Shown here one piece after another: positions 1-64,000 of a DNA stretch of 64,000 nt. A program made the position numbers and the translations under genes. The stretch comes from Chara braunii (taxonomy: Eukaryota; Plantae; Charophyceae), in contig BFEA01000010.1 in assembly GCA_003427395.1 (NCBI GenBank), positions 4,029,169 to 4,093,168 of the forward strand. The letters run 5' to 3'. The notes under the pieces are model-generated. The model had not been told where the DNA came from. It saw only the letters and a program-made list of their open reading frames with translations, and made no database searches. The stretch's first letter is position 1, and each line of letters opens with the position of its first letter.

Positions 1-48
1 CATTCTTGAATTTTCAGCTAACCGATAACCGCTTGTGAACTTACAGGG

Positions 49-552
49 ATGACAGAAGCAACACTCGACGTTTGGAGCCGAGAGGGTCGATGGCAAGAAG
101 CGATGAAAGTTATAAAGGAAATCAAAATGCATCCGATCGAAGACTTTGTTCTTTCGATCCGCTACATTAGAACCACACTCCCTGATTTCATTATGAATGA
201 GGCGTTTAATGGTCAAGAAATAATAGAGTTGGCCGCTGAAGCCACACTAAGAGTACCTAATAAAGGATACGATTTCTCCACCCCTCATATGATCTACTGT
301 CTATATCTGGAGATGGGGCCCGAACTAGCTGAAAGTGATTTTAGCAACATTTTGTCCATCATAGACGCATATGCCCGAACTTACTTTATTGAGGAAAAAT
401 TTGGGCATTGGAAAAAACTGAAGGAGGAAGTACGTACGAAGATCTGCGTGGATGGTATTCCCGTTATGTTTGACTTGGTCTATAACTTCTGGTCTGGGGA
501 TTGGGTAACGGTAAGTGAAATGGAAGAAGAAGAGAGAGGGTTTGTATTCTAA
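49..552 (+). CDS. Accessory ORF A upstream of gag, unknown function (167 aa)
   Basis: Intact ATG-TAA ORF preceded by acceptor-like TTACAG. Clearly paralogous to 1071-1646 (TLPDFI..E.F.G, TP..Y.LYL.M.PELA..DF..ILS, C.DGIP..F..VY..W..DWV). Confidence 0.7.
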   Translation: MTEATLDVWSREGRWQEAMKVIKEIKMHPIEDFVLSIRYIRTTLPDFIMNEAFNGQEIIELAAEATLRVPNKGYDFSTPHMIYCLYLEMGPELAESDFSNILSIIDAYARTYFIEEKFGHWKKLKEEVRTKICVDGIPVMFDLVYNFWSGDWVTVSEMEEEERGFVF

Positions 553-1070
553 GAATGATAAGGCAGGATGACGGGATGATAAGAAAGCATAAGGGACAAA
601 ACGGGGAAGAAGAGAAAACTGAAAGGAAGCAATTGCTTGTCTAAAGTTGATCGAGGAGGAAGACGTAATGAATAAGTGTACTGAGAGGGGAAAAATGTAG
701 GATATGAAGAAATAGGAAGCCTTAGGCTAAAAACGTTCATATCTCAGACAGACTTTAAAAAGAAAAATAAAGAAAGGATATGTTGGTACTAAATAAGACT
801 CACATATAAATATTGTGTATTTTTTTGTCTCTCCTTTTGCATCGCTCAGACCACCGGAGATCGCCCAAGATGTCGTATGCCAACCAGGGATTTGCGGTTG
901 AGCTCCCCATTCGTACTCAATAAGGGTTGAAGATGTCACTACCTAGAGGTCTAAGTGAAAGAGAAGAGGAGATCACCGTATGGTGGGGCACATCGATCGG
1001 ACCCGAAGCATTCGTATGGGTAGAAATTGGACACACTCTCGATCGAGAGAGTATAATAGTATGAGCAACC

Positions 1071-1646
1071 TTGTATCTTTCATCACATCTATGGAGGATG
1101 CATGGGGTAGACCTGGCAGTACGACATAGTCAACCTCTATCACGATACATCTTAATTACTGGGACAATCCTTGATGACAAACTTCGAGAGACAAACTGGG
1201 GGGAGTTCCGATTGGTCATACTGATGATAGAAGCAAAGTGGGCATCAAATTTTGTGTATCCCACCGACTATATAATAGTCACTCTTCCAGACTTCATCAT
1301 TGATGAAGTTTTCAAAGGACACGTAAACGTGGAACAAGCATCTTTGGCAGCCCTAGCGGCGCCTCAGGGAAGCTGTGAATTTTTCACACCTCAAACGCTT
1401 TATTCCCTATATTTGAAAATGTGACCAGAATTGGCTAATAGGGACTTCGAGGAAATCCTATCCACGGTAAATGCTTATATCTGCGTCCATTTCATGGAGC
1501 CAAGGCAGACGTATTGGGAAAGACTCAAAGCGGGGCTAAAAATCAGGGCATGCATTGACGGTATTCCTATAATTTTTGGGATGGTGTATGACTCGTGGAT
1601 GAGAGACTGGGTGTCCGCCGAAGAAATTGGAAGAGTGCAGTGGTAA
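1071..1646 (+). pseudogene. Accessory ORF B, paralog of ORF A, one in-frame stop
   Basis: ORFs 1071-1424 and 1431-1646 share a frame. The TGA at 1422-1424 aligns to G of MGPELA in ORF A (M*PELANRDF vs MGPELAESDF). Confidence 0.75.
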
Positions 1647-1927
1647 AGAAAATCCAGAAAAATGTCTAGAGCCGATCTCATTTTGATCTAAAAAGTGACG
1701 GAGAGGTCGACTCGAATATTTAAAAACGTAGTAGGGGTACTACTTAAGGGCACATAAACTAGAGGGCTAGTGAGTGTCAGTTGGTGAGAAAGAGAAGATA
1801 GAAAGTCATGGAAAGGAAGCTAGAACTGTAGGTACAGGGAGCCTTGAATAACATCTTGGGGAAAAAGGAAAAAACCTAAGAAAGGAAAAATAAGACGGTC
1901 AAAGGTAACCTGAAAAATCCATCCTTT

Positions 1928-4048
1928 TTGCCGTGCAAAATAGATTTACTGGAAATTGCGGAAAAAATGAGAGACACTAATGGGACAGGAGGACAAGGGT
2001 CCATAACTGCGGCTGAGATCACGCGATTACTGGATAATAGAAGTGTCAAGAGGTCTCAACTACCCCGGATAGAAATTTTTCCCTTACAAGGAGAACGGAT
2101 GTCGCACTGGCTTGAGTTGTTGCAGCAAGTCTTCAATCGACTAACACCGGCGGAAAAATTCGCCCAACTGTTTGAATATGTGTGGTGGGAGTTTCGCCCC
2201 GAGATTGAAAAGATTGTGGCTGATGCGGAAGGGGATTGGAACAACTTCAAGAAAGAAATGCAGAGAAAGTACAAGCTGGGAGATGGGTTATTGACGATCG
2301 ATCAATTTCATAACGTCAACATGAATGATTTCACTACAATAGGAGCGTTTGCAACAATCTTCGAGAAAATGGCGGAACGAGTTCCAAGACTTTCCGAGGA
2401 GATTCAGTGTGTCATCTTTCTGGGAAAATTATCGGGCTATGAGACTATGGAATTGACCCGGGGAGGAGCACCGGGAAGAAAGACGTAAAGAGAAACGATA
2501 AAAAGAAACTTGGCATCTGGGGACTTGGACCAGGTGTTCCATCACTAAGTAAAGATGAAAAGGAAGAGAAGAAAGGGCATAGGTGTCATCCAAGGGGCCG
2601 ACTCTGCCCTAGGAGGGGTACTGAGCAGTATGGTAACTCAACTGAAAGAGTTGAAGGATAAGGTGAAATCAGGGAAGGTGATGATAGTCGGACAAACAAC
2701 GAATAAAATGAGGTATGAAGGAAAGGATGAAGGGAATAAAGAAGGGAAGAAAACTGAACCAGCAGTACAGTCTAAGAAGGTCCAAAAGCAGAACCAAAAC
2801 CAGGCATCAAGGAAGCAAGGTGCAGGAAAAGGGCAGAAATCGCAGCAAACGGTGACACCAAATGTCCCAGAAGCACCAGCCCCGACACCTCAATTTCGGC
2901 CTTGGCCGGTGGTAGCTCCTATGGGAGCTGGGCCTGGCTACTACCCCGGGAATCAGTGGCCGGGTTTCGGTCAAATTGGGATATATCCAAATTTGCCCCA
3001 AGTTCAGGGAGTTGGGGCAGGACCATCACAAGGCCGAGGAGGAGATGGGGGTCAGCCGCAACATGCTTTGCACCACAAGGTAATCAAGGTCAAAATCAAT
3101 TTCAGGGGCAGGGGCATGGATAGGGACATGGTAAGGGTAGAAATGGAGGACAAGGAAATGGTCACGGAGGAAGAGGATTCGGAGGAAGAAGAAATGGCGG
3201 ACAAGGAGGAAATTGGGGAAATCAAGAAGGTGCTCAGTCTTGATATTAGAGTCAGGTGAGCTTTAATCAGATCGGATATGGGTACAACCAAGGCCATGGT
3301 CAAGGGTATGGTCAAGGATATAACCAGAACTATGGTAGGGGGTTTAGAAGAAATGACGGGCAATGGAGCCGTAAAGGGATCGGGAGAGGCTGGATAGATT
3401 ACGACGAGTGCATATGTACGCATTGCACGATAAAAGGATATACTGTGAAAATTTGTCATGTTAGGAAGATGGATGAACAGGACGGAGTAATCACATTTAA
3501 CATAAATGGAGATATATTCGATAAGCAAGGAGTTGAGAGTCACTTTGGCTGCAGGATCAGAAGCAACCTACCAAACTCTTAGAAACTTTGTCCCGCATAC
3601 TGCAGGAAAACCTAAAGGGGGAAATGCGCCCAAGGAACCAACCCAGACTCATGTACAACCTCAAGGGGGAACTTCTATTGATATAGAGGAAGAGGAGGAG
3701 GATCATGATGAATTACTTAGGGGGGAAGAGGACAAACACCCTGAACAGAAGGCTAAGAAGCGAAAACATGATATTAAGGAAGGAAAGGAGAAGGCTGGGG
3801 AGAAGTCGAAGAAAAGATGGAGGTACCAGACGTCGATTGAAGAAGGGGTAGACCTAAAAAATCTGGTAAACAAGCTTCTTGATGGACATAACGAATTGTT
3901 GAATCTGAAGGAGATTTTGGCAACCGTATTGAAGCTCAGAGAGTTAGTAAAAACGAAGTTGGCACGAAATAGAGTAGCGACAGTGAGATTGGGGGATCTG
4001 ATTCCCAAAGAGGTGAACTGGACAATAACCGGAAGCAAGATGGAGTGA
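1928..4048 (+). pseudogene. Gypsy gag (fragmented)
   Basis: W..FKKEMQRKY capsid-like helix, Gly/Gln-rich linker, and degenerate zinc knuckle CTHCTIKGYTVKIC (~3415-3456). Confidence 0.8.
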
Positions 4049-4054
4049 AAGTCT

Positions 4055-4400
4055 GTGGGAACATGGTCCATTAATGTCAATATTAAACGGAAAGGATGCC
4101 CTGGGACGGTGGATAAAGGAGCAGAAATGAACACTATGAACTCTGAAACAGCTGAAAGGCTAGGACTTGAAATTGACAAGAGAGATTGCGGGTATCTCAA
4201 TAGGGCTAGTAGAAAATCAGGATACACTGGTATTGCATCAAATGTCGTCGTGGAAATAAGAAGTGTTAGAGTCCATTCCTGGTTCTAGATCATGCCAAAC
4301 CTGAATCTTCCCATATTACTAGGAAGGTCCTTCTTATCACGATCAGAAGCCCCCATCATGAACAAGCATGATGATACTATGTTCGTGATCCTATGTGACC
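4055..4400 (+). pseudogene. Retropepsin aspartic protease (fragmented)
   Basis: VDKGAEMNTM catalytic-like motif and ILLGRSFL motif, with a stop at 4286-4288. Confidence 0.8.
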
Positions 4401-5063
4401 CTGCCTGTGGAAACTTCGAGGTCATTACCTATAAAAATACAGGGCCCCATAGCTCGAAGAACCGGCTCAATGCTGAGTCATATACTTTTGAGGAATCTGA
4501 AAATAGCAGAAAATAATTAGAATGGGGATCTGATGAGGAAGATGAGAAAGAAAAAAGTGAAGGATTAACATTAAGTCTGGCCAACATAGACCAAGCAATG
4601 TACATGGTATCCGCTTATGATATGGCAGGACCTGAGGCAATTCGGGCATTGGCTGACAAACTGTATGATTATCCTGAAGGAGGAAGGATGAAATTGGCAT
4701 ACATGCCATCCTCTCGAGAGGAGAAAATGCAAGGACCGTATGCCCAGGCTTGCGGCCAACATTTTTTCAGGGGTAGGCCGAACCAAAGGGGGAAAATGAG
4801 GTACAAGATGGTAGACAAAAAAACCACCCAGTTCCAGTTTTAGTAACGCATGAAGAAGGGGTGTATTATGAGCAAGAGAGAGAATTGATAAGGCAAATGA
4901 GAGAGAAATGGGGAGCAACGTCCTGCCGTATTAACAAAGAGACTGAGAAAGACTTGATCATTGAAGAACCCGAGTTTTTGACTAAACAAGAAAAGACGTT
5001 AGTGATCGATTTAGTGAAGGAAAACACTGGGCCTATGCCTTCAACGATGAGCAGAGAGGAAGG

Positions 5064-5990
5064 TTGGATGTGGACAAGATAGGGATGATCCGGATCCACG
5101 CAGTCCCACATCAACCTTGGAATATTAAAGGAGTCAGATACCCAAATCTCGATGATCAGAGAAGGGTGGTGGAATACCTTGATGGAAAGATTGACTCTCA
5201 CGTAGCAGGGTTTTCTAGCGGACCTTATACCTCACCGTGGTTCTGCTTCATCAAGCCGAATGGAGTACTCAGGTGGGTGCAAGATTTACAAAGGTTGAAC
5301 GTCGTGACGGTTAGGGATGCTGGAGGATTTCCCAACGCTGATCAACTCTCTGAAGCATGTGCAGGAAGATCGATTATCTCGTTCATGGACATGTACTCGG
5401 GTTACGACCAGTTTCCAGTGTATCCAGTCGATAGACCGATGAGTGCGATGCACACTCAAAGTGGACTAATTCACATGAACGTGGCACCCCAAGGATGGAC
5501 AAATGCTGTAGCCATGGTGCAAAGAAGTATGGTGAGAGTTATGCAGCCAATCAGTCCGCTGATTACTGAACTCTACATTGATGATTTTGCTGTAAAAAGT
5601 CCGATGGTGAAAGATGAGCAAGAGGTTGTACCTGGCATAAGGAAGTTTGTTTGGGATCATGTCAATGATTTCAGAAAGATGCTTGATTTGTTACAAGAAT
5701 ACAACCTCACGACGAGCGGAGCTAAGTCCAGGCACTGCATGAGAGAGACCAATATTTTGGGGTTTGTATGCAATGAGCAAGGTCGTCGTCCTGACACCAG
5801 GAAAACGAATAAGATCCTTGAATGACCTACGCCGTTCAGGAACGTCAGCGAAGTAAGGTGTTTTCTTGGAACATGTGGATTTTGGATAATTTTCATCGAA
5901 AGGTTTGCTGCTAAGACTGAACATGTGAGGAAGTTGGTAAGAAAGAATCAGGAATGAGAATGGGGAGAGAAGCAGGAACAAGTGGTGAAA
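5064..5990 (+). pseudogene. Gypsy reverse transcriptase, truncated
   Basis: SPWF..KPNG.LRWVQDLQRLN, DMYSGYDQ, PQGWTNA and YIDD motifs; stops after 5823. Confidence 0.95.
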
Positions 5991-7170
5991 AGAAGAGGGA
6001 ATCGCCTCTCGAGTGACAGCTTCCCATCCGCACGATCACCCAAGCAACCAGTGCCTTCGTCCTTTTGAGGGAGACATCGTTGCAAGTTCTGATATCATTC
6101 GCACAGGGTCGAGACTCGGGCTACTTGAACCGGTACCCGCCTACCTACCGGTACTAGGCCTTTAAAAATGTCGACTTTTGTCTTCTTCTGCTCGACCTTA
6201 AAGTACCCGGCACGTCTACCTCTATTTGATGCGGCACCGGCCTACCTACTACTTGTACGTTTTTCTCTGCTCCTAAGTGTCGCGGGCCTCAATCCCTGCC
6301 ACTTGAGTGTTTTCTCCATTACAACCCTCAAAGTCACGGTCGCAGGTAAGTTCCGACCATTCGGGCCTTCGAAGCAACCGACGTGTCCTTAGGGGTCGGA
6401 CACACACTCAACCAAACAAATACTCAGACAGGTTAGCGTGCACTCACACGCAGATATAGAAATGGGTTCAGGCCACCAGATGGGCTGAGCCCCAATACTA
6501 TACATATATCTGGGCTGCTCTACTTCTATCCAAAGTAGGAGCTAGCTCAGTAGGATTAGGTGTAGGACTGTCAAGTGCATGGTACAGGGGACGAATTCAC
6601 CGAACCCCCTGAGCTAGCTTTTTTTGTAAGGGGGCTCCACGACATTTTCGTCCGGACTCAGGCGGCCGGGGCTCGAACCCGCAACCTCTGTATTAGGGGC
6701 GAGTTACAACGCAGGTTAGAATATAGTAAACCGACACTTGGCAGGTGGCGACAGTTAACCATTAGAAATTGTTTAGTTGTTCGTTCTTCCGTGTTCTATT
6801 TTTTATTTTTGTTTTTATTATTATTATTTATCTCTTTGTTTTCACGGTTTACTTACCATAAGTAGTACCTCAATGGATCTCCCCTAGTATTGGGGCGGAT
6901 TCGTTCGAAAGTTGTCAACAGTAAGTGCCCGCCTCGATCACAGCCCAACCAAGCCTCACCGCGGACAAGGCAGCGTGGTCGAGGGGCGTGGCGTACTCCA
7001 TAGTAAGGAGGAGAGTAGAGAGAGCGAGGAGTGGTGTGAGGGAAGAGAAAAGCATGTGTTAGCTGGCGAGGTTTGATGTGCGGAAAAAGGAGAAGAAAGG
7101 CGCGGCTAGGAGGAGAAAGATGCACAAGACGTGCCTGTGCGATTGGAAGAACGAGCGCATCAGGCGAGAG
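5990..7170 (+). repeat. LTR-like segment (5'-truncated), homologous to 28590-29700
   Basis: Shared blocks, e.g. GACTCRGGCTACTTGAACYRGTAYCCGCCTACCTACCGGTACT (~6113 vs ~28716) and CCACTTGAGTRTTT, continuing colinearly. Confidence 0.7.
6538..6625 (+). ncRNA. Putative Pol III small RNA (A box, B-box-like motif, terminal stem, oligo-T) inside LTR-like repeat
   Basis: TAGCTCAGTAGG A box; 11-bp terminal stem AGCTAGCTCAG/CTGAGCTAGCT; T7 run; architecture conserved at 29099-29185. Confidence 0.5.
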
Positions 7171-7959
7171 AATAAAGCTAAGTACAAAATCTAGAAATAA
7201 CCTACGTTACCCGATCGGACGTCCGGACCCCCCCTGACCGTCCGGGGTTGTCTGATCGGACAACCGGTCGGTCGTCCGTCCAGGGCCCTGTGTCCGATCG
7301 ACGGGGAAATTGGGGGGGGGCGCTTCCATAGGGAATCGGGGGTTGTGAGGTCGAAAAGCGGGCAGGGGCGAAGGGAGAAATTTTCTGAGGTCGGTAGGGT
7401 CTCGAAAGTGGAAAACGAAAATGGTCCGATCTGGGTCGTCAGATCTTTGAGATCGACGGCCCAGATCGAGTCGATTTCAATTTCGAATTCCCAGGTGTTG
7501 AGGCCCTCTCTCGTGCGTGACTTCGCTCAGCCCTGTCGGTGGAGTTCGGCGTTGCAGGTGCCGAACTCCGATGCCCAACAGCCGCAACCCACGTGCCATC
7601 GCCCTTCCGCACCAGGTGAGTTTGATTTCCTTCATGCCATCTCTTCCTACTCCACCTCCTCTTCCTCCTCTGCCTTCTGCTTCTTCTCTTGTCTTCCTCG
7701 TCCTCCATCTCCTTCACTTCTTCTTCCACCTCCTCCTCCTCTTCTTCCTCCTCCTCCTCCTCCTCCTCCTCCTCCTCCTCTTCTTCGTCCTCCTCCTCTT
7801 CCTCCTCCTCCTCCTCCTTCTCGTCTTCTTCTTCTTCCTCTTCCCCATCCTTTTTCTCTCCTCCTCCTCCTCTTTCTCCTCGTCATCCTCGTCATCCTCG
7901 TCGTCGCCATCCTTCTCCCCGTTGTCCTGCTCCTCCTTCTCCTCCCTTCCCCCCGTCCC

Positions 7960-8154
7960 TCTCTCTTCTTCTTCTATGTCGATGTCCTCCTCCTAGTCGC
8001 CGTCGACCTCCCCTCCCCTCCGATCGCTCGCTTCCATTAAGGCAATCAGGTGTTCATAGGCTCATAGCGATGTTGCTTTTTGATCCCTCGACGTCACTCT
8101 TCCTATCACTGTCGAGCAGAATCCACCAAAGTGTTGATGAATATCATATCAATT

Positions 8155-8205
<51 letters not shown>

Positions 8206-9043
8206 TTAACCAATCAATCTATCAACCAATCAATCAGTCAGGATCTCGTTGAATCGATTGGTTCGATAGGATCTTGATCAAGATCCTATCGAACCAATCG
8301 ATTCGACGGGATCCCGACTGATTGATTGATTGATTTGATTGGTTGATTGTATTGATTGTATTGATCGATTGATTGATTCATTGATCGATTCATTGATTGA
8401 TTCATTGATTGATTCATTGACTAAGTTGGAAAAAAAAAAAACGTTGGGGGGGTCGAGGTCACCTCGCGATGATGTTGGCGGTTATGCCCGCTCCCCATCG
8501 TAGTCGCCCTCCTCTTCTTCTTCTACCTCGATGTCCGCCTCCTAGTCCTCGTCGACCTCCTCCTCCATATCGTCCTCGTCGTCGCCCTCCTCCTCCTTCT
8601 TCTCCTCCTCCTCGTCCTTGTCCTCTTCTTCTTCCTCTTCCCTATCGTCCTTCTCCTTCTCCTCATCCTCGTCCTCGTCGTCGTCATCCTCCACCTCATT
8701 ACCCTCCTCCTACTCCTCCCCCTCCTCAGACTCCTCCTCCTCAGGCTCCTCAGGCTCCTCTGGCNNNNNNNNNNNNNNNNNNNNNNNNNNNNNNNNNNNN
8801 NNNNNNNNNNNNNNNNNNNNNNNNNNNNNNNNNNNNNNNNNNNNNNNNNNNNNNNCCCCCCCTCTTCTTCTTCTACGTCGATGCCCTCCTCCTAGTCGCT
8901 GTCGACCTCCCTTCCCCTCCGGTCGCTCGCTTCCCTTGTGGCACTCAGGCATTCATAGCGACATTGTTTTTTTATCCCTCGACGCCGCACTTCCTATCAC
9001 TGTCGAGCAGAATCCACCAAAGTGTTGATGAACATCATACCAA

Positions 9044-9082
<39 letters not shown>

Positions 9083-9368
9083 ATCAACCAATCAATCAAT
9101 CAATCAATAAATTAATCAATACAATCAACCAATCAATCTATCAATCAATCAATCAGTTGGGATCCGGTCGAATCGATTGGTTCGATAGGACCTTGATCAA
9201 TATCCTATCAAACCAATCGATTCGACGAGATCCCGACTGATCGATTGATTGATAGATTGATCGATTGGTTCGATAGGATCTTGATCAAGATCCTATCGAA
9301 CCAATTGATTCGATGGGATCCCGACTGATTGATTGATTGATAGATTGATTGGTTGATTTGATTGATTA

Positions 9369-9413
<45 letters not shown>

Positions 9414-9790
9414 CCGAGTTGGAAAAAAACAAACGTTGGGGGGGTCGAGGTCACCTCGAGGTGATGTTGGCGGTTCTGTCCGCGCCCCATTGTCGCCGCC
9501 CTCCTCCTCTTCTTCGTCTACCTCGATGTCCTCCTCCTAGTCCTCGTCGACCTCCTCCTCCATATCGTCCTCGTCGTCCTCTTCCTCGTCCTTCTTCTCC
9601 TCCTCCTCATTCTCGTCCCCTTCTTCTTCCTCTTCCCCATCCTCCTTGTCCTCCTCCCCCTCCTCTTCTTACTCATCTTCCTCGTCCTCGTCGTCGTCAT
9701 CCTCAGCCTCATTACCCTCCTCCTACTCCTCCTCCTCCCCTAACTCCTCCTCAGGCTCCTCCTCCTCCCCCCCCCCTCCTCCCCCCCTCT
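7960..9790. repeat. ~900-bp tandem duplication of a (CCT)n / (AATC)n-palindrome-(GATT)n / (CCT)n module
   Basis: 7960-8760 is repeated at 8856-9790. Contains a 54-bp perfect palindrome at 8251-8304, with related copies at ~9170-9225 and ~9262-9312. Confidence 0.85.
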
Positions 9791-9839
9791 TTTGCCACGA
9801 CAGGTTCCCCTACTTGCACCTACAACGTGCGCAAGACTA

Positions 9840-11320
9840 ACGGGTCTTCAAAGGCTGTCGTGAACAATGTTGGGGTGCACGGGGCAGAGTAGAGGGTGCA
9901 GGATAGCATAGGTGATAGGTCAGCTCAGGCAACGGACCGAAGGCCACAACACAGGGACAACGTGGAACAGGTGGCATATCAGCATGCAAAGTGTCTGGGG
10001 GTTAGACATACCATCGTGCAGACGGTGGATGAGGTAGTACAGGACTTGCCGGGCCAGAGGGTTGAACAGAGGGTTGATCATAGCGCACATCGGAGATTGG
10101 ACGAGAGAGCACATCCGCCGGACAGGGAGGGCATTCCTCTCATGGTCGTGTAGACTGCAGAGCAGCGTGTGGGGGTGGGTTTGGCTGCGACTGTGGAGCA
10201 GAGGGCGAAGCAAAGGGTACATCCATGTGTTGCCTTAGGTGCAGATCCTAGGGTGGAGCAGAGGGTGGAGCAGAGGGTGGAGCAGAAGGTCGAAGTTAGG
10301 GTGGATGTTGCTGTGGAGCACCACATGGACCAAGGGAGATCAGACATCGTATGCGAGAGAGTGGGCGAGAGGATTGACGAGAGTGTCGTCGGAGATGAGG
10401 GCGGTGTGATGGTGTAGGAGAGGATAGAGGATAGGGATAGGGAACCCCCGCAGGAGAGTAGTGTGCGAGACATCTCACTCACCGGAACTTCGTTCTACGG
10501 GATTCCCCCGCTACCCCCACGTGTTGCACAGTCCTCTCAGGGGGTGGATCTTGGTGTACGTGGCATGTCGCCACCACGTCGCGTGGCAGATCAGGGGCGA
10601 ACATCTAGAGGAGTTATGGGTGGTGTCGACCACGACTCCAGACAGGCGACGCAGGGAGAGGAACGCAACTTGTTATTGACGAGTCGCATACCCTCAACCA
10701 GTCCAGCAGGCATACCGCCTCGGCCCGGACTTGGAACCATCCATTCACCCCACTTATCCACGCTCAGCAGAGGCTCTAGTCTTCCCATGTCACTACGGTC
10801 GTCGTCGTCCAGGACGATTTGCACGCCCATGCGCAGTCCACTGGGGATGCCCCCACTTCCCGCACGACGACCATCAGCCATCTGCGATAATGTCAAGACG
10901 AGTCGTGCCGGCAAAGAAAGAGAAAGAGGGAGGACGACGGAGGTGAGGATCCACCCCTAAGGCGCCCCAGAGCAGGCACCAGTCGACCACGTGGCCGCCC
11001 ACGTGGCTCGTGTAGAGGACGAGGCAAGTAACAACAATCATGGGCACTGAGTGCACTGGGGGATGCTCATGCAGAGACTGTTGACCTTGAGGAAGGGGTT
11101 GCTACAGGCGGAGGTATCTAAGGGGGTATCCATACCAAATTGTGAGCCGCTGGCAGAGAGAGGCAGAAAACCTTTTCTCGCATGGTGAACGATGATCCTG
11201 ATGGTGATGATCAGGGCAACACATCGGATGAGATGTCCGACAGCGACTACGTGGACGAGACTCATCAGAGGGGTCAGGCTGAGGGAGAAGAGGAAGTGGA
11301 TGCAATGTGCATTTGGTGAG
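9840..11320 (+). pseudogene. Decayed low-complexity reading frame inside the hAT element (possible transposase C-terminal tail)
   Basis: ORFs starting at 9896, 10169 and 10463 share one frame separated by single TAG stops; EQRV repeats; acidic end. No catalytic motif recognised. Confidence 0.4.
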
Positions 11321-12100
11321 CGGGAGTGGAGCGTTGGTTGCAGCCACAGAGAGAGAGAGATTTTGTTGGTGTACTTTATTTGTTGCACTGGTAGTGCATT
11401 GCTTCTGTTTCTGTCCCATTCCGTCGACGAGCTTGAATCCGCATCAGCAATCTGCAACTTTGTTCAACGAATGTGTTTGTCAATATAGCTCGTGTGCATG
11501 TGTGTTTATTTCTGTGTGCGGTTGGCTGCTGGTGTGGGTGTGTTTTTGTGGGTGTGGGTGGGTGTACAGAGTGGGTGTGTGTGTTTGCCTGTAGATATTC
11601 TTTGTGTGTGTGACTGTGTGTATGTGTGCTCACTTGTGTGTCACTGTGTGCGTTTGTGCGTGGATATAATGTGTGTGCGTGTGTGTGCGTGTGTGTGTGT
11701 CTGTGTGTGTGCACGGATGACGGTATCACTGCAGCTGCTGCATCTGCCGCAGCGGATTGTCCACACGCTGCGTCAAACGAAGCAGCTGCAGTCACCGCAT
11801 GTGCAGCAATTGTTGACTGCAGCAGCAAACCCTCCATTTCAATCCCCCAAGCAATACATCCCCCCCCCAACACCCCACCATCACACCTCACACACCGTAT
11901 CATTTTTTTTTTCCGTTTTTGCTCAGAACAACATTAAATTTTTGGGGGGTATGCAGACCCCCCCCCATTTTTTTTTTCCGTTTTTTTTTTGGCAAAAAAA
12001 CACATTGTCCAATTTTCCGAACAACTCCCCCCTGACCGTCTCCCAGAGACGTCCGGGGGAAACGTCTCCCAATCGGATAGCTGGTCGCCTAGGAAATAAC

Positions 12101-12480
12101 TCTTAACTTCACAAGACAAAAAAATAATGTACGAAAAATGTCTTTCCAACATGTATACAAAGCTAAGTACAAAATCTAGAAATACACAAAGAAATTTTTT
12201 TGTCTAACTCTTTTATTTAGTAAAAAATTGGACAAGATCTCCTTTGGAGAAGTAGGCTTTTCAAATTTATACTAATTCATTTATGAACTCAGACAAAAGT
12301 TAAACTTCGTAAAGACAAAATTTGACTAACTTTTTGCATTTGCATAAATTTTGGCAACACTTCCTTTAGCGAAAGTGTCTCTTCAAGATTTATACAAAGC
12401 CAAGTATGAAAAATAAACTTAACTAAGAAAATGTAAAAATTGAACCAACTCATATATCTCCGGCACGTGGCGAGCATCTA
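12101..12480. repeat. AT-rich dispersed repeat, homologous in the opposite orientation to 44470-44800
   Basis: The reverse complement of 12200-12270 aligns with 44550-44622. A 25-bp direct repeat AAGCTAAGTACAAAATCTAGAAATA occurs at ~7175 and ~12160. Confidence 0.65.
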
Positions 12481-12921
12481 AAACAACTACCTATCAAAGT
12501 TGAGACTCATAACAATTAGGGTCTACATTCAACCACATGCAAATCCATACCACAATGGGTAAGTACTCTCGCAAAAAATCCAAAGTGTTTCTCACATAAA
12601 TATTTTATTTACTTCCAGTTTGACAAACCCCAACACCTTTCCTTACATATGGTATAAGAAGGTTTAAACCGCTAGCACACGATCCCGGCCTTGCAAAAAG
12701 TTTTTGTCACCACAATCAAAACTCGAAGGCGTCGCGCGGCCATGAGCGTCGTTGAAAAAAAACAGTGGCAGCCTCCGAAGTGGTGCGTGTTTCATGCTGA
12801 CACTCGCGGATTAATGTGTGGTGTACTTGTGTTTTTAGCCAAATATAAGTCATATTGCTTAACCTTTGTCTTTGTATACACAAGCAGAGGACACAACTTC
12901 TTCTTTGTTCATTAGGCAATC

Positions 12922-13697
12922 AATTAGACTAAACTAAAGTCACATTGTCTAGTTATGACAAGTGTTTAATATCCAAGTTATAATATTTTTTCGAACTTTT
13001 AATCTTTTGAAGACTAAGGTTAGTCCAAACTGAAGCCACATTCCTCAATCCGCCTTTGGTTACATTTATTATATTATTAATTAGGTATTTTTTCCCCTTT
13101 TATAATAAGTTGTAGTCAAACCAAACTGAAGTCACATTGTTTGACGAGCTTTGTTTAATAATAAAAATATAATATATTTATATATAAATTCGTATGTTCA
13201 GATTCTATTAATGTGCGCGACCTCAGACTAAGCCAAACTGAAGCCACATTGCTTAGTCATCAGTCCAAACCTCCCTCAGAAAAACAAGTAGTTGGGTCTG
13301 ACCAAAGCTACATTACCCAACTTTTAAACCATTTTAACAGGAAGATCGTCACAAGAACAGCAACCAGACCTGACCGAAGCCACATTGTCTGGTTCGGGTA
13401 AGGAATAAAACAACATAGCATAGTCGGTTAGGCCAAATCAAACTACATTGCCTAATTGCACATATAACAACTTACAGAGGTATGACAATCAGACATGACC
13501 AAAGCCACATTGTTTGATAACCACAGAAACTAAACATTACAACAGTCGGGTCTGACCGAAACCAGATTATCCGACTGCAAAGAAGGTGAATTAACAAATA
13601 TTACAACAACTAGACATGTCCAAAGTCACATCGTCTAGTTGCATAGGAAACAGAATAAACAAAGTGGTCAGGCCAAACCGAAGTCACATTGCCAGAC
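12922..13697. repeat. Array of 11 hairpins: variable 7-9 bp stems, conserved ~17-nt loop, unique spacers
   Basis: Units at 12922, 13018 (decayed), 13115, 13226, 13290, 13362, 13425, 13488, 13543, 13607 and 13667. Loop consensus approx. (C/A)(A/T)(A/G)AC(C/T)(A/G)AAG(C/T)CACATT. Confidence 0.9.
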
Positions 13698-15070
13698 TCT
13701 CTGAAGACCCAATCATTGCAGGTGAAACTACCTTTTTCCCAACTTCCCCCAATTCATCCCCGTTTGAATTTCAAGCAACAAATGCAAAGTAAGATTCACA
13801 CAACTTTTTATTATTTTTTAATATGATTAAGCTCCATAAAAAATCAGTAAACATCAGGTTGCATGCATACATTTCAATCAAACTAGAGAGGTGTAATAAA
13901 TAGGGGTGTAGTGGGTTCACACAAGGCAAGGAAGGTACACCTGACAACCCTGCCTCCATAACTTCTCTTGGGTTCCGACAGAGTTCCCATAATCGGTGGG
14001 TGGACCTCCCACAAGGTCTCACTGCGAACCTATGGGTTGCAATCTCACCTGCCACCTTCCTCTCCGAACCAGAGATCAGACTTAGAGTAAGAAGGATAAA
14101 AGAAAGGGTTCCAAACTCTCGAGATACAGGAAGGGGACAACTCATCTCGCGCGAGAGGGTCTTGGTATCTTGATGCGCCTGAGGGTCCCGTAATTGTGGC
14201 CAAACCTGCGGTAGGATGACTAAAATGCAGCCAAACGCAGAGTCAACGACGCTCTGACAGTCTTCAAGGTCGCAGCAATAACCCCCCCTTGTAAAGCCTG
14301 ATCACCCCTCCAAGACCACAACGCTTCCTCCCCTGATGAAATTGTAGTTTCACAACCTAAAAAGGGCTCCATTCAAATAGAGCACACCCCGTGTGCTCAA
14401 TTTCAATACAGGTTGTAACAGTCTAGTAAGGTAAGAAAAACAACACCAACTTCAGTCAAACACATTGTGCCTTCCAGTAAGGCGCAGCACAAGACACGAT
14501 AGTAGTGTACAACGCAAAACGTAATAAGTCACATCGCCACACAACCAAAGCTCAGCGATGCACAATGCAAAACACAACAACAGAGCATCGTGCACTGCAA
14601 TGCACAGCGTGCATAGTGAAGTATGGCAGGCAGCACGACAAGAACCCAACAAAAAACACCGTAAGTGCACAACGCTGCTCAACAACCGTTTTTCAAAAAA
14701 AAGAAGGATAACATAAGTGGCTCTTGACCCTGAAGATTAATGAACAATTACAACTATGGCAACAACCAAACAATTTGAGCATCACTTAGCCGCAATCTCT
14801 GACTTCCACAGTAGCAACAACCCTTAGCATCAGTTTTACTGAAGGTACAACCCGTCTGATAACATTCCCGATTCCTTGAGGAAACCAGCAGCAATCCGGC
14901 CGCTGCCAAAACTAACAGCTCCTCTGCTGCTCCCAAAAGCAGTCGATGATACCTTTAAGATCAGATCGCAGCCCACCTCAACCACCAATACCATTCTTTC
15001 ATTACAAGGCAACCTTGCCGTTGGGGTAAACAACAACACTTGAATACTCAGGACTAGTTGTTGCTGAGAG

Positions 15071-15333
15071 CTATGTTGCACGGTGGCCTCGACCTGGTTC
15101 GGCCCAGGCCGCGGCCGGGCCGGCCGAGAACTTTCGGCCGATGCCGCGGCGAATTGGGGAGGGGGGTTGGGGGGCGGGGAACGGGTCTCGAGTCGGGGGG
15201 GCGGGCCCTACCTCCTCACAAAAAAAAAAACATAAAAACTTCGAAAACGGGGGGGTGGATTTCGAAGACTACCAAAAATAAATAAATAAATAGAAAACAA
15301 AAAAAAAATCGTTGATTGACTGTTTTTTTATTT

Positions 15334-15393
<60 letters not shown>

Positions 15394-15472
15394 GTGGGGG
15401 AGGGGTCCTCCCTCCACTCCACGGCGCGCGCACACCTCTCTCTCTCTCTCGCGCGCGTGCGCGTGCACACCT

Positions 15473-15525
<53 letters not shown>

Positions 15526-15857
15526 TTTCTTTCGCCGAAGTTGCGCAGGCGGGACCCCGCGCAACTTCGGCACAAGTAAGTGAGCGTGTGTGTGAGTGTG
15601 TGTGTGCATGTGTGTGTGTGTGTGTTTGTGTGTGATTGAGTGGGGGTTGGGGTGGCGACCCATCCCCCACCAATCAATCAATCAATCAATTAATCAATCC
15701 AAAGAAAAAAAAAAGTAAAAACAAAAAACAAGAAAAGCGGGTTTTTTCGTTTTTGTTTTTTACTTTTTTTTTCTCTTTTGATTGATTGATTGATTGATTG
15801 GTGGGGGATGGGTCGCCCCCCCAACCCCCACCCAATCACACACACACACACATACAC

Positions 15858-15890
<33 letters not shown>

Positions 15891-16165
15891 TCCTTGCACG
15901 GGGTTTCGAAGAGTTTTTTTTTTTCTTTTTCTTTTTTTATTTTTTGTTACGCAATCGAAAACAATAATGCCCCCCAAAAAATATGGGCGTGTAGGGTTTT
16001 TTTAGCCCTACATGCCCAATTTTTTTTTTCATGCGTTAAAAAAAAAATAAAAAAATCCTGCACGCAACTCGGCTGGTCGGCCTCGGCCGAACCGAGCCGA
16101 TTCGGCCATCGGTCGAGGCCGCGGCCGATTTGGACCCCCTGGCTGCGGTCGGGCGTGCAACATAG
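15071..16165. mobile_element. Non-autonomous hAT-type element (1.1 kb)
   Basis: Perfect 12-bp TIR CTATGTTGCACG/CGTGCAACATAG; 8-bp TSD GCTGAGAG at 15063-15070 and 16166-16173; CGGCCG subterminal repeats; microsatellite interior. Confidence 0.93.
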
Positions 16166-18399
16166 GCTGAGAGACAACAAGCCCGCTCAGGGACTGTTGT
16201 ATCAATCTTGATATAAGAGCAAGGCCCACCTCTGAAAACTGCAGCACCACCACCACTCATCACCTCGATGATTAATCTGAACAACAACATGGCTTCGATA
16301 ATGGTCACACAAGGAGATGACCACGATCAACTTAATCACCACTTGTAAGACCTTGATGATGGCAACTTGGATGAAGGTGACCATAGCGACCGTCGAATTG
16401 AAGGCGATCACAACAACGAGGCCGGATGTGACAAAAAATCGGAACGGCCAAAGCAAAGACAGCTTTGGTGAGCCTGATGATGAACAACAGAACCTAGGTC
16501 ACAGTAACGCACTCTCCACTCGGATCTCGACAGGCGCCAACAAGGAGACAACTTGCTCCAACAGGAAGTCAAAATGACGGGCACTGCCAAGGTCGAGACA
16601 ACGGTCCTCATGGGCGCGACAGATGGACCTCGCTCCGCTACTCATCAAATATGCAAAATGAGAATGGATCTTCCGCTAGAACATGGGAAGATACATTGCC
16701 AACTAATCGGTCTGCTGTTTTGCCCAGTGGCTCCACCTGCCAAGTGCAAAATGAGAATAAATTTTTCGCTAGAACATAGAAAGATATATACGAGTTGAGT
16801 CTCTCTCTTCCTCTCTCTTCCCTTCACATAACTCAGCCTGCTACTCTACTTACTCTGCATCAGTGACAAACATGACCACAATCAACGATGATCAAATGGA
16901 GGCAAACGACTGGTATGACCGTGGCTGAAGACGAGGAGCCCAATGGTGAGCACGACAATAAGCAGCGTGGTCACAAAAGTCACGATAGCGGCCACTATTA
17001 GAATCAGAAGGAAGGTCACCCCGACTGGTGCGCACGCACCATCGGGAACAGGACTAAGGTCGAGACGACCATTCGGGGATCCGCACGGGGATCAAGGCAA
17101 ACCCAAAAGCGAGCACTTACTAAAAACGAACATGATCGCAATGATTAGATGGTCAGGATGAACACGATCGGCCCCTGCCATATCCACTCTCTCGCTCATG
17201 TCCTTCACACTTAGTATTCCCTCTTCTACTTACCACTCTTCCTATCTCTGCTTTTCCAGTTTTCACTTCCCCATTTTCTTGGCTCTCCCTATCTCACTGC
17301 TTTTTCTCTCTATGTATCCAGCCAGCACCACCGGAGCAAGATGAGTAGAGCAACATGACGATGATTAGAAATACGGCCCGCATCGAAACGGTGAACAATC
17401 ATTACTTCCTCCAGGACCTTGGCGACGAGCGGCGTGGTAATCAGGGACGGCAGGGCAGTCTCCACTTCATCTGATGTGCAAAATGAGAATAAATCTTCCC
17501 CTAGAAAGTGGGAAGATATATTGCCACAATATAGTTGCTCAGCATCTGCCGCTCGAACCGAACAAATTGTTGCTCAGATCACAATTTTGACGAGGCCAAT
17601 GTGTTCAGAATGATCTGAAAACCCCATTTAGTATCTTTGTTTGCAAAAATGGATTGAGAAACAGCTGAGTAAAATCAATCTTCACTCCCATTCACTCTTT
17701 TCTTACCTCCTCGACCTTTCCCACGCACCTATTACTCTTCTAACACATCTCATACTAAATCTCCTCCCAATCTGACTACAGATTCGGGATTGCCCATCCC
17801 GAACCCCCCGACTTATCATTCCTCCTTGCCTAGACCCGTCAAGGGATGAGCACGGTTCGTGTTTCTTGCTTCGTCACGTTCACCTTCGCCATCCACACTC
17901 TCTTGTTGACGTCTCCTCATATTCCCCCTTCCGCTAGCCCAATCTTTTTTTTTTTTTTTTTTTTTTAACTCACTGTCTCATATTTCAAATGAAGGAATAC
18001 GAGGCCGAAAACCTCACCATTCAACCCGGAGTTATCCCGGCAGCATCAACCGGTTTAGCTTATCCCAATCAACTTGCCACACATCTACTTAATGCATTCT
18101 TTGTAATCAACAACAAAAAGAAACCAAAACTTCCTTAAACCCAAACGCCTAATTGAGCCTAAGAGTCTCCTTGCTATCCTATCCTAATCTACTTACCTAC
18201 TCCAGGTAGACCCTTACCTATATACAGACCTACGACCGGTCTGGTACCCAGCCCAAAGCGGTCGGGAGGAACCTTGTTCCATTCCCAACCCCTGACACTC
18301 TCCCTCCCTCCCCCCTATGCAGTCTACTGTGACTGCCCACAGGAACCGAGTGCACCTGGTTCATCCATAGCATCCTTCCTAACCTACTGTTTCTCAACC

Positions 18400-21300
18400 C
18401 AACTCCCCAGTACCAATTTCCCTTCCGGAGACACGTGGGCCAAGCCCAGGCCCTAGGTCCGTTGGAACCATGTCACACCCTTGTTGCGGTCCAGTTAAAA
18501 CGTCCTTCTCGTCCAGTCTGCTCTGATAGCTGTGGCAAGAAGGCTTTTAAAAAGTTCTTCTGCCTGTTTCTCTGGCAAACTCTCCCCCTGAAATTTGAGA
18601 ATGTTCCTGTCAGCCCAAATGACCCAAAACATAATTGCCCTGCCCACCTGGGCTACATAACTCCAACCCTCCGTGCCACTGCAACTCTGAGGTAGGCAAC
18701 CTGCAAAAACCCACCTCTGCCCTGTCAACTTCATCCTCCCTGCAAACCTTTTCCAATGATAATCCCACCACCTCCACCATTTTCGTGACCCTGGCCAATC
18801 CACCAGAGATGTTGCATTGTCTCTGGTGCCTCTTTACACTGTCGCACGTTACCTCTACTCCCATCCCTTTGTCTGTCAGCCACTTAGAGGTAGGTACCGC
18901 TAGATGTGACTGTAGCCACAGTAAGGACGCTAACTTCTGTGACTGAATGGTTTGAAGTTGTGTCCAGAGCTTGGTGAACTCAGATTGCGAAAGCGGATCC
19001 AAATCAGGAACTTGTCTTTCCCACCGACTGCTAACCTTCTCGCAAACTGATACTGAGTCTGATTTCTTTTGGAGGATCAGACTGGCATCTAACTGTTCTA
19101 GCCCCTTAACGACCGAGTCCCCTATCTGCCAGCCCCAGGCTTCGGAGCCAATTCTCAATTCCTCCAACTCAATCCCATTTCCTACCAACACAGAAATTGG
19201 TTGGAAACCCTCCTCCTTCGGAAGTCTCAATCTGACCCTGATCTCTTTCAATCCCACCAGCCCATATTGAGTCCTTATCCCAACTTTTTCCAACGTAGGG
19301 AGATTAGGAAGCGCCCGTTTGTATGTTTCAAGCCAACACTTAACAGACTGATTTTTAGTCCAACTCTCCAATCTGCAAAACCGATCCAGCTCGTCAGAGG
19401 CAGACACAAACCAAGTACCTAGTGGGTCAACCCCTCCTGGTCCAGGTCCCAGTAGCTGCTCCCATTCTTCTGGAATGGCCTGTAAGAGTTGCGCCAGCCG
19501 CCGCTCCTGATTAGGCAGCTGGCCCAAGGAATCCCTCAATTGTGCAGGAGATTTCCACATGTTGCTATTGTCATCCCACAAATCCCCAATCATGCTGATG
19601 CCCTTCTGTACCCAGCTCTGTCCGAAGTTACCAGGTCTCATCTCCAATGAGAACCAGGTTCCTTCTAAGGCCCTAATTCGGTTATTCGCAAAGAGGTGTT
19701 GGCGCTTAATTTCCATCTTGGACTTCGGGGCAATACACAGCGTAGGTCTGCATTTTCGCCATGCTTGCAGGATGTCATTCCAAAGACGGGACTTTGGTCG
19801 CCTCCTGGCATATGTATCCGCCATCAAGGCGATCCAGACATCCGATGGTCGGGAAAAGCGCTATTCCTTTGCCAACAGGGTTTCCGCCAGCAGGACCCAA
19901 TCCGTATTCGTTTCCACTTTTGCCACCCTCACCACCCATTTGGCTAGCAGTGCCGTGTTCTGTGCCGCTGGGTCAATCAGCGCCGATCCTCCCTCGTTGC
20001 GTGGTCTGCACAGCATGTCCCACGCCACTTTACTTATATACCCATTCTCCACGTTCCTATCTGGTTTCTTGATGAATCTTCGAGCAACCCCTTTGACCAC
20101 CTTGAGCATTGGGTTTGAAAATCTCCGGACTATTGCCACATACCAAAGCAGGGCAAACGCAGATGCCATGATCGCTAACACCCTCCCCACAAGTGACAGG
20201 TGAAAGGCAGGCCCCCAACTCTTTACTCTCGTACAGACTTTCTCTTGAAGGATCGGCTCCTGTGACGCCGAGCAGTTCCCCAGGGCTATTTGAACACCAA
20301 GGAACCGTTCCGCTTGGTCCACTTGTACTCTCTCCATTCCCCACTGAACTGCTAGTGTAAGAGATGTTGGAAGAAAAATGTTGACTTTCTCCAGTTCACT
20401 GCAACTTCAGATAGGTCTGTAAAGTCTGACAGGCAACTCTTCAATGCCTCCAATGAGTGCACCTGGTTTACAGATAGGACAAACAAATCGTCCGCCAGAG
20501 CTTTGACCCAAGCCTCACCCCCTCCACTTACGGCAAGACCTTTGATCTCCGGATGTTTCCGTATATTGCAAAGAAGAGGTTCAAGGTGGAGTACAAAGAG
20601 GAGGGGCGCCAAGGGGCAACCTTGACGCAATGACCTTGTTAGAGCGAATTCCTTGGAGACTTCACCGTTCACACACACGGCAGCAGACACGTGCCCATAC
20701 ATCGCCTTCACCCATCTGCAAAAGGATTCCCCGAAGCCGAAAAAACGCAGAGTAGTTATCACAAAGGTCCAATTCACACTGTCGTNCGCCTTTTCGAGGT
20801 CAAGTAAGAGAACCGCCATATTCCTGTCCTCGTTTTCGATGAGCTTCAAAGCCTCGATAGTTGTAACGATGTTCTCGAATATAGATCTACCTCGTACAAA
20901 AGCTCCCTGGTCTCGTGCCACTAATCCACGCAGATAGTTTCCAAGTCTGATCGCTAGCAGCTTTGCAAGCAACTTGTAAACTACATTGAGTAGAGAAATG
21001 GGTCATCAGTTTTTAATGTCACTCCGGTCTCCCTTTTTGAACATGAGAGAGATGATACCCCTTGTCATAGCCGAACCTAGCCTACCACCTTCTCTAATCT
21101 CATTGAACATTCCCACCAGGTCTTTCACCAAAACGCCCCAACATGCACTGAAAAACTCCACTGGCAGCCCATCCTCACTTGGCGCTTTGACCCTGGCCAT
21201 GCTCCTGAGGGTGGTTGTGAGCTCCTCCTCCGTAACAGGCCGGTCCAGCAGAAACCTTCCTTCCTCTGATAGTCTGCATTCCACTTTGTCCCAGACAGTT

Positions 21301-22616
21301 GACTCAGCTGTCATGTCATCATCCAGATCGTCAAGTAATCGCCTCGTGGTCATGATGTCATGGAAGTAGGTTGCTGCATATTTGCACATATTACTGTTCA
21401 AGGAAGCGATTGGCAAGCCTGGCAAGTGGGGGTGTTTGAGTTCCCTCATTTGAACTGCTGTGTTTCTTGGTAGGAGCCTCCTGAAAGCCTCCTTGGACAG
21501 TCTGTCTGCCGCAACAATCCCTTTCACTTCCAATATCTTCACTCTCCATTCCTGTTGACCAACCTAGTACTCCTCCCATTCCCGAAGCCTCGTCTGTCTT
21601 TCCTCTGCCCAGAAAAGGTCTGAGATCGGGTTCTCCCCCAACCTCTGCCCCGCTTCCTTCACTCTTCCTTCCAGGCAAGCCGCCTCCTTGTTGCGAAGAA
21701 AGGCTGCAATTTTTGAGAAGGAATCCAGCTTGAGGGAGATGATATGGAGTCCTGCATCCACCCATTCTGTTGAGGTAGTAAACGAGGTCTTTGCTGCATT
21801 CCAATCCGACCAGAAACCTTTCACCCATGAGGTTATCCCCTCATCTAAAAGCAACGCCGTGTTTAATCGAAAGTAGCCTGACCCTCTGTCTCCCACCGCT
21901 GCTACAATACATTTCATCACCACTGGCTTGTGGTCAGACAGAGGAGTGTTTTGTGTCTCCATACTCTAAAACACCGCCTCCGATACCAGGAAAAAATCTA
22001 TCCTCCTTCTGACCCTTGCAAGTCTGGGGGTTTGGGCAAACCATGTGCATCCTGGCTCAATCGGGTACAGTTCCCTATATATGTCCTGGAGCTTCCAATG
22101 TTCCATCCACCTTAGCAGCTTGGCTCTGTCAGCAGTCATGCCTTTCGGGGCCTCCGAGTCCAGCCCTGGACTGCATGTTATGTTCCAATCTCCACCAATT
22201 ACCAGTCGTTCACTACTTGGGAGGACATGCGGGAGTGTGTCAAAAAAGACTGCCCGACCGCCCGATTCGTTAGGAGCATAAATCGTAGCAAATACCCATT
22301 CCTCTCCTCCAATAGACAGCCTTACCCAACACCATCGACCCCATACGTCGCTGTCAAAGTCCACAAGTTAGGCTTCTATTCGTTTGTGTAGTAAGATGGC
22401 AACTCGTCTTTTGTTCCCCTAGCAGGAGACCAAACTTGGGGTCCGTCCCACCAATCGTTGAGCTGAGCTAACTTGAGTTTTGACAGCTTCGTTTCCTGAA
22501 GCATAATCACATCCAATCGTTCTTGATGTATCCAGGCTTTAACTTTTTTCCCCTTTCGGCGCCCAACACCTACCCCCAACCCCCTAACATTCCTTAGCTA
22601 TCCTGAGCCTACCCAT
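18400..22616 (-). pseudogene. LINE ORF2: APE endonuclease - RT - C-terminal zinc motif (fragmented)
   Basis: LQETK, IYAPN, GGDWN, RRIDFFL and SDHKPV (endonuclease); QGAFV.GR, LLDLEKA.D, LRQGCPLAPLLF and LADD (RT). Confidence 0.95.
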
Positions 22617-22762
22617 GAGATGGCAGAGGACTGACTGCAGATTGGATTCCTGCTGATGAAGGGTTCACGGCACGCTCGCCTTCCGGAGCATCTGATTCAT
22701 CCATGGCCGCCCAATCAATGCTTATACAGCGAAAGAAGGGGCTGGACATCAAGTTGCACGAT

Positions 22763-24839
22763 CTAGGCATACTGGATGCAAGTTTGCCAGAAGGTGGCCG
22801 AAACGCCTGGACTTACCACTACTTGGGACAAGATTTTCTCTGACGCTTGGACAAGAGCATCCACCAGAAAGGAACCTAAGCCCACTCTACGCAGACATGC
22901 CCATTCTTCGGAAGAGAAGCGAGCATTAATAAGCACCACAGTATACCGAATCATGCGGTCATCTTCCAGCACAACTCTAATCTTTGGCATGTGAAACTCC
23001 GAGAAGATTCGGGACTGCAGCCTGTCTGCAAAGAGGTATCTTACCCGATCAGTTATCAGAGTCGACGTAAGAACTCCCGATATACCGATGGCAGGCAATG
23101 AGAGGGCCTCGTTGTCACCCAACAACCCTACTACATGGACTTCCTGGCCCTGAAGTGAACATACTAATGGCAACAACATCTATTCCTCCAGGTCATTCAA
23201 TCCTCGACATTGTAACTCTGCACCATCAGGGACCGCGCCCCCATGGACCAGTTGATCCTGCCCTGGTAGTGGCGCCCTCGGTATTCTGCCAACTTCTTCA
23301 CTTTCATCCTTCGATTTTTCTACAACCTCTTCCACCTGCGTAGCTTGCTGTTCCTATGGTGTTGGCAGCTGGTCTTCTGGAGCCGGTGCTGGTGCCCCAT
23401 TCCTGCCACCTCTCGACCCCCCCTGTTCTTGTGAGTTCCTCCTGATGTTGCCCTCCGTGTAGATTCCCCCGTAGTTGAGCATCTGGGCAAAATCATATGG
23501 AAACTGGAGGTACGGATTCATTCATGCTCCATTGAAACCGTAAGGTTGATGGCTTAGCCCCTGCCACTGTATCGGCCCCCACCCTGGAGCAAAGTGTCGG
23601 AAGTCGGGGCTGAAGATGGCTGTTGTGTTGAGTGAAGGGGTTGAGGTTGCGGTCTTCTAATGATCATCGGGGGCCTGGCCCTATCGACAAGGATTTGCAA
23701 TTCTCCTGCTCCCCTAAGTACTCCTGGTACTTGCCCCACGATTAGCGATTCGCTCCTAGCAGCTCTCGCTTGATTATCCACTCGTGCCCCGACTGGTTCC
23801 TGAATGGCCCGGCTCCCGGTCCTACTAGCAGATGTAGCAGATCGAGCTTGTCCAGCTCTGCCACTTTGCGCCCACTTGGTCCCTTGCCGCGGCCCGTATA
23901 TGTCGATTATCTTCAGGTCAGTCCACTCTCTCTAACCCTCCCTCCCTTCTCCTTGTTCGTTGTTCCCCTTGTTCTGCTTCCTGATCGCCCTCTTAGGGGC
24001 ACCCGTCATCTGCAGTATGGTACCACCACTTACATTTGCCACACCAAGGGTTGTGCTTACAAACAAACTTGATGCTTAGCACTTTGTTTCCCAGTCGGAT
24101 TGACAGCCCCGGCTCAAAGCTTGGCCTCCGCCTCCTTCACCAGTTCGAACTTCAAATTCATTAGCTTAGGTCTCGACCGGTCTTGCTCCGGTGGTTGACT
24201 ATTAATCATGTGTCCCATTGCTGACTCCACCATGCTCTCCACATGAAACATGGCCCTCAGAGGAACTTTGATCGCCATTACCCAGAACTTCGTTTGATCC
24301 TCCAGCTGTCTTCTGTCGTCCAATTCTGTACGAGTAAGCCATGGTTTAAAAAGCATGTCATACTCAATACCCCTTATCGTCACCATGTCCTCCGCTTTTG
24401 CAATTAACCATTGAGCAACTTCTCAGGAGCGGGCTACATATGATACTACATTTGGCCCTTTTGCATGCACCCTGCCCCATTTGACATTTCGGTCAAAGAT
24501 TCCCTGCCTATACCAACCATTCTCATGCGCTCTAATCAAATCCTCTCTCACTCATATCGGGAGATCTTGTGCTTCTCCTTGAAAAATTATAGTAACAGTC
24601 CTCTCCTTCGACCAGTTCGTAGTAAACTCGTCCAATCTTGTGTTGACCACGAAGGTGCGAACTCCCCGTTCGACTCCCCACTCTCTATGTCGAAACTTCT
24701 CGGGCAGAATTCCATCGTCGTAGCACTTAGCAATGAGCAGTTTCATTTGGTCTTCATCTGAGAGCAGAACGTCCGTGTGTGCTGGAGGCGAGCGTCCCCT
24801 GCTCCTCTGTTGACTACCTGAGGCATTTGGAGCTGACAT
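22763..24839 (-). pseudogene. LINE ORF1 (fragmented) with zinc knuckle and extra C-terminal globular segment
   Basis: LFKPW and FWVMAIKVPL motifs typical of plant L1 ORF1; WCGKCKWWYHTADDGC knuckle at ~24000-24046; 138-aa segment at 22763-23179. Confidence 0.75.
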
Positions 24840-25509
24840 GTTACCAACAGCGTAACCCTAATCCCTCTCTTTTTCCCTCAGACCCTCCTTCCCTCGGTAT
24901 CTCCCTTTAACCCTCGGAGGTTCCCTTTTAGCAACGGCTCAAACAGTTGTATAGGACGGGAATTTCCCCTATGCTTGTTTGGTGGAACAGCAGAGTTTCG
25001 TAACCATAGCCTCAACCCTGCTCTTCGTACAACCGCATCAAAGGCGGGCGCCCTCCCGGCGCTCGCCCAATATAGACAAAACGAAGCTTGCACGCCTATA
25101 GATACAGTTGAAATTCCACACACCTATGCATGGTTGCATGCAGCCATAACTTCACACCTGTGAAATCATAGTTACCAAGGAAGGCAGCCTTTCGCTCACC
25201 CTTCGCTGAAGAGGCCCAGAGAATGCCGAGCACGACAAACAAATTCACTAACGACGTAATAATAACGACCTCAGTGATGGTTGCGCCAGTACTACCTGGT
25301 TGTACGGTTTAGAGCGCGTGGCGCCAACTGCCGTACCCCCACAGGCCTTGAGTCCGCTGGAAGCGTCAATTCTGCCGCCAGATCCGATTCTGCCGCTACC
25401 AGAAATAGCGCAACAGAGCATTAGTGCAAAATTAGCGCTCCCAGAGGACTCGCGGCCGCTAGAATCCCTCTAGCCCAGTCTGAACCGGCCTACTTTCTAA
25501 CTGGTAACT

Positions 25510-25625
25510 AAAAAAAAAAAAAGGAATATAAAGGGCAGGCCCAAGCATATACGTGTTGTCCCATGAATACGGGTCATGTTAATCTTCCATGTATCGTTCC
25601 GATTTTAATGGGTGACCCGAAGGAC
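25510..25625 (-). ncRNA. U6 snRNA-like sequence (variant or pseudogene)
   Basis: The minus strand reads GTCCTTCGGG..TAAAATCGGAACGATACATGGAAGATTAACATGACCC..GGACAACACG, then T13. Canonical U6 reads TAAAATTGGAACGATACAGAGAAGATTAGCATGGCCC..GGATGACACG. Confidence 0.85.
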
Positions 25626-25697
25626 TCGGATGGGGCGAAGCCCCGTGGACCTTCCAGGCAGCAAAGCGCCCCAGGAAAATCAGGAATTCCATTCATC

Positions 25698-25768
25698 TAG
25701 TCCCATCCGGACTCGAACTAAGGTCCGTATTTCAACAGTTCAAACGTTTACCAGCTGAGCTGGTTTGT
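25698..25768 (-). pseudogene. tRNA-derived sequence (A and B boxes), copy B
   Basis: AGCTCAGCTGG A box, CTGTTGA anticodon-loop-like (Asn-like), GTTCGAGTCC B box. The acceptor stem does not pair. Confidence 0.65.
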
Positions 25769-25958
25769 TGGTACCATGCGCCGTCACAGTTCCAGCACCG
25801 GTACCGCAACCCTAAGGAATGGAACTCAAGATTAAAAAAATAATAATCGTAATAATAATTAAAAAGAAAAAAGGAAAATTTTGGGACTATACCGAGGGGG
25901 AGGCATGGCACTACCAGGCAGCTGAGCGCCCCCAGGCAAATCAGAAATTACATTTATC

Positions 25959-26028
25959 TGGTCTCATCCGGACTCGAACTCAGGTCCGTATTTCAACAGT
26001 TCAAGCGTGTACCAACCGAGCTGGCCCG
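25959..26028 (-). pseudogene. tRNA-derived sequence (A and B boxes), copy A, ending CCA
   Basis: AGCTCGGTTGG ... GTTCGAGTCC ... GAGACCA; part of a ~260-bp-period tandem duplication (25651-25871 / 25911-26131). Confidence 0.65.
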
Positions 26029-27181
26029 TTGGTACCATGCGCGGTCACAGTTACAGCACCGGTACCGCGGCCCCAAGGAATGGAACTCAAGATTAAAAAA
26101 GTAATAATCGTAATAATAAATAAAAAGAAAGGGGACAGTCCGTACACCTTTGTCCCACCGGTTGTTCCCAAACCTTGGGCCGTCGACAAAACCAAAGGGA
26201 ATAGCCTTGTCAGAACCTTAACCTCTTGGTTTCTTTAAATTGCACCACTATACTCCCTCGTTGTTGGATGTCGGCCTCGATCCCCAAACTTGATGCATGA
26301 TAATCCAACACCTTAACCAAGTGTACTAAGCTTAAGGCTAAGATTAGTATGAGGACAGATGTTTATAAATGGGTGTTGTGCGGCACGTGTGCCTATCGAA
26401 ACACTCCAAGGCCAAACCTTAGCCTTCTGGCTAGACTTCCGCTCGTCGCTTCCCCATGCTTGCCACACGAAGGGGCAAGCTCTACTCATAGCCACTGCAC
26501 ATATCGCCCATCATACCGAGGTGTTGCTGCAAATAAGTCTACCCTACAAGTGGCCACAAAACCGCATCCCCGAGGCCCAAATTTACTGTGCGGTACGCGG
26601 GTTCTAACATCGTCTTAAATAAAAACCCAAATAGTCACTTTGAAATTGAGGCACGATAGTTAGACTCGGTGTAGACCATAGTAAAGCCGCCTCTGTGCGC
26701 GCGAACGTGCCACCGTCAAACGTAGTGGCTAACAAAAAAAAACATTTGGTCCTAATTTAATTAAAAAAATAAAAAGAATTGATCGGCGATTGTGCCGCCA
26801 TGGTAATCTCAAAATAAGAAATGAATCACTAGCGTATCAAAACTGAGCGCCCACACACCCCTTCTGAACACATACTTGATCTCAAAAAGAAAATTTGTCG
26901 CGACTCGCACGACGCACCCAATTTTTCCACCCAACTTTCAACTCAACCCTCATTTTTGTCACTTGCAAAAACGAGGGCGGATACCCTTGTAAGGGTATTC
27001 ACGCTTACAGTGTAATAGCAGCGTGGCGTAATGACTTAACAATCATGCAACAAAAGGGACACAACCAAAACAGCGGTCATAATTCTATCAGCAAGCGACA
27101 CAACAATGGCCCTGTTCGTGACAACGTACAGGAACACAACACCGTTTTGGATTAATCCACTAGCTGCACCTCATAGAACTT

Positions 27182-27418
27182 CCATGTTGTCAAAATGGAC
27201 ATCTTTTATTTTTTGAACGAAATTGAAACCGAGTTTTTTGGCCGAAAACTCCTCAAAATTTGTTGTTCCTGACGGTGGACCCCCTGCTTGTGCATGGACC
27301 TAGCTTGAGACCAAGCACCTCGCACCCTCAGGAACAACAAATTTTGACGAGTTTTCGACCAAAAAACTCAGTTTCAATTTTGTTCAAAAAATAAAAAATG
27401 TCAATTTTGACGAAATGG
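27182..27418. mobile_element. Foldback / MITE-like element with ~95-bp inverted arms
   Basis: 27182-27277 is a near-perfect reverse complement of 27323-27418, around a ~45-bp spacer. TSD not resolved. Confidence 0.75.
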
Positions 27419-28285
27419 TCGTTATAGCTTTAATTCTCATGTAAACAGTGGTTGGCCTAAGGTAGCATCAACATGCGTAACATGGAATATTTGTTCGGTC
27501 TGAGATAAGATTAACTTTGTAGTAAAGCATGTAGTAATTATCAGTCCGGTCTACAATAGCAGCGTTCTCGTTCGGTGATCATGACTCCCGATTGTCTCAA
27601 GTTGCCCCAAATGAAACAAAGCAACACAGTCACATACGCAAGGAGTCAAATATTGGTGCCAGAACTTTATTCCTTATCCACTCGTTCAACCGAGGCAACC
27701 CCCAGGCGGAGCACATACATAATCAAGACAACGCTCGTGACGAGTGAGGGCATGCTACTATTGCACCCGCTGCACTACTTCTCAAATGTGCAAAATGAGA
27801 GTGAATCTTTCATCAATTATAGGACGATGCACTCTCCAATTTTCCACGCTATTGCGCCGGCCTCCACCTGTAAACTGAGGAAGGATCTTCCCCTAAACCC
27901 AGAGGAGATACACTGCTACCAATCACTTAGTACCCCCCCCTCTTTGGCCCGTACCTATCTCACTGCTAAGCCCGTTGTCCGTACTTCGATCCCGACAAGG
28001 ACGACCTGCAGAAGGAGCAAGTGAACGGGGAAGGCGACCTCTTGAATGAGATGAGTATAAGGATGGGGAAAAACACCACGCTCAACACGTTGTCGGACCA
28101 AATACCCTTACAAGGGTATTTGACCATGCTTTTGCAATTGACACAGCAATAACATCAGTTACCATGACGGGGCCGGTCTGAAATGAAAAGGGTGTGTGCG
28201 CTTTAGTGTGACACTTTAAACGATTTCCTTAGCTATTGAGGCCAAGGCAAATCAGTGAGAAAATTTCGAGAGTATGAGCACGCGT

Positions 28286-30020
28286 TGTTATAACGCTCGC
28301 CGTGATGGTTAGGATCGGTAGCAATACCCTCCGACCGAAAGGGTCGAGGGGTTGATTGGGTTAGTGCTATGTCGGGTAGATCTAGTACAACACACACTGA
28401 GACTTAATCATTGGTACGTTAGTCAGGATAAATGAATATACGTCCCGATCGTACGATTGAGGCGATTATAAATGTGTGATCGGCGGGATTGCAATGGCAC
28501 CCGGAATGCTAAACGCTTGCCCGAGTGGCATGTCGTGCAATCTTGTATTTCGCAACCTGAGGCTGAAACTACCGCTTGACCTCCCTTGTGAAGAAAGGGA
28601 TTTGCCTCTTGGGCGGTGACATCCTGACCGCTCGCCAGGTCCAAGCAACATGTGCCATCATTCCTTTCGAAGGGAAATATCATTACAGACTGTGATATCG
28701 CTCGCATAGGCCTTAGACTCAGGCTACTTGAACTAGTATCCGCCTACCTACCGGTACTGGGCCTCTAAAAATGCCAACTTTTGTCTTTTTTTGCTCAGCC
28801 TCAAGTACCAGATACATCTACCTCTACTGAATGCGGTACCGACCTACCCGCCACTTGAGTATTTTTCCCGTCGCAACCCTCAATGTCACGGCCACAGGTA
28901 AGTACTGGCCCTTCGGGCCTTCCGATCAACCAAGTGTCCGTGCGGGTCACACACACACTCAAGCCAACAAGCACTCAGACATGGCACCCAGGCCGGCAAC
29001 CGTGCACACACATAGACTTAGAATTGGGTTTGGTCCACTAGGCGGACCGAGACCCATTCATGTACTTATACCTGAACTGCTTCTGCCTTACTTGAAGCAG
29101 GAGCTAGCCCAGTAGGTTTCGGTATGGATTGACAAGCAATAGACTTGAGGATCGAGTCCACTAGCCTGTGGGCGAGCTCCTTTTTGACAAGGAAGCTCGG
29201 CTACAGCCTACTGGAGTCTTGTGTTGACCCTGCGGATGGCTAGCGGGGGTTTGAACCAACGACCTCGGTGTTAGGGTTAGTTATAGATAGTTGGTCTGTC
29301 CGACACTGAGCATGAATGGGTAGTTAGTTGTTAGATTTGTTTCTCTATTCATTTGTTTTCCGTTGTTAGTTGAATTTGTTTATTTTATTTTATTTTATTT
29401 ATTATTTTGTATTTCTTGTCTTTTCACTAATCCCGTAGCTACTGCAAGTCTCCAAAGATTCACTTTAGTGAATCTGCGTTGGAGAATCAAGCAGATTCGG
29501 TTTGACGCGATCTGCTCGACTCCAGACACAGCAACCCGAGACTTTGGTCCGCGTGCTCAGGCTGAGTGCTCGACGGGCAAACACAACGAGTGCGTAGCAG
29601 CACGTGGGTGGAGGACGCACAGAGAAGCGGGAGGAGCGCTTCGGAGAAAAGCAGGAAGGCGGAGTTGCGCAGGGTGTAGTGGAGATGGCCGCGAGGAGAA
29701 GGGTGGAACGCGCGGGGAAGGTGGTAGGAGAAGTAGTGGGAGAAGCAGTGGTAGAGACAGAAGAAGGAGAAGAAGAAGAAGGAGAGGAGGAGAGGAGAAG
29801 GGAGGAGGGATAGAGGCGACTTACCTTCTCATTTGCAGTCGATGATAGCGACGATCCGGGCGTGGATTTTTGGATCTTGTATCTTCGTTACGAGAGACTC
29901 TCTGCAACGTGCTTTTGGTGGTTCCCCTGGTTGCGGAGGTATAGTGTTGACGACGACGACGACGAGGGAGCGAGAGAGAGGAACAACTAAGTCTTCAATC
30001 ACATGACTCACCTCATAATA
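28286..30020 (+). mobile_element. Solo-LTR-like copy related to 5990-7170
   Basis: Starts TGTTAT with possible end ATAATA; ~1.1 kb colinear homology to 5990-7100. No matching TSD, so the ends are tentative. Confidence 0.6.
29099..29185 (+). ncRNA. Putative Pol III small RNA, second copy
   Basis: A box TAGCCCAGTAGG; B box GGATCGAGTCC (29149-29159); terminal stem AGGAGCTAGCCCA/TGGGCGAGCTCCT; T5 terminator. Confidence 0.55.
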
Positions 30021-30592
30021 TTCTTATCAATAGGACAACAAAATTGTAATGAATCTACAAATACAACGAAAAAATCTACTCTACTACGTTCGTGCATGTG
30101 TGTATGAGTGTGCACGTATCTGTATATGTGTGTACTTATGAGTGTGTGTGAGTGCGCACACGTCTGTGTATGTGTGTATGTGTGTGTGTGTATGCGTATG
30201 TGTGAGTGTGCTCTGATCGAGCGGTTGGTATCGTGGTACTTCTATCGAGTAGGACAAGCAAAATCAAATGTATCTACCGCGAGATGATGGAAGTGTACAC
30301 TACTGTATATGCATGTGTGTATGTGTGCGAGTACCAATCGTGCAACGGACGACTTGGCTACTTTATCTATAGGATGAGCAAAATCAGAGGAATCTACAGC
30401 TACAACAATGACATATACTACACGTGTGAGGATGTACGTATGTGTGTGTGTGAGAGAGAGAGTGTGTACGATTATTTGTGTGTGTGTGTGTATGCACCAA
30501 TCACACAGCTCATCCTCCGCTACTTCCATCGAGAAGATGAACGAAATTGAATGAATCTATCCGTATAGCATGAAAATCTACACTGCCACACT

Positions 30593-30630
<38 letters not shown>

Positions 30631-30870
30631 TGTGTGTGTGTGTGTGTGCGTGGGTGTGATTGTGCATGTGTGTGTATGTGTGTGTGTATGTGTGTGTGTA
30701 CGATTGTATGTGTGTGTGAGTGGCCTCACATGTATTGTCATATCTGCTATACACAACTCCACAAAGAAAAGCATGACTATGTCACGTTGTTTCGTCGCAC
30801 CTTCACCGACTGTGTGTGTGGGTGTGCGCGTGTATGTGTATGTGTAGGAGTGAGAGAAAGAGAGAGTAGG
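30020..30870 (+). repeat. Cluster of diverged ~70-bp motif copies alternating with (GT)n
   Basis: TACTTCCATCGA.AGGATGAGCAAAAT..AATGAATCTA...ACACT.C.AC-like units at ~30020, 30238, 30358 and 30520; also at 55910. Confidence 0.7.
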
Positions 30871-33194
30871 TAGGACTCATGAAGGAACGTGAAGAGGAAG
30901 AAGAAGAAAAAAAAAAAAAAAAAAAAAGGAAGGATGAAGAAGAAGGCGAAGAAGAAGAAGAAGAAGAAGAAGAAGAAGAAGAAGAAGAAGAAGAAAGGAT
31001 GAAAAAGAAATAGGAGAAAAGGAAGAAGAATAAGAACAAGAACAAGAACAAGAAGGAGGAGGAAGAGAAGGAGAAGGGGGAATAGAAGGAGAAGATGCAG
31101 AGATTGACGCGCGAGAGAAAATGGGAGATGGGCAAGCGGACAGAGGAAACAACGGTCTGGGGGTTAGCAAAGGTAAGCACTCGAGAGGGAAGCAAAGAGC
31201 AGGAAGAGAGACGGACGTGCAGAGAAGGTTGGAGAAAAGCGGCAAAGGCAAGCTTACCTTGGTCGTGTTGGTCTTGTCCGTTGGCGGCTAGTCGTGTTGT
31301 TTGTCAAGCCATGATCCTGTTTCTTGTTACTGAGAGCGTCCACTCTCCCGTCGTAAACAATAGAATAGGGTAGTGTGCTCCACTTGGCTAATGGAGCACA
31401 TGAATGTGTGTGTGTGTGTGTGTGTACGTGCATATATGTACGTGAGCATGTGTTTGTGTATGTGTGTGTTTGTGAGTGTCTGTGTGTGTGTGAGAGAGAG
31501 AAAGAGAGAGAGTGATGGATCACCCCCCCCAACCGTCGATTGTTTGAGGGAACTGAATGATCGACAATAATGGAAGGGTTGAGGGCAACTCATTCGTTCG
31601 TGGAAATCAGTGGTCACTCATTCATATTGAACGGGGTCAGTGAGTTCGTGTGAGGCGCGTGAAGTTGTCAAGCCTATCATCAGGATTCTGTCAGGGATTG
31701 TAAGAAAGTGATTGTCCTTAGGTTTGTTGTATGGATGGTCGGTCGGGATTAATCGCACCTGAGTACGTCCATTCTTTCTATTGCGAATTGTTGAGACATC
31801 TTGTGTATCTATATGATTGTATCAATATTCCAGCTCAGGGTTTGATTAGCAACAATTGCATGTGTGTACGATTCAGCGACATGCACTGGGTATCTAAGCT
31901 CGTTTTTTGGAACCTACTAAACGTGTGATTGGTCTCGATGGTTTTCGAGAATACGGTGGAGAGCATTTTAGGCGGACTTGCGGTCGATCGCCGGAGAGTA
32001 TTTTAGGTGGCTCAATAGGAGGAGAGTATATTTTGGGGGGTGTCCATGAAATCGTTGTGAGTGAGAGTGTAACTAGTGTATTGCCCTCATAATTCTGTGC
32101 TTGGCTTCTTTTTGGAGAAGACGGGAAATGTGTGTCTGAAATTCAAAGGTTGTCACAATTATGATGTATCTGGACACTTGTGTGCATTCCGCATTCACGT
32201 ATCCAGAAGTTTTGTTTGGCTGTCACGGACTGTCGACCCGGAACACAACGCGCCCTCTATATGACTGCACCGGACAAGAAAGATAGCCTGTATACATTAA
32301 TTTTTATTGTAATTGTCGTTATTATTATTCTTATCCTTATTCTTATATTATTATTATTAAAATTACTATTATTATTATTATTATTATTACTACCGTACTT
32401 TAATCGTGGCTAGGAATACGATTTTGTACAATTAGAAAGTCGAAAAGGAGAGATAGGGGCAAAGATGCGTAAAGAAGTGGAAGAACCAGGGGCGGCGTGG
32501 AAAACAGATGCTTGCTGAAAGGGAAGAAGATGAGGGTGCATTTGTTTCCACGTTGTGGGGCAAAGATGCATAAAGAAGTGGAGTAGAGGGATGAAAGTGA
32601 CCTACCTAATTGGTGTGTCTGCGTCATCCACGATCAGAGAGAGAAAGAGAGGGTAGGATAAGAGGAGGAAACGAAGGAAATAGCAAGATTAATACTTACC
32701 TGTTAGCTGCGCATGCACCAAATCACGATTGTTGAAGGCTGAAGGTGAGCATGTTTGTATATTTGTGTGTCTGTGTGTGTGTAAGGGAAGGTGAAAGAAC
32801 ATACCTGAAGTATGTTGGTCGTCATCATTTGATGATGATGTCACGTAGATTGGTCTCGAACTTCGATGTGATCCAGTTGCATAAATAAAGATAAATGTGG
32901 ATGGGTTTAGTCAGTAGGAGCGACGTTAGATATTTTGTTGGTGTGGCCAGAGAGCGTCGACATTGATATTTGGAGTCATTGTACATCTCTTATTTGGATG
33001 GTATCTTGGTGAATCGAGTTTTTTGCTCGGCACATAACTATCCGAGCGACTTCGTGATTTTGGAACTTCGGTTTTTGTCTATCGCCCTCGCTCATATTTC
33101 CGACATTATTGCATCTCCAATGAATCTGACCCACTATACCTGGCAGATTCATGTAATGATAGTCGAATTACTGTAGCATTGATGATCACCCCGT

Positions 33195-36100
33195 TGTCGT
33201 GCGCGGCAGTCCCGCGCCCTGAAGGGGAGCGTTGAACCTCACGGTCGTGTCACGCAGGATGTTTTGTCTGAAAAGAATCCGTCACCACTCCGACCGTGCG
33301 CGTGTGCTATACCTCTCACGACGCCCTGCGACAGGTCGGGACGTCGCGAGGTACAACTTCCCTCTACCCAAGGGGCTTTCACCACCTTTAGGTAGGCGTA
33401 TCCCTGCTGAGCTACCGACCCACGTGCGAAGGCTTTTACATGCCAACGTAGAGGTAGGTCGGTCGAGGGTGTTTGCTCGATTGTTGTAGCACAAAATAGG
33501 TTACGCGAGGTAAGACGCCTACAACCGACCCGTTAGATATCCAGGTCGAACTTTCAGACGTTTGTCTATTCCCGCTTCTACTTCCAAAACATATTATTCT
33601 ACTAGCCACTATGATCAAAGTATCAATCAAACCATATCACTACCAAGGACATTCTATTCTACTTGACATATGACTGAACATCAGATTGTATAGAAGTTAT
33701 ATAGGACTGATAATGAATATAGAGGTGTTACCGCTGAGAACCCTTTCGACTTTCACAAGTGCTATGTGTCCAAGACTCTTCAACAGATCAGGTACAGTTC
33801 AATCCCCAAAACACGCACAAAACAGACATGCACAAAACATGCAAGGACAGTTCACATGCCATGCACTAATGGTGTCAACCATCAATCCACACCTCAGACG
33901 TTGTCCCTCACGTCCCAAACCATGTATGACAGCTCTATCTTTCCTTAGATGTAAGTCAACCCCCGTACATTTCTTCAAAGGACCCTTGAGAGTGACCAGA
34001 ACCATTTAGGCAATGACCACAGGTGACAGTTTAAGTTGAATCGGCAACGACCGACCTATTATCGAGAGATAACAGAAAATTGACCCCTTTATGTAGGACT
34101 TCTCCTTCAATTGCAGTAGATTAAAACAGAGACCTGCACACACACAGGTCAACAAAGATTCAACACCCCCACTTGATTTCCCACTTATTGATATCTAAGG
34201 GTCAAACCCTTAAATCTGGTCTGTGAGCTTTGGGATCAACAACCCAAAGTCTACTAACCGCTTAGCTTCTACCTACCCTATGTCGTCTGTCACTCTTCCT
34301 CATTTTGTTCAAGGAGTCTCTTGTCTATGTCCTAAGTTGTCTTAGGAAACTCCTATTTCCTCTACTATCCGTCCTCGCATTTTCTCTCTTGTAGATAAGC
34401 ACTCCCTTTGGTGCTTACGCGGTAATCTAGCTGAGATCAACTCATGTCATTGGCGGTTTCTCCCTTAGGAGTCTTTTAATGAACTGAGTCTACGAGGAGC
34501 TTCTTCTTTTCTAATTCTTTTTCCCCGCGGTACTTGCCCTTTTATTCGGCTACTTTTAGGACACCTGGAGTCACTCCCACTTAAGCACTCTTTTGTCCTT
34601 TCTCTTCTTCTTGTCCTGACATACGCAAGTAGCGGGTTGACTCACCCGGGAATCTTCCACTTCTTGATCAATTCCAGACAGTCGATTAGTCAAAGAAGTA
34701 GTCGAATAGCCCCACGGGAGCACTCAACCATTCTTCAAAGTCCATACAGTCATTATGCAATCAATTATCTCACACAATCTTATACGGGTGACCGGATAAC
34801 TCATATGAAAGTATCCTTTTATTAGTTAAGCAGGTAGTTCGGAGGTCCTGGTCGAACCATCTCAACACTTGACTCAACTTTCAGAAAAACACTCCAGATC
34901 TAGGTGTCAGTACGGAATTCAAGTTAGTAATAGGCGGTCTTCACAGAAGCCTCTTATTACTCCTTGATTAAAACCCAGCCTATCCTCAAAAGGTGTAATA
35001 AGATGACCTCACGGAAGTCACCCTACTACTTCCTCAGAGTCGAACGAGCTAGGATTATGTTAACGACCTCAGGCAAACACCAGATCCTCCCTTTGCTGGA
35101 GTATCTTATTAGACTTGTTAAGATAGAGTCAAGCAAGCAATAGGATGACCCTACGGGAGCCTCCCATTTCCTGCTTCAACGTTAAATAAATAGGTCTTTA
35201 ACATTTAGTCATACCCTCCATCAGTCATAGCCAAACAAGTAGTAGGATTACTCACCCTGGAGTCTCCCTCTACTGTCTAAAGACAATCACCTCATTCCTT
35301 TCCCCCGTTAGTTGATCCCCAGATCAAACAAGTATTATGATAACCCTCCCGGGAGTCACCCTACTACCAGTTTGATGTGTAGGAGATCAGTGGAAATGAC
35401 TCTTAGTTGAGTTGTCCTGATCGTTTATCTATCTTAACTATGTATTGTAAATGAGCAAAAGGTATGTCCACTCACACGGAAAGTCGGACAGATCATTCTA
35501 GACTTAGGAGTTTGTGTACTCACTAGGCGAGTACTTGATTCCTTTCAGAGTCTGGTCGGATCTGTGATAGGAGAGCCCCACGGGAGTCTCCTACTACCTT
35601 TGCTTTTATTAGTCGTTGAAGATATGTACCCCACGGGAGTACCGGATTAGTTCTTAGATCTAACCTGTAAGGTAATAAGAAAACTGCACGACAGCTTCCC
35701 GTTACCAACGTCGAATTCAGATAGGTACCCCTGCCAAACGTCAATTAGTCAGGAGGATGGCAGGGTAATTCGCACGACGAGTATCCTATCATCTGCCTTG
35801 GTCGTTCCATGCAGGCAGCGTGACCCCGTGGGGGCCTCCATCACATTGTCTTTGCTTCTTCAAAACCAAGCATACTAGGTTCCTTCTCGGTTCTTCCTAG
35901 GTTTCTTCCTTCCTTCAGGGAAGATTCTTACTTCAATCATATAATTCTTTCTCTTTTGATACGCTTAATTCTGAAGAAAACACGACCAATAGATCATGTA
36001 GTCATACATGCAATCCAATAGATGGTTGTAGCCTATAAGGGTATATGGAAAAGGAGTGAGTCATGCGTACCTTATGGTTCACTGCCTCCAGAGTTTCTCC

Positions 36101-36230
36101 TGAACTCCGGCAGAGCTCCCACAATCGCCCTGTTTTGTCTCTGTTTACTTGGTCACCTTTTTTCCACAGAGTAGACTTTCTCAATTTAGAGAGGTCATAC
36201 TATTTTGGATAGTTTGAGAAAACATAGGGA
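33195..36230 (-). mobile_element. Probable 3' part of an LTR retrotransposon (integrase-tail-like remnant, long UTR, LTR-like end)
   Basis: Terminus TGTCGTG at 33195; weak integrase C-terminal-like peptide (LWELCRSSGETLEAVNHKVR) at 36002-36184. Largely inferential. Confidence 0.35.
34560..35840. repeat. Dispersed array of ~10 related hairpin motifs, consensus GTAGTAGGATGACCC-YACG-GGAGTCACCCTACTAC
   Basis: Copies at ~34561, 34637, 34705, 34933, 35002, 35143, 35245, 35339, 35570, 35625 and 35819, with unique spacers. Confidence 0.75.
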
Positions 36231-36249
36231 ACTGAGGGGATCAGATCAC

Positions 36250-36520
36250 GGGAGAATGGAGAAGGATGGAGGAGGTAGGCTCCGACACACGGTGACGATG
36301 TCCTTTCTCCTCTCCAACGCCCCACACCTCTTCCAATCTGACCTTCCCAGCCACCTTTGTTGTCAATCAACAAGGAACAGTAATCATAGTAATATATTTG
36401 GACAGGTGTGGAGAAAAGGTGAACGAGGGGATTAGATTAAGGGAGAATGAAGAAGGATGGAGGAGGCAGGCTCCGTCACACGGTGACGATGTCTCCCTTC
36501 TCCCCAATGCCCCGCATTCT
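36250..36520. repeat. Two copies of an ~80-bp unit, 190 bp apart
   Basis: GGGAGAATGRAGAAGGATGGAGGAGGYAGGCTCCGWCACACGGTGACGATGTC at ~36250 and ~36441. Confidence 0.8.
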
Positions 36521-36574
36521 CCTCCTCTCTGACCCTTGCTTATTTCTTGATGTTTCAATAGTGAAACAATAACC

Positions 36575-36616
<42 letters not shown>

Positions 36617-37259
36617 ATTATTATTATTATCGGTAACACCCTGTCAAATATTTTGAATAACTTTTCAATGAGCAAGCAATCAAAGAAAAGGGGAAAAAAT
36701 ATCTTATCGATGTACCACTTGTCAGAAATCTTCCTCCATTTCCACTTCCTTCTACCCTTTTGCTTTAATCTCACAGTCCTGGGTATAGTCTCCCTCTCGC
36801 TGCTCTGCACGCCTGCTTTTTAGAACCATGTGTGAGTATGCTTGTTACCTAGCTTGCCTGCAAGACTGTGCGGGCGCATGCTTGCTGCCCTGCATACCCA
36901 GCCGTTGCCCGGTAATGGCCCACTGTTCGGCTGCGGCACACGCCACTCTGCTCCTGCGAGAGAGTGTGGTGTCAATGTTGCTTTCTCTACGGTCAGCTGC
37001 CATTCTGTGATATGTCAGCCTCATGCAGCACGTGCCCAAGGTGCAACTACCCACGTCCCGGGGCCAGCTGCCTAATGCAACTGCCTCCTTTGGAAGGACC
37101 CTGGGTGAGGCTCAGACTGCACTTCACCTGCAACGACTGTCTGGTGCATACGTCGGAAAGGTTGAGGTAACTTACGGTAAGTATCCCTTATGGATATTCA
37201 TGTCCGCCTTTACTTAGGGCGGGCACGTGGCTTGTTCGGATCACAAGCTACTGAAGCAA

Positions 37260-38314
37260 TGAGCAATAATAATAATAATGATAGTAATAAATAATAACGA
37301 TAATAGTGATAATAATAGTGATAATAACGACAATGCAAGGAAGTGGGCAGCCCTATTTAGTCCAGTCAACAGTACACAGTCTCAGTCGTCCCTTCATCAA
37401 ACCCGTAAGTACCACGCAGGACTGCGTCCATCCCGGTTTCTCTATCGCAGCCTGTCCGGTTGTCGGTGTTTGTCTGTCTGTTTTGTCTTGTCTGATTGCC
37501 TGTGTCTGTTTGAATGTTTGTCTGTTTTTTCTTACTCTACTTCAGTGTACAGTACCTCTGCGCGCTCGGACCCTTAACCTGTCTCTCAAAAGTCAAATGC
37601 CCGTTTGTCACTGGTCCGTGTAGCCTTCGGGTCTCGAATCGTAGGTCTGTCTCGTAGGGGTCAAGGTCATAGTTGTTACAGACCCGGAAGGTCAAGGTTG
37701 CAGTTGCTACCGTGATCGAAGCAGACCACAGGCCAGTGGGCAAGTGGTACGGTCCACCTAAGTTGAGTCAGCGGTGCCCAGTCCCAGTCTGACTTATCTC
37801 AGACCGCAAGTACTACGTGGGACTGTATATACTCAGGGTCGGTGGAGACGAGGCAAACCAGCAGCGAACAGAAATATAGGTCTAGAGGCCGCGTCCAGCC
37901 ATTCATTCATTTGCTGCGTGAGCCACGCGGAAGCGCTGTCTAAGTGTCATGTGCGAAGAGGTCTGCAGTTGTCCGAAACCGAAGTGGTTGAAGAGGCTGC
38001 GCAGCCATAGCCAGCAGGGTTGAGCGGCCATGGTCGAGTCAGCGTGCGGGCGAGTGTATATGAGTCAACGTGCAAGCGTGTTGGATATCGAAGATGAATC
38101 AGTTACGTGAGTGTGAGCAAGCAAAGCAAGGCTTAGTGACAAACAGAGAGTTGTACAGGTACTAAGTGCCATAGCCTTTTGAAGTGAGCTTGTATTTGGA
38201 CTGTGTTCTTGGTCGACGTATCATTGAGTCTTTCGAGCTGTCGCTTCTGGCAGGTGTGGTATGCCATCTGTTTAAATGCGTGTGAAGTAAGAAAGAAGTC
38301 GAGTTTGGTTGCCA

Positions 38315-38369
<55 letters not shown>

Positions 38370-39970
38370 GTAAAAATAATAAGAAGAAATTATAAAATGC
38401 AAGGAAGATGGCGAACTTCAAACAGTATCATACACATGTGACCAGATAGTCGTGACCTCGAATCAACAGCAGACTCGTATCACGAGTTTCACCGAATAAG
38501 AGCACAACAAAAGCTCATAATTGACAATGTTGGAACAGTCTCATCATTAATCATAGAACCAATGTCGTCATCCCATCGGGCGCTTAGCGCCCAGATTACA
38601 ATTGGCAGATCCTATCTAGCCTATCTACCATGCCGCAAGTGACGTCAACAGCTCCCCGAAGTACGGGCAGACCTCGGCCAAATTGTCGTTCGCCTCTAAC
38701 ACCAGGTAGGTATCTCGTGTTACCCACAACCTCGATTCCCCATACACAGATGCCACATACACCTAAGGACCACCGTGCGTCCTATCCAGCTACAAACAGA
38801 CAAACCCGGCTATGAATGTTTGTTAACCCTCTGTTCACAATCTGTGTTTAGCTCGTGTACGCCTCCGACTTTGTCTGTCTATTCATGTATGTCTGTTACT
38901 GTAACTCCTCGTATGTCGCTGTCTGTTTGTTTTCTCTGTTATTCGTCACGTTTTGTCAGCTTTTGTCTTTCTTTCAGTTGCTGTTTATTTCTGTTCCTTA
39001 TCTGTTTGCTTCAGTATTTCACATCTGTTTGTGTCTGGTTGTCTGTGAAGTGACACTTATTATTCTATATCTGAACCAATATTGTCTTATTAGCAATAGT
39101 GAATACAGATCCAGGGCTAGACCCCTTGTCCTAACTTTACCCATGTTCAATATCTCGAGAGTTGACCCCGTGACGGTTGGTAGGTTGTCGTAGGGTCCAT
39201 AGTTAGCATAGGTTTGATCTGTTGATCTGTCGAGTAGGAGTCTCAGTCGGTCTAGAAGTCGTGGTTGTAGTTTTCTCGAAGAATCAAGATTGTAGCTGCT
39301 ACAGTATCAAAAGGCCAAGTCTATGGCCTTCCAGAAAGTCCGAGTAGTGGCTTTTCAAAGTAGCCCATGTTTAGGGTGAGGTAAGTGGGCAAGTGGTGGA
39401 ATCTACCCGTGCCGAGTCAACAGTTTTAGTCCCCAGTCAGTCCTGGTTCAATCAAACAAGTACCGCATGAAACTTTGTGCATTACGGGCATGGGAAAGGG
39501 TCAGACCAACGAGCTGCAGAAGTATAAATCAAGAGGCAGCGCTTGGCCATTCATTCTTTCCTGCGAGAGCCGTGCGGAAGTGCTGCCATAAGCTACTTGA
39601 GCGAGGTGGTCTGTAATGAGCCCGAAGACGAAGTCGGCGAAAGAGAAACTTAGCCATAGCTATAGGGTAATAATGGTCATAGCAGCCATAGTCGTGGCTA
39701 GAGTTCAGAGTGTGAGTGCGTGTGTGTGTTCAGAGTATCATGCACGGGATATCCAAAACGATCCCGAGTATGTGAGCGGAGAGAGTTATGTGAGCGTTAA
39801 TTTGCAGTAATCATTGAAGTGAGCCTGAATCTGAATTGCGTTCTCGGTTTCCATATCGTTGAGATCTGAGTGGGCGCTTGTCGCCATTTTTGTTGCGCAC
39901 ATATTCGCATGCATGAGAAATGCGAATGAAAGCAAGTCTGATTTTCATTAATAATAATAATAATAATGAC

Positions 39971-40015
<45 letters not shown>

Positions 40016-40775
40016 GATAATAATAATAATAATGTCAATCAGTCGATGAAGATGAGCAATAGCAAACTTCAACAATCAAACAGGATCATATATACAAGAC
40101 CAGATTGTCGTGATCTTGACCCAACAACAGAATTGCATCACGAACTCTCACCAAATAAGAAGACCCCAAGAACTCATATTTGACAATGCTGGTAAAGTTT
40201 CATCATTATCATCAATGAAGAACCAAAGTTGATATCCTATCTGGCGCTCGGCGCCCAGATTACAAATGGCAGATCCTATCTAGCCTAGACTACACTGCCG
40301 CATGATGACGACAACAGTTTTATCAAAGTACGAGCAGATAGCGGCCAATGCCGCACGCTTCCATCACCAGGTATGTCTCTCGCATCACTCACAGCCTCGT
40401 TCCCCAACACACATATGCCACATGCACCCAAGGACCATCGTGCGTCCTATCGAGCTATAGGCAGACAAACCCGGCTAGGGATGCCTGCTATCCCCCTGCC
40501 CACAGCCTGGTGTTCAACCTGTGTATGCTTCAGGCTCTGTCTGTATGTTCATGTATGTTTGTTTTCTGTTCGTTTCGTCTGTATCTGTATGTCTGACTGA
40601 CTGTGTCTGTTAGTCTAATGGTTTGTCTGTGTTATGTTTGTCTGCCTAGTTGCCTTGTGTCTTCCGGTCTGCTTGGTCGCCTGTCAGTCCCAGTACTTCA
40701 TATCTGTCTGTTTGTGTTTGTTTTTGTTTGCTTGTCTGGGTTGTTTGTATGCCTGTTTGGCCTTGTTTGTCTGTG

Positions 40776-40780
<5 letters not shown>
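37260..40780. repeat. Three diverged head-to-tail copies of a ~1.6-kb unit, each delimited by (AAT)n
   Basis: 38400-39000 aligns with 40050-40700 (e.g. GCGCCCAGATTACAA.TGGCAGATCCTATCTAGCCTA), and 37640-38100 aligns with 39190-39790. (AAT)n at 37265, 38315 and 39950. Confidence 0.8.
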
Positions 40781-40839
<59 letters not shown>

Positions 40840-40842
40840 NCN

Positions 40843-40919
<77 letters not shown>

Positions 40920-41678
40920 GTGGTCATGTTTACAAGGTCACATTACTGGAACAATCCGAACGTTTTTTTACGGGCGATGACTACGAGGAATCATGCAGAC
41001 TAAGAGTGACGAGAGGCTTGACTTTCATCGGCTTGCTTAGCAGGCCCGACACTACACCCGGCCTTTCGTTTTGATAACTACAAGTAGGAACGGGCAACAT
41101 CAACACAAATGTGATAAGGGAGCGAACACTTTAGTGAAGATGAGATAAACACTTTCCTCGAAGGAAGCGAAATAATAGTAATCGTGATCGAGATCAGAAC
41201 GACCATGGTAATTCGAAGGATCAGGAAGAATACGATTTGCCAGGCAGCGGAACTCGATATCCTTGATTGCATAGATCATTCTGATGTCGAAGAACAAAAG
41301 TCTATCTTAATAAGGCCAAGATTGTTGCTACGTCATCACTGCGCTCTCCAGACGCGTATTTCATTCCTATTTTCATCCCTCTTCTACTTTTCTCCTCACC
41401 TCCATCCCTCGGTCAACTTTTCTTCTTTCTCTTCCATGTTTGTCCATTCCCCCTCGTCACCACCCTTTATCTCCTTTGGCCATAACACTAACGGTATCTG
41501 ATTCTTAGCCCCGACTAGATTCAGAGCAGAAAAATGATGATCAAAGCGCGGTGAGAGACACTCGATACCTATGCAAAGAGGGCACTATGACCGGAATTAA
41601 GTTACGGGATCGCCGGTATAATGGAGGTCATAGTTACACTACAAAAGGCATGTGCGAGGAAGCTCAAGTTCGTGGTCT

Positions 41679-41741
<63 letters not shown>

Positions 41742-41789
41742 GCATACGCATACACACTCACACATGCACGCAACCAATCAAACCAGCGT

Positions 41790-44300
41790 GACTGCATATT
41801 GCTGTCTTGTTCTTGCGGTGGATTCACCCTCTATTGTTCATGCTTTCGATGAAGTAGATTGAGACTCGTCGCGAGATAGTCTCGCTTACATACATGTATA
41901 CACACCCACACACACACACAAGTAGTAGTAGCGTATATATCTCGTGTTCTAGCGGTAGATCGTCTCAGCGTTGCTCATCCCATCTATGGAAGTGCCACAC
42001 CTTTAGTCACGCGATTCACGCATTCATTCGTGCACACTCACACATATACGCATACATTCATATGTAATCAAGCAAACAAGTATGGATGCGTAAATTTTTC
42101 ATGTTCCATCCGTAGATTCATCGTCTTTGCTCATCCCGTCGCCTAGGAGTAGCACGAGGACAGCCCGTGCGGTTGGAGCTCACATGCGCACACTCTTACA
42201 CTGAATGGACAAGTGTGGCAATGTATATCTCCACATCCTATCGGAAGGTTCATCTGATCCTGCTCATCCGATCGACGGAGGCGGCACGAGGCCAACTTTG
42301 AGGTTCGAAACTTATCTGTTGGTCGGCGCCGTGCTCATCCTATTTCGTCGGAAAACCCTCTCTCTTTCTTTTCTCGTAATCTTACGTACTTCCTGATCTT
42401 GCTCTCACTCCCTCGGCCTTTTGTATGGGCAACGGCCTAGGCCAGGAACACAGTGTACATACATCATCGAATATTGCAAAACAGGGCCGACCCCCGACAA
42501 TCACGAGTTGGTCATAGTGAGAGTCGTTCGTATCGTGCTTGAAAAAAAGGTCGACCATGAATAATAATCACTCCCTCGTTACGCATGTGATCATGATTTC
42601 AATTCCTGTTTTTCATGTATTAGTTTGGGAAATTAGATTAGTAATATATGAGAATAATAATATGACGGAAGAAAAAAAACAACATTTTTAGCTCCAATAA
42701 CGATAATAATAAGGATAATTAATAATAAAAATAATAACGAAAAAAGACTTACCTCAAAAAAGTTCGTACCTTTTCTCCTTCTCCTCTTTGTCCTTCTTCC
42801 TGATACTCCCTCCTTCTTTTCATACTCCTTTTCCCTTCCTTACTTCCCTCTCCTCCTCTTCACTTGTCTTTTCTCTTTGATCAGCCCTTATCACAAATGG
42901 TCCACGTCTTTCTGGTCAGGCGTCGCTCAGAAAGGTGGGTGTGATATTCTCAGCGACAACCCCCTTTTTCTCTTTTCTCAACTCCCAATCTCCCCTCTTT
43001 CTTTCTCCGTCTTCCTCCTTCCTCCTCCTGCTTTGAGTGCTTTTAGTGAGTGCGAATATCATAACAAGCCACAACTGCTCTCCCTGAGACCTTTGGGATG
43101 AGTGTGCTGAGAGTTGGTGACAGCAACAGGTAAGTCACCTTCACCCTTCCTCTCTTCTCCTTCATCTTCTCCTTCTTCTTTCTTTCCCTACTACTACTTA
43201 TCCTTCTCCTCCTTTTCTTGCGTACTCTTTCTCCATGCTATCACCTTCCTTCCCCTGCGCACTTCCTCCTTCTGCATCGTAATGGTACAGCCTAGAAAAA
43301 AAAACGATCTCTCTCACATAGTATAGAATAGCGCAGTGGAAGGCTAATATACCAATGATCCACCCAATCAATATCGCAATGCAAATCAAACACACATTAT
43401 CATCATCATATGATGTGAAAAGGTATGGCGCCCTCACAGGAAGAACGCCCCTGTTCCAAGCATACTCAAATGAAGAAGAGGGGAATCAGACGAAGAAGAG
43501 AGGGAAGATGGGAATGTTGTTAACATCAAGTCTTCGATACAGGTTACAATGACCCCCTCGCCCAATGTCTCAATCCCAATGTCGAATCTGAATCCAAATG
43601 TCGTCAAGTCCCAAAGTCACAAATCCCTCTCTCTCTTACACATACACTCACTCACACATACACATACATAGATGGCAATCCAGCGGAAGAGCCGGGCGAA
43701 AGCTCGATAATGGCCGAGTGCGAATAGCAGTGTACACTCCCATGTTATGACGGGAGGTTCACTCGATTTGGCTCCCCCTCTTGACGGGAGTATCACGAGG
43801 TTAGTTGCGACACACTTACTCAATCGCACACACACATACTAATCACATACGCACACGTGCATGCATACACATATGCCCGCATATACACTCGCACCCACGT
43901 GTTGTAGCGATCATTTCCGTAAACTAGCGGTAGGTTCATGCGACATATCTCATCCTATCGATGGCGGTAGCGTGAAGTTCAGTGCGAGATTCACTCATTC
44001 ACACACACACATTAATGACGATCCCATTAGCGAACCATGGTGAAGGCACGACAACGGGTTAACGCATGTCGCGATGTTTATTTCCACGTTGTAGTAGAAG
44101 ATTCATTCGATTTCGGTCTTCCATACCAATGGTAGTAGCGCAAGGCTTGCCGCGTGTTTTGTTTACACCCTCTCTCACACACACACCCGAACACACACTC
44201 GTACTCACATACACACACATGCATACCCCATGGTAATGTATACTTCCACGATGTGGGGCTAGATTCATTAGATTTCATTTTAACCTTCGACGGGGGTAGT
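41790..44300 (-). repeat. Two clusters (41790-42350, 43660-44300) of the same ~70-bp motif alternating with (CA)n
   Basis: Reverse-orientation units containing GGTAGATTCAT...TTGCTCATCC.ATCGA.GG.AGTAGC-like sequence. Confidence 0.65.
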
Positions 44301-46104
44301 ATGTAGCGTACAGTCAATCACGGGTTGGAGACTTACCCGTTGCCTCACACTCGCTCCTTCGTCGTCGTCGTAGTCGTTCGTAGTGGCTCGATGTCATCCT
44401 TGGATCGCCCCCGTGCTCAAGGTCCAAATATCCTCATGCGGAACATGGACATCAGGAAACACTGCCGAAAGTTTTATAAATCTAAAGAGAGAGTTAAATT
44501 TTATTTTGGCAAAATTTAAAGTTTTATTTTGAGTTTTTGGTTTACTTACTATAAATCTGACAAACCTACTCTTCTAAAGGAGATGTTGCCAAAATTTTTA
44601 CTAAATCAATGAGTTATAAAAAATCCAATTTTTAAAGTTAGAAGATCACTTTCATATTTCATATTCAGTCGTATATATAAATTTTGTAAAGATACTTTTC
44701 CTACATGGAGCGCTGCCAAAATTTCATGAAATCTAGAGGAGTCAGAACATATTTTAAAACTTTGAAAGTTTGCCCTTACTAAAGGGGAATACTGTCGAAG
44801 TTCCTAGCATTTCTAAGGACAGGTATCAAAGATGAGGTAGGGAGGTAGGAGTATTTTGTACTGACTTAAGCGTAACTTTGACAATGGTGTGTGCTGTTTT
44901 GCATGTCATTTTTACTGAAATTATCTTGTGTCTTTACTACCGTTAAGATGATCCTACAATGATAATTTCCTCTTATCTTTTAAAAACAGGTCTGTTTCCG
45001 GCTCAACTCTAACACATTCTCGCTGCACAACCTAAGCCCTGACCACTCTAGGTTGAAATATTTCTTTGTTTCTTTTTCGACCTGGACTCTTATTTAAATG
45101 GTCATTTAAAAAAAACTAAGTGGTTTGTTTTGGACAGTTGGACAAACGTTAGGGCTTGTGTGCATATAAGGCAAACGGTGTGAGTTTGAAGAGTGGTTAA
45201 GGTTGACCCCGTGTAGTGTCTGGTCTGTCAATGTGAATCCTTGATGTGATTGCATGTATGTTTTGTGGATCGAACTCAGGATTTGACTTTGTCCGTGATC
45301 ATATGTATATGTGGAAGGAAGTTACACTGTGATTGTTAGGGTGATCGTCTCGTACCAAATTTCCTCTTATATTTATATATTGAATATTCACGTTGTGTTG
45401 GAGGGCACGATGCTTCGACCCACTATGGCGTACCAACTCCCTGCTCTGCTAAGATTTTGCAGTGTACCAACTGCTACTCACGAACCACTATATTGTACCA
45501 TATGTAACCCAGTCCCACAACCACAGACATATCCAGTTGGCATTTGCCCTGGCAAAAAGAGGTGCGCCACTTGACTTTCCTTTGGCCCACGCGAGCTCGG
45601 CGCCCTGCTGTTCAGCAGAGCATTACCGGTCTGTGGCCGTTGTGGTCGTCGGGCTCGCCTAGGGATGCAAAGATGAAGGGTGTAGCATGACCGTTATGTC
45701 GCGTGCCAAGTTTCTCCTAACCGAGTTATGAGAGACATACAGGACAACGGTCACAATCGTAAAGAAATGGAAAAAGGGAAGAAAGATTAAGAAAAGGAAA
45801 AGAAATAGCGACGCTTAAGATTGTGATTTCCGCTTGGTTAGAAACGTCTAAAAAGACCGCTGCGATTTTTTTTTATTATTATTATTATTTTTTTTTTTTT
45901 TTTTTTTTTTCAAACTTAGTCCGCCTTCTGCTTCCCTGCGCACTCGTTGTCAATGGACCCCGAAAAATTCGGCGAATGAAGCACTGAAGCTTGTTAGCGA
46001 AAGGTTACCGAATTCGGTAAAACAAATTGGCGAAAGATGCCTCAAGATATACTGAAGAAAAATATAGCTTTATATCTTCGGTCTTTGTAAACATCGAAGT
46101 TTGA

Positions 46105-48345
46105 ACATGAAAAATTATATCACGATGAGTTTTCGCTGTTTCGGTACTGAAAATACACTTCGGGATTTCGGTGTTTTACTTAGTTTATTTTCTACATATA
46201 GAACATTATATCTCGATGCGCTTTTGGCGTTTCGGTACCGAAAACGCACTTCAGAATTTCGATGTTTCACTCAGTTCATTTTGTACACCTTGAACCTGTG
46301 TAGCACACCGAACATGTTCAGAGCTTTTTCGAACGTCCGAACATGTTCGGGTGTTCGTCCGAACGCCACTCGAACGTATTCGGCCGAACATATTCAAAAA
46401 AAAAAAAAAAAAAACTTTTTTTTTTTTTTTTGATTTTCAACTCGAGTTTGGTTACGAATTTGACCATACCTCCAAGGCAAAGTTGTTTGTATTATTATTG
46501 TACATAATATATATTTTTTTCATATTTTTCAAAAAACGTTTTTTTTTTTTTAATTTTTATTTTTATGTTCACGTTCGGAGAGTTTCGGCGCTCGTTCACA
46601 TTCGGCCCCGAACGTTCGGGTTCGGTGACGATGCTACACAGCCTTGAACATTATATCTCGATGCGGTTTCGGTATTTCGGTACTGAAAACACACTTCGGG
46701 ATCTCGGTGTTTTACTTAGTTTATGTTGTATAACTTAAACATTATATCCCGATGTGCTTTCAATGTTTCGGTACCTAAAACACACTTCGGAATTTTGGTG
46801 TTTTACTTAGTTTATTTTCTGCATATGGAACATTATATCCCATGCGTTTTCGGTGTTCGGTATCGAAAATGCACTTCTAGATTTTGATGTTATACTTACT
46901 TCATTTTCTACATATTCAACATTATATCCCAATGCGCTTTCAGTGTTTCGGTACGGAAAATGCACTTTGAAATTTTGGTGTTTTACTTAGTTTATTTTCT
47001 ACATACACGTTGAGCATTATATCCCGATGCGCTTTCGGTATTTCGATTCCGAAAATGCTATTCGGGATTTCGGTGTTCTACTTAGTTTATTTTGTACAAC
47101 TTAAACATTATATCCCGATGCGCTTTCGGTGTTTCGGTACCGAAAATGCACTTCGGGATTTTTGTGTTTTACTTAATTTATTTTCTGCATATGAAACATT
47201 ACATCCCGATGCGTTCTCGATGTTTCGGTACCGAAAATGCATTTCGAGATTTCAATGTTTTACTTAGTTTATTTTCTACATATGCAACATTATATTCCGA
47301 TGCGCTTTCGGCGTTTCGGTACCCAAAATGCTATTCGGGACTTCAGTGTTTTACTTAGTTTATTATCTTCATATGCAACATTATGTCTCGATGCCCTTTC
47401 GACGTTTCGGTACCGAAAACGACTTCGGGATTTCAATGTTTTACTTAGTTCATTTTGTGCACGTTGAACATTATATCCCTATGTGCTTTCGGTGTTTCGG
47501 TACCGAACGATTTCGGTATTTTACTTAGTCAATTTTGCACACGTTGAACATTATATCCCGATGTGTTTTCGTTGTTTCGGTACAGAAAATGCAGTTCGGG
47601 ATTTCGGTGTTTTACTTAGTTTATTTTCTACATATGAAACATTATATTCTGATGCATTTTCGGTATTTCAGTACTGAAAATGCACTTCGGGTTTTCGATG
47701 TTTTACTTGGTTTATTTTCTACATATGAAATATTACATCCCAATGCGCTTTCGGCGTTCCAATACCGAAAACGCACGTCAGGATTTCAGTGTTTTACTTA
47801 GTCAATTTTGTACACCTTGAACATTCTATCCCGATGCGCTTTCGGTGTTTCGGTCTTAAAAACTCACTTCGGGATTTCGGTGTTTTACTTAGTTTATTTT
47901 CTACATATGAAATATTATATCCCGATGCATTTTCGGTGTTTCGGTATCGAAAATGCACTTCGGGATTTAAGTGTTTTACTTAGTTTATTTTCTACGTATG
48001 AAATATTATATCCCGATGCGTTTTTCGGCATTTCGGTACCGAAAACACACCTCGGGAGTTCGATGTTTTTCTTAGTTTATTTTCTACATATGAAACATTA
48101 TATATCGATGCGCTTTCGGTGTTTCGGTACTGAAAATGCACTTCGGGATTTCGGTGTTTTACTTAGGTTATTTTCTACATATGAAACATTATATCTCGAT
48201 GCGCTTTTCGGCGTTTCGGTACCAAAAACGCACTTCAGGATTTCGATGTTTTACTTAGTCCATTTTGTACACCTTGAACATTATATCCCGATGCGTTTTT
48301 TGTGTTTCGGTACCAAAAACGCGCTTCGAGATTTCGATGTTTTGC
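46105..48345. repeat. 91-bp satellite, about 20 copies
   Basis: Unit AACATTATATCCCGATGCGCTTTCGGTGTTTCGGTACCGAAAATGCACTTCGGGATTTCGGTGTTTTACTTAGTTTATTTTCTACATATGA. Confidence 0.95.
46296..46641. mobile_element. hAT-type MITE inserted in the satellite
   Basis: TIR CTGTGTAGCA/TGCTACACAG; TSD CCTTGAAC at 46288-46295 and 46642-46649; CCGAAC subterminal repeats. Confidence 0.93.
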
Positions 48346-49972
48346 TTAAGGTCCCGCTACACTACTGTCCAATGTCCAAATAGGTCAATTGATCCTCGCT
48401 ACACTTATTGTCCACTGTCCGTGTGCAAGATGGCTTGGGCAGTGGTAGGAAAACCCATGGACAATATACTGTCCATGAATGGATAAGTACCGGCCTGCAA
48501 AATTTGTTTCATGGATGGTTTTTCAAGGAACTCACTACGCAGTGCTGGATTTGCACAGTGTAGCTGGAAAGGAGTCTGTGGCGCTTATGATGTTTTGAGA
48601 GTGTTTTGTTCTTTTTTTTATTTTGTTTTTTTTTGCAAAACGATTATACCCTTGCGTTCGAGTGTCAGGCTACGCTGCCAGGTGGGCAGCCCGAGTCACC
48701 TTTTTATTCCGGGCGGAAGGACCCTGTCTAATTGACTGCGATTTGCGTGTTTCATGGCCTGGTATGTGATTGGTTCCCTACGTTGTTGCATGTCTGCATG
48801 GACTCCTCGGTACCTGCATGCCCGTCTGCCCACCCACCTTTTTGTCTGTCAAACGTCCACACTGACTCTGTGTCTGCCTGCATGGTTATCTGCGTGTGTA
48901 CTTAAAAAAAAAAAAAGTAGCCTTTGCCCTGTGTCCCTAGCTTGTGCGGATCCCCTACGTGCATGGGCCGTTATCTGTGTGCCCAGCCTGCCACGGACCT
49001 GTGTCTCCGACCTACCTGGAGCATGTGCCCCCGACCTAACCCAGGTCTGTGTCGCCGACTTGCCCCAAACTTGGGCCTGCATGCATGTGTCCCCGACTTC
49101 ACCCTCGAGCTATGTCCAATGCCTCTTTCTTCGTCTTGACTGCATAACTGTCCCGAACCCGTGCCCGCAACCTACCCTGGACTTGTGGTCCCGACATGTG
49201 CATCCCGTTGGGCCTGCCTGCCTGTATCTCTGCGTGCATGTCCGTGTCCCTGCGTGTCTGTCTGCCTATGCCCGATTATTAAAGGGACTTCAATTTTATT
49301 TTTAATTCATGAAAATTTGTGTTTCAATTTCAAAATTCAAAAGGAATAAATAATTTGATAATTGTTTTTTTTTTTTTTTTACAAACTGAAAGATTAACAA
49401 ATTGAAAAAGCAAACTCATTTGATTAGACTGAAATTATGCATCTCATTGCACTTCTGATTTTGATAATCTTGTGTCAATGATCATGACATAATCTGGTCA
49501 ATTCAAATGCCGCTTGGTGATGGTGATTGTGGGCTCTGATGGACCTATTTTTGTCTGGGTCTACATGGTCTCTGATGCTAGTGTTTTTTATGCACCACCT
49601 GATGGCAGTGTGGACCCTTCCCGACAATCTTTTCAAACCCCTTTCAGTAAAATAATCGTTACTTGATTCCAATTATACGCATATATGCAACGAAGAGAGA
49701 GATCAGACAAAACTTTAGAAACTTTAAATTACCAACAATAGAGCCACATTTATAGTCACTAAGGAACGAACACATAACACAAGTCTATAGCACAACCTCT
49801 GCTCCCGGTCCTTTTGTTATTTTTTTAAAACTCTTTACCAGATTGTAAATTTAATCTTTTAATAATTGAATAAAAATTCAAAAAAATCGAGCAAAGTTGG
49901 GTGAGTTTGCTGTGTTCATGTGTGTATGTGCATGCGTGCATGTGTGTATGTGTCTGTGTGTGTGTGTGTATT

Positions 49973-50004
<32 letters not shown>

Positions 50005-50083
50005 CGTGTGTGTGAGAGAGAGAGAGACAGAGAGAGACAAAGACACAGACACAGACACAGACAGACACACACACACACACACG

Positions 50084-50115
<32 letters not shown>

Positions 50116-51288
50116 CACAGCTGGAAAGACATATCATAAGACTCTTAACTCTAAGCCAAAAAAAAATTGGAAAAAAAAAAATAGTACTATTAAAATTCGG
50201 AACAACAAATTAACTCGAGAAGTTTCGAGTTAGAAAATCAATGGTATGACATTTTTGCCATTGACCGAGGTTATTAGCAAACCGAGTATAGGCAACATCC
50301 AAAAATCCGAATTGCATTCACAAAAAGATAGCCAAAAGCCTCAAAATGAACCAGTGAGAATAATTCTACTTGAAATCACCAAAGTACATGAATGAACAAT
50401 TTTGGCAACGTAGAGCTTCGTCATCATCCTAAAACAGTCACAGTTCCAGCGGATGTTCAACACTCAGTCCCTCCTAGATCATGTACAACTAGCTTATCTA
50501 TGTTGTCATCAGTCAGTGAGATAATCTATGGAGTCGAAGTAGATGAAGAATGCCGCATATAACAAACCTTCAACACATATCCCGTGGACCCCCCCTCTCT
50601 CACTCTCTCATCGCTCCTCTTCCCCCACGTCCTTATTGCTGAGCGACAATCATATGCACCATTTACAACCAATCAGGTCGCCTGCCTGTGACACCTAACT
50701 GCCCTGTCCTAAAAGCAGATTCAGCAGGTGAGCAGCATGCCCTACAATTTGGCACATACGCTCTCGAGTGGTGGCCTAGAGCAGCAGCATCAGCTTGACC
50801 GCATGAGCATACCACCAAGTGAAAGAGTCAAACTCTGCCCTTCCGCTTTATTTTATGGAATGAACTTATGGAGACCTAGTACCCAGCGTGCAGGCCGAGT
50901 TTCAAGCTGCTTCTAGGGCCTGGTACCGACATTGAGGTCATTCAACTCTATGATGTGGGCAAGGTTGCATGCATTGTTTGCATAGCTCGGCGAGGCCTAA
51001 CTCATATCACACAGCATGAACCATTTACTTAGGGGGCTTAGGGTGCGCAGAGCCAATGTCCGAGACCTTATGTTTTTTTCGAGCGTCTTACACCTCACAA
51101 TATGTATCACTCATTCTTCGTCGTCTCTCTCTCTTTTTCTTTTTTCTTTTTTTTTTCTCAGTTCAGTTTTCTTCACTTGTATTGCAGAAATCGATTCCTG
51201 ATGTTATCAGCATCTGTTGTCGTATTCTTCTTATGATAAATTTGGCAAATAATTGATAAGATGAAGTTGAAGCGAATTCTGTTCATAT

Positions 51289-51819
51289 CTAGGTTACCAA
51301 TGGTCCGGAGACCGGACGTCTCCACCGGACGTCTCCCCCGGACGTCTCCCCCCCCTGTCATCCGGATTTCCGGACGACGCCTTTTTGGCACCAGAAAAAA
51401 ANNNNNNNNNNNNNNNNNNNNNNNNNNNNNNNNNNNNNNNNNNNNNNNNNNNNNNNNNNNNNNNNNNNNNNNNNNNNNNNNNNNNNNNNNNNNNNNNNNN
51501 NNNNNNNNNNNNNNNNNNNNNNNNNNNNNNNNNNNNNNNNNNNNNNNNNNNNNNNNNNNNNNNNNNNNNNNGGGTATAGATGGGGAATGAATCTTTAAAA
51601 AAAAATATTATTTATTCTACTGGCCCAAATGATCCAAAAATTTGGTGGCATACACCTAATGCAAGGTGGAAGCCACATGATTTTTTTTATTTATTATTAT
51701 TACTATTTTTTTTTTTGCGCTAGGTCGATCATACCCTGTCCGGTCCGACGTCCGACCAGACGTCTGGTCGGACATCCCGGACGGTCAGGGGGTCCCGGAC
51801 GTCCGGCCCGATAACCTAG
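51289..51819. mobile_element. hAT-type MITE (contains an assembly gap)
   Basis: TIR CTAGGTTA/TAACCTAG; TSD GTTCATAT at 51281-51288 and 51820-51827; GGACGTC subterminal repeats. Confidence 0.92.
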
Positions 51820-52095
51820 GTTCATATACCTGTAGCAATAACAATTCAAACGAAGTTAGAAATAAATAGTATAAACATCAACTTAACCCACACTAATGCT
51901 AAGAAAATGGAGTATTCATTCACTTGCCAGAATTGAATTATGACCCTTTATCGTGCATGCTATCAACAATATTCTGAGGATTTAAAATTTTAACAAAAAA
52001 AAAACAGATGACATACATGCAGGAAACACACTCTGAAACAACATAGATAACAGACACGTCACCTATGCGGTCTGCGCTTGTTCCAAACACCTCTG

Positions 52096-53060
52096 CAAAG
52101 CCGCAAACCCCCGGGGTCCCTGGAGCCCGGGCTTGGGAGGCCCCAACCCCCAAAAAAAAAAACAATTCGATAAATTTTCAAAAACAAAAAATATGGGAGG
52201 GTGCGCATGAACAACCTGCACCCCCAGGGCCAAACTTTGTTTTTGCCCAAAAATACCCCCTGGACCCCACCCCTGTGGGGTCCCCGCCCCCCTCTCACGC
52301 AGTTGTCCCAGGGGCCCGGGGTGTGGGGTGCCCATGGCTGGGGGTCCCCGCCCAGGGCCGGGGGTGCCCCAGGCCTGGGGGTCCCCCCGTGGGGCCGGGG
52401 CCGGGGGTAACCCGGGGCAGGGGGTCACCCAGGGCTGGGGTATGAAAAAAAAAAAAAAAACTCTCAAAAAAATCTGAAAAAAACATATGTTGTGTAAAAA
52501 CATAAACAAAACAACTTTTGCCTCAACATCATATTCAAAACCTTCATCAAATTTGAATTAAAAAAACAAATCAGTTTCTTTTTTTTCTTAAAAAAAAAAA
52601 AAAAACAGTTTTCGCCTCAGGGATGTTAGGTTTTGAAAATTTTAAAATCAATTACGAACTCAAAAAATTCAAAAAGAACAGTTTTAGTGTAGACCTGAAA
52701 AAGATCTACAACGCCATATTTTTTGTTTTGTTTTTAGAGATATTTTTAAAGCCTCAAAAAAACATTGAAAGTCCCGACCGCAGGGGGCTCCGTGGTGCGG
52801 TGGTCCCTGCCCCGGGGGTCCGCTTCCCGGGGGTCCGCCCCGGGGATGGCCACCCCGGGGGTCCCCTCCGCCACCCACGCGGGGGTGCGGGGGTACCCAA
52901 CCCGGGGGTCAGGGGTCCCGGGGGTGTCGCGTGCGTCCCCGAGGTGGGCACACCAGGGGGTCCCAGGGGTGTGCTGGAGGTCGGGGATCTCGGGGGCGGG
53001 GGTCCGGGGGTCATTGCCCCACCCCAGCTCCAGCCCCGGGGGTCCCCGGTGACAACCCTG
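52096..53060. mobile_element. GC-rich hAT-like non-autonomous remnant
   Basis: GGGTCCCC/CCCGGGG-rich blocks flank an AT-rich core; the right end reads CAGGGTTGTCACC on the minus strand. No TSD found. Confidence 0.5.
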
Positions 53061-55465
53061 CCGCTAACCAAATGGCCTGAGTGGCCAGCTGTGCACAGGT
53101 CGACAGTCAGGGGTAGCAGACAATGAGGGTGCAACCCTGCCCTTCGCCAAAAATAAATTATAACTCTACAGTCTCAACAAATCACTTGCTGATTGGCAGG
53201 AAGAGCGAATAATGTAAGTTGGTCGGTGGCCGACGGACTGATAGGTGACTACTTAAGGTATAATTGTAATGGTTGTAATAACATGTGCATTGCTCATCGA
53301 CATGATGAATGTTCTGTGTGTTCGTGAACTCCTTTGTCTTTGCGTTCACATTCTTCCGTTTCAGATTGAGAGCGAATCGTAGTAAATCACACATGTCATC
53401 ATACCCAATGAACTCCGGGAATGAGTGATTCGCAAAGAGAGTCAGCAAACAATGATTTACCTGCACGAAAACACACACATATATTTTTTTTTTTTTTTAA
53501 GAAATCAAAATGTGCTTAGAATGGTCCATTGCAAACTGAAGTTTCTCAGTAGATTTGGACTGTACTCAGCAAGCACAGTAGAGCCCCCAACTCAGATCTG
53601 AAAAAGAATAAGCGGATGAATGTTTTTTGACTGGTTCGCAAACCGCCGACCGTTCGGCCTGCCGACCTTCCCCACAAGACGGTCCTTGGTTGGGGTCATT
53701 GGTCGGCGGCCTGACAACCCAGGTTTGCATATATTAAAGACGAAGAGAGATAGTCATGGAAGATTACCTTGACTTACTTGCGTACAAAACTCTATAGGAA
53801 CCATTTCCATTGGTGAAAACATGAAACCACAAGACCAAAAACAACAAACAGATCCACATGTCTTCCATTGTTTGTCATCAAATGTCTTTGGAGTACATGA
53901 AGTTGTCTGAAGTTTGGCTGCTTTGATTTGTTCTTCCTCGAGTTCATAGGCACAATCTTCCGGAAGCTGTTGTCCTTGATAAAAGTTAATCAGCAATTGT
54001 TTGTCAAGGAACTCCTTTAGAACTGTTTGTCCTTGCTTTCCACGAAACTCGTTGTGATGACACTAAATTGATTTTTGAGTAGGGTTCATTTTTCCATTTG
54101 ATTAGGTAGAACCACTCCTGCAATCAATCAGTCGATAAAAAAAAATATGTTAATTATGTTATTTGAAGTTATTACCTAGGCTACCACCCGGGTCGCCGGG
54201 GTCCACGTTCTTTGCCCAGGTGGAAGGTCCCAGCAAAAACAAAGAAAAAAATATTAAAATTTTCTAAAAATTAATTTAAAAAAAACTATGCTGTGCAGAA
54301 AATTTAAACTGAACAACTTAATACAACCCATAAGCAACACACTAAGGCCAACGCTCACCGATTGCTCTGTTACACCGCTGACCATCCCAACAGCTAGCTC
54401 TACATCAGGCCGCACTCAGAGTAGTTAGTTGGACATAACTCTAAAAACCCAAAACGCACAGGGTATTGTCAAGTGTTTGAGAACCTAACGAGGTACCCTA
54501 CAAGAACGGGCTACCTCGAAGACTCACTCTGAAGAACTGGCGACCCCCACCAACAACCTCCCAGCCGCGACCACCAACCACACAAACTAACACTACGACA
54601 CCCACGACCACTGACCCAACACACAGCGCCCACACAACCACAAACCTCTCCCCTGACCAGTCCTCCCAGTGCACCAACCCACCTCACAATATCTGCCAAA
54701 CACATCCCCCTCGCTACCCCATCAGCACATAACACCCGCATGAAGCCAACACAAAGGAGATGGCCTGGTAGGCTCAGTACTAAACGAGAGACGCTCGTTC
54801 AAGAACTGACTCCCACTAACCCCTGAGACAAAAGAACACACCAGATTCCTCAAAAACCAACCTAGCATTCCAACCGCCCCACAATTCCCCACTACAATCA
54901 TCTCATTAAATCCCACACAGCAGCTCCCGACTGGACAATCTCACCAACCTAACACCTATATCGACCTTTGCTCAACCACCTCCAATCAAAGCCCCCGATA
55001 ACACAACTAAACACAGTCCAATCTACCCCTTCCCAACACACAAACACAACCCTCACACCCCCTTACCAGAGCCAAGCATCAGGAGGAAGCCAAAGAAAAA
55101 AAGCTCAGCAACCTCGAAGGAGCATCCCAAAAGAGAAGGGAAGCAGGCACACTACAGGCTACACAAGAGGGAATGACAGAGAGACAAAAGGTGGACTAGC
55201 ACCAGAAGATGTACAAAGCTAAGAGGGACAAAGAAACCGGAAGAGGAACGGACCCGCTTAAACCACCAGTACCTCGCTCAGTGTTCGGCCGCGGGCCTTC
55301 CCGTATACGCGCCGCAGCCTCAGGCTAGTCGGCCAAGGGAAGGCCCGGTCGTAGCGCCAAGGCCGGGCCTAGCTTCTGTAGGGACGACACATGATCAAAA
55401 AAGAAAGAAGAAAAAAAAAAAAAAACACAAACGAAAAAAAAAAACGGGAAAACAGTTGAAGTCGT

Positions 55466-55525
<60 letters not shown>

Positions 55526-55988
55526 NNNNNNNNNNNNNNNNNNNNNNNNNNNNNNNNNNNNNNNNNNNNNNNNNNNNNNNNNNNNNNNNNNNNNNNNNNN
55601 NNNNNNNNNNNNNNNNNNNNNNNNNNNNNNNNNNNNNNNNNNNNNNNNNNNNNNNNNNNNNNNNNNNNNNNNNNNNNNNNNNNNNNNNNNNNNNNNNNNN
55701 NNNNNNNNNNNNNNNNNNNNNNNNNNNNNNNNNNNNNNNNNNNNNNNNNNNNNNNNNNNNNNNNNNNNNNNNNNNNNNNNNNNNNNNNNNNNNNNNNNNN
55801 NNNNNNNNNNNNNNNNNNNNNNNNNNNNNNNNNNNNNNNNNNNNNNNNNNNNNNNNNNNNNNNNNNNNNNNNNNNNNNNNNNNNNNNNNNNNNNNNNNNN
55901 NNNNNNNNTCATGGTTCTTCCATCGATAGGATGAGCAAAATCGAATGAATCTGGGGCTATACCGTGGGAATATACACTGCCACACTTG

Positions 55989-56058
<70 letters not shown>

Positions 56059-56089
56059 CGAGTTAGCGGCGACCCTCCGTGCAGGTCGC

Positions 56090-56156
<67 letters not shown>

Positions 56157-56168
56157 GACTTTCAAATC

Positions 56169-56222
56169 GCAAAGCGGGAATGAATCTTCCCGCGAAAGTG
56201 GGAAGATTCATTCCCGCTTTGC
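56169..56222. other. Perfect 23-bp inverted repeat with GCGAAAGT loop
   Basis: GCAAAGCGGGAATGAATCTTCCC-GCGAAAGT-GGGAAGATTCATTCCCGCTTTGC. Confidence 0.9.
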
Positions 56223-57849
56223 CTTTCGGAAGCCTTCCTACAGCAGGCAGCGGGAATGAACCATTTATTTTTCTTATTTCTTTGTTTTTTTTCTTTGTTT
56301 TCTTCCCGTTTTTTTCGTCTGTCTCACATGGACGTTCGGGATGCCTGCGCCCGGTAGTCCGAGCCTCGGCACGGATCGGCGTACCGGTCGGCCGAGGCTC
56401 GGACTTGATAGCTGAGCGAGGTACTGGTGGTTTAAGAAGACGGACATCTACATGGCCAGAGTACAGCTCACAAGAAGGAGGAGCTTCTGAAACGGACACG
56501 ATATTCCAACCCCAGCATAAAAGAGAGAAATGTCTTAAGATAAAAAGTCAGAGAAACAAGGACAGCACTATGCCCAAACCCAAATCTGGAACATGAAAAT
56601 ATTACATACAATCTACCAGACCCTGGAAGCAGCTTGAAACTGGGCCTGGAACTCAGACAAGGGGAGGTTAGACAGAACCTCCCGGGTTTAGGATTTAAGC
56701 AAAACAACTTAAGAAGAGGGGTGATGGGCCCACAACCTAGTTTTCCTAATTTTAAAGGAGAGATCAGACGGATCCCCACAGGGTCTCCGAGAGGGAACAA
56801 GGTAAAGGCAGAGCACCACGAGACAAACAACAACGAGAGCGGTACGCAGAAGGAAAAAGAGAGAGAAAGTAGTAAAAAGCTGGGTCTATGGCCCAGTCGC
56901 TCTATTCCTTTCTAGCTGACCACATACGGATTCGACAGAAACTGAAGGGTTTCCGAGAGGAAATGGATACAACCGAGCTTCAGGATATCAGGGAGATAAT
57001 AGGACACAAACTTGGGTGAAACTTGAGAGTACTCCGAGAGGATGATGTGAGGCTTAAATCAAAGCTAGGAGGGTTATTAAACCGGCGGAGCGTGAAAGGT
57101 AAGCTGGCTGATGCTGTCAGATACACCTGGGTAGAATTGTGAGGTCCTCGGCCTCTTTTTCAGAGGTTTTTTAATACAAGCTCCTCTAGCTGCCAGGGTC
57201 TCTTGTTTTTTTTAGTGTTGGCTGTCAATGGGAGTATAAAGTGGTTTTAAAGGGGCTAAAAGGGTTTAAAGGGGGTTGCGTTAGTGGTTTTTTTTTTTTT
57301 TATATATATTTTTTTTTACCTGAGGAATTATAATGTGACCCTCCGCCAAAAGTTGTTTGGATTGCAATTCCACACAACATATATTTTTTTATGGATTTTT
57401 TTCATAATTTTGATAATTTTATTAAAAAAAAATTATGCGCTGATTCTGTTCGGAACCATGCTCAGGGGTCGTGACCGGCCAGGCGCCCGGTCGCCATTCC
57501 GGGTGCGACTTTGGGACCCGGATGCCCAGGAAATCCCCCAAGCCTTTTTGTGCAGACATTGTTTTTGCTATAATTAAGAACTATTGTAATAATCATTTTA
57601 CAAGGTTGGAAAATTTATTAACAACCAGGCCACTGACCAATGGCCCCGACCGCCAACCACAGTCGGTGGTCTACCGACCAGTCAGAAAATAGTAATCCAC
57701 TTATTTTTTTCCAGATCTGAGTTGGGGGTTGTACTGCACTTGATGAGTACAGCCCAAATCCGTTGAGAAGCTTAAGGTTGGAATTTTTTTTATTTGGGGG
57801 GGTAGGGGATGTGTCGTTGGGAGGTAGGTGGGGGCTGGGGCAGGGCTCT

Positions 57850-58890
57850 TCAGGGGGGTGTTTAGGGATTGTTCTCAGATACTTGCAGGGGGTCTTGATG
57901 TGGTGCTTGCAGTGCGGTTGTGAAGGAGTGCAGGGGGTATCCTGGACGTACTTGCAGGGGGTCTGCAGGGGGGGTCCTGAAGGACTGTGACGGAGCACCT
58001 GTCGGCAGTACTACAAATGAAAACACAGACTTGAATAGGCTTTTGGAGGACTGTTCAAGGGTACTCTGGGTGGTTGTTTGCAGGGCCATTAAGGGGTTTG
58101 CAGGGGGTACGTGGTGCATGGTTCAAAGAGGTTGGGGGAAAGGTTGATGGGTGAGGGGTTCTCAGGTTTTTTTTCAGAGACTCTTAGAGGGTACTTACAG
58201 GGGGCCTTGAGAGGGTATCTGGTGTGTGGTTTAAAGCGAGTGAATGGGGTTTCCAGGGGGTACTTGCAGGGGGTCTGCAGGGGGGGATCCCGAAGGACTG
58301 TGACAGAGTACTGCAAATGAAAACATAGACTTGAATGGGCTTTGGGGGGACTGTTCAAGGGTACTCTGGGTGGTTGTTTGCGGGGCCATTTAGGGGTTTT
58401 GCAAGGGGTATGTGGTGCATGGTTCAAAGGGGGTGGGGGGAAGGTTGTTGGGTGAGGGGTTCTCAAAGTTTTTTTCAGGGACTGATAGAGGGTACTTACA
58501 AAGGGTTTTGTGAGGGTACCTGCTGTGTGGTTTAGAGAGAGTCGAGGAGGTTTTCAGGGGGTACTTGTAGGAGCTCTGCTGCGGGGTCTTGATGGACTGT
58601 TTGAGGGGTCTTCAGGAGGTACTTGCAGGGGCTCTGCAGGGGGGATGTTGAGGTCTCCAAGGGTCGCTTCGTTGGGTATGGACTCAATATACATATATAT
58701 ATATATATATATACCCCTCGTTTGTTGTCCTCTTCTCTCTCTCTGCCTACGGTTTACCGGGCAGTTCTGTTTGTGACGATATATATATATAGATATATAT
58801 ATATACAGCCCCTCGTTTGTTGTCCTCTTCTCCCTCTCTGCCTACGGTTTACCGGGCAGTTCTATTTGACGATATATATATATATATATT
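57850..58890. repeat. ~300-bp G-rich tandem repeat (2-3 copies) followed by a ~100-bp (TA)n-bounded duplication
   Basis: 57945-58145 aligns with 58260-58445 (GTACTTGCAGGGGGTCTGCAGGGGGG...); CCCCTCGTTTGTTGTCC... unit at ~58714 and ~58809. Confidence 0.85.
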
Positions 58891-60407
58891 TTTTTTTTTT
58901 TTGCGCGCGCGGGGCTGACCACCGGTCAGGGGTAGCCGACTGTCGTTGTCGCTACTCTGTTAACAACACTTTTTGCATATTCTAAAAAGTGTTCATGTCA
59001 TATGCTTTGTTTCATGCTTTGTTTTTTTTTTTCTTATTTTTTTTTATAAACAATAGAACCTTGGGTTTCTGGCTCATTGTCCATTCCGGGGAGCGTCAGC
59101 CCGGTCCCTATTCAACCTGTAAGTCACAAAATTTACATGTATTATACGTACTCACACTCCTCCCTCTTCTGGTGTGGAGGCCTTGAAGCCGACATTGATT
59201 ACTTCTCGTGGAAGGATGTACCAAACTTCACCCCTGCCTAAGTTAGCCTTCCCTACGCTCTCTCCCAGCCTTATCTCTTCTTGCTTGCCGAACACCTTAC
59301 CACTTGTTTCCTCGCCCTCTGAATCGACCTGTTCCCGCTTGAACTCACTTCTGAATCTGGGGATTCCAGAATGCGGTTTGGGTTCTTCTGCTCTGGTGCA
59401 TTACCACTTAAGCCCGAAACCCTAAACCCTGGTACTCCTAGTTAGGCTTTCTCTTCGGTTTTGGGGTTTGCCTCCCTCTCCCGTTTTCTAAAGTGTGTTG
59501 CAGTCATGTGCCTCTTTCCTCCTTCGCTTCCCCTTTCTAGTACCTTACCTTGCCTATCTTTTGCTTGTTGTCCCCTTCATTGCTCTGTTCCTCTCCTCCC
59601 TTGCTGCTTGCTTTTCTGTTGATGTGCTGCCTTACCTTCTCATTCATACACCCTACACCCTCTGCACCTTTCTGCTCTGTTATTTTTCTCTCATTCAAAA
59701 AGAAATTAGGAGTTTGTAGCGGGGTAGGCGTTGGATACAAGGGTGTTCGTGGGGGTAGTATGGTGCGGGCTGTTGGGGAGGAGAATACGGGTGTTGGGGA
59801 GGAGTATAGGGGTGTCGGGGGGGAGGCTATGAAAGTGTTGATGGGGTTATTGAGGTCTCTCGAACTTAAAGTTTGAAAAAAAACTTTTAAAAAAGAATGC
59901 AGGGTCTGGTAGGTGCCGACCAGCCAGTGGTTGGCTGCTCTGCCCCGGACCAATCCAGGGCTACCAACTGCCAGCATGAGTACTCTGCTGTTGGGCTGCC
60001 AGAGTGACTCCGAACCAGTTGCATGCAGCATAATTGAATATATGTGAGTAGACTATCCTATGAGCACTTTCTATGGCATAATGTACTTTATGCAAAATCT
60101 TTTTTTTTTGCCTAACTTGTTGTCCAGGTTTTTTCAAACAACCAAGGTGCCTCGGGGAGGCTGATTGGTGGCACAAAAAAAACGGCTATGAACCTCAGGC
60201 CATAGCATAGTAGTTATTGAAGTTTAATCACTTTTTATTTCTTTTGGAAATTATATTGTTTGGAATCACGTTGTAGCAGATACGCCCACCATGCGCTCGA
60301 ATCACTCCTCATCTGCTCATTTGCCTCATCGTTCGCCTTGTGCAACTTTTACCTTAATCACGAATTCAACCATCTCGCGCCACTCAAACTTTGACAGATT
60401 CCTCCCC

Positions 60408-60815
60408 TCAATCGGAGGGGGCTGGAATCCCGTCAAATACCTCGATCTCCGTATCCCAGGTGACAGTTCTCCCTTCAGCTTTCAATCGTTCCTTCTCGGC
60501 AAGTACCAGCTTGACTGACCTCTTCCAACTACCTCCGTACATGTAACCTCCCGTCCGTCCCGTAGGTAGGTAGATTCTCACGCCGTACTCATCTAAACCT
60601 ATGATCCAATAGGTAAGGACGTATAAGCGCTCATGCTCTATACCGCCTTTTCGTACGTAATCATATCTAACCAGTTTGTAGGGCAGCACCTCTTTCCTCG
60701 TCTTCTCATTCAACGCTCCAATCACTCCATCTATTTCCTCTCTAGTCAGTCCTCGATCCTCATCTGATCTGCGACTCCAACATATTTGACCAAGGAAGAC
60801 GGTATGTCTGCCCAT
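60408..60815 (-). CDS. Hypothetical protein (135 aa), same strand and frame as the upstream ORF
   Basis: ATG-started ORF with globular, non-repetitive composition; no recognisable family. Confidence 0.4.
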   Translation of the reverse strand: MGRHTVFLGQICWSRRSDEDRGLTREEIDGVIGALNEKTRKEVLPYKLVRYDYVRKGGIEHERLYVLTYWIIGLDEYGVRIYLPTGRTGGYMYGGSWKRSVKLVLAEKERLKAEGRTVTWDTEIEVFDGIPAPSD

Positions 60816-60878
60816 CTACGACCGCATCTATCACTTCCATCGTCCTCAAACCCTGTAGACCTAACGCACCGTGCGCAT

Positions 60879-61958
60879 CTAGGCCCTAAGGTCGATTACT
60901 ATCCTCGCGAAATGGATCGCGCCCGCATCGACGTCGTCCTCCTCTATCTCCTCCTCAGACTCGGAGTCCTCCTCGTCAGAGTCCACCCAGTCGGGTTCCC
61001 ATGCCTCCTCGTCATCGACGTCGGCCTCGTCAACCAAGCGGTACCCCGGTGCCTCTATAATCTCGTAGTATCGCCTCAACTGATAGGGAACTATCAAAGT
61101 CTCGCTTCCCCACCACGAGTCTCAATGCTCCATGAAGAGTCGGTCTATCGATGTGATATACTCAAGCCCAGCCTGGCGCTCACGGTCCAGCAAATCCCAC
61201 ACGTACGGCGGCGGCGGATGCATCCACTCGTAACCCTCGTCTCTCCAGCCTCCCGGCGAGCCAGGAGCAATGGACCGGATCAGCTCTATGAGCTGGATCC
61301 GTTCGTCTCCCCAACGGGGCCTTGCGGTCACCAGGGAGTAGTAGATGTAATAAGAGTCAAGATCTCCCCTCGAGAAATGCTCTAACTCCTTCGCGGTGAG
61401 ATAGGCCTCGACCAAACCTCCTATCCCGCCGAATACTGCGTCAACTACAAACGAGGGGATGATCGCCCTCAATCTGCAGCCAGAGTGTGGGAAGAATCCG
61501 TCCTTAACTATCTGGAGCTCCCCTGTAATGATACGGGGAGGGTACCTGTGGATCCACCCTATCTCGTCCTGCTCCTCCTCGAGCCGGAAGACCGCTACCT
61601 CCTCCTGAAGGTATCGCTCTGGCCAACCGATAATCCCACAGGCTCCCCACGTCACAAGAGTCAAAGCATCCTTTTTGGCCACCTCTGGACTCAAGTACAG
61701 GTAAGCCTTGACCTCCCCGTAGGCAGTCTCTCCTGGATGCCGTCCGTAGGGTCCCTGGTTGCTCTTGAGCTCCCGGTACATCCGCAGCCAGACGCCAGAC
61801 AGCAAGAGGATCGATCTCCACTTATACCGGCCGTTGTGCCAGTCAGCGGGTCGAGTGGGCAGGGTGAACTCGGCCAGATCCCCCTCTATGAGCTCGGGAG
61901 GGTCAATAGTCCAGGATCGGTCTGCTGCATATTCCTCTATTGCCGAAGGTGGCCACAT
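60879..61958 (-). pseudogene. Unknown protein (~360 codons, one in-frame stop) related to Gypsy accessory ORFs A/B
   Basis: ORFs 61991-61122 and 61097-60879 share a frame. The ATG at 61958 follows a polypyrimidine-CAG acceptor. RAIIPSFVVDAVFGG resembles RTTLPDFIMNEAFNG and IVTLPDFIIDEVFKG. Confidence 0.55.
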
Positions 61959-62034
61959 CTGTGTAGCGCGGTAGAGGATATGAACGGGCAAAAAAGGAAG
62001 TCAGAAAGGGTCAATATTTTAAAAATTTTAACAA

Positions 62035-63030
62035 CACTTCGCCTCCTCCCCATTGGGATGGGGCTCGGGACGATGTCCCTATAAGACAACTGCTTATCTG
62101 GGTACTAAGAAGGACCTAAGCTACCTTGGATATCGAGGGTGTAGAATTTCAGACTCAAACTGAGCTTACACGCCTTATATTCGAGTTTTCTCGAATATAA
62201 GGCGCGTGCTCTACTCAACCCTCGAGCACGCTTTTGACCAGTGGATCTTATCCCCTAGTCAGAAACTCAAAATATAAGGAGTGGATACTCACTCTTAAAA
62301 TTTTTAAGCCATTATTTTATTTTTAGAAAATTTTAGGAATTTTAATTAATAAAAAATCCAAATAGATAAGAAAAATGCACTACCTCGCCCTTAGTATTTA
62401 GGGGGGATAGGCCCAAGTCCAAAAAGAAGCCCAAAACAAATCCCAACTTGTTTTCGTCCCTTGTTTAGATTTATTCCTAATTTTTTAACAATTAATTCCC
62501 TAAAATTATATTTTACTAAGGAAAATTTTCGTTCCTCGTTTCGGTTCTTAGGAATGGCAAGACAAACTTTCCCCAAAACAGGTGTGTCTTGCCAACCTTT
62601 TCTATCCTTTTTTAACGATTTTTCTCATATTTTATAGTAGTTAAAAACGAAATTAGAATAGGTTCGAATAAACTCCTTTTCTTATTTTATTTCTATAAAA
62701 AAACAAAATATATCGAGGCCCATTGATTTTTCTAGATTTATGGATGTGGAAAATTATTTCAGAAATTTTTCAAAAATTTCGGTAGCACTTCACCTCCCCC
62801 CGTTGGGATAGTGTTCGGGACAAGTCCCTCGAATAAGACTGCCGGAAGAAGAAATCAAGTAGAATAAATGAATAACAAAAAAATAAATTTTAATAAATTT
62901 TTAGATGTTTATTTTAATTTTTATAAGTTTTATTAACAAGAACTCAATTTAAACGGAAATTTTCTAAAATTCTCGGCAGTACTTCGTCCCCCCCGTGGGA
63001 TGGGGTTGGGGACGACGTCCCTTGAATCAC
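62035..63030. repeat. Three ~45-bp GC-rich double-hairpin motifs plus a perfect 15-bp hairpin in AT-rich DNA
   Basis: ACTTC..C.CC.CC..TGGGAT.G.G.T.GGGAC..GTCCCT at ~62036, 62787 and 62981; CGCCTTATATTCGAG-TTTT-CTCGAATATAAGGCG at 62171-62204. Confidence 0.75.
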
Positions 63031-63953
63031 TACCAAAGGGGAAACGAAGCAAAATAAATGAAAACAAAAACAACCGAATTTTAATTAGCTTTTAGATATT
63101 AATCTTGATTTTTATTTATTTTATTAGCAAAAATCGTAACCCTTAAGCAGCACTGGCCGCAGGGGGAGGCCAGTGTTCCACTGCGCACCGGAATCGGGTT
63201 GAAGTTTTGATGGGGGCTGGCTGATGAAGGCGATCGAGTGCGGGTGGGCGTGTAGAGTGGAGCGCATACCGAATTGTTCACAGCGCGCCACTAAACGAGA
63301 GAGCTCGCCCACGGGGCCGGGTACACGGCGGGCGTCGATGCGGATGAATATCTCAGCGTGCCTGTCGTCGGATAGCATTTCCGTGTCAATTTGTGTCCAG
63401 CCCCCTTTGTTTATTTTTCATTTTTGTGTTTCATATTCTATAAAAAAAAAAAATGACGTTTTGTTTCGTATTGTTATTTTTTACTTATTTTATAATTTAA
63501 TTTTATATTATATTATATTATATTTTTTTATTATTATTATATTTTTCGTTCTAGCATGTCGTTTTGTTTGCTTTTTTTGCCTTTTGTTTTCGTTTTGTTT
63601 CAAAAACAAAAAAAAAACTTTTCGTTTTTTTTCCCCCCTCGTGAATTTACATTTTTTATTATTAATATTATTTTTTTTGATGTGTCTCTTTCTTTTTGCA
63701 TCGGTCCGAAAACAAAAACAAACAAAGAAAGGCAAAAAAAAAAAAAAAAAAAGACAAATTTATTTTGCAATCGTTTTGGGTCGAAACGAACTTTCCACGA
63801 GAACACGGTGAGATGCAAGCACACCAGTGTTTGGTGCTCGGTCCGCACTGCGGGCGGGCCGTGGGCATCGCTATACCCTTGTCAAAATGTGAGAAAAAAA
63901 CGTGGCGGGTCATGTTCTAGCGGGAAGTTCATTCTCATTTGACTGTCTGTCTG

Positions 63954-64000
<47 letters not shown>

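Follow-up and report, generated by a model that had tools for sequence, protein, structure and literature searches.

The window analysed here is a stretch of 64,000 nt from the genome of the charophyte Chara braunii. It contains an array of hairpins about 870 nt long (12830..13700), which is read on the minus strand, this being the sense strand of the element in which it lies. The array consists of 11 hairpin units and a decayed twelfth, a dozen near-equivalent units with free spacers between them, each built as a stem of 7–9 bp around a conserved core of 16–17 nt. The units were found by anchoring on the conserved core. All 11 units listed in an earlier note on this DNA, made from the letters alone, were recovered in place, while the decayed unit u0 (12834..12862), which that note had overlooked, brings the count to 12.

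The first unit in the sense direction is u11 (13667..13697), with a 7 bp stem containing one mismatch and UUCG in its core. It is followed, all on the minus strand, by u10 (13607..13641; 9 bp stem), u9 (13543..13577; 9 bp stem and again UUCG in the core), u8 (13488..13518; 7 bp stem) and u7 (13426..13457), in which one base is missing so that the core is 16 nt long, just as had been described for an otherwise fixed core of 17 nt. Unit u6 (13362..13394; 8 bp stem) carries the best copy of the core, also with UUCG. Next come u5 (13290..13322) and u4 (13226..13258), both with 8 bp stems, u3 (13115..13145; 7 bp stem) and u2 (13018..13050), where the stem is decayed. The array closes with u1 (12922..12954; 8 bp stem) and u0, which are separated by a spacer at 12864..12918.

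Neither the core nor the hairpin recurs freely in the window. A degenerate core motif has eight matches within the array and a single one elsewhere in the 64 kb, against an expectation of 0.44 for the whole window, and a covariance model built from the units matched only these 12 places. The array is not an ordinary tandem repeat, since Tandem Repeats Finder calls no repeat over it and the likeness of the spacers to one another is no higher than that of shuffled sequence, while the cores are 73% identical in pairwise comparison. A simple tandem repeat or satellite was therefore ruled out, and the uniqueness claimed earlier for the spacers is confirmed in the sense that they cannot be aligned. 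On the sense strand the spacers are rich in U.

Judged from sequence comparison, a truncated long terminal repeat (LTR) contains the array within its 5' portion as an integral component; this LTR belongs to a Ty3/Gypsy-type retrotransposon lineage of Chara braunii. The 5' end of the LTR lies at approximately 14276..14288 (minus strand), where homology to a related locus of the same assembly (L123, see below) begins and the DNA depth falls from about 2000 to about 59. A run of G at 14282–14288 is a candidate polypurine tract, and a similar run precedes what acts as the 5' LTR in L123. Proceeding in the sense direction, the LTR contains a block of about 47 nt (13949..13995, minus strand) that is common to all six related LTRs compared, and a TATA-like motif (13897..13902, sense, minus strand) that is a putative promoter; L123 has a TATAAA no more than about 20 nt from the corresponding position. 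The array starts about 580 nt past the LTR 5' end, about 250 nt past the conserved block and about 170 nt past the TATA-like motif, and it occupies the LTR from 580 to 1450 nt. Downstream of it, conserved LTR sequence continues at 12660..12880 and again at 12371..12570 (both minus strand), the latter being homologous to L123 8595–8833.

The LTR in the window breaks off near 12100, short of its 3' end, and has no primer-binding site. No second direct copy of 12000–14400 is present in the window, no gag was found beside the array, and the pol genes (RNase H, integrase) are not beside this copy either. A stop-free frame of 176 codons (13774–14301, minus strand) spans the 5' portion of the LTR; it matches no Pfam family and lacks a real homologue, its sole protein match, a bacterial Big_12 repeat protein, being judged spurious. 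No homologues were found for an ORF of 124 amino acids in the conserved part of the LTR, and an exact look-up of a window ORF matched no record. A fragment of a Gypsy element at 1–5900 was considered as the carrier and rejected, its relative L120 having no LTR block. Elsewhere in the window, an insertion (15085–16170) is MITE-like, with inverted repeats at its ends and an interior that is palindromic and rich in microsatellites, three copies of a non-coding motif of about 50 nt lie to the right of the LTR (16645–16700, 16737–16790 and 17465–17520), and a LINE with endonuclease and reverse-transcriptase domains extends on the minus strand from 17945 to about 22400, its 3' end being marked by a T-run (17945–17967).

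The identity and direction of the carrier come from its relatives. A reverse-transcriptase ORF of the window has its nearest relatives in Chara braunii, in proteins of 65–78% identity whose genes lie in assembly GCA_003427395.1, and L123, in the same assembly, was reached through a Chara gag protein. Four parts of L123 correspond to the window, all in reverse orientation: a match of 262 nt to 13949–14206, an array of nine hairpins, the spacer at 12864–12918 and the segment at 12371–12570. In L123 the LTR start, the conserved block, the array, the downstream LTR segment, the primer-binding site, gag, RNase H and integrase follow each other in one direction, with the protein domains on the same strand (gag 10001–10723, RT_RNaseH 13581–14210, integrase 15771–17039). 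The repeat ends about 840 nt beyond the match to 12371–12570 and is followed by a primer-binding site of 13 nt. The same 13-nt site also follows the LTR of a sister family at locus L121. This order and single orientation place the window array within an LTR and identify the window minus strand as the element sense strand, in agreement with the earlier remark that the minus strand folds more neatly. They also give the array a recognisable carrier, in a Ty3/Gypsy lineage with an ATHILA-type primer-binding site. We discarded a model on the plus strand that took 12652 for the site of a TATA-like motif and expected a primer-binding site beyond 14277, since no primer-binding site follows and the orientation in L123 is the opposite one.

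A preprint identifies this 13-mer as the tRNA-Asp/Asn primer-binding site of ATHILA elements, a Ty3/Gypsy group of plants. In addition to this site, which is shared by L123 and L121, long LTRs and the order of gag, RNase H and integrase in L123 are as in ATHILA; the papers found on that lineage report no hairpin arrays. The carrier may thus belong to the ATHILA lineage, which is given here as a lead.

The repeat is very abundant. In contigs of a Chara braunii DNA run, in which single-copy sequence has a depth of about 12, the array has a depth of 100–900 and its flanks 8,000–24,000, with a sharp fall at about 14280; a high dispersed copy number with a sharp repeat end is seen (depth 2,000–24,000 versus ~12). 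The array thus sits inside a highly reiterated sequence, and conservation between copies is higher in its flanks than in the array itself. Contigs of other copies omit or duplicate array units.

RNA reads from other copies cover the flanks of the array, including the conserved and abundant segment just downstream of it (12660..12880). Mates at 12690–12740 favour one orientation by about 7 to 1, which corresponds to minus-strand RNA if the usual stranded protocol was used. Reads of another copy enter the homologue of u0, where they display a different and perfectly paired stem, and at 85% likeness hardly any RNA reads fall on the array itself. The RNA reads contain no splice joint that spans the array, nor do they show phased ends or an end pile-up on it, the libraries being poly(A) and not small RNA. 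A cluster of microRNA or small-RNA precursors was rejected, as the stems measure 7–9 bp versus about 20 bp or more and no end pile-up occurs in poly(A) RNA. The suggestion that the array is a polycistronic precursor cut at each hairpin is not borne out on the same grounds, namely the short stems and poly(A) RNA reads without phased ends. The segment at 12380–12580 is covered in one RNA run only (X6), with a mate orientation opposite to that of the neighbouring segment, which suggests that some copies are transcribed antisense or by read-through.

The outer stems support the view that selection has maintained a folded single strand. Measured among the paralogous units of this one old, truncated copy, 85% of the cells in the nine stem pairs are paired when read on the plus strand and 81% when read on the minus strand, compared with 70% in shuffles (none of 500 reaches the observed value) and 22–40% in slid registers. 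Cells altered on both sides number 28, where 11.7 are expected, and 12 of the 28 pairs of stem positions show all four combinations. The last result indicates repeated compensatory changes, for which a single duplication history is insufficient. The proposal that structure has been selected therefore stands. The stems do differ and remain self-complementary beyond both controls, as had been proposed, but they are not arbitrary: all derive from a single ancestral palindrome and differ from one another by transitions. To call them interchangeable overstates the case, since 42% of the combinations made by swapping arms between different units still give at least 7 of 8 pairs. Wobble-type mismatches in the outer stem favour the plus strand by 8 to 1, a count that was given little weight and taken as decay noise because in L123, where the sense strand is known, the numbers are about even between strands; a strand call from wobble counts was accordingly set aside as unreliable. 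Covariation in the L123 array itself is weak.

The inner part of the hairpin is less clear-cut. The earlier note had folded the core, on the minus strand, into a UUCG-type tetraloop. That strand is indeed the element sense strand, but UUCG occurs in the core of only 3 of the 12 units (u6, u9 and u11) and the fold has no covariation support: on the sense strand, 33 of the 36 cells of the three inner pairs are paired, shuffled columns do equally well, and inner-helix pairing is 79% versus 78% in shuffles. An inner helix of the UUCG type is therefore compatible with the sense strand, not demonstrated for it. Kink-turn and C/D-box readings of the core, compared by eye only, do not fit. Folding of the whole array gives z = -4.4 for the sense strand and z = -1.8 for the other, a strand comparison confounded by base composition, as a control region outside the array is likewise skewed.

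Hairpin arrays are a shared feature of these elements. In four related LTR families an array occupies the equivalent position, and the constant core is a different one in each. The block of about 47 nt is common to six LTRs, namely the two in the window and those of L123, L121, L124 and L125; it is nearly invariant and contains an inverted repeat (13949–13995 and 36082–36127 in the window, 7456–7502 in L123, 1348–1416 in L124). Its DNA depth is about 17,000–30,000, compared with ~12 for single-copy sequence, and it may be a core promoter or some other shared cis element. Downstream of the block, the array begins after about 250–270 nt in three of the four families and after about 400 nt in the L124 group.

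The second array of the window (34560..35860, minus strand) belongs to a sister LTR in the same orientation, with its block at 36082–36127 and its 3' end at about 33196, and is made of other hairpins. These are longer and rich in G-U pairs, and the minus strand folds far better (43 G-U pairs versus 4 A-C mismatches). The L124 group has three hairpin types within a period of 162 nt, and in L124 itself, a sister family, a pair of LTRs that are 96.8% identical over 2082 nt encloses the array. The three types alternate at this period in L121 (1964–2600), L124 (1790–2480) and L125 (~1730–2820); unit numbers in these three loci may be unreliable in the assembly because of assembly gaps in or beside each array.

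The constant part is 17 nt long in the window array and 19 nt in L123. A covariance model of the window units matched nothing in five other Chara loci, the closest relative having a different core. The two units that close the array are positional orthologues in the window and L123, u1 corresponding to the unit at L123 8382–8420 and u0 to that at 8475–8513. Between them, the spacer has about 80% identity with L123 8422–8477, while the cores that flank it differ, each being that of its own family. This spacer is thus more conserved between the two families than the cores that adjoin it, and it may be a separate functional site. Overall, the cores appear to change together within a family while the stems and most spacers drift. 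Conversion of whole units would not yield uniform cores on divergent stems, and this arrangement raises a problem of concerted evolution for which ordinary repeat conversion offers no solution.

No known family accounts for the array. The window has no match in Rfam at gathering thresholds or at permissive E-values, the sole hit below threshold being snR78 (21 bits, with 48 required), so the earlier failure to recognise a family is upheld. Searches of full texts turned up no account of such arrays, whether from Chara or from LTR retrotransposons. Among metagenome contigs, a DNA pattern of two cores gave chance hits only, and the decayed copy in the window also fails this pattern. Contig Ga0213868_10002395 (L020) has five matches to it, the last four spaced 144–180 nt apart, and is probably an unrelated repeat.

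Several known systems resemble the array in part. Closest in setting are the cis RNA elements of retroviruses and retrotransposons (packaging signals, RRE, RxRE, RcRE and the constitutive transport element), which likewise belong to the LTR or leader region of elements that replicate by reverse transcription, consist of several hairpins, bind several copies of one protein and are element-specific; the array resembles them in layout, and would do so in binding. They are, however, single compact folds of unlike hairpins, whereas the array is a series of near-equivalent units over ~870 nt, and it has no sequence or Rfam similarity to any of them. The Xist A-repeat and similar modules of long non-coding RNAs have a comparable layout, with short structured core copies, U-rich linkers and multivalent binding, but they are parts of host RNAs, their cores are conserved in sequence and not set on covarying stems, and they share no homology with the array. 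The logic of engineered MS2/PP7 arrays with varied stems is the same (a constant loop, varied stems and linkers, many copies in a row), although those are artificial and their loops unrelated, while the Chara array is natural. Like the array, CRISPR loci alternate partly palindromic repeats with unique spacers of similar length. The CRISPR-like spacing that had been remarked upon is nonetheless misleading: the Chara array lies in the LTR of a eukaryotic retrotransposon, the neighbouring ORFs are retroelement genes with no cas genes among them, and its repeats vary in their stems around constant loops. CRISPR spacers are acquired DNA, those of the array diverged linker sequence.

Three features bear on function. 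The compensating changes in the stems indicate that the array folds as a single strand; its place within the LTR, between the TATA-like motif and the primer-binding site, points to the RNA of the element; and a uniform, family-specific core indicates a sequence-specific partner that binds many times. The reading we favour, at about even confidence, is that the array is a multivalent, family-specific docking platform on the element RNA for Gag/nucleocapsid or another RNA-handling protein. The array would form part of the element's own RNA, probably of a long 5' leader if transcription starts at the putative promoter, and also of the 3' end if it lies in U3 or R. Each stem of 7–9 bp would change only by compensating substitutions and so present a constant core of 16–17 nt, with unstructured spacers evolving freely between the units. 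Every core would be a docking site for the same protein, the likeliest candidates being the Gag/nucleocapsid of the element and a host RNA-handling factor, and a family-specific core would let the RNA of each family be recognised among many co-resident relatives. A multivalent scaffold for protein binding or packaging had been among the candidates named in the earlier note, and it stays the best guess, as a putative one, on the strength of the stem covariation and the family-specific cores.

Other readings share part of this evidence. An RNA-level role other than packaging, in which a host protein uses the array for nuclear export of unspliced RNA, for translation or stability of the leader, or as a shield against silencing, is consistent with the same structural evidence and with the location in the LTR/leader region. 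Retroviral export elements such as HTLV RxRE and HERV-K RcRE also occur there. Such a role seems unlikely, since the RNA reads contain no splice joint across the array and family-specific cores fit a partner encoded by the element better than a shared host factor.

It is improbable that the array serves reverse transcription. An array in R or U5 would become part of the minus-strand strong-stop DNA, and its hairpins, in RNA as well as in cDNA, could then guide strand transfer or set its pace; its location downstream of the putative start site but upstream of the primer-binding site would suit this, as would wobble-type mismatches on both strands, which are expected if both must fold. Identical cores in a dozen units would, however, favour transfer out of register, and no known element has such an array for that purpose.

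Slightly less credible again is an array with no function at all, a decaying palindromic tandem repeat whose arms are kept complementary by quasi-palindrome template switching or by conversion between units. The descent of all stems from one ancestral palindrome by transitions only, and the loss and duplication of units in contigs of other copies, are what such a process could leave behind. It accords poorly with a stem length that is constant at 7–9 bp with sharp borders beside free spacers, with arrays at one conserved position in four LTR families, and with cores that are alike throughout one family yet unlike those of the next, orthologous units included. LTRs often contain tandem enhancer repeats, and a TATA-like motif is near the array, but a role in duplex DNA, as a row of transcription-factor sites with the core as binding site, fits worst and is very improbable because it leaves the stem covariation unexplained, a duplex site needing no complementary flanks.

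The docking platform may be carried one step further, as a tentative idea and a clearly less secure one than docking itself. Each Ty3/Gypsy family of Chara might possess a private barcode in its LTR, a constant core that co-evolves with the RNA-binding protein of the family so that, in a genome with so many relatives, each family would package or handle its own RNA alone. If so, the split of a family requires a joint change of the core in every unit, which is what the orthologous units of the window and L123 hint at. Little is known of how an LTR retrotransposon in a plant or alga chooses its own RNA, and a family-specific hairpin platform would make this choice directly accessible: if the docking reading is true, arrays would be swappable between families, and binding and packaging measurable. 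The arrays of Chara would then also be a rare natural counterpart of the stem-loop arrays engineered for RNA tagging.
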